From contig JAADJA010000171.1 in the NCBI GenBank assembly GCA_013151015.1, positions 5,749 to 69,748 on the forward strand: a stretch of 64,000 bases of DNA, given 5' to 3'. This document shows, one piece after another, positions 1 through 64,000 of the stretch. This DNA is from Chlorobiota bacterium (GTDB lineage Bacteria > Bacteroidota > Bacteroidia > Bacteroidales > JAADJA01). Each line of letters opens with the position of its first letter. Within the stretch, counting starts at the first letter, position 1. The notes under the pieces were generated by a model that made no database searches, was not told the origin of the DNA, and saw only the letters and a list, made by a program, of their open reading frames with translations. The translations under genes were made by a program, and so were the position numbers.

Positions 1-77
1 TTTCCGGGTATTTTAAGGGGCTGTCCATTCCTTCAAGTTGAATTAAGAATTGCGTGACCAAAAATAATAAAAAAGAC

Positions 78-206
78 TGACATTCCGAACTAATGCGCTG
101 GCAAGTGTGGCAGGGTGAGGAATCCCCTTGCTATTACGGCTGCCACTATTGGCGTTTATTGCCTTGCGGTCTTTCATAGTGGGGGGATTCCTCCTTCCTA
201 CTGCCA
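78..206. repeat. Palindromic MITE/REP-like element, copy 1 (right terminal IR lost)
   Basis: TGACATTCCGAAC...GTGAGGAATCCCC...GGGGGATTCCTCC; aligns by eye with 20556-20707 (same orientation) and 16747-16878 (inverted). Confidence 0.7.
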
Positions 207-332
207 GGATTTGATTATCATTGTCAAAAGGAGCAAGTCTTAGGTGCCTTTTAAAATTTATTAACGATAAAACATTGATAAGCATTTTGGTTTTGCCTAA
301 TTTTGTCCGTCTAACTTAAAAATTCAAGTATT

Positions 333-1064
333 ATGAAAAGGATTAATGTTTTTGCAATCATCGCATTATTTTTTGTAACGGGCTTTTCAGCTTCTGCGCA
401 GGAAGGGAAAAATGGTTTTTTCGAAGAGACCAAAGGGAGTTATGTTGACAAAGGCTATTATGTCGATGGCAAGAAAGACGGCGCATGGGTGACAGAGATG
501 AAGAACGGGAATATTTTTAAGATCGAATCGTACCGGAATGGGATCAAAGAGGGTGTTTTCCTGAAATTCGATCAAAAGAAGGGCTTTGTTTCAAAACAGG
601 CATATTATAGAAACGGAAAATTGAACGGACTGGAAGTTGAGTACTCCAAGGCCAACAAGCCCCACTCAAAAATCAATTACAAAGATGGCATTATCGATGG
701 CAAGAAAACACTTTATTACGACAATGGTAAAATGCAGGAAGATTCACAGTATAAAAACGGAAAAAAAACAGGATTGTCGAAATGGTTTGACCAAAACAAT
801 AAACTGATTGCCATTTATTCTTATAAGGACGGCAAGTTCAACGGCACCAACAAAACTTTTTACCCAAACGGGAATGTCCAGAAAGAAGAGACCTATAAGA
901 ACAATGTCCTCGATGGGCCTTACAAAGAATTCTTCCAGACCGGGAAAAAGAAAGTAACGGGCAGTTTTATAAATGGTTTTAAAGATGGCGAATGGATTAC
1001 CTATGATGCGCACGGAAAGGTTACCGAGACGCTTACTTTTGAAAAAGGCGAAAGAAAACAATAA
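333..1064 (+). CDS. MORN-variant repeat (YwqK-like) exported protein
   Basis: Signal peptide; repeated Y(K/R)NGKxxG...YYxNG units. Confidence 0.85.
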   Translation: MKRINVFAIIALFFVTGFSASAQEGKNGFFEETKGSYVDKGYYVDGKKDGAWVTEMKNGNIFKIESYRNGIKEGVFLKFDQKKGFVSKQAYYRNGKLNGLEVEYSKANKPHSKINYKDGIIDGKKTLYYDNGKMQEDSQYKNGKKTGLSKWFDQNNKLIAIYSYKDGKFNGTNKTFYPNGNVQKEETYKNNVLDGPYKEFFQTGKKKVTGSFINGFKDGEWITYDAHGKVTETLTFEKGERKQ

Positions 1065-1070
1065 AGATAT

Positions 1071-1574
1071 ATGTCAAAAAAAAACATGGATAAAAAACGT
1101 AAACTAACAAACCCTTATCTAAATACAGAGGGCTACAACTGTTTCGGCTGTTCGCCGGACAACAAACTTGGACTACAGATGGCATTTACCGAAGAGGGCG
1201 AACATATTGTTTGCCGATGGGTGCCGAAGAACCATTTTTCAGGCTATAAGACCATGTTGCATGGTGGGGTACAGGCCACACTTATGGATGAAATCGCAAG
1301 TTGGATCGTACAAGTAAAGCTGGATACGTCAGGGGTTACTGCCAAAATGGATATCCGGTATATCAAGTCGGTTTCCGTTACGGAGAAAATGCTGACATTG
1401 AAGGCACATATCGAAAAACGCTTTCATAACCTGGCCTATATAGATGTGGAACTCCTGAACGAAAACGATGAAATATGCAGCACGGCAAAGCTGATTTATT
1501 ATCTTTACCCTGAGGATGTTGCGAAAAAGGATTTTTTTTATCCCGGTTCTGAAAGTTTTTTTGCAAAACCATAG
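1071..1574 (+). CDS. PaaI-family hotdog thioesterase
   Basis: CFGCSPDN..GL and HGGVQATLMDE motifs. Confidence 0.9.
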   Translation: MSKKNMDKKRKLTNPYLNTEGYNCFGCSPDNKLGLQMAFTEEGEHIVCRWVPKNHFSGYKTMLHGGVQATLMDEIASWIVQVKLDTSGVTAKMDIRYIKSVSVTEKMLTLKAHIEKRFHNLAYIDVELLNENDEICSTAKLIYYLYPEDVAKKDFFYPGSESFFAKP

Positions 1575-2386
1575 ATGTCGAAACCCGGGGGTTCTTTGCC
1601 GATCCATAGGATAATCAAATTCCCGGGTTTTGAAAGGAAAAGAAAATCATTTCCATTTTTTATTAATAAACTATCTTGCATTCCGTTGAGAAGAAATCGT
1701 TGGGCCATTTTAACCCAATCCTTTGGAGGCAGTAAAAATCCACAACCTGTATAAATCACCGAATCAGCTTGAAAACCATTCAGGGAAATTGGGTTTTCAA
1801 TACCAGGAGCAAATCCGCTTAATTTATTTTGGTAATATTCGTTGATTTTTGTTCCGGTTGCCCTTTCTACAATCAGGCAACACAATTCCGTGATTACTTG
1901 AAATGTGTCATTTATGGGAGTTTTGATTTCCAAAAGGCCCTCAGGAATAGGTAAAGCTTTACTATCTGCCGAACCCAAATTCAAAAAACCCGCTAAGTTT
2001 ACCAAAGAAAATCCTTTTTCGGGAAGTTCAGGCAAATACTTGCGTACAGGCTCATTTGTCGAATAAACATATCCTTCGTTAAGGGCAGTTTCAAGTAAAC
2101 TAAGTGCTGTCAAACGGTCAATCAGGAGAGAAAAATGTTTTGTGGTTTCGCCGCTATCGGCAAAAAAGTGTTCTATTATCAAACTATCGGCCTGTATGAT
2201 AACGATGGCTTTTGTATTTCCCTCATTAACGTAAGCTTCAACGATTGAATCTGAAATGCCAATATCTTTATTTAGAAATCGAATTTGACCCTGATTTGCA
2301 TAGGCAGTACCAATCAGGATAAAACTGACAAATGCCATAATCACTAAGTTTTTGAAACAATTAAAACCTTTTTTGACTTTTGCCAT
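1538..2386 (-). CDS. Degenerate beta-lactamase-like serine hydrolase homologue, catalytic SxxK absent
   Basis: Signal peptide; family-like segments AIVIIQADSLIIEHFF and EGYVYSTNEPVRKYLPEL; FSLLIDR where SxSxAK is expected. Confidence 0.6.
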   Translation of the reverse strand: MAKVKKGFNCFKNLVIMAFVSFILIGTAYANQGQIRFLNKDIGISDSIVEAYVNEGNTKAIVIIQADSLIIEHFFADSGETTKHFSLLIDRLTALSLLETALNEGYVYSTNEPVRKYLPELPEKGFSLVNLAGFLNLGSADSKALPIPEGLLEIKTPINDTFQVITELCCLIVERATGTKINEYYQNKLSGFAPGIENPISLNGFQADSVIYTGCGFLLPPKDWVKMAQRFLLNGMQDSLLIKNGNDFLFLSKPGNLIILWIGKEPPGFDIYGFAKKLSEPG

Positions 2387-2456
2387 AATCCTATTTTGTT
2401 AATTCATTGTTGAAACAAAAGTAATTTAATTTGGACTTTTACTTCAATTAATAATC

Positions 2457-2464
2457 TACATTTG
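2457..2464 (+). promoter_or_regulatory. Bacteroidota sigma70 -7 element
   Basis: TACATTTG (TAnnTTTG) directly upstream of the riboswitch. Confidence 0.6.
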
Positions 2465-2471
2465 CAACGCA

Positions 2472-2656
2472 ATTATGGTGCACTTGCCTTGAAACCCAGG
2501 GCAAGTCTGAAAAGGGAATGCCGTGCTCCCGTCAATCTGGAAATTCGGCAACAGTACCCGCTGCTGTGATCGTCATTGACTTTTTGAAATTCTTAGCCAC
2601 TGTTCATTTGGATGGGAAGGCTTTCAAAAAAGGGCGTAAGTCAGAAGACCTGCCAG
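2472..2656 (+). promoter_or_regulatory. Cobalamin riboswitch
   Basis: Conserved blocks in the expected order: GGTG, AAAAGGGAA (2510), CCCGCTGCTGTGA, GCCACTG (2596), TGGGAAGG (2613), AAGTCAGAAGACCTGCC (2638); precedes btu-like genes. Confidence 0.95.
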
Positions 2657-2768
2657 GTTGTCGAATTATTTCAAGCTTTCGGGATAAAAGCTATGGGTAA
2701 ATGACCAAATCATCTATTCAAAGAATTTTCCTGTAAGTTTTTAGTGTTAAACCTTTAAACTTTACAAA

Positions 2769-4475
2769 ATGAAGAAAAATTACATCTTACGGGCAATGAC
2801 CTTATCCGTTGCAGTAGTGTTTGCATTAAACCTGAATGCACAGTTTTACACAAATCAATTAATAGTCGGGAACGGAGGGATTTATGGCGATCCTTCCGAC
2901 CATGTCACGGTTTCGGCCTATAATCCCGATGGGCAAACAACAACTTCCTTTGGCGATATCCAACGTGAATCCATACAGGATTTGATTATCCATGGGAATT
3001 ACGCATACGTTGCCGCCGAGGATTCCATCGTGAAATTCAATATTGACACATATGAGAAAGTCGCTGCCGTTTACGAAAGCAATCTGAACCAACTGTTTTG
3101 TAAAAACGGATTGTTGTACGTTAGCAGGCGTTCCGACATAAACGGCCCTCCGGCAGATGGGGTTTATCTGAAGGTGTTCAATGCCGGGGACTTGGCCCTC
3201 GTTGGTTCCGTAAATGGAATTTCAGGCGATGCCAATGGGATCGTGGTGGAATCGGATACGGTTTACTTGGCCGTTTCGGGAGACTGGCAGGCAACGGAAG
3301 GCAAATTTGCTGTGATCGACAACAGTTTCAACCTGGTTCGTGAAATGGATTTTGGTGCGGATGCAGTTGGGATATTTGATTTGTATTCCGATGGCAACAA
3401 TATTTATTCGGTGAACCGCAGCCCTTATGGGAGTATGAGTGGGTCGGTTTCCACTTATTCCATTTGGACAACTTTGTTCACCACAACCGTTTTTGACAAT
3501 GTAGTAGGAAAGGGGGTTGCAAAATCCAATAACGCATTGTACTTGATGCTGGACAATGGCATTGGTTCCTACGACCTTGGCACGAATGAAGTCCTCGAAA
3601 CATCCATTGTGCCCGATCCGGGTTCCTCCGATTTCATTTACATTGCAGATGCTGCTTTTGATTACCTGAACCAATTGTTTTATGTTACGCTTACCGATTA
3701 TTTTTCGATGGGAGAAGGAAAGATTTATGATATGGAGGGGACGGAAACCGGGACATTTGATGCAGAAGTTTCTGCCGAGGCAGTTGCACTTGATTTCAGG
3801 ATCAATGATTTTGCATGGGAAGATGTGGAATATTGGATTGGTGAAGGCGGAAACAAAGCCCTTTTCGTGGTTGACTGGAACGATGGCACCGAACCCGAAT
3901 CCATTGCCTGGGGTTTTCGTTTTGAAGGGGAAACCACAGGTGAAGAAATGCTTACGGCCATTGCTGAAGCTGATGACAGATTAACAATAAACATGGCAGG
4001 TGGGTTTTTGAACGATATTATTTATTCAAATGGATATGCCCATGAAGGTATCGGCGGGACAAACGGATTTTACTGGGCAACATATAGTGGCATAAATTCA
4101 GGGAATTGGTCAATGAACGCAGGCCTTTCAACATCTGTTTCCAATGGGGATTGGTTTGGGTGTTCGTTTACCGATTTTGACCCTGCGATTGTTCCCGGAG
4201 TTCCGGTTGCCGTTTCAAATCCTTTAGGTGTGCAAGTTTCGGAAGTTCCTGCCATCCATGTTTTCCCAAATCCGTTTAACGACAAAATCCAGATTGAAGC
4301 CCAAAACATTTCGGAAGTGAAAGTGTTAAACATGAATGGAAAACTACTTTATCAAAACAAATTAAACGGATGGGGCAGTTCCCGCATTGATTTGTCGGGA
4401 TTGCCAAAAGGGATGTATATTTTGCAGATGATTTCGGAAAAGGAAATGAAAGTGGAAAGGATTATTAAGCAATAA
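2769..4475 (+). CDS. T9SS cargo: BtuG/DUF5074-like beta-propeller + putative transcobalamin-like beta domain + T9SS type A CTD
   Basis: SPI signal peptide; propeller-like repeats in aa ~30-345; ~130-aa domain YWIGEG..WGFRF..YW..NGDWFGCSF; CTD VFPNP...LSGLPKGMYIL...KIIK-like end. Confidence 0.75.
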   Translation: MKKNYILRAMTLSVAVVFALNLNAQFYTNQLIVGNGGIYGDPSDHVTVSAYNPDGQTTTSFGDIQRESIQDLIIHGNYAYVAAEDSIVKFNIDTYEKVAAVYESNLNQLFCKNGLLYVSRRSDINGPPADGVYLKVFNAGDLALVGSVNGISGDANGIVVESDTVYLAVSGDWQATEGKFAVIDNSFNLVREMDFGADAVGIFDLYSDGNNIYSVNRSPYGSMSGSVSTYSIWTTLFTTTVFDNVVGKGVAKSNNALYLMLDNGIGSYDLGTNEVLETSIVPDPGSSDFIYIADAAFDYLNQLFYVTLTDYFSMGEGKIYDMEGTETGTFDAEVSAEAVALDFRINDFAWEDVEYWIGEGGNKALFVVDWNDGTEPESIAWGFRFEGETTGEEMLTAIAEADDRLTINMAGGFLNDIIYSNGYAHEGIGGTNGFYWATYSGINSGNWSMNAGLSTSVSNGDWFGCSFTDFDPAIVPGVPVAVSNPLGVQVSEVPAIHVFPNPFNDKIQIEAQNISEVKVLNMNGKLLYQNKLNGWGSSRIDLSGLPKGMYILQMISEKEMKVERIIKQ

Positions 4476-4597
4476 TAAATTAGTGCTGTTATCTTTGCAA
4501 CTTAGAACTGGAATCCTTCAAAGAGGTTTAATTTTGAAACGGTCCTTTATAATTAATTGTGTAATTTTGTATATGTTCATTTATAAAAAACTTCATT

Positions 4598-4840
4598 ATG
4601 TTAATTGATTATATCCAAGCAGCCTTAAATCATGCCAAGTATGAGATACTGGAAGAAGACAAAGCGTTTTATGGGGAAATTCCTGAATGCAATGGAGTTT
4701 ATGCACAATCGGATTCCTTAGAAGAATGCAGGGCAGAAATAGAAGAGGTTTTGGAAGAATGGGTGTTGTTCAGGATACATAAGAACCTTGATCTTCCGGT
4801 AATTGATGGTAAAGAAATTGTTATTAAAGAAACTGTCTGA
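4598..4840 (+). CDS. hicB: HicB-family antitoxin (short form)
   Basis: AKYEILE..FYGEIPECNGVYAQSDSLEECRAEIEEVLEEW; stop overlaps hicA start (TGATG). Confidence 0.9.
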   Translation: MLIDYIQAALNHAKYEILEEDKAFYGEIPECNGVYAQSDSLEECRAEIEEVLEEWVLFRIHKNLDLPVIDGKEIVIKETV

Positions 4841-5037
4841 TGCCACCATTTGGTCCAATAAACAGAAAGGATTTGGTGAGATATTTGAAGAGGGCCGGGT
4901 TTGATGGACCCTATTCGGGGGGCAAGCACCAATTTGTGGTCAAAGGGCAAATTACAATCAGAATCCCAAATCCGCATAAAGGGGACATCAGCAAATCCCT
5001 TCTTTCGAGAATTCTACGACAAGCAAAAATCAGTTAA
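4840..5037 (+). CDS. hicA: HicA-family mRNA interferase; probable premature stop (read-through to 5058 adds xQEWTKL)
   Basis: GGKHQF..KG..IRIPNPHKGDISKSLLSRILRQA. Confidence 0.85.
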   Translation: MPPFGPINRKDLVRYLKRAGFDGPYSGGKHQFVVKGQITIRIPNPHKGDISKSLLSRILRQAKIS

Positions 5038-5042
5038 CAAGA

Positions 5043-6014
5043 ATGGACAAAATTATAAAACCTATTTTCGTTTTTTCTCTAATTATTTCCTCGATTTCCG
5101 GTTATCCTCAATTCCCACCCGCAGCAGGGCAGGAGGGAAGTACGGCCATCAGCAAGGACAGCAGTGTATTTATTGCATATGCCGTGATGTGCGAGGTGGA
5201 AAGGGGCTACAAAGACATTTCCATGCCCGATTCCGGTTATGTGGATTTTGGGGAAGAAGGCAATGCGCTCGGACAGGCCGACAACAACATCATCAGTCTT
5301 GGTGATGGAGGCATTGCAACCCTGGGTTTCCATGTCCCGATATACAATGGCGAGGGTTTCGATTTTTGTGTTTTTGAAAACGCATTGAACGATACTTTCC
5401 TTGAACTGGCTTTTGTGGAAGTGAGCTCCGACGGAGAGAATTTCTTTCGCTTTCCGGCAACCTCGCTTACACAAACGGAAACACAAACAGGGACTTTTGG
5501 TGCAACGATACCTGAAAAGATCAATAACCTTGCAGGGAAATACAGGTTGTTCTTTGGAACGCCTTTCGATTTGGAAGAGATGAATAACATCCCTGGCTTG
5601 AACGTGGACAGCATCACACAAATAAGGATCATAGATGTGGTCGGTAGTATTGACGACAGCTTTGCAACTTTTGATTCCCAGGGAAATAAAATCAACGATC
5701 CCTGGCCCACCGCTTTTGCTACAGGTGGCTTCGACCTTGATGCCGTGGCCGTGATCCATAATTTGTTCAATCAGGATATTTCGGAAAACAGAGAACCGGA
5801 TTTTCGTGTTTTCCCAAATCCCGTCCTTGATCATTTGAATTTTGAAAGTAGCCGGGAATATCATATCGAACTTTTGACCCTGGAAGGAAAAATCGTTTTT
5901 AAAGCGCATTCAAAAAGACTTGTGATAGGGATGGGGGATTTCCCGAAAGGGATATACTTGTTGAAGGTTTCCAATGATAAAGGCTGTTCCATCAGGAAAA
6001 TCATAAAAAAATGA
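5043..6014 (+). CDS. BtuH-like putative cobalamin-binding domain with T9SS CTD
   Basis: SLGDGGIATLGF..IYNGEGFDFCVFEN and FVEVSSDG resemble the BtuH B12-binding domain; CTD VFPNPV...KGIYLL...KIIKK. Confidence 0.7.
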   Translation: MDKIIKPIFVFSLIISSISGYPQFPPAAGQEGSTAISKDSSVFIAYAVMCEVERGYKDISMPDSGYVDFGEEGNALGQADNNIISLGDGGIATLGFHVPIYNGEGFDFCVFENALNDTFLELAFVEVSSDGENFFRFPATSLTQTETQTGTFGATIPEKINNLAGKYRLFFGTPFDLEEMNNIPGLNVDSITQIRIIDVVGSIDDSFATFDSQGNKINDPWPTAFATGGFDLDAVAVIHNLFNQDISENREPDFRVFPNPVLDHLNFESSREYHIELLTLEGKIVFKAHSKRLVIGMGDFPKGIYLLKVSNDKGCSIRKIIKK

Positions 6015-7918
6015 GGACTCTTTCCCTGTTGTTTTTTGTCATGTTGGTCGGAAAAGCAGGTTTTCCACAGGAAGTGCTGAAGGATACGGTTTATGAACTG
6101 TCGCAGGTGCAGGTTTCTTCCGAACGAATCCACGATTTTTCCACCGGCCTGAAAATCCTTAAAATGGACAGCCTGACCCTTGACCTCAACCAGGACAAGG
6201 ACCTGGGTGAATTGCTTTCCCGTCAAAGTCCTTTGTACATCAAATCATATGGCCAGGGAGGCCTTGCCACCATTTCCTTTCGTGGAACATCTTCAGCCCA
6301 TACCGGAATTTACTGGAACGGCTTTTATTTGAACCTCCCCAACCTGGGTTCATCCGATTTATCATTGATTCCTTCCTCTTTGTTCAATTCGGTGGAAGTG
6401 CTTTATGGGGCTTCCGGGCCATTGTTCGGGAGCGGGAATATCGGAGGCAATATCCAACTGGACAACAAGCCCGTATTCATTAAAGGGATAGATGTCAACC
6501 TAAACCTTTCGGCTGGCAGTTTCAATACTTATGGGATTAATGGCTCCCTTCGATTGTCAAATACCAAGTGGTGGGGCTCAACGGCATTTACCTATAAAAA
6601 CGCAAAAAATGATTTCCCGTTCACAAACCTGAACGGCGGCAATGAAACAAGGGGGAATGCGGCTTTGTTGCAATACGGCCTGATGCAGGATGTTTACAGG
6701 AAGATCGGCGACAAACACCTGATCGGATTGTCGTTCTGGTACCAGTTTGCCGATAGGGAAATCCCGAAAACACTGGTGACGAAACCCTCAACGGCATCCC
6801 AGGACGATGAGTCTATCCGGGTTTCGGGCAGTTGGAAATATTTTCTTGCCAAAGGGACACTCAACCTGAAATCGGCATTTCTGAGGGACGATGAAAATTA
6901 TTCCGATCCTGAATCGGAAATCGAACAGAACAGGAATTCAAGAATACTGACAAAAACGTTTATCGCAGAAGCAAACTATAAGTTTAAAATCAATAGTCAA
7001 TTTGATTTCAATGCAGGGGCCAACTTTACAAATTCCGTTGGTGAAGCCACTGCATATTCAGGCAATCCACAAAGAGCGCAGTTAGGGATATTCGGGTCGG
7101 CACTATATAGATTCCCTAAAATAAATTGGAAAATCAACCTCAATCTCCGTCAGGATTTTATCGGGGGATTTGATGTCCCTTTCACCCCTTCGCTTGGGCT
7201 TGAGGGGAAAATCTGGCATTTTGTTTATGGGAAGGCCAACTTCTCCAAAAACTTCCGTGCCCCAACTTTCAACGACCTTTATTGGGAACCTTATGGGAAT
7301 AAAGACCTCCAGCCCGAAACCTCTTATAACGGGGAATTGGGCTTGTTGCTGATAAACAAAAACAAACAGGGAGCATTTTCGTCCCGGTTTTCGGGAACGG
7401 TTTACAGCTCCTTGATCGATAATTGGATATTGTGGATCCCCGTGAACAATAATTGGTCGCCCGAAAATATCCAGAAGGTTTGGAGCCGGGGTTTGGAACT
7501 GGAAGAGAAGCTTGATTTTAAGATTGGGAAATCAAGACTTAAAACTGCACTTGGCTATGCCCTGGTCAAATCGACCAATCAGGAAAAAACCGGTGAAAAC
7601 GATCAATCATTCGGGAAACAATTGATTTATGTCCCTGAACATTCCTTTTCGGGAAATGTTGATTACCTGTTCAGAAGTTTTGTATTCAGCTTCAATACCT
7701 CGTTTACGGGAAAACGGTTCGCAACCCGAGACAATGGCGAATATTTACCAGCGTTTGTAATTTCGGATTTGCAGATCGTAAAAAAGTTTTCGATAAAGAA
7801 AACCACGGTAAATATTGGTTTTGAAATAAACAACCTTTGGGGGTCGGAGTACCGGGCAATTCAATATTATCCAATGCCCGGAAGAAATTATAAACTATCG
7901 ATAAACTTTAAATTATGA
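6011..7918 (+). CDS. btuB: TonB-dependent cobalamin receptor
   Basis: Plug motifs YIKSYG..ISFRG..HTGIYWNG; NFRAPTFNDLYW; C-terminal PGRNY..F; riboswitch context. Confidence 0.9.
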   Translation: MRTLSLLFFVMLVGKAGFPQEVLKDTVYELSQVQVSSERIHDFSTGLKILKMDSLTLDLNQDKDLGELLSRQSPLYIKSYGQGGLATISFRGTSSAHTGIYWNGFYLNLPNLGSSDLSLIPSSLFNSVEVLYGASGPLFGSGNIGGNIQLDNKPVFIKGIDVNLNLSAGSFNTYGINGSLRLSNTKWWGSTAFTYKNAKNDFPFTNLNGGNETRGNAALLQYGLMQDVYRKIGDKHLIGLSFWYQFADREIPKTLVTKPSTASQDDESIRVSGSWKYFLAKGTLNLKSAFLRDDENYSDPESEIEQNRNSRILTKTFIAEANYKFKINSQFDFNAGANFTNSVGEATAYSGNPQRAQLGIFGSALYRFPKINWKINLNLRQDFIGGFDVPFTPSLGLEGKIWHFVYGKANFSKNFRAPTFNDLYWEPYGNKDLQPETSYNGELGLLLINKNKQGAFSSRFSGTVYSSLIDNWILWIPVNNNWSPENIQKVWSRGLELEEKLDFKIGKSRLKTALGYALVKSTNQEKTGENDQSFGKQLIYVPEHSFSGNVDYLFRSFVFSFNTSFTGKRFATRDNGEYLPAFVISDLQIVKKFSIKKTTVNIGFEINNLWGSEYRAIQYYPMPGRNYKLSINFKL

Positions 7919-8139
7919 TGGGGTTGATAATTTGGTAGGCTATGTGCTAACAGTTTAGATATGGTTAGTGAAATATTTGGTTTAAACAACAACAATACCA
8001 TCGCACCTATGGCGCTTGATGCAATTAAGTTGACCTGTTTTACCATGATGCCTCCAATACTGTGCTTAGTATCGGTTGGCAGTTGATTTTTGCAAAATGT
8101 AAATATAACAAGAGCCCAGGAATTAAAAGAATAGGAAAT

Positions 8140-9210
8140 ATGCAAAAAATAAAACCCTGGATTTTTAGAATTCTATTTATAGTCCCGTTCATGTTTGTAT
8201 CCTGCAATAAGGATGATAAAAAGGAAGACCCACCTCCATCGGGAAATTTTGACAATGGTGTTTTTATCATAAACGAAGGACTGTTCAATACAGGTACTGG
8301 GACGATTTCGTTCGTGAAACGCGGCAGTACCGATGTGCAGCAAAAGGTTTATCAGAAAGCAAACAATGAAATCCCCATTGGGAATATTGTGCAGTCGATG
8401 AACATAATTAATGGCAAGGCTTTCATTATGGTCAACAATGCAGATAAGGTAGAAGTTGCGAACTGGAATGATTTCAAAAAAATAAAAACCCTTGAAAACA
8501 TCCCTTATCCGGCTTATATTATCCAGGTCGATAATAATAAAGCCTATATTTCATGTTGGGACAACAAACTATTGATTGTTTCCCTTGAGAATCTTGAAAT
8601 CACTGGGGAAATAATTACCGGTACCGGCCCAACGAAAATGTTGAAAACCGGGGAAAGCATATGGGTATTGAACCAGGGAGGTCTTGGCCTCGACAGTACC
8701 ATTTCCATAATAGATAATTCAACCGATCAACTTGTGCACACCATCCCGGTTTTCCCCCGTCCGACAGGGATACAAAAAGACAAAAACGGCAATATCTGGG
8801 TGATGTGTTCCGGTCGGGGATCATGGCAGGGGGGCGATTCCAAGGGCCACTTGCTTTGCATCGACCCGGAGGATTATTCGATTATCAAGGATCTTAAATT
8901 TCCCGTTTCAACCAAACATCCCGAAAAATTGATAATTAATTCCGAAGGTGATATCTTGTTTTACAACTATCCCGATGGCATTTACAAATTTGATGTGTCC
9001 TCAGGCAATTTGGAAACTGAAGCCTTTATTGCCCATACAGGTTTTTTTTACGGATTGGCCTATGATGAAACCGACAATGTGATATACAGCTCCGATCCAT
9101 TGGATTATGTGCAAAATGGTTTGGTTTATCGCTTTGATGCCATTTCGGGTGAATTGATAAATTCGTTCAATGCAGGTGTGATACCCAGAGAATTTTATTT
9201 TTCTGATTAA
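8140..9210 (+). CDS. btuG: BtuG-like (YncE/DUF5074) surface lipoprotein
   Basis: Lipobox FVSC; FIINEG.F; GNIVQSM; FYGLA..DY.QNG.VYRF; AGVIP; ATG at 8140 preferred. Confidence 0.85.
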   Translation: MQKIKPWIFRILFIVPFMFVSCNKDDKKEDPPPSGNFDNGVFIINEGLFNTGTGTISFVKRGSTDVQQKVYQKANNEIPIGNIVQSMNIINGKAFIMVNNADKVEVANWNDFKKIKTLENIPYPAYIIQVDNNKAYISCWDNKLLIVSLENLEITGEIITGTGPTKMLKTGESIWVLNQGGLGLDSTISIIDNSTDQLVHTIPVFPRPTGIQKDKNGNIWVMCSGRGSWQGGDSKGHLLCIDPEDYSIIKDLKFPVSTKHPEKLIINSEGDILFYNYPDGIYKFDVSSGNLETEAFIAHTGFFYGLAYDETDNVIYSSDPLDYVQNGLVYRFDAISGELINSFNAGVIPREFYFSD

Positions 9211-9381
9211 AACACGTATTTTTGCCCTCCCTTAAAAAGAGCTGTTTTTGGACAGCTCCATAGGAGCGCCATTATGGTAGAATATTAGAATAAGTTCAGA
9301 GAGGTTTTGGCGGTATTTTTGCCTTTGCAAAAATAGTGACGAAACCAGTTTAATTAAGAATTTAATGAAAAACAAAAAGAT

Positions 9382-9798
9382 ATGAAAAACAAAGTAGAAG
9401 TACGTTGGACAGAAGACATGGCCTTTGAGGCCGAAGTGAACAACCACAAAATCATTATTGATGCCGGTGAGAAAGTCGGTGGACAGGATCGCGGGCCACG
9501 GCCCAAAGCACTTACCTTGGTTTCCCTTGGCGGTTGCACCGGAATGGACGTTATTTCCATCCTGAAAAAGATGCGGGTCGAGCCCGATTATTTCAATGTG
9601 GAAGTGGAAGGGGAGCTCACTGAAGAGCACCCAAAATATTACCACACTATCACCATTACCTACACGTTCAGGGGAAAAGACCTTCCCATGGCCAAACTTG
9701 AAAAAGCCGTTAAGCTTTCACAGGACAGGTATTGCGGCGTAACCGCCATGCTCGACAAAGCCGCAAAAATAGAGCATAAGATCGTGGTGGAAGGGTAA
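9382..9798 (+). CDS. OsmC-family protein
   Basis: GPRPK..LGGCTGMDV..ILKKMR; SQDRYCGV. Confidence 0.92.
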   Translation: MKNKVEVRWTEDMAFEAEVNNHKIIIDAGEKVGGQDRGPRPKALTLVSLGGCTGMDVISILKKMRVEPDYFNVEVEGELTEEHPKYYHTITITYTFRGKDLPMAKLEKAVKLSQDRYCGVTAMLDKAAKIEHKIVVEG

Positions 9799-9804
9799 GC
9801 ATGC

Positions 9805-9891
9805 AAAAAGCGTCCACGCTTTTTCTATAATGAATATGATACAGCTACCCATACTTTAATTTGTTCGCAAAATAAGCGTGGACACTTATTT
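9805..9891. repeat. Inverted doublet of short REP-like palindromes between convergent genes
   Basis: AAAAAGCGTCCACGCTTTTT (9805-9824) and AAATAAGCGTGGACACTTATTT (9870-9891). Confidence 0.6.
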
Positions 9892-9931
9892 CATTGCCCT
9901 TGCTCCCTGTTAGTGTTGTTACTAACAAGCT

Positions 9932-11359
9932 TTATTCTTTCCCGATCACAAACTTATCATAAAGCCTCAAACTTACCGAAGCGATTATCCCGATGGAGAT
10001 AATGACGATCCAAATGGAAGAGGGATGGTAAGTGGTCCAAAGGTAATCGGTCAGTTCCCGTTGCCCCATGTTCATCATTTCGGCTGCTTTGGCAAAGATT
10101 TCATTGTGCGACAGGTTTCCATCCACGGACAAGCCCCTTTTCCCAAGCTCCTTCAGAAGCAGGTTGTGTTTGTCCGACATGGCCTGATATACATCCCCTG
10201 AAATAATCCCTGCAAAAATACTCCCGAGGAAAACCGGGATATAGGAATAGCCCATGTACAATGCTTTCTTGTTCTTTGGGGCAATATGGCCAATGTATTC
10301 CGTTATTTTTGGGGAACCCGCCATTTCACCAATGGCAAAAATGAAAAGGGCGGCAATTATGAACATCACATTTTGTGTCATCAACGTGAGCGCCATCCCG
10401 ATTGAACTTACAAGAAAACCGGTGAACATGGCACTCAAGGGTTTCCATTTCATCACGACGGACGAGACCAGTATCTGGAAGATTATGATGAACATTGCAT
10501 CGAAATTGGTAATGAACTCCGCTTCCATTTGTCCGTCCCTGCTATAATTTTCTGCAATGAACGGCATATATTCACTGAAATACCTGTACATCGACGAAGT
10601 GTCCACCCATTGCTCGATAAAAACGGGAAGGGTGTAAAACAACTGGTTGTACATAGTCCAGAAACCGGCAACGATTATCAGGAAAAGCACGAATTTGAAA
10701 TCTTTCAGGACTAGGCCGATATTTCCGAAAACATATTGCATCGACTTGGAAAAAGAATCTGTGGATTTCTGCCTGTCAGGTTCTTTGTAGAAAAACAACA
10801 GGATAAAATTCAAGGCGATAACGGCTGCCGATATATGGAACACAATATCATAAGATGATCCTTTATAGAGCAAGGTGAGCATGGGGCCAATAAACGCACC
10901 AAGGTTCACCATCATATAATAAACCCCGAACCCAATGGACGAATTTTCCTTGTTTGTGGTTTTGGCAACTGTGGCCGAAATTACCGGTTTGAAAAGTGCT
11001 GCACCGAGGGCAAGGTAAAGGTACATGGCAAACACGCCCGTAAAGGTGTCGAACATCGGCAGTAAAATAAAGGCCGAAACATAGATGGAAAAAGCGATGA
11101 TCAAAACTTTTTTATAGCCGTACTTATCGGCAATGGAACCCGTGATTACCGGGAGGAAATATAAAATCCCCGTGCCCACGCCCATGATCCAGCCTTTTTG
11201 CGACTGTGAGAACTCAAGCCCTCCCACATCCGAGGAGCTGGTTAAGTAATTGGCAAAAAGCATGAAGAAGCCATACCATGCCCAGCGCTCGAAGAGTTCA
11301 AAGGTATTGGCGACCCAAAAGGTACGAGGGAACGACCTGAATGTTTTTAGCATCGACAT
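9932..11359 (-). CDS. MFS transporter, POT/PTR-like
   Basis: ELFERWAWYG motif; GFGVYYMMVNLG; many TM helices; upstream TTG of the ORF track lies in a TATCTTTG promoter element. Confidence 0.88.
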   Translation of the reverse strand: MSMLKTFRSFPRTFWVANTFELFERWAWYGFFMLFANYLTSSSDVGGLEFSQSQKGWIMGVGTGILYFLPVITGSIADKYGYKKVLIIAFSIYVSAFILLPMFDTFTGVFAMYLYLALGAALFKPVISATVAKTTNKENSSIGFGVYYMMVNLGAFIGPMLTLLYKGSSYDIVFHISAAVIALNFILLFFYKEPDRQKSTDSFSKSMQYVFGNIGLVLKDFKFVLFLIIVAGFWTMYNQLFYTLPVFIEQWVDTSSMYRYFSEYMPFIAENYSRDGQMEAEFITNFDAMFIIIFQILVSSVVMKWKPLSAMFTGFLVSSIGMALTLMTQNVMFIIAALFIFAIGEMAGSPKITEYIGHIAPKNKKALYMGYSYIPVFLGSIFAGIISGDVYQAMSDKHNLLLKELGKRGLSVDGNLSHNEIFAKAAEMMNMGQRELTDYLWTTYHPSSIWIVIISIGIIASVSLRLYDKFVIGKE

Positions 11360-11557
11360 ATTGGAAGTTTTAATTTCGGGCAAAGATAGGGAATTGGAAT
11401 TAATAGGTTTTTACCGAAACACCGGACAACCATTTTGAGTAAAAACCTGTCATTTGTTTGCTTAAGGGCAAATTCCTGAAATGTAAATCAGGATTGCTTT
11501 TTTTGGAACAAAAAAACTAGTTGAAACAACAAATCACAAACAATAATCATCAACATT

Positions 11558-13852
11558 ATGCGTACAAAATTATTTTTAGCCCCCGTGTTCATTTTGCTGT
11601 TCGGGCTCGTTGCACAATCCCAAAACAACAATAACCAACTTTTTAAGGAAAGGGGAGAGGTGTTTTTCAAGTTCAACATGGAAACGCCCAAGGATATTCA
11701 TTTTCTGACCAACACAATTTCAATTGACGATGTGCAAGGAACATTGGTTTTTGCTTATGCCAATGAGAAAGGTTTTTCGGAATTCCTGGGAATGGGCATT
11801 GATTACACTATCCTGCCCCATCCCGGTGATATTGAAAACCCTAACATGAAAAGCAGTATTGACCTGAAAAACATTGACAGTTGGGATTTTTATCCAACAT
11901 ACGAAGCCTATGTGGATATGATGTACCAGTTCCAAACCGATTATCCCGGGCTTTGCCAGGTTTACAGCATTGGGCAATCGGTACAAAACCGCGAATTGCT
12001 CATGGCACGTATCTCCGATAATGTGGGCACGGACGAAGGCGAGGCGCAATTCCTTTATACCTCCACCATGCACGGTGACGAGACAACCGGTTTTCCGCTT
12101 ATGCTCAGGTTTATCGACTACCTTCTCTCGAATTACGGTTCGGACGACCGGGTCACTGGGCTTGTGAACAACCTTGACATTTATATCAACCCGAACGCAA
12201 ACCCTGATGGCACCTACCATGGAGGGAACAATACCGTAAACGGTGCACAGCGTTACAATGCAAACAATGTGGACCTGAACCGCAATTACCCTGACCCCCA
12301 GGATGGCCCGCATCCCGATGGGGAAGCATGGCAACCCGAAACCCTCGCTTTCATGGCCTTTGCCGAAAGCCATCATATTGTATTGGCTTGCAATATGCAC
12401 GGTGGCGCCGAGGTGTGCAATTATCCCTGGGACACATGGGCGCAATATCCTGCCGATACGGATTGGTGGCAATATGTGATGCACGAATATGCGGACACGG
12501 CACAACTGTTTTCACCCAATGGGTATATGTCAGGCTTTGATGATGGGATAACGAATGGGTATGCCTGGTACGAAGTTAACGGTGGCCGGCAGGATTACAT
12601 GAACTATTTTCAACAATGCCGTGAATTTACCATTGAACTTTCCGATCAAAAACTATTGCCCCCAAGTCAGTTGCCTGCCCATTGGGATTACAACTACCGT
12701 TCGTTTTTGAATTATTTGGAACAAGTCCAATATGGTGTAAGCGGAACGATAACCGATGCGGATACAGGGGATCCCCTGGTTGGTGAAGTTTATATCGAAA
12801 GCCATGAAGCCGACAGTTCCTGGGTTTATTCGGGTGTGCTTGGCGATTATCACCGTCCGCTTTACCAAGGTACTTACGACATTACCTATTCGGCAATTGG
12901 ATATATCCCACAAACGATAAACGTAACAGTTGCAAACAAGGAGACAAGCATTGTTGATGTGCAATTGGAATCCGGTGATTTGATCGCGGATTTTACAGCA
13001 AGCACCACCAATGTTTCCATTGGTGGAAGTGTGAACTTCACCGATCTTAGTTTTGGGAGTCCTGTAAGTTGGGAATGGACATTTGAAGAGGGGACACCCT
13101 CAACCTCCAATGAGCAAAACCCAACAGGGATCGTATATAGCAATGTCGGTTCTTTCGATGTAAGCCTTACGGTATCCGATGGGACCAATTCGCAAACCAT
13201 CACCAAAAACGATTATATCCATGCCACGATCGATATCGTTATGGAGAATACAACCATCACGACCTGTCTCGGTACATTTTACGATACGGGTGGATCGGCA
13301 AATAATTATGGCGATGACGAGGACATTACGATGATATTTTTACCGGGCACGGAAGGCGCCATGATTGAATGTGTATTTACGATGTTCAACGTGGAAGATG
13401 AATCCAGTTGTAATTACGACTGGTTGAAGATTTATGATGGCAATTCCACATCCGCAACCTTGATCGGGAAATATTGCGGGACAGATTCGCCGGGCACGAT
13501 AACAGCCACGAATCAGGAAGGTGCCATTACCTTTCAATTTCATTCCGATGGCTCGGTAACCAAACCGGGCTGGGCGGCAAACATCAGTTGTGCAGGGATT
13601 ACATTTGTGAACGAAGATGTGATGACGCAAATTAAGGTTTTTCCAAACCCGGCGAAAGACGTGATTTCCATTTCATCCCCTTTGAAAATCCAATCTATTG
13701 TGATCCTTGATATGATTGGGAAACAAATATTGGTAAAAGAGGTAAACCAAGAATCCATTAATTTGAATATTTCCGGTTTGGATTCAGGTTTGTACTTTGT
13801 CAACTTAAAAACCGAAGAAGGAATTGTCACAAAGAAAATAAGGGTTTTGTAA
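11558..13852 (+). CDS. M14 zinc carboxypeptidase with PKD, CUB and T9SS CTD domains
   Basis: HGDE, DLNRNYP, HGG motifs; PKD (VNFTDLS..WEWTF); CUB (CNYDWLKIYDG..FHSDGS); VFPNP CTD. Confidence 0.92.
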   Translation: MRTKLFLAPVFILLFGLVAQSQNNNNQLFKERGEVFFKFNMETPKDIHFLTNTISIDDVQGTLVFAYANEKGFSEFLGMGIDYTILPHPGDIENPNMKSSIDLKNIDSWDFYPTYEAYVDMMYQFQTDYPGLCQVYSIGQSVQNRELLMARISDNVGTDEGEAQFLYTSTMHGDETTGFPLMLRFIDYLLSNYGSDDRVTGLVNNLDIYINPNANPDGTYHGGNNTVNGAQRYNANNVDLNRNYPDPQDGPHPDGEAWQPETLAFMAFAESHHIVLACNMHGGAEVCNYPWDTWAQYPADTDWWQYVMHEYADTAQLFSPNGYMSGFDDGITNGYAWYEVNGGRQDYMNYFQQCREFTIELSDQKLLPPSQLPAHWDYNYRSFLNYLEQVQYGVSGTITDADTGDPLVGEVYIESHEADSSWVYSGVLGDYHRPLYQGTYDITYSAIGYIPQTINVTVANKETSIVDVQLESGDLIADFTASTTNVSIGGSVNFTDLSFGSPVSWEWTFEEGTPSTSNEQNPTGIVYSNVGSFDVSLTVSDGTNSQTITKNDYIHATIDIVMENTTITTCLGTFYDTGGSANNYGDDEDITMIFLPGTEGAMIECVFTMFNVEDESSCNYDWLKIYDGNSTSATLIGKYCGTDSPGTITATNQEGAITFQFHSDGSVTKPGWAANISCAGITFVNEDVMTQIKVFPNPAKDVISISSPLKIQSIVILDMIGKQILVKEVNQESINLNISGLDSGLYFVNLKTEEGIVTKKIRVL

Positions 13853-13956
13853 ATACCTGTTCTTACAGTAAGGGCGTGGTTTGCAAAATAGATAGTCAGC
13901 ATAAATATTGCGACCGTTATATGCCAATAGACCGCACCCTGAATTTGGAAACCGAT

Positions 13957-13992
13957 AAAAAAGCACCTGTATCAATTACAGGTGCTTTTTTT
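13957..13992. terminator. Bidirectional intrinsic terminator (carboxypeptidase / rnpB)
   Basis: AAAAAAGCACCTGTA-tcaat-TACAGGTGCTTTTTT. Confidence 0.85.
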
Positions 13993-14007
13993 GATTTAAA
14001 AAGAAAA

Positions 14008-14528
14008 ACCAACAGCTCCGTAAGCGGGATCCTGTTCTATCCTGTCATTTATCTAGGAGCAGTGTCACCACTGCCCTCTAGCAGCCAACCCCCCGGGATC
14101 GGACGAGCAGCCCTTATATCCACATTGCGGATATCCCCGGTATATTTGGCCTTTCAACCCGTAAGGTTTACCCCATTGCCATGTCACCATAACAATGCGT
14201 GGGCTCTTACCCCACGTTTTCACCTTTACCCGCCGGAGCTTCAGCGTAGGCGGGTTTACCCACCCAATACTACTGGATTGGGTTTACCCACCTAATTCAT
14301 CAGGATTGGTTTACCCACCTTTTAAAATTTGGGTAAAGCCAAATATGAAAAGGCCAGTGGACCCTTCCCGTAAAACCAAAACCCCGGCAGGAAGTCATTC
14401 TCTGTGGCACTTGCTGTATGCCAACGCACCTAAGTATCGTTGGCACCCTTCCTGTTAGGAAGTACGGCGCTCTGTGTTGTCCCGACTTTCCTCCCCGTAT
14501 AAACGGGACGACAGGTCGAACTGCTGGT
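14008..14528 (-). ncRNA. rnpB: RNase P RNA (type A) with enlarged P12
   Basis: Minus strand: GAGGAAAGTCGGG, AGTGCCACAGA, GGTGAAA..GGTAAGAGCCCAC, GCTGCTCG, AGATAAATGAC, ACAGGATCCCGCTTA; P1 ACCAGCAGTTC/GAGCTGTTGGT. Confidence 0.95.
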
Positions 14529-14761
14529 TTTCCGTTTGCGAAATTACGAAAATTTAGGAATGAAATAAGAAAGGTGCGAACAGTAAGTCTTTTTTTAACC
14601 AGGGGAAACAGAGCAAAGCAAATAGGTTCATAAAAACTTGCAAATTCACTTTTACTAGTGAACTATTTGATTATCCCATATATTTTATTGAATCAATTAT
14701 TTTTTCGGATAACTTTGCGTTTTGAAAACAGGTATTTCCTTGTCTGATAAACTTTAAAAAT

Positions 14762-16402
14762 ATGAAAACCATTTTCACAATCCTTTTTGGCTTAATAATA
14801 TCCCTTCAAATGATGGCACAAAAAAAGCAAGCGGACCTTATCATGTTCAATGCGGTGGTTTATACGGTAGATGAAAATTTTAGCACGCAAGAGGCTTTTG
14901 CGGTAAAAGATGGAAAGTTTATGGCAATTGGCAACAATAAGGATATCCTGAAAGCATATTCTTCGGAAGAAAAGATAGATGCAAAAGGGAAAGCTGTTTA
15001 TCCCGGCCTTATCGATGCGCATTGCCATTTTTATGGTTATGGCCTGTCCCGTGTGGCACAAGCCAATCTGGTCGGGACAAAATCATTTGAAGAGGTTGTT
15101 GAAAAGTTGCGGGAATTTGCTAAAGAAAACCCATCTGATTTTATCCTTGGCCGTGGCTGGGACCAAAATGACTGGGAAGTTAAAAAGTTTCCCGAAAATA
15201 AATTATTGGATAAAGCTTTTCCCGAAACGCCCGTATTCATAAGACGGATTGATGGCCATGCCGGCATTGCAAATTCCACAGCCCTAAAGCTTGCGGGGAT
15301 TACCGAAAACTCGAAGGTAAACGGGGGAGAGGTGAAAATGAAAAACGGAAAGCTTACAGGTGTACTTGTGGACAATGCCATGGAATTGATGTCAGGGGTT
15401 ATCCCTTTACCGGACGAAAGTGTAAGGCGAAATGCTTTGACAACAGCACAATCCGATTGCTTTGCTGTTGGGCTGACTTCCGTGGTGGATGCCGGATTGG
15501 GGAACAATATCGTGAAACTTATTGACAAAATGCAAAAGGACGGTAAAATCAAAATGAGGGTGAATGCCATGTTGTCCCCAACGGAAAGGAACCTGAACCA
15601 ATATGTGAAAAACGGCCCCTGGCAAACAGACAGGCTTACGGTGCGTTCCATCAAACTTTATGCTGACGGGGCACTGGGTTCTCGGGGCGCAAAACTCATC
15701 CTCCCTTATTCCGATGCCCCGGAAACAAGCGGCCTTCTCATCGAAACCCCTGATTATTACCGTGAGATTTGCCAACTTGCTCTCGACAATGGCTACCAAG
15801 TAAACACCCATGCCATCGGCGATTCGGCCAACCGGATGATGTTGGATATTTATGGGGGATTCCTGAAAGGCAAAAACGATTTGCGTTGGCGCATCGAACA
15901 TGCACAGGTAATCAATAAAGACGATTTCCATTTGTTCACCAAATATTCCATCGTCCCTTCTGTTCAAACAACCCATTGTACTTCGGATATGTATTGGGCC
16001 GAAGACCGTTTGGGCCCGGATCGGGTCAAAGGGGCTTACGCATACAAAACCCTCTTAAAGGAAAATGGATGGTTGCCCCTTGGGACTGATTTCCCGGTTG
16101 AAAATATCAATCCGCTTTACACTTTCTATGCAGCCGTAGCCCGCAAAGACCGGGAAGGCTATCCTGAAAATGGCTTTCAGGTCAAAGATGCCCTGACACG
16201 GAAAGAGGCCCTTCAGGGAATGACCATTTGGGCGGCCAAAGGGAGTTTTGAAGAAAACATCAAAGGGAGTATTGAACCCGGCAAGGTTGCCGATTTTGTA
16301 ATCCTACAAAAAGACATCATGCAAATAGGCATTGATGAAGTCCCGGATGTAAAGGTCGTTTCCACCTGGTCGGGCGGGGAGAGGGTTTATCCCCAAGAAT
16401 AA
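14762..16402 (+). CDS. YtcJ-like amidohydrolase
   Basis: PGLIDAHCH, GRGWD, DGALGSRGA, HAIGD, RIEHAQ, GTDFPVE. Confidence 0.93.
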   Translation: MKTIFTILFGLIISLQMMAQKKQADLIMFNAVVYTVDENFSTQEAFAVKDGKFMAIGNNKDILKAYSSEEKIDAKGKAVYPGLIDAHCHFYGYGLSRVAQANLVGTKSFEEVVEKLREFAKENPSDFILGRGWDQNDWEVKKFPENKLLDKAFPETPVFIRRIDGHAGIANSTALKLAGITENSKVNGGEVKMKNGKLTGVLVDNAMELMSGVIPLPDESVRRNALTTAQSDCFAVGLTSVVDAGLGNNIVKLIDKMQKDGKIKMRVNAMLSPTERNLNQYVKNGPWQTDRLTVRSIKLYADGALGSRGAKLILPYSDAPETSGLLIETPDYYREICQLALDNGYQVNTHAIGDSANRMMLDIYGGFLKGKNDLRWRIEHAQVINKDDFHLFTKYSIVPSVQTTHCTSDMYWAEDRLGPDRVKGAYAYKTLLKENGWLPLGTDFPVENINPLYTFYAAVARKDREGYPENGFQVKDALTRKEALQGMTIWAAKGSFEENIKGSIEPGKVADFVILQKDIMQIGIDEVPDVKVVSTWSGGERVYPQE

Positions 16403-16453
16403 TAAAACTTCTAAGCAATATTTAACAAAAGTATTGTCATTTAAAAAATCGTT

Positions 16454-16878
16454 GTCATTCCAACCCGTGGGGCAGGCAAGGGCATGAGGGGGAGCCTGCC
16501 TGCCTTGTTGGCAGATATTGTCTTCAACCAACGAATCAAATTCAGCACCCATACTCCCCTTCTGTGCGCAAGCCTGAGCACAAGCCGAGAGGGGGTGAGC
16601 AGGAAAAAGCGCAGGCGGGGTGTGTCCTTCCGAAGCTGTTTTACTTGCACGAGCGTGGACGCTCTGCCATTGTGAAAACGATGGCTAAAACCTTCAACCA
16701 GTCGGGACGTCACCGCACAGGCTTTCTTTGACCCAACTGGTTCGTTGTCATTCCGACCCATGGAGCAGGAAAGAGCTGGAGGGGGGAGGAATTCCATAAC
16801 TATGAAACACGGTCGTAACCCGCCAGGGGATTCCTCACCCTTGCACACGAAAAACCAGCCCATTGGGTTCGGAATTAC
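16454..16878. repeat. Composite REP/MITE-like cluster A
   Basis: Partial GTCATTCC element (16454); GAGAGGGG..GGGGTGTGTCC block; TGCACGAGCGTGGACG (16646); full GTCATTCCGA...TCGGAATTAC element (16747-16878). Confidence 0.7.
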
Positions 16879-17099
16879 AGTCTTTTATAGGAAAGGGTTT
16901 GGTGGCTCTTACCTTCAACATAGCATTTTTGGATTTTGACACATGCCTGTGCACAAGCCAATCCGAAATTGCAGATCACGTTTTTTTGTTTTTATTTCTT
17001 GGATTTTAACAATATCTTTGTCCAGTGGCATATTTGTGTTTTTTTGTTTGACATTAAAAACAAGAATGAGTATAAATGCCGCTTGCCTTTCGCCCGTAA

Positions 17100-17433
17100 A
17101 TAATAGTGAAAATGAAAATTGTCATCTGTTTAAATATGCGGATACGTCTTTTTATGGAGCAATGTGGTATGTCTTATCGTAAAACCGATTTCACCTACCT
17201 GCCCCTACACCTGGACTATTATCTTTATTATTCTATTGAGGGATCATCCATTCCTTGGAATGAGGATATGCTATGTATCCCAAATGCGGATATGCATTAT
17301 GTATTGTTTGCAATTTGAGGATATTAATGAACCTATAACAACAGGCGGACATAAGTATTATCATAAGGGCATTTTTGAATATGGATTTGATATCGAGTAC
17401 TCCCAGGGAAATTTGCCTACTGAAATTCAATAG
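17100..17433 (+). pseudogene. Fragmented remnant of an unknown gene
   Basis: Three overlapping short + frames with protein-like segments, ending YYHKGIFEYGFDIEYSQGNLPTEIQ* just before the next gene. Confidence 0.4.
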
Positions 17434-17466
17434 TAATCTATTAAATAAAAACGAAATAATAAGAAA

Positions 17467-18900
17467 ATGAAAATGCTTCTACTCTTAATATTGATTCCAT
17501 TTATTGCATATTCTCAAAATAGTTTTGAATATATAGGTGATGATACATTGAGTACCTACTGTATATCAAGCTTTGTAGATAATCAAAACTATTACATTTC
17601 AGTTGGTTCAAAAAGGGATCCCAACAGTACGAATCACGGTGCGTATATTTTACGATTTCAAAACATTGAAGACGTTGTTGAAAAAACCTTTATCAAAGAA
17701 GGTGTTCATTTCGGCCTTGCTTTTGGAACACAAAAAGAAAATAATCACTATTTTTTTATTGGGCATATATTTTCTCCAATACCCCAATTATATTTAATGG
17801 AACTGGACGAAGAATTAAACCTTGTTCAAGAGTTTTATTATGATGTACCCAATATATACAATAGTTTATTGATCCAGGATGCTTTTTTCGATGCAAATGG
17901 TATTGTAATTCTCAGGGGAAATTTGGACGACCCGGCACCTGGTGACGAGAATGATATTTATCTCGCTAAGATAAATACTAATGGTGAGCTATTGGATACA
18001 ACAATTATCACTGACCTGAATAATGATTCAGGGGCAGAGATTTTAAAAAGGCAGGATGGTAGTGGTTATTATATACTGGGAACAGGGATACATAAAAAGA
18101 TCGTTTTGGACAACGATCTTAATGTAATTGAATATCAGGATTTTCCAGCAGGAAGTGTATTTAGCTCACCATTGGCTTTGCGCTGGCTCCCTGATGGAAA
18201 TATTATGGTCGCCAATATGGCTAACCAAAGTGTGCCCGGGGCATATTATGACATCCGCTTAAGGATAGTAGATGAAAGTTTTAACACAATAAAAGATACT
18301 ACTTTCTTTGATGAAGGGAAAAACAGACTTGCCTATTATAGTAGCCTGGACTATGTTGACCCCGATAATATATGGGTGGTTACTTACATAAATGGCTGGA
18401 AATCGTCAATAGATGAATGGGAGAGTGCAAGGGTGTATATTGTTGATTCGGAAATGAACCTGAAAGGGGCAAAATACTTTGCAGGTGATTTGGATGTATA
18501 TTTATATTCCACTAAGGCACTGGAAGATGGTGGGTGCATTATTACCGGATTGGTTCCAAAAGATGGAAAGAATTATGATTGGAATGTTTATGTCCGTAAA
18601 TTAATGCTTGACGATATATTTACAAACGCCGAAGAAACCCCTGCTCCTGACGACAGCGATGTATTGCTGTTTCCCAATCCAGTGAAAGATGTTTTGCATA
18701 TTGAGACTTATCGTAAGAATTTAAGTGTCAGCCTGTATGACGAAAGCGGGAAATGTGTTACCGAGCGCAGGGAACTTCATATTCCCAAAACTCAATTTAA
18801 TATCTCTCATTTGCCGGGTGGGATATATTTTTATTTGGTCTTTGACAAAGAAAAGGTCATCAAGACGGGAAAAATCATTAAACAAAATATTAATCAATAA
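17467..18900 (+). CDS. T9SS CTD protein of unknown function (beta-propeller-like)
   Basis: Signal peptide; DIYLAKINTNGE and DGGCIITG repeats; LFPNPV...GGIYFY...GKIIK; visibly AT-rich. Confidence 0.8.
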   Translation: MKMLLLLILIPFIAYSQNSFEYIGDDTLSTYCISSFVDNQNYYISVGSKRDPNSTNHGAYILRFQNIEDVVEKTFIKEGVHFGLAFGTQKENNHYFFIGHIFSPIPQLYLMELDEELNLVQEFYYDVPNIYNSLLIQDAFFDANGIVILRGNLDDPAPGDENDIYLAKINTNGELLDTTIITDLNNDSGAEILKRQDGSGYYILGTGIHKKIVLDNDLNVIEYQDFPAGSVFSSPLALRWLPDGNIMVANMANQSVPGAYYDIRLRIVDESFNTIKDTTFFDEGKNRLAYYSSLDYVDPDNIWVVTYINGWKSSIDEWESARVYIVDSEMNLKGAKYFAGDLDVYLYSTKALEDGGCIITGLVPKDGKNYDWNVYVRKLMLDDIFTNAEETPAPDDSDVLLFPNPVKDVLHIETYRKNLSVSLYDESGKCVTERRELHIPKTQFNISHLPGGIYFYLVFDKEKVIKTGKIIKQNINQ

Positions 18901-18911
18901 AAATTAAAAAA

Positions 18912-19959
18912 ATGAAACATATAATAATAGCAATAGCAATATTTATGGTATTTACAGCAAATGCACAGGTTGATTATTATAACACTACTACCAACGGCAC
19001 TAATGCAAGCGCCATAGGCTTGAACAATGAAGCGGACGGGGACAATGCCTTTGTGGGAGGGGGAAATTCAAAAGCACAAGGCCAAAACTCATTTGCTTTT
19101 GGTCTTTCAGCAGAAACCCATGCCACAAATGCTTTTGCATTGGGACTATCAACAAAAAGTAACGGAGTAGCTTCGTTCACAATTGGAAAATATATAACCG
19201 CAAACGGAACAGATTCTTATGTAATCGGAAAAGGGATAACTTCAAGCTATCGTTTGGTAAACGATATTCCCAATTCACTGATGATAGGGATGAATTCCAC
19301 CCAAGCCCACGTTTTTCGTAAGCCAGTCCTATGGGTTGGAAGGCACCGGCAAAATAGGTATAGGAAACGTCACCAACCCCTTGGCCAAACTCCACATCAA
19401 AGCGGACGATAACGAGGATGCAAGTTTATTGTTAGAAGCTGACAATAGCGATTATGTTGCGTCTTTAAGCTTCAACAACACCAACACCCGGATTGAAGCC
19501 CAAAGTGGGGAAAGCATGCATTTTTATTCTGAAAACAACTATGTTTTTGCCGAAGGCGATATTTTTTTGGAAGATATCAATAGCGGTATTGTAATGAAGT
19601 CCCCTGACGGTCAATGTTGGCGGGGGCAGGTGGACAACTCGGGCAGCCTTCAATTTTCACCTGTCGATTGTAGCACCATCACAGCAATGGCCCCCATTTC
19701 TGAACCCTTGCGCTCAACCATAAAGATTTTCCCCAATCCTGCATCCAATATTTTGCATTTCCATTCGGACACAAGCCTAAAAGACATTGCTATCGAAATA
19801 TTCAACCTTAAAGGACAGGCTATTTTGACACACACTTGGTCAGGAAGGGAAACAGATATCAATCTTGGCAATTTTCTGTCCGGTAATTACGTAATCAAAA
19901 TCTTCGATGCAAACCATAAACTTGTTGAACAACAAAAAATCATTATTGTCCAAAGATAA
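18912..19959 (+). pseudogene. YadA-head-repeat T9SS protein split by a +1 frameshift at 19300-19302
   Basis: Removing one C gives ...NSTKPTFFVSQSYGLEGTGKIGIG..., a 348-aa ORF with signal peptide, 14-aa (S/N)AFAxG repeats and IFPNP CTD. Confidence 0.8.
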
Positions 19960-20254
19960 TTGTTGTGTATGAAAAGTAAGTTTATAGTAATCTTAATGTT
20001 GCTGCTTTCCAGTTAGCGTTTGCATTTGGGAATCGTTTTGTTGCCAAGTTCCAGGTAAATCCTTATAGCTGGTTTTTTATGGAAAGTTTATCAGGGAGTG
20101 GGATATAACAAATTTCGTTGATTTTCGTTTTGGAGTTGCATATAGATTCAATCTAAAAGTGTCGGAGGCCGTTGGGTTTTTCATATACAGCTCCTCCATA
20201 GAGTTGCAAGCATACCTTGTCCCCTTAAGCAAAAAGCCGGCTTGGTATTTAAAC

Positions 20255-20707
20255 TCATCCGATGACTTGAAGTCATCGGATGAATGAAGTTTTGCACATC
20301 ATCGACTCCGCTCCGTGCGCTTAACGAGAGGGGATACTTCTGGAAAAGCGTTGCATGGGATGTATCCATCTGGAGCTTTTTGCCCTGCACGAGCGTGGAC
20401 GATCATCCATTCATAGCCCATCACAGTTTTAAATTGTGATGGATCAAGACACATTTGGTCTGAGACCAAAGCGGACTCACTGCTCATCCAATAATCCCAC
20501 ATCATCCGGTGACTCCAGACCAGTTGATGAATGCACCCCCGTTTATGCCTATGTTGTCATTCCGACCCAAGGAAAAGCAATGTAGGCAAGGGGGAGGAAT
20601 CCTCTCACGGTTGCGACTGCCAACAATTGATTAACATTCCTCCAGCCTGTCATAGCATGGGGATTCCTCCTTCCTTCGTAATACCTTGCCCATATAGTCG
20701 GAATGAC
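20255..20707. repeat. Composite REP/MITE-like cluster B
   Basis: 29-nt palindrome 20255-20283; GAGAGGGG block; TGCACGAGCGTGGACG (20386); TTTGGTCTGAGACCAAA (20454); GTCATTCCGA...TCGGAATGAC (20556-20707). Confidence 0.75.
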
Positions 20708-20922
20708 CACCATGAGTTTCCATGGACTGAAGGCCATGGGTTCGTGTTGTCAAAAACCTTGCTTCCAGTAAGTGTTGTCCCCAACTAAAAATAAACCCAC
20801 ACATCCTGCAAAATAATTTCCCCTTCCCCCGTTATTATTTTATACTTTTATTTTTTCTTTGCTTCTGGCTGGTGTTGTCTCCAATCAGAAATAAATTTCA
20901 CCTTTCCCAAAAACAAAATCGT

Positions 20923-23900
20923 ATGAACAGAATCAAGTCATTTCCCCTCACATCGGCTCTCCTCGCCATTGTTTTCCTTTTCTCCTGCGGAACCCGCGAT
21001 TCCAAAAAACCTAAAAAAATCAACCCCGAATTTCGGAATTATATCAAAGCCTTTACTTCCGGTGTGATTTCGGCAGAATCGGTTATCAAAATCAATTTGC
21101 GCAGCAAGGTTTCCAATGACCTCAAAGTGGGCGAACGGCTCGATATGGATTTATTCAGCTTTTCGCCAAAAATAAATGGTGCCGCTTTTTTGGTAAACGA
21201 AAAAAGCATTGAGTTCAGACCGGAAGAACCTTTGGTTTCCGGGCAAACATATAATGCTGAATTTAAGCTATTTAAGCTATTTGATGTAAATGATGACTTG
21301 AAGGTGTTTGAATTTCAGTTCCGCACAATAGACCGTTCATTTAATGTGGTGAAAGGGGAGTTTGGTCCCTACGATAACAAAAACCTGGCCCTGAACCAAC
21401 TTTCCGGTTATGTCTCTTTAACGGATGTTATGGAACTCAAAGATGTGGAAAAAATCCTGATCGCAAAATACAATGGAAAGCAATTCCCCATAAACTGGCA
21501 GGATGATGGACATGTAAAAAGATTTCCTTTTACGGTTGACAGCATTCCCCGAACGGATGAAAAAGGCCAACTCGTACTTGTTTGGGACGGAAAACCTTTG
21601 AAAATAGAATCCCGGGGTTCCGATACGACCTTTATCCCTTCCCTTGCCGATTTTACGGTTATGGACATCAGGGTGGTACAGCGACCCGAACAATATTTCT
21701 CCATACAATTTTCCGATCCGTTATTGCACGATCAAAACCTCGATGGGCTGGTTCATTTTGAAAAGGGAGGCAAATTAAAACTGGACATCGAAAATAACAT
21801 TCTTAAGGCTTATCCCCCTGAGCGGTTAACGGGGGCAAAGACCGTTATTGTCGAAACCGGCATAAAAAACCTTTACGGTTATAAAATGAAGGACACATGG
21901 ACGATGGAAATTTCTTTTGAGAAGATAAAACCCGCTGTTGAACTGATTGGAAAGGGGAACATTGTCCCCAATTCGGATGGATTGATTTTCCCTTTCAGGG
22001 CCGTGAACCTGAAAGCCGTGGATGTGAAAGTCATAAAAATATTTGAAGAAAACATTATGCAGTTTTTCCAGGAAAACAATTTCAATGGAAACTCCGAAAT
22101 AAAAAGGGTTGGCCGACCTGTCCATAAAGAAAAGATTTTGCTGACAACCAACCCCGCCCTCGATTTGGGGAGCTGGAATGCTTTTTCCATCGATCTGACA
22201 AATATTATCAAAGACGATCCGGGTGCGATTTATCAGGTTGAGCTTTCGTTCCGTAAGGAATACTCCCTTTTCAATTGCAACGGGACAGAAGGGGAAGATA
22301 ATTTGGGTTCCTTTGATGGCAATGTTGAATTGGATATGATCGAAAGTGAAAAGAATTATTGGGATGAACCTTATTATTACTGGTATTCCTTTTATCCCAA
22401 AGGGTTCAACTGGTCTGAAAAGGACGACCCTTGCACTGTCTCCTATTATTATTCCGATCGTTGGGCAAAGGGAAATGTCCTTTCATCCAATCTTGGCATA
22501 CTTGCCAAAGGCGGCGGTGACAATAAGATGCGGTTTGTCATTACGGATCTTCGTACAACGGAACCACTTGACAATGTTGTTATTGGGCTTTACAATTACC
22601 AGCAACAGAAGATAGGTGAGGTAAAAACCGATGCTGAAGGCATGGCAGAAATCGATCTTCGCCAGAAGCCTTTTCTTTTGGTTGCAAAAAGAGGGGAAGA
22701 CAAGGGATATCTCCGTTTGGACGATGGTTCATCACTTTCGGTGAGTATGTTCAACGTGAGCGGCAAAAGGGTGCAAAAAGGGATCAAAGGCTACATATAT
22801 GGCGAACGTGGGGTTTGGCGGCCCGGCGATACCCTCTTCCTCACATTCATTATGGAAGATAAAAACAAAACACTCCCTTCGGAACACCCGGTTTCATTTG
22901 AACTTAAAAACCCTGCCGGTCAATTAGTTTCACATAAAGTGAAAATGAAAGGGATGAATGGCTTTTATCAATTTACCGTAAAAACAGAACCCGATGCGCC
23001 CACAGGTAGCTGGATTGCAAAAGTGGATGTGGGCGGTGTGGTATTCACCAAACGCATCCGTATCGAAACCGTAAAGCCAAATCGCTTAAAACTGAACCTG
23101 GATTTTGGAACAGAGAGGTTATCGGTTTCCGATAAAAAAAAATACGGTGATTTAACGGTGAAATGGCTGCATGGTGCAACTGCGAGGAATCTAAAAGCAA
23201 ATGTGACCGTTACTTTGAAAAATGCCCGCACATCTTTTGAAAATTACAAAGGCTATCATTTTAGCGATCCCACAAAAAGTTTTTATGCAGATGAAGAGGT
23301 GATTTTTGATGGCAAAACAAATGAACTCGGTGAGGCAAAAGTGAAAGCCGATCTCGGTGTTCATAAGAATGCCCCAGGAATGCTCAAAGCAGAATTTATG
23401 GTGAGGGCATTTGAAGAAGGTGGCGATTTCAGTACCGATTTTTTTTCGATACCCTATGCGCCTTATAAGGTTTTTGTGGGGATAAAGATCCCCAAAGGGG
23501 ATGATTACGGAACACTCACGACCGATTCAACTTATACCGCAGATGTAGTGACCGTTGATGCGGATGGAAACCCCGTTTCGGTTTCAGGCCTGAAAGTTTT
23601 TATGAATAAAATAAGCTGGAGATGGTGGTGGGATATTTCCGATGAATATCTTGGAAATTATTCCGGGCGGTATTCAAGGGATATGATAATGACAAAAACA
23701 ATTTCGACTAAAAATGGCAAGGGCAAATTATCATTTAAAGTGGATTATCCCGATTGGGGAAGGTTCATGCTACGTGTGGAAGACCCGGTGGGAGGCCATG
23801 CAACGGGCGTACGTTTCTATGCGGACTGGCCCGATTGGGTGAGCCGTTCAAACAGGACTTCTCCCGGCGGTGCGGCCATACTTGCTTTTTCCACCGACAA

Positions 23901-26511
23901 GGATAAATACCAGGTCGGCGACTTGGCCACCGTTACAATCCCGACTTCTGGAAAGGGAAGGGCTTTGGTAAGTATCGAAAGTGGGTCCAAAATAGTAGAT
24001 GCCTATTGGGTACTTCCCGAAGAAGGGATAAAAGAGACACAGTTCAATTTCGCCATAACCGAGGAAATGTGCCCCAATGTTTATGTAAATGTTACTTACA
24101 TCCAACCCCATGCGCAAACCACCAATGATTTGCCCATACGGCTTTATGGCATTGTCCCCATTGAAGTGGAAGACCCGGGCACTATCCTTTCCCCACAAAT
24201 AGAAATGCCCGATGAGTTGAAACCGGAGAAGGAATTTACGGTTCGGGTTTCCGAAAAAAACAATAAACCGATGACCTATACAGTTGCCGTTGTGGATGAC
24301 GGGCTGTTGGACTTGACCCGCTTCAAAACACCGGATCCCTGGTCGGCCTTTTTTGCCCACGAAGCCTTGGGCGTGAAAACCTGGGACATATACGATTTTG
24401 TACTTGGTGCTTACGGTGGGAAAATGGAAAAGCTGTTCGCCATTGGTGGTGATGAGGGTGCTTTGGAAAAAGGGAAACAAAAAGCAAATCGTTTCAAACC
24501 TGTTGTGATGTTCCTGCGGCCTTTTGAATTGAAAGGTGGCTCACAAAGCCATACTTTTAAAATGCCTCGCTATTCAGGTTCAGTACGAACCATGGTGATC
24601 GCCGGAAATGGGGAAGCTTACGGTTTTGCCGAAAAAACCACCCCTGTCAGGAACCCATTGATGATTCTGGCAACCTTGCCACGGGTGTTAGGCCCCGGCG
24701 AAACCGTTAAATTACCGGTTACGGTTTTTGCCATGAAGGAAAATGTGAAGAATGTGAAAATATCATTGCAAGCCAACGACATCTTTGAAATCCAGGGAGA
24801 AAACGAACAATCCATCTCCTTTGATAAAACAGGTGACAAGGTCATCAATTTTGACTTGAAAGTTGCCGAACGGATAGGGATTGGAAAAGTGACACTCGTT
24901 GCCACCAGCGGAAAAGAGAAAGCTACTTATGAAATTGAACTGGATGTTCGAAACCCAAATCCACCGGTAGTGGACTATATTGAAGGCGTTGTGCGTCCCG
25001 GGGAAACCTGGGAGATGGATTATACACCTGTTGGAATTGAAGGGACGAATGAGGGATTAATTGAGATTTCCGGCATCCCGCCCATTGATTTTGGGAAACG
25101 ATTGAAATACCTTGTTAAATATCCTTATGGATGTTCGGAACAAACAACCTCTGCTGCTTTTCCCCAATTGTATCTGGCGGATGTAATGGAGCTTGATAAC
25201 CGGATGAAGGACTGGAACCAAAAGAACGTGAAATCTGCCATCAACGACCTCGGGTTTATGCAGCTTTCCAATGGAGGGTTCCGTTACTGGCCAAATGCTG
25301 GGCAAGCTAATGATTGGGTTTCGTCCTACATCGGGCATTTTATGTTGGAAGCCGAACGAAAGGGATATGTGCTTCCGTCCGGGTTTAAAAACAATTGGAT
25401 AAGCTATCAAAAGAAAGCTGCCCTGAACTGGAAATATTACAGTCCAAAATATCCAAGCTATTATCACGGATCACATCTTACACAGGCCTACAGGCTTTAC
25501 ACCCTTGCTTTGGCCGGTTCGCCTGAAATGGGCGCCATGAACAGGTTAAGGGAATATGAGCGTTTGTCTGTATCTGCCCGATGGCGTTTGGCGGCAGCTT
25601 ATGCCCTGGCCGGACAACCCGAAGCAGCCCGAAGCCTCACCGCCAATCTCTCAACAGATGTGGAAGCTTATTCCAATATGAACAACCGGACTTGGGGATC
25701 ACCCTTGCGCGATATGGCAATGATATTGGAAACCATGGTCGCCATGAAAGAATACGATAAATCGGTACCCCTTGTGGTAAAGATTTCAAAACGCTTGAGC
25801 AGCAATTCGTGGTACAGTACGCAAACCACAGCATATTGCCTGATGGCCGTTTCAAAGTTTGCCGAAACCCAGAAGCTAACCGATGGCGAAATGCACTTTG
25901 TTTGCAAAATCAATGAACAGAAGGAAGTCGAAAAACACACGCAATTGCCGATTTTCCAATTCGAAATCCCTATTGATGGTACATCAAAAGGAAAAGTAAA
26001 AATCGAAAATAAAGGAAAAGCTTTGCTTTACAGTAGGGTGATGCTGTGGGGAACACCTTTGGCCGGGAAAGAAACCCATGCCGAAAGCCACATTAAACTA
26101 CAGGTGGTTTATAAAGCGATGAACGGCGGCCTCATTGATGTTTCGAGACTTGAACAAGGGACTGATTTTATTGCCGAGGTGAAAGTGTTCAATGCGTCTT
26201 TGGAAAATGGCTATTCCGATTTGGCCCTGACACAGATATTCCCTTCCGGTTGGGAAATAATAAATACCCGGCTTGCAGGTTTCACCAATGTACATAAAAA
26301 GGATATGCCACGATACCGCGATATCCGTGACGACAGGGTTTATACACATTTCAATATCTGGAAAAAATCGAGGACATTTACTGTCACTCTAAATGCCTCT
26401 TACCGCGGACGTTTTTATCTACCGGCAGTAAGTTGTGAGGCTATGTACGACAATTCGGTTTATGCCCGTGTTCCGGGCCAATGGGTGAAAGTTGTGAAAC
26501 CGGGGGAATAA
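20923..26511 (+). CDS. Bacterial alpha-2-macroglobulin (MG2-domain lipoprotein)
   Basis: Lipobox FSC; ERGVWRPGD; thioester YPYGCSEQ; YSTQTT; DIRDDRV; CEAMYD. Confidence 0.95.
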   Translation: MNRIKSFPLTSALLAIVFLFSCGTRDSKKPKKINPEFRNYIKAFTSGVISAESVIKINLRSKVSNDLKVGERLDMDLFSFSPKINGAAFLVNEKSIEFRPEEPLVSGQTYNAEFKLFKLFDVNDDLKVFEFQFRTIDRSFNVVKGEFGPYDNKNLALNQLSGYVSLTDVMELKDVEKILIAKYNGKQFPINWQDDGHVKRFPFTVDSIPRTDEKGQLVLVWDGKPLKIESRGSDTTFIPSLADFTVMDIRVVQRPEQYFSIQFSDPLLHDQNLDGLVHFEKGGKLKLDIENNILKAYPPERLTGAKTVIVETGIKNLYGYKMKDTWTMEISFEKIKPAVELIGKGNIVPNSDGLIFPFRAVNLKAVDVKVIKIFEENIMQFFQENNFNGNSEIKRVGRPVHKEKILLTTNPALDLGSWNAFSIDLTNIIKDDPGAIYQVELSFRKEYSLFNCNGTEGEDNLGSFDGNVELDMIESEKNYWDEPYYYWYSFYPKGFNWSEKDDPCTVSYYYSDRWAKGNVLSSNLGILAKGGGDNKMRFVITDLRTTEPLDNVVIGLYNYQQQKIGEVKTDAEGMAEIDLRQKPFLLVAKRGEDKGYLRLDDGSSLSVSMFNVSGKRVQKGIKGYIYGERGVWRPGDTLFLTFIMEDKNKTLPSEHPVSFELKNPAGQLVSHKVKMKGMNGFYQFTVKTEPDAPTGSWIAKVDVGGVVFTKRIRIETVKPNRLKLNLDFGTERLSVSDKKKYGDLTVKWLHGATARNLKANVTVTLKNARTSFENYKGYHFSDPTKSFYADEEVIFDGKTNELGEAKVKADLGVHKNAPGMLKAEFMVRAFEEGGDFSTDFFSIPYAPYKVFVGIKIPKGDDYGTLTTDSTYTADVVTVDADGNPVSVSGLKVFMNKISWRWWWDISDEYLGNYSGRYSRDMIMTKTISTKNGKGKLSFKVDYPDWGRFMLRVEDPVGGHATGVRFYADWPDWVSRSNRTSPGGAAILAFSTDKDKYQVGDLATVTIPTSGKGRALVSIESGSKIVDAYWVLPEEGIKETQFNFAITEEMCPNVYVNVTYIQPHAQTTNDLPIRLYGIVPIEVEDPGTILSPQIEMPDELKPEKEFTVRVSEKNNKPMTYTVAVVDDGLLDLTRFKTPDPWSAFFAHEALGVKTWDIYDFVLGAYGGKMEKLFAIGGDEGALEKGKQKANRFKPVVMFLRPFELKGGSQSHTFKMPRYSGSVRTMVIAGNGEAYGFAEKTTPVRNPLMILATLPRVLGPGETVKLPVTVFAMKENVKNVKISLQANDIFEIQGENEQSISFDKTGDKVINFDLKVAERIGIGKVTLVATSGKEKATYEIELDVRNPNPPVVDYIEGVVRPGETWEMDYTPVGIEGTNEGLIEISGIPPIDFGKRLKYLVKYPYGCSEQTTSAAFPQLYLADVMELDNRMKDWNQKNVKSAINDLGFMQLSNGGFRYWPNAGQANDWVSSYIGHFMLEAERKGYVLPSGFKNNWISYQKKAALNWKYYSPKYPSYYHGSHLTQAYRLYTLALAGSPEMGAMNRLREYERLSVSARWRLAAAYALAGQPEAARSLTANLSTDVEAYSNMNNRTWGSPLRDMAMILETMVAMKEYDKSVPLVVKISKRLSSNSWYSTQTTAYCLMAVSKFAETQKLTDGEMHFVCKINEQKEVEKHTQLPIFQFEIPIDGTSKGKVKIENKGKALLYSRVMLWGTPLAGKETHAESHIKLQVVYKAMNGGLIDVSRLEQGTDFIAEVKVFNASLENGYSDLALTQIFPSGWEIINTRLAGFTNVHKKDMPRYRDIRDDRVYTHFNIWKKSRTFTVTLNASYRGRFYLPAVSCEAMYDNSVYARVPGQWVKVVKPGE

Positions 26512-26633
26512 TTGAAAATACAAATCAGGAGATTTGCACCTTACTGAGCGTAGTTAGAGACTTTTAGTGAAAAATAGGGATTTTATAATTAAAAAAACCC
26601 GGGATTTATTATCGGTTTATCAAAAACCTTTTA

Positions 26634-27869
26634 TTAAAACTTCTTCAAAATATCTATTACCGCATCTTTGTGGATGGTAAAGCCCAACATTTTAAGTTTT
26701 ACATAATCTTCATGGAAAAAATAATAGCCAAATTCAGGGGCATTTTCGTCATTGTTCCTTGATCCCGAACTCGAATCCTTAATGAGGTACCAATCGGTCC
26801 CGTCTTTATCCAACCAGCCTATCAGGTGCATCCCATGGTCATCGGTGGAAGTTTTGTTGGAGAAACGGAATTGCCGTGCATTTTCGTCGATGTATTCCGA
26901 TGGGATATCAAAAGTTGGGACCATGGCGCAATTGGTGGTCCGGAGGAAACCGGCCTCGGAAACATCCCCGCCAATTGACATGGTGTAACCATCACGGATC
27001 GCTTTTTTGATTATTGCCATGAAATCATCAAGCGGAACATTATAATAATCTTTGCTGTGCCACCAATTATCGGGCACTTTGTACTCAACCTGTTCCCAAT
27101 AAGGTTCCTGCAAGAGCGAAAGGATTTCCACATAATCGTCCATGTCCAGTTTTGTCACATCGGTTAGGAACTCCTTTGGCGTATAGGTTTTGCCTTTATA
27201 TTCAAAAGAGGCGGGAGGTTCTCCTATGTAATGGTTCATTATGTCTTTTATGGTGTTCAGGGCATATTCCATGTTCCATGAATTTTCCTTTTTCACGTTT
27301 TGAAGGAACGTGTTCATTTCTTTGAACATCGTTGCATGGGAATGGAACTTTCGCCCTTCTACCAAACCATTGTAAACGTCCCAGGGAACAATCCCATATT
27401 CCTTATAAATCCTTGCAACGGCATTGCCTTCGGAACCTTCATCGAAATTGGAATCGCCCCGTTTCTCGACAAAACGCCTTGCCTTTTCAACGTATTCCCA
27501 ATAAACCGTATAAATGTCCGAGAGCTTGATTTTTTGTCCCGTTATACGAAAAATCTCGCTTTCGTAAAAAGAGGTGGTGGAGAAACTCCAGCAGGTACCG
27601 GCATTGCCTTGTGAAATGGTGGGCTCGTGCCAATATTGTTTATAAAGATCGATTTTGTCCGGGAGGTCATAATTTGATTGGTCCATAAAAAAACGCTTGT
27701 CCATTTTCTTCTCTTTTTGCAAATTATCAAAATTTCGCACATCTTTGAGAATGGAGTTTTGGTAATAACCGGGTTCGTACTCCTTAAAAACAGATTTGTC
27801 GTGTTGTACTTGAGCGTACAGGCTGCCCGACAAAACCAGGGCAAGCACAATGCTAAAAAGGGTTTTCAT
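26634..27869 (-). CDS. C1-family cysteine peptidase (aminopeptidase C-like)
   Basis: QGNAGTCWSFS; TDDHGMHLIG; YLIKDS. Confidence 0.92.
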   Translation of the reverse strand: MKTLFSIVLALVLSGSLYAQVQHDKSVFKEYEPGYYQNSILKDVRNFDNLQKEKKMDKRFFMDQSNYDLPDKIDLYKQYWHEPTISQGNAGTCWSFSTTSFYESEIFRITGQKIKLSDIYTVYWEYVEKARRFVEKRGDSNFDEGSEGNAVARIYKEYGIVPWDVYNGLVEGRKFHSHATMFKEMNTFLQNVKKENSWNMEYALNTIKDIMNHYIGEPPASFEYKGKTYTPKEFLTDVTKLDMDDYVEILSLLQEPYWEQVEYKVPDNWWHSKDYYNVPLDDFMAIIKKAIRDGYTMSIGGDVSEAGFLRTTNCAMVPTFDIPSEYIDENARQFRFSNKTSTDDHGMHLIGWLDKDGTDWYLIKDSSSGSRNNDENAPEFGYYFFHEDYVKLKMLGFTIHKDAVIDILKKF

Positions 27870-27972
27870 AATTTCGTGTTTTTTTTATTTGAAGGGGCAA
27901 AGGTAGGGATAAATTTATATTGTAAACCGGTATTAACCGAAGTAAATTCCTCCCCAGGGACACTTGGTGTAT

Positions 27973-28689
27973 CTACCCCAGCCTCTCCAACAACTCCTGA
28001 AAACCCTCTTTGTAATAATCCCCGACAGGGATCCATTTTTCACCAATGATGATCCGGTTCCTTTCGATGGTGTCGATCTTGGAAACGGCAATGATATAGG
28101 AACGGTGGACCCGGATGAATTTATCTTTGGGCAGTTTTGCTTCCATGGCTTTCAAGGTCATCAATGTCAGGTGAAATTTGTCTTTGATAAAAACCTTTAT
28201 GTAATCTTTCAAACCTTCAATGTACAGAATCTCATCCACGTTTATCCTCACAGTGCTTGTCCCTTCCTTGATAAACATAAAATCCTTGTTCGTGTCTTCG
28301 CTTATCTGCTTCAGTGAATCGGTTTTCGTATTGTTTATATGATAAATCCTGAATGCCTTATTTGCTGCCTTTAGGAAACGTTCAAATGCAAAGGGCTTGA
28401 CAAGGTAATCGGTGGCATCCAGTTCAAATCCTTCAACGGCATAATCATGATAGGCGGTCGTGAAAATCACCTGAGGCTTCTCGGATAAAGACTGAAACAA
28501 TTGTATCCCTGACAAATCGGGCATTTGGATATCAAGAAAAAGGAGGTCGATCTTTTCTTTTTGAAGGGCTTCCATGGCCTCAAACCCACTTTTACATAAG
28601 GCCTTCAATTTCAGGAAAGGGGTTTTGGAAACGAAATCTTCCAGCAAATCGCGGGCAAGGGGTTCATCGTCAACAATTATGCAGTTCAT
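27973..28689 (-). CDS. LytTR-family response regulator
   Basis: DDEPLA, FLDIQMP, FIRVHRSYII. Confidence 0.95.
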   Translation of the reverse strand: MNCIIVDDEPLARDLLEDFVSKTPFLKLKALCKSGFEAMEALQKEKIDLLFLDIQMPDLSGIQLFQSLSEKPQVIFTTAYHDYAVEGFELDATDYLVKPFAFERFLKAANKAFRIYHINNTKTDSLKQISEDTNKDFMFIKEGTSTVRINVDEILYIEGLKDYIKVFIKDKFHLTLMTLKAMEAKLPKDKFIRVHRSYIIAVSKIDTIERNRIIIGEKWIPVGDYYKEGFQELLERLG

Positions 28690-28761
28690 GGTTTGTTATG
28701 TGTTAAGGGTTAAAAGCTAAGTGTGGCATTAAATCATTCCATCCTTGAAGCATTGTTGCAT

Positions 28762-29856
28762 CTAAAACAATAATCTCAAATCAACACTAAAAGTTTCTCC
28801 ATTATCAGCAATCTCCAAGCGGTGTTTGTCAGGATAGCGGTTCTCCAATTGCTTTTTGATATTGACCAAACCGATCCCACTGCTTTCGTCTTTGCGCTGC
28901 GATTTGGAAATCCTGTTTACAACTTTCAAATTAAGTTCTTCATTTGTCACTTTTATGGAAACATCGATATTGGCTCCATCCGTACCCACTCCATGTTTAA
29001 AGGCATTCTCGATAAAAGGGATCATCAGCATGGGTTCGATTTTTTTCCCGATCGTACCGCCCTCAACTGAAAAGGAAACATTGGAATCTTTTGACAATCT
29101 CAATTTTTGCAATCCGATATAATTCTCCAAATAGGCAATCTCCTTCTCCAGGTCCACTATTTCTTTTTCCGATTCGTACAACATATGCCGCATCAATTCC
29201 GATAGCTTCACGATTGCACCTCCGGTCTTGTCCGACTTCTGATTGGCCAATGAATAAATCCCGTTTAAAGTGTTGAACAAAAAATGTGGGTTTACCTGCG
29301 ATTTCAGGAAAGACAATTCCGTGGCCAGCTTTTCCTTTTCCATCACCTGTTTTTCCTTCTCGTTCCGGTACCATTCCTGGGTCACTTTAATACTTGTACT
29401 TAGCAGAAGAGCAATAAATACGGCCGAAGTGAGGGCCTCCTTTTCATACCTTTCCCTCATGCTCCGCATCCGCATTTGCCGGGGCTGTTTTTTGCCCCAT
29501 TGCCTCCCTTGCCCTCGGGAATTGCCATTTTGAAAATGTTGCTGCATTCCATATTGCATTCTATTTCCTGATGGCCTGTCAAAAACACGATTATAAATTA
29601 TATTGGAGAAAAAAACCAACATAAGGCTTGCGGCAATGACCAATGAATATTTCAGGAATTTCCTTTTTGCAAGGAGCTGTGGAATAAAAATGAAATAGTT
29701 CAGGTAAAAAAAGAAAACCATCAGGAAAATGCTGAACACCCTTTTTCCCGGGAATGGATTTTCGCCAGGAACATCAAAAATAACAAAGGGGAGAAAAATA
29801 AAACCTGCCCAGGCAATGATATGTACCGATATAAAGAATATCTTTTTTTTGTCCAT
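28762..29856 (-). CDS. LytS/YehU-type sensor histidine kinase
   Basis: LKSQVNPHFLFNTLN; ENAFKHG; GIGLVN; N-terminal TM helices. Confidence 0.95.
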   Translation of the reverse strand: MDKKKIFFISVHIIAWAGFIFLPFVIFDVPGENPFPGKRVFSIFLMVFFFYLNYFIFIPQLLAKRKFLKYSLVIAASLMLVFFSNIIYNRVFDRPSGNRMQYGMQQHFQNGNSRGQGRQWGKKQPRQMRMRSMRERYEKEALTSAVFIALLLSTSIKVTQEWYRNEKEKQVMEKEKLATELSFLKSQVNPHFLFNTLNGIYSLANQKSDKTGGAIVKLSELMRHMLYESEKEIVDLEKEIAYLENYIGLQKLRLSKDSNVSFSVEGGTIGKKIEPMLMIPFIENAFKHGVGTDGANIDVSIKVTNEELNLKVVNRISKSQRKDESSGIGLVNIKKQLENRYPDKHRLEIADNGETFSVDLRLLF

Positions 29857-30157
29857 CTGTCACTTTGGATTTGCGGCAAAACTACTGAAGAATTTTTAAA
29901 TGAAATGACATTATCGACAGATGGTGGGTTTGAATCGATGAGTCAGGGCAATTGTCTGTTTCTGCCAACTGAAACAATATAGCCTGAAATCTTTCTGTTT
30001 ACAGAAACAATGGACAAATAATTTGAATATGCCAATATGTGTTGGTATTCCTTCATTACATTCTTCCTTCCCTTTAAAACCCTCATTCTCAATAAAAAAA
30101 TAATACCCCAACATACCAATTAAATAGATTACTTTTGCGCCCTCAAAATTTGAACAT

Positions 30158-31918
30158 ATGTTATCAGTAAGAAATATTGCTATTATTGCCCACGTTGACC
30201 ACGGAAAAACCACACTCGTTGACAACTTCATACATCAGTGCATTGCACTTGACAGCCGCAAGGAAAGCGGCGAACTTATCCTCGATCAAAACGACCTGGA
30301 ACGTGAGCGGGGGATTACCATTCTTTCAAAAAATGTTTCCGTAACCTATAAAGGAGTCAAAATAAATATAATTGATACACCGGGTCACTCCGATTTTGGT
30401 GGAGAGGTGGAACGTGTCCTCAATATGGCCGATGGTGTTTTGTTGTTGGTTGATGCTTTTGAAGGGCCCATGCCACAAACACGTTTCGTGCTTGGAAAGG
30501 CCATCGAACTGGGATTGAAACCCATCGTTGTCATCAATAAAGTGGACAAGCCCAATTGTCATCCCGACATCGTTCAGGAAGATGTTTTTGATTTGATGTT
30601 CAACCTGGACGCATCGGAAGACCAGTTGAATTTTGCGACTATTTATGGTTCGGCAAAATTTGGGTGGATGAGCACAGATTGGAACGACCCCAAAGAAGAT
30701 ATCATTGACCTTTTGGATACTATCCTCAAAGAAATCCCGGAAGCCCCGTATTACGAAGGGACACCGCAAATGAAAATCACATCGCTCGACTATTCGCCTT
30801 ATATCGGACGGATTGCCATTGGCAGGGTTTCGCGAGGTGACCTGGTTGTTGGTAAAGATTATACGCTCTGCAAAAGCGATGAAAACAAAAAAGCCAGGAT
30901 TAAGGAGTTGTACCTTTTCAATGGATTGAACCGCGAAAAAGTGCAGAACGTAAGAAGTGGCGATATTTGCGCCGTTGTCGGGATCGAGGATTTTGAGATT
31001 GGGGATACCATTGCCGACCTGGAAAACCCGGAACCCCTGAAACGCATCAAGGTGGACGAGCCCACCATGAGCATGTTGTTCACCATCAACAATTCCCCGT
31101 TTTTCGGGAAAGAAGGGAAATATGTCACTTCACGGCATTTGCGCGACAGGCTTTTTAAGGAGACCGAAAAAAACCTCGCCCTACAGGTTAAATCCACGGG
31201 TTCCGAGGATAAATTCCTGGTTTATGGAAGGGGCATCCTTCACCTTTCTATTTTGATTGAAACCATGCGGCGCGAAAAATACGAGCTGCAAGTGGGCAAA
31301 CCGCAAGTAATTATTAAAGATATTGATGGCGTGAAATCAGAACCCTATGAAATCCTTGTTGTGGATGTGCCTGAGCAATATTCGGGAAAAGCCATCGAAA
31401 TTATCACAAAACGAAAAGGTGATTTAATGGTAATGGAACCCAAAGGGGATTTGCAGCACCTCGAATTCGACATTCCTTCACGTGGCCTTATCGGCCTTAG
31501 GAACAGCATCCTGACCGCAACAGCAGGGGAAGCGGTCATAAACCATCGTTTGCGCGGTTTTGATGCCTTCAAAGGGGATATCCCCGGAAGGAACAAAGGC
31601 TCGCTGGTTTCCATGGAGACAGGTCAGGCCCTTGCCTATGCACTCGATCGCCTTCAGGACAGGGGCAGGTTCTTTATTGGCCCTGGCGACCGGATATACA
31701 AAGGACAGGTAATTGGGGAACACACCAGGGAGAAAGACCTGGACCTGAATGCCACTAAGGGGAAGAAGATGTCGAACATGCGGGCTTCTGGTTCCGACGA
31801 TTCGGCAAAGATCGCCCCTAAAATCGTTTTTTCGCTCGAAGAGGCCATGGAATACATTAAGGATGATGAATATGTGGAGTTGACACCGAAAAGCATCAGG
31901 ATGAGGAAAATCAGTTGA
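30158..31918 (+). CDS. typA: Translational GTPase TypA/BipA
   Basis: [47 protein letters not shown]. Confidence 0.97.
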
Positions 31919-31949
31919 CCGAAATTAAAATTCGATCAATATCTTATTT

Positions 31950-33216
31950 TCAAAAGGCATATCCCAATAGGAAATAATTCCGATGTGTTGCCGAAGAATG
32001 GTTTCCATATCCGATGAAACTTGAGCCCCATTCGTAGCGGTATTCAAAAGATATTCTTTTCCACTTTGTACCAAGGCCAAGATTGAACCCAAACTCCCAA
32101 CCCTGTGTGTCGCCGAAAAGTTCCTCTGTTACTGTTCTCGCCGACGAATAGAGTTTTATTTCGGTCGTGACCTGATCGGTCCGGGCAAGGGTCATCCCAT
32201 TGGTTATCCCGGCATTTACGAAAACAGAAAATTTACCGAGCGCATAAGTATATCTCAGCATATTGCTCATTCGCAAATGCAAAAAGCCAACACTTGCTTT
32301 CGATTTGCTGTATTTGTTTTCGTCAATATAATCCTCAAAATAACCATTTACCGTGTAATTCGTAAAAAGGATTTCATTGTTGAACGACCAACGGTTAAAA
32401 CCCCTTGGCAAAAAGGCTTCTATTTTCATCCCAAAGGTGAAATTCGTTGAAGTCGAAAAATCGGTTTTGTAAACGGCTTCGTCCGATTTGCTTTTGAAAA
32501 CAACATTGGTAAGCGTAGCGCCGGCCAAAACACCAAACTCCAGGGGTTTTTTATTGATGCCCTTAATAGAAGCATTGGTTTGTGACGTACACTTATAGTA
32601 ATCCTTGAACAAGCTGGTCAAATATTCCGGATTGTATTCGGCCTTGCTGATCTTGTGGCTTATTTTCTGACAATCGTCCAGGTATTTTGCCAATTGGATA
32701 ATATATCCGTTCACCGTAACCATATCCATCAACCCATCTTCATGCTTGTTCAGGTATTTCCTGAATTCGAGCCATGTGTAAGCTGTATCCGTTTTGACAA
32801 AGAACTTTTTTCTCTCGTTCTTATCGTTAAAATAAAACAGGCTTTTTTCACCTATTGCCAAAACGAGCAAAAACAATGTGTCGGATTGATAATTAAAAAC
32901 AGAGTCGGTTGATAAAGTCTCAAGTTTTTGGGAAGAATCATCGTATCTCACAAAAGCACTTATATACTTCATCGCCTTCCACACCAAACATTTTTATCTC
33001 CCCCGGATTGTATATCACAGCTTCGCCATCGCGCTTTTCCCAAAATGATATTTGATCGGGGTTATATTCCCAATTCTTATATTTGATGTATCCCTTTACG
33101 GTGTCCCCATTCAGGGAAATGATGTATCCGGGAAAAAGGTTTTTCTGTGAAAATGCTGAAATGGGAACAACGATCGTAAAAATCAAAAGCAGGGTATTGA
33201 GCGTAGTTTTTTTCAT
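31950..33216 (-). pseudogene. Outer-membrane beta-barrel domain protein, frameshifted near 32961-32966
   Basis: N-part with signal peptide and GYIISLNGDTVKGYI; joins as GDEVY-ISAFVRYD across a TATATA run; C-terminal LGYAF. Confidence 0.75.
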
Positions 33217-33385
33217 AAACAAAGGTTTTGTCTTCAGGGGACTTCTATAAAAAGGCTATATATGTTTTTTTTTGACGAAGATAGAAAAGATGCAATGTTC
33301 AATCAAACTTTTTTTATTTGTTTTTATAATGACCGCAATATTCCTAATTTTGACAAATATTGGGAAAACTTAAATATTCGACAAT

Positions 33386-33934
33386 TTGGATTTTTTGGGA
33401 TTAGTAAATAAGCGTCAAAGCGTAAGGAAATATTCCTCACGGAAAATTGAAAAAGAGAAACTGGAACGTTGCCTCGAAGCGGCAAGGTTGGCACCATCGG
33501 CAAGTAATTCACAACCTTGGACAATGATCGTTGTGGATGACCCCAAATTGAAAGACAAAGTGGCAAGGGAGACATTCAGCAAGCTATTGTCGTTTAATAA
33601 ATTTGTCCCTGAGGCTCCGGTGCTCGTGGTTTTTGTAATTGAAAAACCGAAAATAATCACACAAATAGGAGAGAGGATAAAAAACAAAGAATACCCATTA
33701 ATCGACATTGGTATCGTTTCCGAACATTTTTGCTTGCAGGCCACCGAAGAAGGCCTTGGGACATGTATGTTGGGCTGGTTCAACGAAAAACCGATTCAGG
33801 AACTCCTTCATATCCCTGAGAAAAAAACCATCGGCCTTATTGTTTCGGTTGGTTATGCCCCCAAAGATTACAAACAAAGGGAAAAAAACCGTAAAAAGTG
33901 GAAGGATGTTGTTAAATACAATTCGTACAAATAA
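33386..33934 (+). CDS. Nitroreductase family protein (TTG start)
   Basis: RQSVRKY, ARLAPSASNSQPW, GLGTCMLG. Confidence 0.93.
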   Translation: MDFLGLVNKRQSVRKYSSRKIEKEKLERCLEAARLAPSASNSQPWTMIVVDDPKLKDKVARETFSKLLSFNKFVPEAPVLVVFVIEKPKIITQIGERIKNKEYPLIDIGIVSEHFCLQATEEGLGTCMLGWFNEKPIQELLHIPEKKTIGLIVSVGYAPKDYKQREKNRKKWKDVVKYNSYK

Positions 33935-34105
33935 TATTACCACCCATCCCGGCTTCTAAACATCGTGGTTCTGTATGGCCCGGTGCCGGATCGTAAACCC
34001 GTTGTTGATTAAGTCCGGGATTATAGATTCCGAAGAGCCCGGGCACAAAAAAACCTTGCAAGGAATCCCCCAAGGGTTTAAGGGTTTTTCGATATAGCTC
34101 AAAAC

Positions 34106-34543
34106 TCAATATACATAAGGGATCAGTCGCCAGGATTTTTCAGAATAGGTTTTGTAAGCATCAAAAAACACCATCAACAGCTTTTCCTCATACAACATTT
34201 TTAAAATGAGGTTTACGAAGAAAACAAGGAAAACAATCCCTCCCCACAAATTGAAATTATAAAACAACATAGGGCCAAATACCAAAATCAAAGAAAGGTA
34301 CATGGGGTGCCTTACCAATTTATAAGGCCCGGACCGAACAAGGCTTGCGCCCGAAAGTGGGGTAGGGGTGATGTTTAAACGGCTCTTGCTCATTTCGTAA
34401 ATGGCCCAAAACCCGATAATAATCCCTACAACTTGAAAAGCAAGTAAAAACAAATTATCGGAAAACCACTTATTAAATGCCAATAACCAAATAAGGCTAA
34501 CATATTGAACAAAGGTTAATATCTTGGGTTTTAAGTTATCCAT
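34106..34543 (-). CDS. Isoprenylcysteine carboxylmethyltransferase/PEMT-family membrane protein
   Basis: LVRSGPYKLVRHPMY, EEKLL, RLIPYVY; ATG at 34543 avoids overlap with the globin. Confidence 0.88.
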   Translation of the reverse strand: MDNLKPKILTFVQYVSLIWLLAFNKWFSDNLFLLAFQVVGIIIGFWAIYEMSKSRLNITPTPLSGASLVRSGPYKLVRHPMYLSLILVFGPMLFYNFNLWGGIVFLVFFVNLILKMLYEEKLLMVFFDAYKTYSEKSWRLIPYVY

Positions 34544-34582
34544 ATAAATAGAAATTAGAATTCTACAAAATATAAACAACAC

Positions 34583-35050
34583 ATGGAACTTAAAATTGTT
34601 GAAGCACCTTTTGGATTTCGCCCTCGCATTGTGATGCCAAGTCCCGAAATTTATAAAAGAATAGGGGAGGAGGGGGTTCGGAAACTCATCCATGACCATT
34701 ACGCACTGTTGCGAAAAAGCGAAATAAACCACTTGTTTCCCCAGGATGATAAAGCATTTGAGCAGGCCGAAAAGAATTCGGCTGATTTTTTTGTGCAAAT
34801 GCTTGGAGGCCCACAACATTATTTCAAAAACCGTGGTAGGCCCATGATGGCAAAGCGTCATGCTGCCTTCAAAATACAGCCGGGTTCAAGGAGGATATGG
34901 CTGCGTTGCTATCAGGAAATCCTGCCAAAGCTTGATTTGCCGGAAGACATTGTCCTTTCATTTTGGGATTACCTGAACCTGTTTTCCCTCTGGATGGTGA
35001 ACACACAGGAAAATAGCGGAAATGGAACCAGGGAAACAACCTTGGCCTAA
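34583..35050 (+). CDS. Truncated (2/2) hemoglobin
   Basis: IYKRIGEEG..DHY; DFFVQMLGGP..Y; PMMAKRHAAFKI; WLRCY. Confidence 0.85.
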   Translation: MELKIVEAPFGFRPRIVMPSPEIYKRIGEEGVRKLIHDHYALLRKSEINHLFPQDDKAFEQAEKNSADFFVQMLGGPQHYFKNRGRPMMAKRHAAFKIQPGSRRIWLRCYQEILPKLDLPEDIVLSFWDYLNLFSLWMVNTQENSGNGTRETTLA

Positions 35051-35141
35051 GGGAAATATTTAAATGATGTGCAATTTGCCGCACACCTAATTAAGATGTA
35101 GATTATACTTACTTTTGGAACGTATTTCAATAAGTTGTCAG

Positions 35142-35999
35142 ATGAAAAAAAGAACGCTTAAAATTGCCATTGCTTACGATTTTGATGGCACATTGGTGCC
35201 TGGGAACATGCAGGAGCATTCCTTCATACCGCAGTTAGGGATCGATAAAGGGGAGTTTTGGAAAGAAGCCGATGAACGGGCCAAACAAAATGACATGGAC
35301 CAGATACTGGCCTATATGCAGCTTATGTTGAAAAAAGCACGTGAAAAGGAAATCCCCGTTACCCGAAAAGCTTTTCTTCACCATGGAAAAGGAATTGTGT
35401 TTTTCGAAGGAGTGGATACGTTTTTCGAAAGGGTTAACGAATTTGCAAAAGGGCAAGGCGTAATAATCGAGCACCATGTTATCTCGTCCGGTCTTCGCGA
35501 TATCATCGAGGGGACGGGCATAGCCAAATATTTCAAGAATATTTTTGCCTCAGGCTTTGTTTTCAATACCAATGATGTGGCCGAATGGCCTGCCCTGGCA
35601 ATTAATTACACGAATAAGACGCAATACCTTTTCAGGATAAACAAAGGGATCAATAATTCCTACGATAATTCCACAATCAACAAATACGTGGACATGCACG
35701 AACGCCCGATACCCTTTTCAAGGATGATTTATCTCGGCGATGGGGAAACCGATGTGCCTGCCATGAAAATGATCAAATACCAGGGAGGGACGGCCATTGC
35801 GGTCTATGATCCCAAAAAACGCAAGCGGAAAGACAAACCCTCGCCCAAGCAAATTTGCGAAAAGCTGATCGAACAAAACCGGGCCGATTTCATCTCTGCC
35901 GCCGATTATTCCAAAGGTTCCAAACTGGAACAAATCATACAGGCACTTATTGTACGCATTGTTGCAGAAGAAAATGTGAACCACTTGAAACAGCAATAA
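35142..35999 (+). CDS. HAD-superfamily hydrolase
   Basis: YDFDGTL, ISSGL, KTQYLFRINKG, YLGDGETD. Confidence 0.9.
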   Translation: MKKRTLKIAIAYDFDGTLVPGNMQEHSFIPQLGIDKGEFWKEADERAKQNDMDQILAYMQLMLKKAREKEIPVTRKAFLHHGKGIVFFEGVDTFFERVNEFAKGQGVIIEHHVISSGLRDIIEGTGIAKYFKNIFASGFVFNTNDVAEWPALAINYTNKTQYLFRINKGINNSYDNSTINKYVDMHERPIPFSRMIYLGDGETDVPAMKMIKYQGGTAIAVYDPKKRKRKDKPSPKQICEKLIEQNRADFISAADYSKGSKLEQIIQALIVRIVAEENVNHLKQQ

Positions 36000-36094
36000 T
36001 CCGAAAAACACAAATAATTTATTAAATATTTGACTTGTAGGATTTTTTAGTACATTTGCCGCAATTATTAAATTATAAATTACAATTACAAACA

Positions 36095-36286
36095 ATGAAA
36101 ACAGGTAAAGTAAAATTTTTCAATGAGTCCAAAGGTTTTGGGTTTATTGTTGACGATGAAACAGGACAGGATTATTTTGTACACGTTTCTGGATTAATCG
36201 ATGAAATCAGAGATGAAGATGCGGTAACATATGACCTCAAAGAGGGCAAAAAAGGCTTAAACGCAGTTGATGTGAAATTGGCCTAA
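36095..36286 (+). CDS. Cold-shock domain protein
   Basis: GKVKFFNESKGFGFI; YFVHVSGL. Confidence 0.96.
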   Translation: MKTGKVKFFNESKGFGFIVDDETGQDYFVHVSGLIDEIRDEDAVTYDLKEGKKGLNAVDVKLA

Positions 36287-36312
36287 GTTATTTTTATTAA
36301 AGATTTTTTGGG

Positions 36313-36339
36313 AGCCCCGCAGAAGCGGGGCTTTTTTTT
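36313..36339 (+). terminator. Intrinsic terminator of csp
   Basis: AGCCCCGC-agaa-GCGGGGCT plus T run. Confidence 0.9.
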
Positions 36340-36364
36340 GTTTTAAACAGATTACATGGCTCCC

Positions 36365-37210
36365 TTACTTTCTGTTTCCCCCAATAAGCCTAATCCCTTC
36401 CTCGCTTATTTCCAAGCGTTTTTGCTTATATAAAGCGCCCACAGCTTTTTTGAAAACCTTTTTGCTCATTCCTAGTTTTTCGGAAATTGCTTCCGGGGAG
36501 CTCTTGTCGTTTAGGCCAAGGAAGCCTTCATTTGCTTTTAGGGCGGCCATGAGTTTTTCAACATTATCGTCAACTGCACGATATCCAAAACGGTTCAGGC
36601 TGACATCTACTTTATTGTCGGAGCGGATTTTCTTTACATATCCAACCAATTCATCACCCACGTTTATCTCCTCGAAGATTTCATTTTTGAACAACATTCC
36701 CTGATATGTAAGGTTAATGATCACACTGATACCGATTTCCGTTTCTTCATACGCAAGCAAATCAACTTTGTCACCAATTTTAAGGTCAACTTCATCCTTG
36801 ATGAGGGTATTGCTGATTTTTGTGGTGCCAACAAGCCGTTGTGATTTTTCGTCCAAATACAAATAAACCATATGGAAATCACCTTTTCTGATGGGTTCGG
36901 ATTGCTGTGCAAACGGGACCATCAGATCCTTTTCAAGCCCCCAGTCAAAAAAAGCCCCGTTATCGTTCACGTCAATGGCTTCAAGTGCCGCATACCCATT
37001 TAGCTTTATGTGCGGGGCCAGGGTAGTGGCCGTAATCCTGTCTTCAGAATCTTTAAAAAGGAACACTTCGATTGAATTATCGGTTTCAAAACCTTCCGGT
37101 ATATATTTATTGGGCAACAACACCTCGTTCGATTCTTCATCAATCAGATAAAATCCATTGTCGGTTTGCCTTAAGGCTGTTAATGTATTGAGTTCTCCTA
37201 ATTTGAGCAT
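36365..37210 (-). CDS. cvfB: CvfB-family S1 RNA-binding protein
   Basis: VLLPNKY, GAFFDWGLEKDL, DKSSPE.I..MSKK.FKKAVGALYK. Confidence 0.9.
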   Translation of the reverse strand: MLKLGELNTLTALRQTDNGFYLIDEESNEVLLPNKYIPEGFETDNSIEVFLFKDSEDRITATTLAPHIKLNGYAALEAIDVNDNGAFFDWGLEKDLMVPFAQQSEPIRKGDFHMVYLYLDEKSQRLVGTTKISNTLIKDEVDLKIGDKVDLLAYEETEIGISVIINLTYQGMLFKNEIFEEINVGDELVGYVKKIRSDNKVDVSLNRFGYRAVDDNVEKLMAALKANEGFLGLNDKSSPEAISEKLGMSKKVFKKAVGALYKQKRLEISEEGIRLIGGNRK

Positions 37211-37243
37211 GGGTAAGTGTTTTTTTGCAAAGCTAAGTTAATT

Positions 37244-37450
37244 ACGGCAAATATAATCACAAGGAGGGAAGAAACCGCTTCGACCCGAAGTTTGTTGAAC
37301 ACCGCTAAATTGATGGAAGACAACAGTATGTTGTTCAAATTGAAAGAGATGGAATATGTGGAAAAAATAGCTGACAAAATTGGAAAAATAACAGTATCGG
37401 GAAACGGACAGGTTATTGACCAGTTGAAAGATATTTTTTCAGGGAAATAG
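37244..37450 (+). pseudogene. C-terminal remnant of a slipin (SPFH) family gene
   Basis: ANIITRREETASTRSLLNTAKLMEDN..LFKLKEMEYVEKIADKIG; no N-terminus or ATG. Confidence 0.8.
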
Positions 37451-37469
37451 GCTGTGTTAATAGTTAATT

Positions 37470-37500
37470 AAGCAGATGGGAGTTAATCCCATCTGTTTTT
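37470..37500 (+). terminator. Intrinsic terminator after the slipin remnant
   Basis: GCAGATGGGA-gttaa-TCCCATCTGT plus T run. Confidence 0.8.
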
Positions 37501-37579
37501 CTATGCAATTATTTGCCCGTTTGAGGGGAAATTATCCATCACTTTAAAAATAAATTTGCATTTTTAAAATAATTCAAAT

Positions 37580-37744
37580 TATCTTTGCCGCACAGTTCAC
37601 GCCCTATGGCTATTGTTCAATTCTTAATAAAGGGCACAACTATGATGGAATTAAATATACATATCGTCCAGGAGTTTGGGAAAGCTTAAAACACTTTTCT
37701 ATTAAAAAATAGATATTCCCAATCCAATGTGATCGGGATTTTTT
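37580..37744 (+). promoter_or_regulatory. Promoter, leader peptide and attenuator upstream of TPR-rtcB
   Basis: TATCTTTG (37580); uORF 37642-37689 MMELNIHIVQEFGKA; hairpin TCCCAATC/GATCGGGA + T6 (37717-37744); uORF TTGGGAA is complementary to TTCCCAA. Confidence 0.65.
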
Positions 37745-37872
37745 CTGTCCCGCAGTTTTAATCACATTATTTCAATTAAATTTATTTACCGCTCTATTTT
37801 GAGCTTTCGTTATACCAAGTTTTGCTTTGTCAGGACACGAATAAATTCCACTTTTGGAAAACAACAAACAAA

Positions 37873-38385
37873 ATGAATAATTTAGCAACACAATATTATG
37901 TAAAGGCCAGGGACAATTATCCCTACAACCTTGAAGAAGTACTCGAGTCGTTGAACTATGCGTTAAGCTATGATGATGAATATGCTGCCGCACATTGTTT
38001 AATGGGAATGTTCTATGTTGAGCAAATCCGTGACTACGATAAGGCTTTTCAATATTTTGAACAAGCATTGGTCTACGATTTGAACTACCTTGAAACCTAT
38101 TACCACTATCCAAAAGCATTGATCAATTTCGGTGATTTAGTAAAAGCAAGGAAAATACTAACTTACGCACAAAGTATTAAGGGGATATGCCAAAGTTGTA
38201 TCTTGCAATTGCAAGCCTTGGTTTTTGAGAAAAATGCAGATTTTAAAAAGGCAAAGAAACTTATTGAAAAGGCCTTGCTGATATCCATTGATAATGAAGA
38301 AATTAGCTTTCTCAACGATGAATTGAAAAGGATCAATAAGAAAATTAAGAAAAGAAAAACGTCTGTACGCAAAAAGACTGCGTAA
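37873..38385 (+). CDS. TPR protein
   Basis: DNYPYNLEEVLESLNYALSYD..AHCLMG; TPR periodicity; basic tail. Confidence 0.85.
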   Translation: MNNLATQYYVKARDNYPYNLEEVLESLNYALSYDDEYAAAHCLMGMFYVEQIRDYDKAFQYFEQALVYDLNYLETYYHYPKALINFGDLVKARKILTYAQSIKGICQSCILQLQALVFEKNADFKKAKKLIEKALLISIDNEEISFLNDELKRINKKIKKRKTSVRKKTA

Positions 38386-38423
38386 TAGTGTTTGATCTTT
38401 GCCAGCAATTTAAAATTAACAAC

Positions 38424-38806
38424 ATGAAACAAGTAATCACAACAGAACGGATCCCTATCAAATTATGGTTGGACGACATGGAGCCGGGGGCAATTGCACA
38501 GGCAAAGAACCTTGCAAACCTGCCCTTTGATATATTGTAAAAGGATTGGGAAACCCTGAAAGTTTCAAGTCATGTTCGCATGGTGCAGGCAGAAAAATGG
38601 GCAGGATACAAGCACGGAAAACCCTTGACTTCCACGCCGAAATTTCTGCAATGAACAAGAAAGGGATTGTTCATGCAATCAGGAATTTAAGCGATCTGGA
38701 CGAAGCGCCCGGTGCCTACAAGGATATCGACAGAGTGATGGAAAACCAAAAAGACCTGGCTGAAACTGTGGTGGAACTAACACCTTTGGCGGTAATTAAA
38801 GGCTAA
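38424..38806 (+). pseudogene. rtcB: RtcB RNA ligase with large internal deletion
   Basis: N-terminus MKQVITTERIPIKLWLDD..QAKNLANLPF fused out of frame at ~38530 to C-terminus YIVKGLGN..SCSHGAGR..DEAPGAYKDI..VIKG. Confidence 0.9.
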
Positions 38807-39030
38807 TGTCCCATTTTTGAGATCCGTTCATTCTTACTGTATCAATTCACAAATAACTATTTGTAATTTGAAATCCCAGGGTAATTAAACAAAAGCCTAT
38901 GCGTAGTTTACTGTTTTAATGATTATGGAATCAGAACAGGTTTCCTATTTGATTTTTGATTTCAGCAGTTTTGTTTTTTGCAATTCAGGGTTATACTCTA
39001 TTTCTTATCTTTGCATCATATCTGCGAAAA

Positions 39031-40314
39031 ATGAAATTTGAACAATACCGTATTTCCGAAGGGATAAAAAAGAGTATTTCCAAACTTGGTTATAAAAAAC
39101 CAACCGACATCCAGTTTAAATCCATTCCACCTATTTTAAAAGGAGAGGATGTTTTGGCCATTGCACAAACGGGCACAGGTAAAACTGCTGCTTTTGCCAT
39201 TCCTGTTTTGGATATTCTAAATGAACGAAAAATCAAAGGAAGGAGGTCGGATGGCGTAAAATGCCTGATAATGGAACCAACACATGAATTAGCCCTCCAA
39301 ACAGAATCCGTTTTTAACACTTTGGGCAAACATACCCGCGTGAGCAGTTTTTGCATCCTCGGTGGTGTCGATCAGGAACCACAAATCAAACAGCTTTCAA
39401 AAGGGGTGGACATTTTGATTGCCACTCCCGGACGGATGTTCGATTTGGTGAGTCAGGGGGCACTTAGTTTGAAACGGGTTGAAATCCTGGTTTTGGATGA
39501 GGCCGACCATATGCTCGATTTGGGCTTTATCAAAGATATCCGCGATTTAATGCGCCATCTTCCCAGAAAACGGCAAACGCTTTTCTTCTCTGCAACCATT
39601 AACGAAAAGATCAAGAAACTTGCTTATTCCCTTGTCACCAACCCAATCCGTATTCAAATCTCCCCAAAAGACCCGGTTGCAAAAAACATTGAACATGCCG
39701 TTGCATTTATTGAAATGGACGACAAGCGTTTTTTCCTTGAAAATATGGTACGGAATTTCCCAGAAGCAAAAATATTGGTTTTTGTTAGGACAAAAGTGCG
39801 TGCCGAACGGGTGAAAAAAGCAATGGAAAGGGTAAATATCCTGACAGAAACAATTCACAGCAATGTCCTGCAGGAAGAAAGGGAACGGACAATGCGGAAT
39901 TTCAGGAACGGTGATTTGAAAATCCTGATAGCCACGGATGTGAGCGCACGTGGAATCGACATTCCGAATGTGGAATATGTGGTGAACTACGATATGCCCG
40001 AAACATTGGAAAATTATGTTCACCGTGTGGGCCGTACTGGTCGGGCAAACCAAAAGGGCCAGGCGGTTTCGTTTTGCAGTTCCGAAGAAAAAGAAATTTT
40101 GGCCGGCATTGAAGAAAACCTCGGGAAAAATATCCAAAGACTGGAAATCTCTAAGAAGGATTATCAGAATGCCTTGGATTTCAAAGAGGAGGAGCCGGAT
40201 GACTGGCGATCGTTGATGAAGAAAGCAGAAAAGGAAGGGCTTCAATTTCGCCATGAATTCAAGGAACCCGTAAAGAAAAAGAAAAAACCGAAAAAAAACA
40301 GACTGGGCAAATGA
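39031..40314 (+). CDS. DEAD-box RNA helicase (RhlE-like)
   Basis: AQTGTGKT, DEAD, SAT, ARGID, HRVGRTGR. Confidence 0.96.
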   Translation: MKFEQYRISEGIKKSISKLGYKKPTDIQFKSIPPILKGEDVLAIAQTGTGKTAAFAIPVLDILNERKIKGRRSDGVKCLIMEPTHELALQTESVFNTLGKHTRVSSFCILGGVDQEPQIKQLSKGVDILIATPGRMFDLVSQGALSLKRVEILVLDEADHMLDLGFIKDIRDLMRHLPRKRQTLFFSATINEKIKKLAYSLVTNPIRIQISPKDPVAKNIEHAVAFIEMDDKRFFLENMVRNFPEAKILVFVRTKVRAERVKKAMERVNILTETIHSNVLQEERERTMRNFRNGDLKILIATDVSARGIDIPNVEYVVNYDMPETLENYVHRVGRTGRANQKGQAVSFCSSEEKEILAGIEENLGKNIQRLEISKKDYQNALDFKEEEPDDWRSLMKKAEKEGLQFRHEFKEPVKKKKKPKKNRLGK

Positions 40315-41015
40315 AGAAGCAAACCATCAATTTCAGCAACAGGACCTGGGTCGTCAGGGACAACGAGTATCATCCAACCGATACAAAAGAATGGTACGAT
40401 GCCTCTGCGGTAAAAACCGATCCATCGGGAACCCTTGTCCTAAAAACCCATTATAACCCCCGTGAATTCTATCCGGCAAATGAGAAACCGATTACAATAA
40501 ACACAGGGTCTGGACGGATTTATTGTGAAGATAAATTCAGCTATGGGAAATTTGAGGCTTTGATCAAACTGCCCACGGGAAAAGAACTATGGCCTGCATT
40601 CTGGATGTGGGGATGGGATGCCTGGCCCCCCGAAATTGATATTCTTGAGGCCTATTCCAATAAGAAGGGCAATTATATGAAATTCAACTGGAGCCCCTTG
40701 TCAATCTGGAACGTGGAAACCAACGTCCATTATAAGGTAGGAGGGGAGAACCGCTCCATTGGCGGGAAGAGGCATTGGTTTGGCCTGAAAAACCCGGCCA
40801 ATAATTTTCTCAAATACCGTCTTGAATGGAGTCCTGCCCTTATTAGGATATATTATGACGGGATTTTTGTGAGGGGGATCAGGGATGCCAAAATACTTGA
40901 AAAAATCAACGGGCATAAAATGAGGGTGGTCTTGAACAATTCGGTTTTGAATGGGATAAAACATTCTCCCGATTCCGAAATGTATGTTAAATATTTTAAA
41001 TACGAGCCTTATTAA
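40311..41015 (+). CDS. Glycoside hydrolase family 16
   Basis: YGKFEA..WPAFWM..EIDILE catalytic motif; no signal peptide. Confidence 0.88.
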   Translation: MKKQTINFSNRTWVVRDNEYHPTDTKEWYDASAVKTDPSGTLVLKTHYNPREFYPANEKPITINTGSGRIYCEDKFSYGKFEALIKLPTGKELWPAFWMWGWDAWPPEIDILEAYSNKKGNYMKFNWSPLSIWNVETNVHYKVGGENRSIGGKRHWFGLKNPANNFLKYRLEWSPALIRIYYDGIFVRGIRDAKILEKINGHKMRVVLNNSVLNGIKHSPDSEMYVKYFKYEPY

Positions 41016-41115
41016 TGCGGGGCATGAGCCTGTTGTAATTTGGCATCTTGACATTTCCATTGCATTTCTGAAAAAATCTATCTTTGCTTTTATAGATTCT
41101 AAAACCCAATTCATT

Positions 41116-43513
41116 ATGAACAAATTCTCCTGCTTTGCGATCGTCTTTTTACTCCTTCTCGTCAAATCCTATTCCCAGGAACCCGTATTTCCCGGAGCCA
41201 ATGAGCAGACGCCTTCAAAAGCGCAGTATTTTTCTTGGATAAACAATACCAATGAGGGGACAACGGAAAAACAAACCCAGATCAACCTCGATTTTTTCAA
41301 GTGGTTAAGGGAAGGATACGGGATGCAGTTGGATATTTATGCTTTTGATGCAGGGGCCATTGACGGAAAACGTTTTTATGGGAGCATGAAATCTGACCGT
41401 TTCAAAAAACAGTTTCCCTATGGATTTGATTCAATCTACCACAAAGCAAGCCAGCTTGGGATTCGGCTTGGGGTTTGGGGCGGTCCCGATGGATTTGGGG
41501 ATACTGACGAAGAAGAAAAAGAAAGGACAGAACAGATGCTTGGATTGTGCCGTGATTATGATTTTGCACTTTTTAAATTTGATGCGGTTTGTGGCCCGTT
41601 AAGACCGGAAAAAGAAGATGCCTTTATCCATATGATGCAGGAATGCAGGAAATACAGCCCTGATTTGATCTTGTTGAACCACCGCCTGGGACTTGAAAGA
41701 GCAAAAGCGTATGCAACCACTTTCCTCTGGGGCGGGGCTGAAACCTATATCGATGTTTTTATGACCAATAACACCACAGCGCCCCATCATCGGGCGGCGG
41801 CAATATCAAGGGGTTTGGTTCCAGAACTTAAACGGCTTACAGAAGATCATGGGGTTTGTCTTTCTTCCTGTTTGGACAATTGGGACGACGATTTGATCCT
41901 TCAGGCTTTCAATCGAAGCCTGATCCTTGCGCCAGAGATATATGGAAACCCTTGGTTGTTGAGGGATGATGAATTCCCAAAGTTGGCACGCATTTTTAAT
42001 TTGCACCGAAAATATGGGAAAATACTTGTAAAAGGGGAGGTGCTGCCCGAAGAAAAATACGGCCCGTACGCAGTTTCACGTGGAGATAACAACACAAGGA
42101 TCATAAGCCTGCGCAACCTTTCCTGGATCCCTGTTGATTATGAAATCAATGCGGAAGAGATTGGGATTTCCAAGAATAAAAGGGTTGAAATAATCCAGCT
42201 CCATCCCCATGAAAATTTTATTGGAAGCTTTGAAAGCAATGAAACGCTAAGTGTTACAGTAGAACCATTCCGGTCGGCATTGTTCATCCTAACAGTAGAA
42301 ACTTACGATGAACCCCTCATCAAAGGAAGTAAATTTGATGTTGTCAGAAATGTGGAGGGAAAATCCATCTTGATGGATTTAATTGGCAATCCGGGTACTG
42401 AAGTTTCAATCAAGCTTGACAGTTTTAAAAAATACAGATCCGTTAAGATCAACGGGATTGAAGATAATGATTTGGTAAAAGGCAAAAGCCGGAATGTGAT
42501 ATTTAAAGGCGAAAAGTTAAGTTTACCTACTCATCGGAAAATCGCCAATCTAACAGAAACCGAAATCCCGGATGATGCGGAAGCTTTGTATGAGGCCACG
42601 GTTTTTTCTGCTGATAACAATGCGTTGGAGGTTCGTTCCTTGTTCCGTTCGGGCAAAACGAATGTCCCTGAGGTGCAAAATGCCAGGAATGCTTTTTTCA
42701 ATCAGAAAACATCAAGGAACATTTGTGGACAGGGGCGTTTGGGACAAAAACCTTTTTGATTCAGATATGGCGACCGGGTTTTGGCCTTCCACAAAATATG
42801 ACATCGACATGCGGGTAAAAGGGGGTACATTAAGGTTGGATTTGGGCAAAATAACCGATGTGGACAAATTAGTGGTTTATGTACCAGACAATTTCTCACT
42901 TCATCCTTTGCTGCCCGAGGAAGGCAATTATGTTGAAATATCATCTGACCTGAAAACCTGGGAAACCTTGACCTATCTTGCCGGGAAAACTATGACCATC
43001 GATATCCATAAGAAAACACGTTATCTCAGGTTCAAATCCCAGCCAAGGCAGATTGTCGAAATCGAAGGGTATCTTGATGGGAAACCATTGGATCGTAGCA
43101 AATGGAAGGCTTCCAATTTATTTGCACATTCGGATAGGATGAAATGTGTTAAAAGTTGGAAAGCAAACTTTGTTTTGGATGAATTGGCCGAAAACAGTTA
43201 TCTAAGCGTTGCAATTAACGGAAAACATGGTGTCGAAGGTGCTTATGTTGCCGCTAAAATTGACAGGCAACTTATCGGCGCTCCAGACAGGGCTGCTTCT
43301 TATCCATCTAATACGTGGGAATATGTAAATGCCCAAAGAGATTCAAACTATACCTATTTTATTCCTTTGGATATATCCTGTATTGGAAAGGAAATCGAAG
43401 TTTATGTATTGGCCTATGATAAGGAAAATACGAATCTCAAACCTGAAGTTTGGATTTCTTCCCATTCGGGAGGTAAAGAAAAGATCAGGATTGAGTTGGA
43501 AATTAGGAATTGA
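41116..43513 (+). pseudogene. Large exported glycoside-hydrolase-like protein, frameshifted by a 10-nt duplication at 42701-42720
   Basis: Signal peptide; YFSW, YAFDAG, LFKFD; deleting either ATCAGAAAAC or ATCAAGGAAC gives one 795-aa ORF. Confidence 0.7.
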
Positions 43514-43662
43514 TGAAACCCTCTATATTTTTGAAATACTTCAAAAGCAAGATCTATTAGAAATGAAAACATATCCCATAAAGTCCAATAATTAATATTA
43601 TGTTAAATAGCATGTTTAGAAAGAGAGGGAAACAACAATGGCTTCCCCCCCCTTTTTCTTAA

Positions 43663-44889
43663 TTAATGCTGGGCATCAATCAGCGTATTGATCTCTTTTG
43701 TTTTAACATCGTTTCCCAATCGTGCATAAATCTCTTTCAATGAATATAAGGTACTCATGTCATCGGGTAAAATCTGATGGGCTTTCTCCAAATAGGGCAA
43801 GCAAGTTTCAAGATATTCATCGGCCTTTGCCTTCAATTCATCATATTTTGCTTGTTCTTCAAATGGAAGTTGATTTGCTTCATCAATTAAAATAGCAGCT
43901 TTATTAACATAAAGTGCACCCATATTATAATTGGGGTCAAAATAATCTGGTCTGATCTCAATTGCTTTATTATAAGCCTTTATAGTCCTGTTAAATGCTT
44001 CCTCTTTCATTTCTGGTGTACTAGTGGAATCATCAACGATTTGGTTATAGTTTGCACCAATTGCAAAAAAGATAGTAGCGTTGGTCGTGTCAAGTTTGGC
44101 TGCAAGTTCCAGATTACTTAGTGCTTTGTTCGTTTGCTTATTGGCCAGTAAAAAGTTGGTTTCGTTAAGGAGCAGGCTAAGGTTGTTGGGGTATTTCCCC
44201 CTTCCATCAGCATAAACGGCGGCAGCCTTTTCGGCATCTTTGTCCTGGTTGTAATAAATGCCGGCAAGTGAACTGTAAATACCCGGCTCGGGGTAATTCA
44301 TGGCCACCAATGTTTCAAGAGACTTTTTTGCTTTGTCATAATCATGTCCCAATTCGGCAGCAACAGCAATGTAATAGATGGTCAAGGAATCTTCGCTCCC
44401 GGCATCTTTATATATTTGATATGCATTCTCGAAAGCTTTAACAGATTTGCCAAATTCATAATTGGCCGTAACGGTATCCTTGGCATCCAGCGCAGTTTGT
44501 CCCTCATTATACAAATTGGCACCATAGTTGAAAAACGACTCCCCTACGATAGGCATCCGGGCAAGGATTTCTATGTAATACGTTTTCTTTGTATCCAATT
44601 CCAATGCCTTTTTGTAAGCTTCATAGGCTTTATTCAAAGCATCGGGGTCCAGTTTTTTATACTCTTCGTTCGTGCTGTTGTAAATGTCGATATAAATGTT
44701 GCCCCTGTAATACCATGTCTTGGCCATAGCAACGGTCTTGGGATGAACGCTTGCTTTATCAATGGCTTCCTTGGCTTTATCAAGTTTACCACTTTTATGA
44801 TAGTTATATGCACTGACAACCATGTTTTTTTGTGAAAAACCAATTGCTGTGGTAAAAAACAGAAGAGTTACTAAAACGATTTTTTTCAT
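43663..44889 (-). CDS. Exported TPR protein downstream of gyrA
   Basis: Signal peptide; AKTWYYRGNIY and further TPR units. Confidence 0.9.
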   Translation of the reverse strand: MKKIVLVTLLFFTTAIGFSQKNMVVSAYNYHKSGKLDKAKEAIDKASVHPKTVAMAKTWYYRGNIYIDIYNSTNEEYKKLDPDALNKAYEAYKKALELDTKKTYYIEILARMPIVGESFFNYGANLYNEGQTALDAKDTVTANYEFGKSVKAFENAYQIYKDAGSEDSLTIYYIAVAAELGHDYDKAKKSLETLVAMNYPEPGIYSSLAGIYYNQDKDAEKAAAVYADGRGKYPNNLSLLLNETNFLLANKQTNKALSNLELAAKLDTTNATIFFAIGANYNQIVDDSTSTPEMKEEAFNRTIKAYNKAIEIRPDYFDPNYNMGALYVNKAAILIDEANQLPFEEQAKYDELKAKADEYLETCLPYLEKAHQILPDDMSTLYSLKEIYARLGNDVKTKEINTLIDAQH

Positions 44890-45016
44890 AATGTTAATTT
44901 CTTAATTGTTTCTAAATTTTGGCAAAAATAAAATTAATTGGCAAACCAATTCAAAAAGCACGCCAATTTGGAATCATTTTTAATAATTACAAACTATACT
45001 TAAATTACAACTTTCA

Positions 45017-47581
45017 TCAATCTTCATCTGGCTCTTGAGGTTCAGGTTGTTCTGATTCCCCTAAAGGCTCGATGGGATTTTCATCCGTTGGAATTAAATT
45101 ACCTTCTTCATCGGTCAACAGCTCTTCAGCTTCATCTACTTCCACCCGGGCAACGGCTGCAATGGCATCCCCTTCCCTGATATTTATCAACCTGACGCCT
45201 TGTGTGGCCCGGCCCATCACGCGCATTCCACTAACCGGCAGCCTTATAATAATCCCAGACTTTGTTATAATCATCAAATCATCATTGTCGTAAACCGACT
45301 TAATGGCAATCAGGTTTCCGGTTTTCTCGGTGATATTGATGGTTTTCACACCTTTTCCACCCCTGTTCGTAATCCGGTAGTCTTCAACAGAGGAACGTTT
45401 CCCATAACCTTTTTGTGAAACGACAAGTACGTTGCTTTCTTCATCTTCAATACAAATCATACCGATTACTTCGTCTTTTGGGCCAGCCAGTTTAATCCCC
45501 CTTACACCGGAAGCATTTCTGCCCATCGGCCTTACTTTGCTCTCGGGGAAACGGATTGCCCTACCCGATTTAAGAGCCATTATAATCTCACTATTCCCGC
45601 TCGTAAGCCTTGCTTCCAACAGAATATCATCTTCTTTGATATTGATGGCAATTATCCCGTTCACCCTCGGCCTTGAATACGATTCCAGGCTTGTCTTCTT
45701 TATTGTCCCTTTTTTGGTACAGAGCGTAATGAAATTACTATTGATGTAATCCTCCTCCGAAAGGTTCTTGATATTGATAATGGCCCGCACTTTATCGTCC
45801 ATTGCTATGTTTATCAAATTCTGGATAGCCCGTCCTTTGGATGTTTTGGAACCTTCAGGGATTTCAAATACCCTCAACCAATATACCTGCCCTTTTTCGG
45901 TAAAGAAAAGCATATAATTATGGTTAGTGGCAATGTAAAGGTGCTCGAGGAAATCTTCGCCGCGGGTACTGCTTCCGCGTGCCCCGGTCCCTCCCCTGTT
46001 CTGGCGGCGGTATTCGCTCAAAGCAGTCCGTTTCACATAGCCAAGATGCGAAATAGTAATCACCACTTCTTCATCTGGGATAGTATCTTCAATATTAAAA
46101 TCCTTGGCAGTATATTCTATTTTTGAACGTCTTTCGTCACCATATTTCTCTTTGATTTCCATCAGCTCATCCTTGATAATGTTCATCCGGAGTTCTTCAT
46201 TGGCAAGGATTTCTTCCAAATGCTCAATCAACTTCATGATCTCTTCATACTCTGCTTTCAGCTTATCCTGTTCCAATCCCGTAAGTTTCTGCAAACGCAT
46301 ATCAAGGATAGCCCGGGCCTGTATTTCGGAAAGCTTAAACTGTTCCATCAGGCCATTGCGTGCTTCCTCGGGTGTGCGCGATGCGCGAATCAACGCAATA
46401 ACCGCATCAATATGGTCAAGGGCAATAATAAGCCCTTCAAGGATATGGGCCTTTTTCCTGGCTTCCCTCAGTTCGTATTCTGTTTTCCTGATCAGGACTT
46501 CATGGCGATGTTCCACAAAGTATTGGATCATGTCCTTCAGGTTGAGCATCTGCGGACGCCCTTTGACAAGGGCAATATTATTGACGCTGAATGAAGTTTG
46601 TAGGGCTGTGTATTGGTAGAGTTTGTTAAGGATGACATTGGGAACGGCATCCCTTTTCATTTCATAAACCACACGAAGGCCATTTCTGTCCGATTCATCC
46701 CGGATATCCGAAATACCTTCAATTTTTTTGTCATTCACAAGGTCCGCTGTCTTTTTTATCATTTCGGCCTTGTTCACCTGATAAGGTACCGAAGACACAA
46801 TAATCCTCGACCTTCCGCTCTCCGTCTCTTCAATCACTGCTTCACCCCGCATCATTACACGCCCCCTGCCCGTTTCAAAAGCACTGCGAACCCCTTCGTA
46901 ACCATAGATTATACCACCGGTAGGGAAATCCGGGGCCTTGATGTATTGCATCAAATCCGATATGGTGATTTCACTATCATCAATATAGGCAATGGTACCG
47001 TCAATTACCTCGGCAAGATTGTGGGGCGGCATATTAGTGGCCATCCCAACGGCAATGCCCGAAGCCCCATTAATAAGCAGATTGGGCACCTTAGCCGGTA
47101 AAACAGTCGGCTCTTTTAAGGAATCATCAAAGTTCAATTGCATATCCACGGTATCTTTATTGATATCCGCAAGCAATTCCTCAGAAATCTTACGAAGACG
47201 GGCTTCTGTATATCGCATGGCTGCTGGCCTGTCACCATCCATGGAACCAAAGTTCCCTTGTCCGTCAACCAAGGGGTAGCGCAACGACCAATCCTGGGCC
47301 ATCCGCACCATTGCATCATAAACCGATGTATCACCATGGGGATGGAATTTCCCAAGGACCTCCCCTACTATCCTTGCCGATTTTTTATAAGGTCTGTTGG
47401 ACATCACGCCCAACTCAAGCATTCCAAACAATACTCTCCTGTGAACAGGTTTCAACCCATCACGGACATCAGGCAAAGCTCTTGACACGATAACCGACAT
47501 TGAATAATCAATATAAGCCGATTTCATTTGATTTTCGATGTTCACCTTATGAATCCGTTCTCCATTTTGCAAATTTTCCAT
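45017..47581 (-). CDS. gyrA: DNA gyrase subunit A
   Basis: [21 protein letters not shown], GyrA-box QNRGGTG. Confidence 0.98.
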
Positions 47582-47921
47582 ATATTATTCCTTCAATTAC
47601 AGTTGATTACATTTTTTAAATAAAGTTTACGAATGTAGCAATAATTGATAAACCACGGGCGTTTTTTAGCCCATTTTATTACTAACATGGTGATGTTAAT
47701 AAAAAAGGACACATTGGCCGATTTTCCGTACTTTTGTATCTACATTTGAGAAAAAAGACATTGTGTCATTAGCATTTAGTTAACAATGACTTAGGCTGGA
47801 TTTTTGTTAAGTGGGAACAAAATAAATTCCACCAAAAGACAAACTAATAGGATTTTGAACCGTTATATTCAAAATAAACAAATTTTGATGGAAAGTCATC
47901 AACAATTCATTTGATTTTTTT

Positions 47922-50489
47922 ATGGAAGCGAAATTTTCACAACGCGTCAAGGATGTGCTCTCTTACAGTAGGGAAGAAGCCATTCGGCTTGGAAACGATT
48001 ATATAGGACTTGAACACCTCATCCTTGGAATAATACGTGAAGGCGAAGGAATGGCTATTCAAATACTTTCGTATTTTAATCTTGATTTAGGCAATCTGAG
48101 AAAAGAAATAGAAGTGGCCATTGCAGAACCCGAAAAGAAAAAAGTAAAATCATTGGACAATATCCCCTTGATAAAACAAGCGGAAAGAGCCCTTAAGATC
48201 ACCTATCTCGAAGCAAAACTATTCAATAGCGACCTAATTGGAACCGAACATTTGCTACTTGCCATCCTTAAAGACAATGACAATATTGTCACAAAAAATT
48301 TCGGAAGACATGGCATTGATTATGAAGCCGTGAAGGATGAACTGAAAGCCATTATCTCAAATAGCGATACAAGCGGGATTGGTTTTGACCCGAAAGACGA
48401 ATTGCCCGGCGGAACTGCTTCCGATGAAGAACCCGAAGGGGGAAAAGGAAAAGGCTTTGGTGGTAATATCAAGAAGATTGCGGATTCAAAATCAAAAACC
48501 CCGGTACTGGATAATTTCGGGCGGGACATGACGAAAGCCGCCGAAGAAGGCCGCCTCGACCCCATCGTTGGACGCGACAGGGAACTGGAACGGATTGCCC
48601 AGGTTTTAAGCCGAAGGAAAAAGAACAATCCTATTTTAATAGGTGAGCCCGGTGTTGGCAAATCGGCAATTGCAGAAGGTCTGGCACTGCGAATAGTTGA
48701 CCGGAAAGTTTCACGGGCATTGTTCAATAAACGTATTGTGACGCTTGACCTCGCTTCCCTTGTTGCCGGGACAAAATACCGCGGACAGTTTGAAGAGCGG
48801 ATGAAGGCAGTTTTAAATGAACTGGAGAAAAACCCGCAGATCATTCTTTTTATTGATGAAATCCACACAATAGTCGGGGCCGGGAATGCCTCGGGTTCAC
48901 TGGATGCTTCCAATATGTTCAAACCGGCACTTGCCCGTGGCGATCTGCAATGTATAGGTGCAACCACACTGGACGAATACCGCCAGTACATTGAAAAGGA
49001 TGGAGCTCTTGAAAGGCGTTTCCAAAAGGTTTTGGTCGATCCAACAACCCCGGAGGAGACCGTTGAGATTTTGAACAACATCAAAGAGAAATATGAAGAC
49101 CACCACATGGTAACTTATTCCGATGAGGCGATCAAAGCCTGTGTTGGCCTTACAACCCGCTATATAACCGACAGGTATTTACCGGACAAGGCAATTGACG
49201 CATTGGACGAAGCAGGTTCGCGCGTACATATCACCAATATCCATGTTCCCGTGGAAATAATCGATATCGAAAACAGGATTGAAGAAACACGGAAAAACAA
49301 AACCGGCGCAATCAATAATCAAAAATTTGAAGAAGCGGCCAAGTTCCGGGATATTGAAAGAAAATTACAGGAAGACCTCGATAGGGAGAAAAAACGCTGG
49401 GAAGAAGAATCAAAGATAAACAGGGAAAGCGTTTCGGAAGAAAATGTTGCCGAAGTCATTGCCATGATGACGGGCGTTCCGGTTCAACGGATTGCACAAA
49501 ACGAGAGCGACCGCCTTGTGAGCATGGAAGATGACATGGCCGAATCTGTTATAGGACAGGCCGATGCAATTAAAAAAGTAGTAAAGGCTATCCGTCGAAA
49601 CCGGGCAGGGTTGAAAGACCCGAACAAACCCATTGGCACCTTTATTTTCCTTGGGCCAACGGGTGTGGGGAAAACCCATCTTGCAAAAGTTTTATCAAAA
49701 TATCTTTTTGACACCGAGGAAAACCTTATCCGTGTTGACATGAGCGAATACATGGAGAAGTTTGCTGTTTCAAGATTGGTCGGGGCGCCTCCGGGATATG
49801 TGGGGTATGAAGAAGGCGGGCAATTGACCGAAAAAGTAAGAAGGAAGCCCTACTCCATCGTTCTCCTGGACGAAATTGAAAAAGCACATCCCGATGTGTT
49901 CCATTTGATGTTGCAGGTTTTGGATGATGGACAACTGACCGATAGTTTAGGGAGGAAAGTTGATTTTAAGAATACGATCATTATAATGACATCCAACATC
50001 GGTTCGAGGCAATTGAAAGATTTTGGACAAGGCGTTGGTTTTAATACATTGGCAAAAGCTGCCGGAAAGTCTTCACATACAAGGGGCGTTATCGAAAATG
50101 CACTGAAAAAGGCCTTTGCACCCGAGTTCCTGAACCGGATCGACGATGTGGTAATTTTTGATTCCCTCGAAAGGGAAGCAATCCATAAGATTATCGATAT
50201 TGAATTGAAGCACCTTTTTAAACGTGTTATCGAGTTGGGTTATAAAATCGAAGTTACGGAAGATGCCAAGGACTTTATCGTTGAAAAAGGCTGGGACGAA
50301 CAATATGGCGCCCGTCCTTTAAAGAGGGCGATCCAGAAATATATCGAAGATAACCTGGCTGAAGAAATCATCCGTTCAAACCTGAGCGATGGCTCTGAAA
50401 TAATTGTTGACTATGAAGAAGGCGGGGAAGAATTAAAGATTACCATTGTCCCTGCGACGAAATTGTTGGAGAATAAGGACAGTAAGTAA
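47922..50489 (+). CDS. clpC: ATP-dependent Clp protease ATPase ClpC
   Basis: Clp-N repeats, GEPGVGKS, UVR coiled coil, GPTGVGKT, GARPLKR. Confidence 0.96.
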   Translation: MEAKFSQRVKDVLSYSREEAIRLGNDYIGLEHLILGIIREGEGMAIQILSYFNLDLGNLRKEIEVAIAEPEKKKVKSLDNIPLIKQAERALKITYLEAKLFNSDLIGTEHLLLAILKDNDNIVTKNFGRHGIDYEAVKDELKAIISNSDTSGIGFDPKDELPGGTASDEEPEGGKGKGFGGNIKKIADSKSKTPVLDNFGRDMTKAAEEGRLDPIVGRDRELERIAQVLSRRKKNNPILIGEPGVGKSAIAEGLALRIVDRKVSRALFNKRIVTLDLASLVAGTKYRGQFEERMKAVLNELEKNPQIILFIDEIHTIVGAGNASGSLDASNMFKPALARGDLQCIGATTLDEYRQYIEKDGALERRFQKVLVDPTTPEETVEILNNIKEKYEDHHMVTYSDEAIKACVGLTTRYITDRYLPDKAIDALDEAGSRVHITNIHVPVEIIDIENRIEETRKNKTGAINNQKFEEAAKFRDIERKLQEDLDREKKRWEEESKINRESVSEENVAEVIAMMTGVPVQRIAQNESDRLVSMEDDMAESVIGQADAIKKVVKAIRRNRAGLKDPNKPIGTFIFLGPTGVGKTHLAKVLSKYLFDTEENLIRVDMSEYMEKFAVSRLVGAPPGYVGYEEGGQLTEKVRRKPYSIVLLDEIEKAHPDVFHLMLQVLDDGQLTDSLGRKVDFKNTIIIMTSNIGSRQLKDFGQGVGFNTLAKAAGKSSHTRGVIENALKKAFAPEFLNRIDDVVIFDSLEREAIHKIIDIELKHLFKRVIELGYKIEVTEDAKDFIVEKGWDEQYGARPLKRAIQKYIEDNLAEEIIRSNLSDGSEIIVDYEEGGEELKITIVPATKLLENKDSK

Positions 50490-50520
50490 CTCCCAACATA
50501 TTTAACTTGATATTGATAAT

Positions 50521-50565
50521 GCCCTCCTGTTGATAATTTTACCGACAGGAGGGCGTTTTGTTTTT
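50521..50565 (+). terminator. Intrinsic terminator of clpC
   Basis: GCCCTCCTGT...ACAGGAGGGC followed by a T-rich tract. Confidence 0.8.
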
Positions 50566-50676
50566 GTTCAACACAAGAATTGCAGCTTTCCAATTACAAG
50601 TAAGCTCTCTTCTATACAGAATTATTTTTGTTAAAATATTTTATAATTTAGCCGCAATTTTAAAACGAAAAAGAAT

Positions 50677-52461
50677 ATGGACAAATCGAAGATTGTAAAA
50701 GGAGGTGAATTCCTCATTAAAGAAACGAAAGCCGAAGATATTTTCATTCCTGAGGAGCTGGACGAAGAACAAATGATGATAGCCCAGACCTGTGTGGATT
50801 TCCTGGAAACTGAAGTGTATCCGATCCTTGACAGGATTGATAGTCAGGAAAAAGGATTGATGAGGAGTTTGATACAGAAATCAGGTGAACTTGGATTACT
50901 TGGGATTTCGGTGCCGGAGGAATATGAAGGCTTTGAACAAAGTTTTGTAACGTCCATGTTGGCAAGTGCTGCCATGGGGGCCGGCTATTCTTTTTCGGTT
51001 GCCTATTCGGCACACACGGGAATTGGTACATTGCCCATTGTTTATTATGGAAACGATGAACAAAAAGCAAAATATCTGCCACAGCTTGCAACCGGTGAAT
51101 GGGTAGCTGCTTATTGCCTGACCGAGCCCAATGCCGGATCGGATGCAAATTCAGGTTCCACAAAAGCTGTTCTGTCAGAAGATGGGAAACACTATATTTT
51201 GAACGGACAGAAAATGTGGATTACCAATGGCGGTTTTGCCGATGTTTTTACCGTATTTGCCAAAATTGACAACGACCGTGTCCTGAGTGCCTTTATCGTT
51301 GAAAGCAAATCGGAAGGAGTTGTCATAAACCCGGAGGAAAAAAAGATGGGGATCAAAGGTTCTTCCACCGTTCAGCTTTTCTTCAACGATGTAAAAGTCC
51401 CGGTCGAAAACCTTTTGGGCCGCCGAGGCCAAGGGTTCAGGATTGCACTGAACATCCTCCACATGGGCCGGATCAAACTTGGCGGAACTGTTCTGGGTGC
51501 TGCGCAAAGGGCAATTACACAATCTGTGAACTATGCAAACGAAAGAAAGCAATTTGGCCAGACAATCGGGAATTTTGGAGCCATAAAATACAAACTTGCC
51601 GAACAGGTCATCAGGACATGGGTGACCGAGTCAGCGGTTTTCAGGATCAGCAAGAACATTGATGAAATGATCGAAATGCTGTTGGAGGAAGGAAAAGGGA
51701 AACAGGCGGCTACCATTGATGGTATCGCAGAGTATTCCATCGAAGCAGCTGCCATGAAAGTATTTGGGTCCGAAGCACTCAACTATGTGGTTGACGAAGC
51801 TGTTCAGATATTTGGCGGTATGGGTTTTTCGGCAGAAACCGATGTGGACAGGGCTTACCGCGATTCACGGATAAACCGGATTTTTGAAGGGACCAACGAA
51901 ATCAACCGTTTACTTGTTTCCGATACAACCATTAAAAAGGCCTTGAAAACAGGTTTTGATATGGTCCGTTATGCCAATTCAATCATTAAAAACCTGGACA
52001 ATGAAGCTGATTCGCCCATTCCCGAAAATGACTATTTTGCCGAGAAGAAATACTATGTTTCCAATTTCAAAAAGGTGGCCATTTTGTTAATGGGGACTTT
52101 GTCGGATAAAATGGACAGGAAATTTATTTCGGAACAGGAAATCCTTTCGGATATCTCAGATGTGATTATGATGGCCTATGGATCGGAATCAGCAGAATTA
52201 CGTGTGGAAAAACTCCACGGGATGAAAGGTGAAGAGGCTGTGAAACTGTACAAAGATATGTTGGATGTTTATATTTACGATTCCGCATGTAATATCAACA
52301 AAGCGGCCAAAGATGCCATCAATTCCTTTGTGGAAGGTGAAGAGCAAAAAATCATGCTCGACCGTATCGATCATTTCACAAACGTAAAACCAATGAACAC
52401 AAAAAGGGCAAGGCGCAATATCGCCGAAAAGCTTCTGGACGAAAACAAGTATTGCTTTTAA
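50677..52461 (+). CDS. Acyl-CoA dehydrogenase (long, ~590-aa type)
   Basis: YCLTEPNAGSDA, NGQKMWITN, KMGIKGSST, RIFEGTNEINR. Confidence 0.95.
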   Translation: MDKSKIVKGGEFLIKETKAEDIFIPEELDEEQMMIAQTCVDFLETEVYPILDRIDSQEKGLMRSLIQKSGELGLLGISVPEEYEGFEQSFVTSMLASAAMGAGYSFSVAYSAHTGIGTLPIVYYGNDEQKAKYLPQLATGEWVAAYCLTEPNAGSDANSGSTKAVLSEDGKHYILNGQKMWITNGGFADVFTVFAKIDNDRVLSAFIVESKSEGVVINPEEKKMGIKGSSTVQLFFNDVKVPVENLLGRRGQGFRIALNILHMGRIKLGGTVLGAAQRAITQSVNYANERKQFGQTIGNFGAIKYKLAEQVIRTWVTESAVFRISKNIDEMIEMLLEEGKGKQAATIDGIAEYSIEAAAMKVFGSEALNYVVDEAVQIFGGMGFSAETDVDRAYRDSRINRIFEGTNEINRLLVSDTTIKKALKTGFDMVRYANSIIKNLDNEADSPIPENDYFAEKKYYVSNFKKVAILLMGTLSDKMDRKFISEQEILSDISDVIMMAYGSESAELRVEKLHGMKGEEAVKLYKDMLDVYIYDSACNINKAAKDAINSFVEGEEQKIMLDRIDHFTNVKPMNTKRARRNIAEKLLDENKYCF

Positions 52462-52488
52462 TTGAACTTCATTCAAATCACAAGGGCG

Positions 52489-52527
52489 AAAAAAAAGAGG
52501 TTTTCATACGAAAGTCTCTTTTTTTTG
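52489..52527. terminator. Probable bidirectional terminator
   Basis: A8-GAGGTTTTC-atac-GAAAGTCTC-T8. Confidence 0.65.
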
Positions 52528-52729
52528 TGCAAGGAAAAGACAGTAAGCAAAGGATAAAAATAAATAAATCCCAAAGTCGGCATTTATCCCAAACCATTGT
52601 ACTCGTAAGGTTCAATCTTTTCAAGATTATCAGATAGTATTGCCCATCAATTGTTCAATTCCTGCATTATGAGAAATTCAATCTTGTTTTTGTCATTGCT
52701 CATTTATTCCAACCAAATGATTCCCATTA

Positions 52730-54361
<1,632 letters not shown>

Positions 54362-54365
54362 TCAA

Positions 54366-54383
54366 GTTGGTGACAACACCAAC
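54366..54383. repeat. Short REP-like hairpin in the ABC-F 5' leader
   Basis: GTTGGTG-ACAA-CACCAAC. Confidence 0.4.
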
Positions 54384-54547
54384 CTGGCGCAACTAATAAC
54401 CCCCAATTGGATAGTGTTTTTTATTGGGCGGCAAAAGTAGCATTATTTCAATACAAATTTACAAAGAGGTGCGAATTTGGAAATTGCTGGCTTGGTTCAC
54501 TTTAATTTGGATTTGTTTCATTATCTTTGCATTTAAACAAAACAATA

Positions 54548-55120
54548 ATGGAAGACAATACGGTTAATGAACCTTTAGGGCAATACGGCAGACCTGTTGG
54601 TTTTGATCAGGTGTGGCAAATGTTTCAGGAAACGGACAAGAAATTCAAAGAAACCGACAAGCAATTCAAAGAAACGGACAAGAAAATTAAAGAACTGTCA
54701 GCCCTTTTTACATCACAATGGGGGAAATTAGTTGAATCCCTGGTTGAAGGGGATCTTGTTAACATATTGAACCATCGGGGAATTCAAGTTGAAAAAACCA
54801 TTCAACGTGTAAAAGGAAACCATAAGGGGCAAAATTTCGAATTCGACATCATAGCCATTAACGGGAAAGAAATAGTAATTGTTGAAGTTAAAACAACATT
54901 ACGGGTACAGGATGTGAACCATTTTCATGAAAAATTGTGGAAAGCAAAACAATTCATGCCCGAATACAATGACAAACATATCTACGGTGCAATGGCTTTC
55001 ATTATTGCCGAAGGGGCAAGTGAACGGATGGCAGAAAACCAGGGCTTTTTTGTTATCAGGGCAACGGGCAATAGTTCATCGATCGTCAATAAAAACAGTT
55101 TTAAACCAAAAGCTTTCTAA
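54548..55120 (+). CDS. Coiled-coil repeat + PD-(D/E)XK-like protein (DUF3782-like)
   Basis: (F)xETDKx heptads; WGKLVESLV; EFDIIAING..IVEVKTT. Confidence 0.8.
   Translation: MEDNTVNEPLGQYGRPVGFDQVWQMFQETDKKFKETDKQFKETDKKIKELSALFTSQWGKLVESLVEGDLVNILNHRGIQVEKTIQRVKGNHKGQNFEFDIIAINGKEIVIVEVKTTLRVQDVNHFHEKLWKAKQFMPEYNDKHIYGAMAFIIAEGASERMAENQGFFVIRATGNSSSIVNKNSFKPKAF
54623..54685 (+). repeat. 3 x 21-bp in-frame tandem repeat
   Basis: TTTCAGGAAACGGACAAGAAA / TTCAAAGAAACCGACAAGCAA / TTCAAAGAAACGGACAAGAAA. Confidence 0.9.
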
Positions 55121-55135
55121 ACCATGATGCCATAA

Positions 55136-55176
55136 AACAAAAAAACCGTAATCATAATGATTACGGTTTTTTTGTT
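55136..55176. terminator. Bidirectional terminator
   Basis: AACAAAAAAACCGTAATCAT-a-ATGATTACGGTTTTTTTGTT between convergent genes. Confidence 0.88.
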
Positions 55177-55197
55177 CTTCATGATAAAAATCAAAAC

Positions 55198-56343
55198 TTA
55201 TTCTTTCAAAATACCTTTTGAGATTACCAATCTTTGGATTTGGTTGGTCCCTTCATAAATCTGGCAAAGTTTTGCATCGCGCATCCTTTTTTCCACGCCA
55301 AATTCCCATGTGTAACCATCGCCGCCCATGGCCTGAACCGCATCGGTGGTAACTTCCATCCCAATATCGGAAGCATAAAGTTTCGACATGGCCGAAAGCT
55401 TGTTCAATTTCTTTTTGTCATGGTCGTAAGCCCAGGCAGCGTACCAGGTAATCATACGGGCTGTTTCCACTTTTGTGGCCATATCGGCAAGCATAAACCC
55501 AATTGCCTGGTTGGAAGCGATCGGCCTTCCAAACTGCTTCCTGTTCTTTGTCCAGTTCTTTGCTGTTTCGTAAGCTGCCCGCGCATTTCCAATGCTTAAT
55601 GCAGCAACACCGGTACGTGTTCGATCGAAGGTCTTCATGGCAAAAATAAACCCATATCCCTCCTCACCTATCCTATTGGCAACAGGCACTTCCACATCGG
55701 TAAATACAATCTCATTTTGAACAGATGCCTTTTGCCCCATCTTGTTCAAATGTGGTTTAAACTCAATTCCAGGGCTATCGGAAGAGACCAGAAAAGCTGT
55801 AAGGCTACGTGAACCTTTCTCGGGATCGGTAATGGCAAAAACCGTCATGAACGTTGACACTTCCGCATTTGTGATAAAACGCTTTTCCCCATTTATAATA
55901 TATTTGTCACCTTTCCTGATGGCCGTGGTTTTAATGCCCTGCACATCGGAACCGGCATTGGGCTCGGTAAGGCAATAAGCGGCAACCCCTTTCACTTCGT
56001 TTATCAGGCCAAAGAATTTCTTCTTTTGTTCCTCGTTTGCACCAATGTAAAGTGGGGTCAGGGCCAACGTATTGGCATCAATACAGATTCCGATACCCAC
56101 ACAACCCGCGCCCAATTCTTCGGATGCAAGTGCCCCATCCAGGAGACTGTGTTCGTGTCCGCCATAAATCTTTGACATGGGCCCGTTCATTATACCCTCA
56201 TCGTATGCAGCTTTTACCACATCCCAGGGAAATTCGGCCAGCTCATCATACTTCAAACTGTTTGGCAACATGTAACGGTCAGAAAAATCTTTGTATTTTT
56301 CAATTATCCCTAATTGTTCATTCGTTAAACTAAAATCAATCAT
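55198..56343 (-). CDS. Acyl-CoA dehydrogenase (short-chain type)
   Basis: YCLTEPNAGSDV, RKQFGRPI, QIYEGTNQIQR. Confidence 0.95.
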   Translation of the reverse strand: MIDFSLTNEQLGIIEKYKDFSDRYMLPNSLKYDELAEFPWDVVKAAYDEGIMNGPMSKIYGGHEHSLLDGALASEELGAGCVGIGICIDANTLALTPLYIGANEEQKKKFFGLINEVKGVAAYCLTEPNAGSDVQGIKTTAIRKGDKYIINGEKRFITNAEVSTFMTVFAITDPEKGSRSLTAFLVSSDSPGIEFKPHLNKMGQKASVQNEIVFTDVEVPVANRIGEEGYGFIFAMKTFDRTRTGVAALSIGNARAAYETAKNWTKNRKQFGRPIASNQAIGFMLADMATKVETARMITWYAAWAYDHDKKKLNKLSAMSKLYASDIGMEVTTDAVQAMGGDGYTWEFGVEKRMRDAKLCQIYEGTNQIQRLVISKGILKE

Positions 56344-56383
56344 AATCGAGTTTTATTTTTATAATTTATATTTGATTTATTTC

Positions 56384-57223
56384 CTATTCTATTTCAATTG
56401 GGTTGTCAAGGCTTTTGTTATACTGCTTCATGGCACGCATACTCATGCCCATACTGGAAAAACCACCATCATGGAAGATATTCTGCATAGTGATCTTCTT
56501 CGTTAAATCCGAAAACATCGCGATGGTGAAATTGGCACATTCTTCTGCCGAAGCGTTCCCGAGGGGCGACATACGATCGGTAAAATCCATTAGGCCATCC
56601 ATCCCTTTTACTCCCTTTCCGGCCGTTGTCCTTGTTGGCGATTGCGAAATCGTGTTCACCCTGATTTTCTTTTCGCGCCCATAAATATAACCAAAACTCC
56701 TGGCAATGGATTCCAGCAAGGCTTTGGCATCCGCCATATCGTTGTATCCATAAAGCACACGTTGGGCAGCAATGTACGACAAAGCGACCACACTCCCCCA
56801 TTCGTTAATGGCATCGTGCCTATAACTGATTTGCATAAGTTTGTGAAAGGAAATTGCTGAAATATCCAGGGTCTTATGAAAGAAATCATAATTCAGTTCA
56901 TTGTAAACTTTTTTCTTCCGCACGTTTATCGACATCCCAATGGAATGAAGGATAAAGTCCAGTTTCCCGCCCATGATTTCCATGGATTTTTCAATCAGGT
57001 TTTCCAAATCAGCCTCACTCGTTGCATCGGCCGGGATTATCGTTGCATTGCATTTTTTGGCAAGTTCATCTATTTCGCCAAAACGCATGGCAGTTGGCGT
57101 ATTTGTCAATACAAACCTTGCCCCTTCTTCATAAGCTTTTTCGGCTACTTTCCAGGCAATTGAATGATGGTCCAAGGCTCCGAAAATAATCCCTTTTTTC
57201 CCTTTTAATAAGTTATAAGCCAT
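56384..57223 (-). CDS. fabI: Enoyl-ACP reductase
   Basis: GKKGIIFGAL..SIAW; YNDMADAKA; ISQSPT. Confidence 0.93.
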   Translation of the reverse strand: MAYNLLKGKKGIIFGALDHHSIAWKVAEKAYEEGARFVLTNTPTAMRFGEIDELAKKCNATIIPADATSEADLENLIEKSMEIMGGKLDFILHSIGMSINVRKKKVYNELNYDFFHKTLDISAISFHKLMQISYRHDAINEWGSVVALSYIAAQRVLYGYNDMADAKALLESIARSFGYIYGREKKIRVNTISQSPTRTTAGKGVKGMDGLMDFTDRMSPLGNASAEECANFTIAMFSDLTKKITMQNIFHDGGFSSMGMSMRAMKQYNKSLDNPIEIE

Positions 57224-57419
57224 ATAGTTTTGTTTTTATTTTCAAATTAATCCAGTATTTGAAGAAAATTCCAAAAATCAAAAAACCAAATACAAATAAA
57301 TCCCAAATCGTAAAATCCCAAACTTTCAAGCTTTTGTCCCAAAATTTCGAAATTGTTTAATCATACCTTGATTATTATTTGCTTTTTGAACATTGTTTTC
57401 TGTAATTTTCTATCCAATT

Positions 57420-59075
57420 CTAATTATTCAACAATTGCCGGGCTGCCTCAACAGAAGATGAGGTCACATCCTGACCACTTATCATTTTGGCAATTTCAAA
57501 AATGCGTTCATCGGGCGACATCTTTTTTATGTGCGATGTAGTGGTTTCCCCGTCTGTTTCTTTATAAACAAGATAATGTGCATTTCCTTTGCCCGCTATC
57601 TGTGGCAAATGGGTAATTGCTATTACCTGCATTACAACTCCGAGTTCCGAAAGAATTGTACCCGTTTTGTCGGCAATGTTGCCCGATATCCCACTGTCTA
57701 TTTCATCAAACAATATAGTGGGCAATAAGTTTTTTTGCGAAATTAAGGATTTTATTGCTAACATCAATCTTGATATTTCCCCTCCCGAGGCCACCTTCGA
57801 CAATTCGCTCAACTCCCCTCCCCTATTTGCGTTGAACAAGAACCTGATCTCATCCATACCGGTTTTGTCAGGCTCATCAATTGTTTTATGTGCGATGGCA
57901 AAGCGGGCATCCGACAACCCAAGGAAAGAAATAACGCGAATCACCTCCTTTTCAATTTCTTTGAAAACCGCTTTTCTTTTTGTCGAAATCCCTGCCGCAA
58001 GACGATGAATACCCTCATTTGATTTTACGAGCTGTTTATTGGTTTTTTCAATTTCAGAATCAATGGAAACAATATATTTCATCTTTTGCCCGAGTTCCTC
58101 CATTATTTCAAGGAGTCCTTCAGTCGTATTTACATTGTGCTTTTGCTGGAGTGAATAAATCTTGTCCAAACGGCTGCTTATTTGGTCGATATGGGCCGGG
58201 TCATAACCAGACTCTTCTTCCATTTGGGAAATATCCGTTGAAATATCCCGCAACTCTATCAGGCAACTATTTATCCTTTTTGCAATTTCATCAAAACTTT
58301 CCCCAAATTTTGCAAGGGCCGCCAATGTATTGTTAACCAACGAAATCTGGTTGATCACACCTTCATCTTCGCCTTGCAAAATTTGTGAAGAAGAAAACAA
58401 TCCGGCCTTTATTTCTTCTGCATTGTTCAGTATCTTTAATTCATTCTCAAGCTTTCCCTGTTCATCCTTCTGCAAATTAGCTTCACTCAGTTCATTCAAC
58501 AAAAAAGAAAAATAATCCTTTTCTGCCTTGGCTTTTATTTCCTTCTCCCGAAGTGCGAGCAGTTTCCCCTTCAGGTTTTTATATTCACTGAAACGTTTGG
58601 AAAAACCTGCTACTTCCTTTTGTATCCCGGCAAAACCGTCCACAACGGCCATTTGGAAACCGGCATTGTTGATCGTGATGGTTTGGTGTTGAGAATGGAT
58701 ATCAATCAGTCGTGAGCCCAATTCCTTTAAGATGTTCAGGCCTACGGGCGAATCATTTATAAATGCCCTTGATTTCCCGTTTGGGTTTATTTCACGACGT
58801 AAATAAGTTGTCGCATCATAATCAAGGTCGTATTGAACAAAAAAACCTTTCAAGGAATAATTAGCAATCTCAAAAGTCCCTTCGATGATGCACTTTTCCA
58901 TTTTGTTTTGCAAAACACCCGTATCGGCCCTTTTTCCGAGGATAAGCCCCAAAGCCCCAAGCAGGATGGATTTTCCGGCCCCGGTTTCCCCGGTAATGAC
59001 GGACAAACCCTTTCCAAACTCTATTTCAAGTAATTGGATAAGTACATAATTTTTTATGGACAAGTGTGTGATCAT
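57420..59075 (-). CDS. recN: DNA repair protein RecN
   Basis: GETGAGKS, DIHSQH, ASGGE, FDEIDSG, ITHLPQIA. Confidence 0.97.
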   Translation of the reverse strand: MITHLSIKNYVLIQLLEIEFGKGLSVITGETGAGKSILLGALGLILGKRADTGVLQNKMEKCIIEGTFEIANYSLKGFFVQYDLDYDATTYLRREINPNGKSRAFINDSPVGLNILKELGSRLIDIHSQHQTITINNAGFQMAVVDGFAGIQKEVAGFSKRFSEYKNLKGKLLALREKEIKAKAEKDYFSFLLNELSEANLQKDEQGKLENELKILNNAEEIKAGLFSSSQILQGEDEGVINQISLVNNTLAALAKFGESFDEIAKRINSCLIELRDISTDISQMEEESGYDPAHIDQISSRLDKIYSLQQKHNVNTTEGLLEIMEELGQKMKYIVSIDSEIEKTNKQLVKSNEGIHRLAAGISTKRKAVFKEIEKEVIRVISFLGLSDARFAIAHKTIDEPDKTGMDEIRFLFNANRGGELSELSKVASGGEISRLMLAIKSLISQKNLLPTILFDEIDSGISGNIADKTGTILSELGVVMQVIAITHLPQIAGKGNAHYLVYKETDGETTTSHIKKMSPDERIFEIAKMISGQDVTSSSVEAARQLLNN

Positions 59076-59169
59076 GAATTTGAATTGCCGGGAAAGGCCT
59101 TTTCTGAATTAAACTTTAGGCGGCCAAAGATAGAAAAAAATAATGGATATTGTTTTTGCAAAAGCTATC

Positions 59170-60066
59170 CTAGTTCCTCTCATTTATTTTGGAATACTTG
59201 GAAGTATTTGCCGGGTCGATATCCTTCATGATATTGATGGCATCGGTCTTTTCTTTGGGGTTTGCCCCTTTGAAAATATTTACGATCTCATCGTTTTTTG
59301 CATCCAGTATCAGTTTCAGGGCAAACAAACCCGGCTTGTCATCATGGATATTTTTCAGTAATGACAAAGAAGAAAGTATTTTTTGCCTTCCCTGCTCCGT
59401 TTTGTCCGACATCAAATCCAGGCCAAGGCGATGATAATCATAAAGGAACTTGCGTAAATCGGCATATGAGTTATTTGTATAATTTTCCACGAACCAATAC
59501 CTGTTTTTATTACTTTCAAATGCCTTCCACCCTGCGAAAGCTTCATTTTGTGCCGTGTTCACGATTGCTTCTGCCTTTTCATAAAACGGCGTGCCCCCAT
59601 ACAAGGAATAAGAATCGAAATCAAGGCCAAGTATCATATATAGGTAATAGGCAACCACGGAAGTGAGGTTGGTGGAAAAATTGTTCTCCTGGTATTCAAG
59701 GGCCTGGAACTGTACATATTCAAAATCAAATTTATTGTCAACGTAATTCAAAAGGGGCGAATTATAGGATGACATGAAAATAGGGCGGCTGGCAACAATA
59801 TTCAACCTTGCCTTGAACAAATCCGTTGAAACCCTTTCGATAATTGTAATCACCATGGTACATTCAATGCGTTCCTCGACCTTAAAATCGTAACTGGTCC
59901 ATTTCCTGTTGTTGATGAACTCCATCAAGGCATTTTTCATGTCATCGTACACCTGCCTGTCCGAGCCCTGTACCTGGGTAGAGGTCACGTCAACCGAACA
60001 CAAAAATTCCTGTGAATAAAGATTTGAGGTGAAAACAACAAAAAATATGAGGGCAAAAATTCGCAT
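59170..60066 (-). CDS. porD: DUF4835 / T9SS-associated PorD
   Basis: QEFLCSV..EFINNRKWT..LGLDFDSY..NRYW; between coaBC and recN. Confidence 0.85.
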   Translation of the reverse strand: MRIFALIFFVVFTSNLYSQEFLCSVDVTSTQVQGSDRQVYDDMKNALMEFINNRKWTSYDFKVEERIECTMVITIIERVSTDLFKARLNIVASRPIFMSSYNSPLLNYVDNKFDFEYVQFQALEYQENNFSTNLTSVVAYYLYMILGLDFDSYSLYGGTPFYEKAEAIVNTAQNEAFAGWKAFESNKNRYWFVENYTNNSYADLRKFLYDYHRLGLDLMSDKTEQGRQKILSSLSLLKNIHDDKPGLFALKLILDAKNDEIVNIFKGANPKEKTDAINIMKDIDPANTSKYSKINERN

Positions 60067-60076
60067 ATGTTTATTT

Positions 60077-61279
60077 TTAACTCGAAAACAATTCAATTAT
60101 TCTATCTGCAATATCAATGGCAACGGCTTGTTTCGATTTTAATTCAAAAGGTGTCACCTTCAGTTGTTTGTCGATAATCGTAATTTTATTGGTATCGTGA
60201 CCAAAGCCGGCCCCTTTTTCCTTCAAAGAATTTAAAACGATAAAATCGAGGTTTTTATTTTTCAGTTTCTTTTTGGCATTTGCCAATTCATTCTCTGTTT
60301 CCAGTGCAAAACCAACAAGGAACTGTTCATTTGTCTTTCTGCGACCTAATTCAGCCAGAATGTCTTTGGTTGGTTTTAGGTCGATGGAGAGTGAATTTGA
60401 TTTTTTCTTGATCTTTTCCCTTGCGACATTTTTTGGGGAATAATCGGCTACCGCTGCCGTAAGAATGGCGATGTCAACATCCGAATGACAGGACATACAG
60501 GCATTGTACATTTCTTCGGCTGATTTAACATCAATCCGTTTGATGTTCTCGTGAAAGGTTCCAATACTTACCGGTCCTGCGACAAGAATTACACGAGCCC
60601 CTCTCTCGGCAAGCTCTTCGGCAATTGCAAATCCCATTTTCCCTGAGGAATGGTTTCCAATAAAGCGGACGGGATCAATGGCTTCATAAGTTGGCCCGGC
60701 GGTAATCAGGACTTTTCTATTGGCGAAGTCTTTTTTTTTATCGAAAAAAACGGAAAGCCGTTCAACAATGGCTTCAGGCTCTTCCATTCTGCCTGCCCCT
60801 ATCAGGCCACTGGCAAGTTCACCTTCCCTGGGCTCGATCAGCTTATTGCCAATTGCCGTCAACTTTTTTATGTTATTTGCCGTAGATGGGTGATGAAACA
60901 TATCGAGGTCCATGGCAGGGGCAAAAAAGACAGGGCACTTGGCAGCAAGATAAACAGCAATAAGCAGGTTGTCCGCAATGCCATTTGCCAGTTTCCCAAG
61001 CGTGGTGGCCGTAACAGGTGCAATAAGGTAAACATCGGCCCAATTGCCCAAATCCACATGGCTTTCCCATTTGCCCGTTGACTCATCGAAAAAACCGGAC
61101 AAGACCGGATTCCCAGAAAGGGTGGAAAGTGTCAAAGGGGTCACAAAATCCTTTGCTGCTTCCGAAACAAGCACCTTCACCTCCGCACCTTCTTTTTTAA
61201 GCAGCCGAACGAGAAAAGGCACCTTGTAGGCAGCGATACTACCGGTTACACCAATCAGGACTTTTTTTCCTTCTAACAT
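60077..61279 (-). CDS. coaBC: Phosphopantothenoylcysteine decarboxylase/ligase
   Basis: [44 protein letters not shown]. Confidence 0.97.
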
Positions 61280-61285
61280 TTTTTG

Positions 61286-61621
61286 TTAAAATTCATCAAT
61301 TTTGCTCTTTTCCGGGTTACGGAAATAAGTGTTTCGGTCCATAAACTCCTGGACGGCAATCAGTGTGGGCTTTGGAAGGCGCTCATAAAAACGGGCCACT
61401 TCAATTTGTTCCCGGTTCTCGAAAATCTCCTCAAGGTTGTCTTGTGTCGTGGCAAACTCCTGGATTTTTTTGCTGAGTTCTTCCTTCATTTCAAGGGAAA
61501 TCTGATTGGCCCTTTTTGAAATAATGGCAATTGATTCGTAGATATTTCCCGTAGGGTCATCAAATTCACGGATGGTACGGGTAATCGCTTCAGTTTCTGT
61601 TTTAACTTTTTTATAATCCAT
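61286..61621 (-). CDS. rpoZ: RNA polymerase omega subunit
   Basis: TGNIYESIAIISKRANQI..EIFENREQIE..YERLPKPT. Confidence 0.93.
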   Translation of the reverse strand: MDYKKVKTETEAITRTIREFDDPTGNIYESIAIISKRANQISLEMKEELSKKIQEFATTQDNLEEIFENREQIEVARFYERLPKPTLIAVQEFMDRNTYFRNPEKSKIDEF

Positions 61622-61631
61622 TATGATCTTA

Positions 61632-62450
61632 TTAATTTCTTTCTTCAATATTATCTAATTGTTTCCTTGCCCGATCGGTCATATACTTAATGTCTTTGTT
61701 GTGTTTGCTATCGGGATATAATGTAATAAATGTGTTGTTGTTGTATGTATCCATGGCTTCGGCATATCTCTCTTGCCGTTTTGACCTCACGCTTTTTGAT
61801 GCGTAAAAATAATATGCCTGTATCATATAAAACATGGCATCTTCCTTCATCTTGGTATCGGGATAATCTTTCAGCAATTGATCAAAAGATGTAACCGCTG
61901 CCTTATATTTCCTCATTTTAAGGTACAACTTTGCCGTTTCAAATTCTTTTTTCTGCAATTTTTCCCGGAGCTCGTCGATCAGGGCATTGCATTCTTCAAG
62001 TCGGGAACTCTTGGGATAAGCATTGATAAAAAGCTGTAAACCGTTTATGGCCTCATAGGTATTCGTTTGGTCGAGGCTGTAAACCGGCGAATCCAAATAC
62101 TTGCAATAGGCAGTCATAAACGAGGCTTCTTCTGCTTTTTCACTTCTCGGAAAAGTTTTTGCAAAGCGGTCAAAATAATAACTGGCCAATATATAGTCCT
62201 TTTGGTAGTAATATGCATAGGAATATTTGTAAGCAATATCTTCAGCTTCATCGGTTCCACGATAAAACGGAATGACCTGGTCAAAGAGGTTCAAAGCATG
62301 ATAATAATCTTCACGCTCATAATACTCCATTGCTTTTTCATATTTATACTTAAAGTCCTGGCTTTTTGAGATTTTACTATACTTGCTACAAGAAGGTAAA
62401 ACCGCTGAAAACAAGACGATTAATATGTATAATGATGTTTTTTTAAACAT
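61632..62450 (-). CDS. bamD: Outer membrane assembly lipoprotein BamD
   Basis: Lipobox LPSC; SLDQTNT..FINAYP; synteny with rpoZ. Confidence 0.93.
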   Translation of the reverse strand: MFKKTSLYILIVLFSAVLPSCSKYSKISKSQDFKYKYEKAMEYYEREDYYHALNLFDQVIPFYRGTDEAEDIAYKYSYAYYYQKDYILASYYFDRFAKTFPRSEKAEEASFMTAYCKYLDSPVYSLDQTNTYEAINGLQLFINAYPKSSRLEECNALIDELREKLQKKEFETAKLYLKMRKYKAAVTSFDQLLKDYPDTKMKEDAMFYMIQAYYFYASKSVRSKRQERYAEAMDTYNNNTFITLYPDSKHNKDIKYMTDRARKQLDNIEERN

Positions 62451-62656
62451 GGGCGCAAAATTACGGTAATTAATCGAGAATTAAAAACGTAAAAAACCTT
62501 AAATTATTTCCATGGGAATCGAAACGCTTTTTATTTATAACTTCTTATAAATTAGTCAATCAACCTCATTTTGTTGAAATTATTTTAAAACTATATTTGA
62601 ATATGCCTGTGAATAGTCATAGTTTTGCCGTTTTTAAAAATTAAGAAGGATTTGAT

Positions 62657-63904
62657 ATGGATATTTTCAATAAAATTAAAACCGCACCGGGAGCCTTAGG
62701 GAAATACATGGCTAAAGCCCATGGTTATTTCGCATTCCCAAAGCTGGAAGGGCCAATTTCGAATAAGATGATGTTTCTCGGCAAGGAACACCTTGTCTGG
62801 AGTTTGAACAACTATCTTGGCCTTGCAGGTCACCCCGATGTAATAAAAGCCGATGCAGATGCCGCAGCCAAGTGGGGAATGGCTTATCCAATGGGTGCAC
62901 GGATGATGTCGGGACAAACAAAATACCATGAACAACTTGAACAGGAACTCGCTGATTTTGTGGGCAAAGAAGCTAGCTATTTATTGAATTACGGTTATCA
63001 GGGGATGGTGTCCATAATCAACACAATGGTTGACAGGCGAGATGTAATCGTTTATGATTCCGATGCCCATGCCTGTATCATTGACGGTATGCGACTGCAT
63101 TTCGGGAAACGTTTTGTATATCCACACAACGATATGAACAACCTTGACAAAGAACTTCAGCGGGCCACAAAAATCGTGGAAAAAACCGGTGGAGGTATCC
63201 TTGTGATCACAGAAGGAGTTTATGGAATGGCAGGAGACCTTGGGAAATTAGACGAAATTGTTGAAATGAAAAAGAAATACAATTTCAGGATTTTGGTGGA
63301 TGATGCGCATGGGTTTGGGACCATGGGCGAAAACGGGGCCGGGACCGGAGAACATTTTGGTGTCCAGGATGAAATAGATTTATACTTCGGCACTTTTGCC
63401 AAGTCCATGGCAGGAATCGGTGGTTTTGTTGCAGGCGACAAAAAAGTCATCAACTTCCTGATGTACAATATGCGTTCGCAGATATATGCCAAATCATTGC
63501 CCATGCCAATGGTGATGGGTGCGCTCAAAAGGTTGGACATGCTCAGGAACGAACCACAGCACAAAGAAAAACTCTGGACAATCGTTAAAGCGCTTCAAGG
63601 GGGGCTTCGGAAAGCAGGTCTCGATCTTGGAGACACGGAATCACCTGTGACCCCGGTGTTTTTACATGGGGAAACCCCTTTGGCCATGCATGTTACTGTT
63701 GACCTTCGCGAGAACTACAGTATCTTTTGTTCCATAGTGATTTATCCGGTAGTCCCAAAAGGCGTTATCATGCTAAGGCTGATACCAACAGCAATGCACA
63801 CGTTGGAAGACGTGGAATATACGATCAAGGCTTTTACGGAAATCAAGGCGAAAGTTGACAACCACGAATATCCGGAAGAAGAAGCCAGCATGGCAGTTGA
63901 CTAA
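62657..63904 (+). CDS. spt: Alpha-oxoamine synthase, probable serine palmitoyltransferase
   Basis: GYFAFPKLEG, NNYLGL, DDAHG, GTFAKSMA resemble Bacteroidota SPT. Confidence 0.8.
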   Translation: MDIFNKIKTAPGALGKYMAKAHGYFAFPKLEGPISNKMMFLGKEHLVWSLNNYLGLAGHPDVIKADADAAAKWGMAYPMGARMMSGQTKYHEQLEQELADFVGKEASYLLNYGYQGMVSIINTMVDRRDVIVYDSDAHACIIDGMRLHFGKRFVYPHNDMNNLDKELQRATKIVEKTGGGILVITEGVYGMAGDLGKLDEIVEMKKKYNFRILVDDAHGFGTMGENGAGTGEHFGVQDEIDLYFGTFAKSMAGIGGFVAGDKKVINFLMYNMRSQIYAKSLPMPMVMGALKRLDMLRNEPQHKEKLWTIVKALQGGLRKAGLDLGDTESPVTPVFLHGETPLAMHVTVDLRENYSIFCSIVIYPVVPKGVIMLRLIPTAMHTLEDVEYTIKAFTEIKAKVDNHEYPEEEASMAVD

Positions 63905-63923
63905 AAAAACCTTTTTATGTGAT

Positions 63924-63955
63924 AAAAACCGGTTGGAATTGCCAACCGGTTTTTT
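63924..63955. terminator. Intrinsic terminator after spt
   Basis: AAAAACCGGTTGG-aattg-CCAACCGGTTTTTT. Confidence 0.88.
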
Positions 63956-64000
63956 AAGGGGTTTTAAATTCTATTTGGCAATAGAAAATTTCTACTTTTG

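Follow-up and report, generated by a model that had tools for sequence, protein, structure and literature searches.

The Btu loci of Bacteroides thetaiotaomicron are described as having a riboswitch, a BtuB–BtuG core and the accessory surface lipoproteins BtuH, BtuJ and BtuK (PMC6143338, PMC8941943, PMC10404256, PMC12751083, PMC13616437). A term search of four of these Btu papers and reviews gave no mention of the type IX secretion system (T9SS). We take IPR026444 to be the T9SS sorting domain. Among the 824 members of the DUF4465 family (IPR027828, the family of BtuJ) it is carried by 229, and IPR013424 by 88 (PMC12751083, section 8), so that one B12-binding family is already known from that section to be routed to T9SS. 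In the text available to our literature search this motif count for DUF4465 was all that we found in print, with no printed statement on T9SS sorting of BtuG-like, DUF4430-like or BtuH-like modules. The locus described here differs from the DUF4465 family in having just these three kinds of module. The HmuY–HmuR pair of Porphyromonas follows the same logic, in that a tetrapyrrole is caught by an extracellular binder and passed on to a TonB-dependent receptor. Its ligand and protein families are different, and we draw an analogy of mechanism only, claiming no homology.

The window is a stretch of 64,000 nucleotides from a member of the Bacteroidota, and the features of the locus within it are collected in Table 1. 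Two proteins with T9SS C-terminal sorting domains (CTDs), ORF1 and ORF2, are encoded downstream of a cobalamin riboswitch and are followed by BtuB and the lipoprotein BtuG. This confirms the operon read by the initial annotation, which had located both CTD genes correctly and whose start for the locus, at the riboswitch (position 2472), falls within the aptamer found by Rfam. No other RF00174 match is present in the whole genome. In its leading cobalamin riboswitch, its lipoprotein BtuG and its extra BtuG- and BtuH-type modules, predicted to be extracellular, the operon is like the Btu loci of B. thetaiotaomicron. In contrast to the lipobox proteins of that species, however, the accessory modules are preceded by a Sec leader and followed by a T9SS CTD of type A. 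We consider it quite probable that the locus is a corrinoid uptake operon under riboswitch control, in which two accessory binders, exported by T9SS and not lipidated, serve a core of BtuB capped by lipoprotein BtuG.

Table 1. Positions of the features of the locus in the window, with the matches or features on which each assignment is based.
Feature	Position	Strand	Basis
Cobalamin riboswitch aptamer	2459..2671	+	RF00174, 94.5 bits (gathering score 31.5), E 3.1e-22, full model 1-189
ORF1, 568 aa	2769..4475	+	leader peptide, BtuG-like propeller, DUF4430-like domain, T9SS CTD
ORF1 residues 25-345, seven-bladed propeller, BtuG homologue	2841..3803	+	Foldseek, VIA wide, hhalign
ORF1 residues 346-490, DUF4430-like (transcobalamin C-terminal-like) module	3804..4238	+	homologous units and structural neighbours
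ORF1 residues 498-568, type A T9SS C-terminal sorting domain	4260..4472	+	PF18962 1.7e-14; TIGR04183 1e-13
hicB-like antitoxin gene, 80 aa	4598..4840	+	PF21748 UPF0150 2.4e-28; HicB_lk_antitox 0.0039
hicA toxin gene, 65 aa	4840..5037	+	PF07927 HicA_toxin 1.2e-10, 41.8 bits (cut-off 27)
ORF2, 323 aa	5043..6014	+	leader peptide, BtuH-like beta-sandwich, T9SS CTD
ORF2 residues 22-245, BtuH-like domain	5106..5777	+	VIA wide structural matches
ORF2 residues 256-323, type A T9SS C-terminal sorting domain	5808..6011	+	PF18962 1.3e-9; TIGR04183 1.5e-9
btuB, TonB-dependent corrinoid receptor	6011..7918	+	plug and barrel domains; TIGR01779 2.3e-29, under equivalog cut-off
btuG, surface lipoprotein propeller	8140..9210	+	DUF5074 4.3e-33; PDB 8p97_B 4.1e-41; lipobox FVSC
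OsmC-like gene	9382..9798	+	PF02566 1.3e-18; downstream of btuG, candidate member of the unit

The initial annotation had missed a hicB–hicA pair inserted between the two CTD genes. The start of hicA overlaps the stop of hicB, and its end lies 5 nt upstream of ORF2. hicBA is absent from a genome of the same genus (G070), where the order is riboswitch, DUF4430-like-CTD protein, BtuH-like-CTD protein, btuB and btuG, and where the genes overlap, including directly those in the positions of ORF1 and ORF2. The insertion may uncouple ORF2, btuB and btuG from the riboswitch. At the other end of the operon, genes of 137-138 aa forming one cluster lie downstream in four related loci (L064, L027, L028 and L030), and both of those scanned (L064 and L028) are OsmC by Pfam. 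G070 has a 137-aa ORF at the position equivalent to the OsmC-like gene, a correspondence of length and position only.

The assignments of btuB and btuG made previously both stand. All seven PDB sequence matches of the receptor at E ≤ 1e-5 are BtuB, the best being 8bmx_C of B. thetaiotaomicron (1.3e-59), and it is BtuB2 and BtuB3 of that species that match it best. The longest ORF for btuG runs from a GTG at 8062 (8062-9210), and the true start is likely the ATG given in Table 1. Beyond 8p97_B, btuG matches nine more BtuG-type chains at E ≤ 5.8e-36. The window had been noted to lack btuFCD; a search for FecCD and Peripla_BP_2 domains (BtuC/BtuF type) gave no match in the whole genome, which is 94.76% complete and includes the window. 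This is a difference from the B. thetaiotaomicron loci. The genome has five ORFs with a B12-binding domain, and CbiC and CobS were not found in it at that completeness, which together point to a need for B12.

Both CTDs exceed the cut-offs for PF18962 (27 bits) and TIGR04183 (23 bits), with scores of 54.3 and 51.1 respectively for ORF1 and 38.7 and 37.7 for ORF2, so that the possibility of CTDs that do not match TIGR04183 is removed. That of ORF2 also matches the CTD of a T9SS substrate in the PDB (8glk_D, 1.3e-4). The translations of ORF1 and ORF2 each begin with a hydrophobic leader free of cysteine, in agreement with the earlier reading of a signal peptide and no lipobox. Among related loci a lipobox-like cysteine is found in all 40 of the full-length BtuG ORFs, versus one of 18 propeller-CTD proteins. 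Of the T9SS machinery the genome encodes SprA, PorU and PorV, which score 2573, 1285 and 504 bits and each exceed the cut-off. The same searches for SprA and PorU gave no match in a control genome of B. thetaiotaomicron, whose characterised binders are lipoproteins. With 147 CTD matches in the genome, proteins of this kind are common there. Contig C37 of the same genome has three consecutive genes, for a CTD protein, for a receptor and for an HmuY-like lipoprotein.

ORF1 and ORF2 both carry type A CTDs and neither has a membrane anchor of its own, and they might therefore be soluble carriers in the manner of hemophores. After removal of the CTD they would diffuse, bind B12 and return to BtuG or BtuB. 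In Flavobacterium many cargo proteins with a type A CTD do occur soluble in the medium. However, in Porphyromonas such cargo is linked to anionic LPS by PorU, and the PorU encoded here could hold the proteins on the cell in the same way. Nothing in the sequence separates release from anchoring. A freely diffusing binder would also be costly in open water, the source of many of the related genomes. Capture beyond the cell has been proposed even for the lipoprotein system of B. thetaiotaomicron, by means of vesicles carrying BtuJ (PMC12751083). We regard free carriers as possible, while leaning against them; they would sharpen the reading of the locus as an uptake operon with T9SS-exported binders and do not contradict it.

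The AlphaFold2 model of ORF1 has a pLDDT of 88.6. In a Foldseek search of the PDB with its propeller, every match listed among ranks 1-16 was a BtuG-family structure, with TM scores by target of 0.74-0.80 for single-domain chains. In the VIA wide search of 48,161 representative chains the first three ranks were BtuG1, BT1954 and BtuG (Z 31.0-31.3), with generic seven-bladed propellers trailing by only about 2 Z units. Alignment of the propeller family (A4) with that of BtuG (A6) by hhalign gave 98.9% and E 2.4e-17 over 295 columns, and an independent run gave 99.3% and E 1.4e-20. The propeller has no Pfam match to DUF5074, and neither its sequence profile nor that of the middle domain matched a solved B12 binder in the PDB. 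The profile comparison and both fold searches nevertheless support homology to BtuG over the whole length of the propeller, in line with the BtuG-like module initially assigned to ORF1.

The propeller could in principle be a second lid for BtuB, delivered by T9SS and replacing lipoprotein BtuG. Homology over the whole propeller would fit this, as would its retention as a propeller-CTD gene in the btuB operon of 18 of 80 related loci. Yet the same operon already encodes a canonical lipoprotein BtuG, and the first CTD protein of G070 has no propeller. In BtuG the linker adjoining the lipidated cysteine is described as contacting loops of BtuB (PMC10404256), and ORF1 has neither that cysteine nor a lipid anchor. 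We find such a replacement hardly probable at all, and prefer to regard ORF1 as an accessory to the BtuB–BtuG core.

Between the propeller and the CTD lies a third module that the initial annotation had overlooked. The copy in the window has no Pfam match at either E ≤ 10 or E ≤ 1, but 12 of 18 aligned homologous units match DUF4430 (PF14478; best 4.9e-8), the C-terminal domain of transcobalamin and intrinsic factor. DUF4430 is described in the C-terminal region of vertebrate transcobalamins (PMC4350170). The profile of the family found no transcobalamin in the PDB by sequence. Its unit of about 145 residues has an N-terminal extension past the 72-position Pfam model. In the ESM Atlas the structural neighbours of the module are domains of DUF4430+CTD and of DUF5074 proteins (TM by query 0.78-0.86). 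DUF4430 is absent from the text of a 2026 review of the B. thetaiotaomicron system. A parallel there is BtuG1 (BtuGH, BT1490; PDB 8BLW chain B), a single chain in which, as putatively in ORF1, a BtuG propeller is joined to another corrinoid-binding module. Residues 46-376 of 8blw_B align with the ORF1 propeller at Z 31.3, and both halves of 8blw_B are among the top structural matches. However, BtuG1 is a lipoprotein capping BtuB1, whereas ORF1 ends in a CTD, and the second module of BtuG1 is BtuH-like, whereas that of ORF1 is DUF4430-like and the BtuH-like module of the window is a separate protein.

The domain of ORF2 (AlphaFold2 pLDDT 77.0) is present in one copy in the genome. The best of the 48,161 chains was 7biz_B, the B12-binding domain of the BtuH2 lipoprotein of B. 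thetaiotaomicron (Z 13.3, rmsd 3.4, 159 residues aligned, 18% identity). Next was the BtuH-like C-terminal domain of BtuG1 (8blw_B residues 393-660, Z 11.5), and the best unrelated non-CTD matches, a PAPP-A chain and CBM32-type modules, were at Z 10.6 or below. The domain is without the N-terminal Ig-like domains of BtuH2. Foldseek returned only glycosidase jelly-rolls, the ORF2 profile matched 7biz_A along 37 residues with an E no better than 0.05, and DUF4465 was matched by none of 50 family members. Since no member convincingly matches DUF4465 or 7BIZ by sequence, the likeness to BtuH, which the initial annotation had proposed, holds at the level of structure only. Clusters in the ESM Atlas place the ORF2 domain in proteins that also bear DUF4430 or DUF4465, and in one related locus (L071) it is fused to DUF4465. 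The window itself contains no DUF4465 protein. Given the small lead of BtuG over generic propellers and the CBM32-type modules at Z ~10, the folds alone do not prove the ligand.

We examined the context of the best 80 of 546 confirmed ORF2-family loci across Bacteroidota. The family is sparse: of 301 genomes sampled from the phylum it occurs in 12, including that of the window, and similar arrangements of the genes are met again in scattered members. The gene association recurs, with a cobalamin riboswitch on the same strand in the 6 kb upstream in 54 of these 80 loci. Where the upstream sequence extends to 4 kb or more, the count is 48 of 63. btuB is nearby in 43 of the 80, btuG in 44, and the CTD is kept in 74. 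The neighbours comprise BtuB, BtuG and further CTD-tagged B12 modules. Immediately upstream of the ORF2 homologue there is a propeller-CTD gene in 18 loci, a DUF4430-like-CTD gene in 11 and a gene for a CTD protein of ~330 aa in 19. All six of the latter that were tested are DUF4465 plus CTD by Pfam, like the family already in print.

These data bear on whether ORF1 and ORF2 are instead adhesins or glycan binders, one a propeller of generic type and the other a sandwich like CBM32, with no tie to B12 beyond shared regulation or neighbourhood. The modules of these two proteins have no Pfam match to DUF5074, DUF4430 or DUF4465, the jelly-rolls and CBM32 modules found with ORF2 are in keeping with sugar binding, CTD proteins are common in the genome, and in 15 of the 80 loci the ORF2 homologue is without a nearby riboswitch, btuB and btuG (eight of them riboswitch-free by Rfam). 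However, the link to riboswitch, btuB or btuG in the other 65 far exceeds what mere neighbourhood would lead us to expect. Moreover both solved BtuH-type structures score above all sugar-binding modules, the propeller is homologous to BtuG along 295 columns, and there are other proteins in which these modules are joined to DUF4465 and DUF4430. We strongly doubt an adhesin role, and continue with corrinoid binders.

Such binders need not relay their ligand. They might form a surface store, withhold B12 from competitors or strip it from other carriers, with import by BtuBG independent of them. The role of an extracellular reservoir has been described for BtuJ1 of B. thetaiotaomicron (bioRxiv 10.1101/2025.07.01.662609), and in eight of the 80 loci the ORF2 homologue stands alone directly behind the riboswitch, with btuB and btuG undetected within 6 kb. 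In the window, by contrast, ORF2 is translationally coupled to btuB, whose start overlaps its stop (ATGA), and most related loci are one tight operon including btuB and btuG. Efficient transport in B. thetaiotaomicron is reported to require BtuH2 (PMC8941943). Binding without relay is thus unlikely, and we favor binders that deliver to BtuB and BtuG.

The interpretation of the initial annotation is supported, each of its module assignments having survived testing. In the uptake operon as we envisage it, scarcity of B12 would permit expression through the riboswitch. ORF1 and ORF2 would pass the inner membrane by their Sec leaders, and the SprA/PorV machinery would recognize them by the CTD. 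PorU would then cleave this domain off, leaving the proteins attached to the surface or released. Outside the cell they would bind corrinoids and pass them to BtuG and BtuB for TonB-driven import.

The B12 locus of the window was initially annotated as a riboswitch followed by two proteins with sorting domains, btuB and a lipoprotein btuG, and this arrangement proved to be real. The elements are collected in the table, with their Rfam, TIGR04183 and PF18962 scores. The riboswitch is the only RF00174 element found in the 4.32-Mb, 94.76%-complete genome. All seven PDB sequence matches of the TonB-dependent receptor are BtuB proteins (including 8bmx_C, E = 1.3e-59; 8p97_A, 4.9e-58; 8blw_A, 2.4e-21), the best being BtuB2 and BtuB3 of Bacteroides thetaiotaomicron. 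The equivalog models TIGR01779 (102.4 bits against a cut-off of 599.7) and NF007926 (70.9 against 836) describe proteobacterial BtuB, and the receptor scores below both cut-offs. It is a BtuB of the Bacteroidota type, lying in a riboswitch operon together with BtuG. The latter matches DUF5074 (115.3 bits, cut-off 27.2; E = 4.3e-33) and PDB chain 8p97_B (E = 4.1e-41), and has the lipobox FVSC.

Features of the B12 locus and other features of the window (window positions unless residues are given)
Feature	Position	Strand	Remarks
Cobalamin riboswitch (RF00174)	2459-2671	+	Rfam, 94.5 bits (gathering 31.5), model positions 1-189 of 189
ORF1	2769-4475	+	568 aa; downstream of riboswitch
ORF1 CTD	residues 498-568		TIGR04183 51.1 bits (cut-off 23); PF18962 also above cut-off; extreme C-terminus
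hicB/hicA pair	4598-5037	+	between ORF1 and ORF2
ORF2	5043-6014	+	323 aa; same strand as riboswitch
ORF2 CTD	residues 256-323		TIGR04183 37.7 bits (cut-off 23); PF18962 also above cut-off; extreme C-terminus
TonB-dependent receptor (BtuB)	6011-7918	+	start overlaps ORF2 stop (ATGA)
Propeller lipoprotein BtuG	8062/8140-9210	+	last of the five elements listed behind the riboswitch
OsmC-like gene	9382-9798	+	137-138 aa class; downstream of B12 operon
Three further T9SS CTD proteins	11558-13852, 17467-18900, 19336-19959	+	one M14 carboxypeptidase with PKD and CUB domains; two with unnamed N-terminal part
Class A bacterial RNase P RNA	14005-14527	-	222.7 bits; one helix carries a large insertion (~150 nt) compared with the Rfam consensus
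Bacterial alpha-2-macroglobulin	20872-26511	+	1879 aa

ORF1 and ORF2 had each been predicted to end in a C-terminal sorting domain (CTD) of the type IX secretion system (T9SS), and both domains, which are of type A, score above the TIGR04183 cut-off. Reading the N-termini by eye, we find hydrophobic, cysteine-free leaders ending in AQ or PQ. The genome also has the secretion machinery, with SprA (2573 bits), the sortase PorU (1285 bits) and PorV (504 bits) each above cut-off, and 147 CTD matches. Searches for SprA and PorU gave no match in the B. thetaiotaomicron control genome, in agreement with Bacteroides not being known to have a T9SS.

The regions of ORF1 that precede the CTD are named by neither Pfam nor sequence searches of the PDB. 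A phmmer search of the PDB matched through the CTD only, and DUF5074 (PF16819) gave no match to the whole protein at E ≤ 0.1 or to the isolated propeller at E ≤ 10. BLASTP against the BtuG of the window showed no similarity (E = 0.95), and a sequence profile of the propeller family reached no BtuG in the PDB. In a confident AlphaFold2 model calculated with 52 homologues (pLDDT 88.6), residues 25-345 form a seven-bladed propeller and residues 346-490 a second domain, ahead of the CTD. When the propeller was compared with the PDB using Foldseek, the matches displayed for ranks 1-16 were all of the BtuG family (BT1954, BT2095, BACUNI_02894 and BtuG1-3), with TM scores by target of 0.74-0.80 for single-domain chains and ≤0.62 for the next propellers. 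In the VIA structural search, which is independent of Foldseek, the first three of 48,161 chains were BtuG1, BT1954 and a further BtuG (Z = 31.0-31.3), with generic YVTN propellers not far below (Z ≤ 29.4) and BtuK1 (9s6c) at rank 28 (Z = 24.3). Profile-profile alignment by hhalign of 19 propeller domains with 26 BtuG lipoproteins extended over 295 columns with 98.9% probability (E = 2.4e-17), and a separate run gave 99.3% (E = 1.4e-20). Since Foldseek, VIA and the profile alignment agree, the ORF1 propeller is a divergent BtuG paralogue, and the BtuG-like module proposed in the initial annotation is upheld. ORF1 differs from BtuG in that its leader has no cysteine, and a CTD takes the place of the N-terminal lipid anchor. 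The corrin-contacting residues of BtuG2 named in the text of PMC10404256 are Trp194, Trp272, Tyr316, Tyr239 and Tyr335. Complex prediction from the BtuB and ORF1 propeller alignments gave no answer, with a score of 0.00 against a mark of 0.32.

The second domain of ORF1 is of a different kind. Residues 346-490 themselves do not match Pfam DUF4430 (PF14478) at E ≤ 1, and at E ≤ 10 Pfam yielded no usable match for this domain, the propeller or the ORF2 domain when each was searched singly. A family HMM of the domain matches repeated units of CTD proteins in the related loci described below (E = 1e-10 to 1e-17), and 12 of the 18 aligned homologous units match PF14478, the best at 4.9e-8. Its structural neighbors in the ESM Atlas (TM by query 0.78-0.86) lie in proteins that have DUF4430 with a CTD, or DUF5074. 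The profile of the family found nothing in the PDB below E = 0.4, and a feature search of the ESM Atlas scored 0.75, under the lead level. According to PMC4350170, vertebrate transcobalamins have DUF4430 in their C-terminal part. Residues 346-490 are a putative DUF4430-like, transcobalamin-like module, the link running through homologous units of the family.

The model of ORF2 is of middling confidence (pLDDT 77.0). phmmer again matched PDB entries through the CTD only, and Foldseek against the PDB returned only beta-glucuronidase-type structures with TM by query ≤0.23. These glycosidase jelly-roll matches were judged uninformative, and the wide VIA search was used instead. The best of the 48,161 chains was 7biz_B (Z = 13.3, rmsd 3.4 over 159 residues, 18% identity), the match falling on the C-terminal part of the chain. 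7BIZ was deposited with the BtuH2 paper, and the code appears once in PMC8941943. Rank 2 was 8blw_B residues 393-660, the C-terminal BtuH-like half of BtuG1 (Z = 11.5), and the highest unrelated non-CTD matches were a PAPP-A chain and CBM32-type modules (Z ≤ 10.6). At the level of sequence the apparent link of ORF2 to BtuH is weak; a profile of 50 family members reached 7biz_A at E = 0.05 (15.5 bits) over just 37 residues. The BtuH-like module proposed in the initial annotation is supported by the fold of the model. Compared with BtuH (BT1956, 7BIZ), ORF2 has neither the N-terminal Ig-like/PKD domains nor the lipoprotein anchor; there is just a single domain between its leader and its CTD. DUF4465 (PF14717), the domain of the B12-binding lipoprotein BtuJ, was matched by none of 50 ORF2-family members, nor by ORF1 or ORF2. 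When a profile built from DUF4465-CTD proteins was run over the genome of the window, the matches listed were mainly CTD regions, with no full DUF4465 domain among them. In the ESM Atlas the ORF2 domain (TM by query 0.86-0.98) occurs with a T9SS CTD and also in clusters carrying DUF4430 or DUF4465. In one cluster containing the BtuH-like domain, 37% of the members carry PEP-CTERM, and the phylum recorded most often is Planctomycetota. A crude lipobox pattern, which is not equivalent to a proper prediction, flagged 25 of 75 ORF2-type proteins. We have not counted these as lipoproteins, because in ten examined the cysteine lay in a conserved motif of the mature protein or in the hydrophobic core before the AQ site.

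When one genome per species was scanned, at least 599 pattern matches to the ORF2 family were obtained, at least 546 of them confirmed, and the counts that follow refer to the best 80. The record titles of these loci include Bacteroidales, Flavobacteriales, Chitinophagales, Sphingobacteriaceae and Saprospiraceae, among others. Rfam detected the riboswitch in eight of 20 short loci; a sequence profile made from these eight and that of the window was then run over all 80. In eight loci without a profile match, Rfam likewise found no riboswitch. Within 6 kb upstream, and on the same strand, 54 of the 80 loci have a riboswitch (48 of the 63 for which at least 4 kb is available on that side), and the CTD is kept in 74. 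btuB is nearby in 43 and btuG in 44; at least one of riboswitch, btuB and btuG is present in 65, and none in 15. The theme recurs in three distantly related members of the phylum. The family is wide-ranging yet sparse; of 301 genomes sampled across the phylum, 12 were found to have it, that of the window included.

The gene preceding the ORF2 homologue varies. It encodes a propeller-CTD protein in 18 of the 80 loci, one of which (L064) has the same propeller, middle domain and CTD architecture as the window. In 19 it is a CTD protein of ~330 aa, found to be DUF4465 plus CTD in all six tested with Pfam, and in 11 a CTD protein with one to three DUF4430-like units. The ORF2 homologue lies directly behind the riboswitch in a further arrangement seen in eight. 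A lipobox-like cysteine is present in 40 of 40 full-length BtuG proteins of the related loci, against one of 18 propeller-CTD proteins. The modules are seen to be shuffled among the relatives. DUF4465 is fused to a BtuH-like domain in a 593-aa protein (locus L071, 4315-6096), and a DUF4430-like unit to a BtuH-like domain and CTD in one of 725 aa (L061, 1531-3708). L075 (from 143) is a further locus with shuffled modules. In locus L038 a DUF5074-positive BtuG of 430 aa with a CTD (8715-10007) stands in front of the ORF2 homologue. A BtuF-type gene is downstream in 14 related loci. The OsmC-like gene of the window also has counterparts, genes of one cluster (137-138 aa) downstream of the operon in L064, L028, L027 and L030. 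Two of the four were identified as OsmC by Pfam (L064, 13967-14380; L028, 8630-9040), and a 137-aa ORF occupies the same place in the locus of G070, a genome of the same genus (L095). OsmC is not known to be connected with the uptake of B12.

The gene order in G070 is riboswitch, DUF4430-like-CTD (240 aa), BtuH-like-CTD, btuB, btuG and the 137-aa ORF, and the genes overlap directly. The hicBA cassette is not present there. In the window 122 nt separate it from ORF1 and 5 nt from ORF2, with the hicB stop (80 aa; PF21748, 98.2 bits, cut-off 27.3) and the hicA start (65 aa; PF07927, 41.8 bits, cut-off 27) overlapping as ATGA at 4837-4840. The cassette breaks a gene overlap of the G070 type and may contain its own promoter. 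If so, we infer that ORF2, btuB and btuG could be partly released from control by the riboswitch. A promoter and terminator scan of 2300-9900, using a set without Bacteroidota promoters, gave 18 and 9 hits, compared with 16.6 and 8.9 in shuffled sequences.

Five ORFs in the genome have B12-binding domains, including frames of 1225 and 721 aa. Searches of the 94.76%-complete assembly found no CbiC or CobS, and no FecCD (btuC) or Peripla_BP_2 (btuF). Judged by its gene content, the organism looks like a B12 auxotroph for which this locus would be the only one under riboswitch control. Elsewhere in the genome a 515-aa B12-binding-domain frame (locus L004; contig C167, 1364-1693, + strand) has one in-frame TGA, which a frameshift, the presence of two genes or recoding of the stop could explain. 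On contig C37 (5960-16168, - strand; locus L099) a 412-aa T9SS CTD protein lacking any named domain overlaps a 741-aa TonB-dependent receptor, followed by an HmuY-like lipoprotein. Some 1.3 kb upstream of this row is a 720-aa ORF that contains a B12-binding domain, and beyond lies one of 641 aa. The row is a second uptake row of the tetrapyrrole type, again with a CTD protein ahead of a receptor-lipoprotein pair.

BtuG, BtuH, BtuJ and BtuK are described as surface lipoproteins in the B. thetaiotaomicron literature (PMC8941943, PMC10404256, PMC12751083, PMC13616437). The terms 'T9SS' and 'type IX' are absent from the main text of PMC8941943, PMC10404256, PMC13398666 and the 2026 review PMC13616437. 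The T9SS sorting domain has the InterPro entry IPR026444. Section 8 of PMC12751083 gives 229 of 824 DUF4465 proteins with IPR026444 and 88 of 824 with IPR013424, and for the family its authors suggest a mainly extracellular location. Searches of article full texts listed no paper on T9SS-sorted proteins of the BtuG, BtuH or DUF4430 type.

The best-supported interpretation is that of a B12-repressed operon in which binders exported by the T9SS would feed BtuG-BtuB. B12 would repress the operon through the riboswitch, the T9SS would export the two accessory proteins with their three putative corrinoid-binding modules, and these would then supply the BtuG-BtuB importer. The T9SS-routed binders envisaged in the initial annotation find support, as far as sequence analysis reaches, in the CTDs, in SprA, PorU and PorV, in the BtuG- and BtuH-like modules and in the riboswitch neighborhood, all of which are present. 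We infer from these the binding of corrinoid, the repression and export of the ORF1 and ORF2 proteins, the hand-off to the importer and where these proteins end up. The data support a system in which accessory binders of the Bacteroidota Btu type are probably routed through the T9SS, with an added transcobalamin-like module. A wider proposal is more tentative, and we regard it as less likely than not. Scattered T9SS-bearing Bacteroidota might ship modular corrinoid catchers (BtuG-like, BtuH-like, BtuJ/DUF4465 and DUF4430) on one sorting tag, at least some as soluble 'cobalophores' scavenging B12 away from the cell for BtuG-BtuB. B12 acquisition in these organisms would then depend on the T9SS; the lipoproteins of Bacteroides would be the form taken by the system in a lineage without one.

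B12 is a limiting, shared micronutrient that most Bacteroidota must scavenge. The present model of its uptake is built on the surface lipoproteins of a single T9SS-less genus. The locus and its relatives suggest another route in the T9SS-bearing Bacteroidota of soil, water, rumen and sediment, with equivalent binders that carry a T9SS sorting tag. If this is true, T9SS mutants would be expected to have defects in B12 acquisition, and nutrient-capture proteins would join enzymes and adhesins as a class of T9SS cargo. Many proteins whose sole annotation is at present 'T9SS type A sorting domain-containing protein' would gain a testable function, and a bacterial relative of the transcobalamin domain would be on hand for binding studies.
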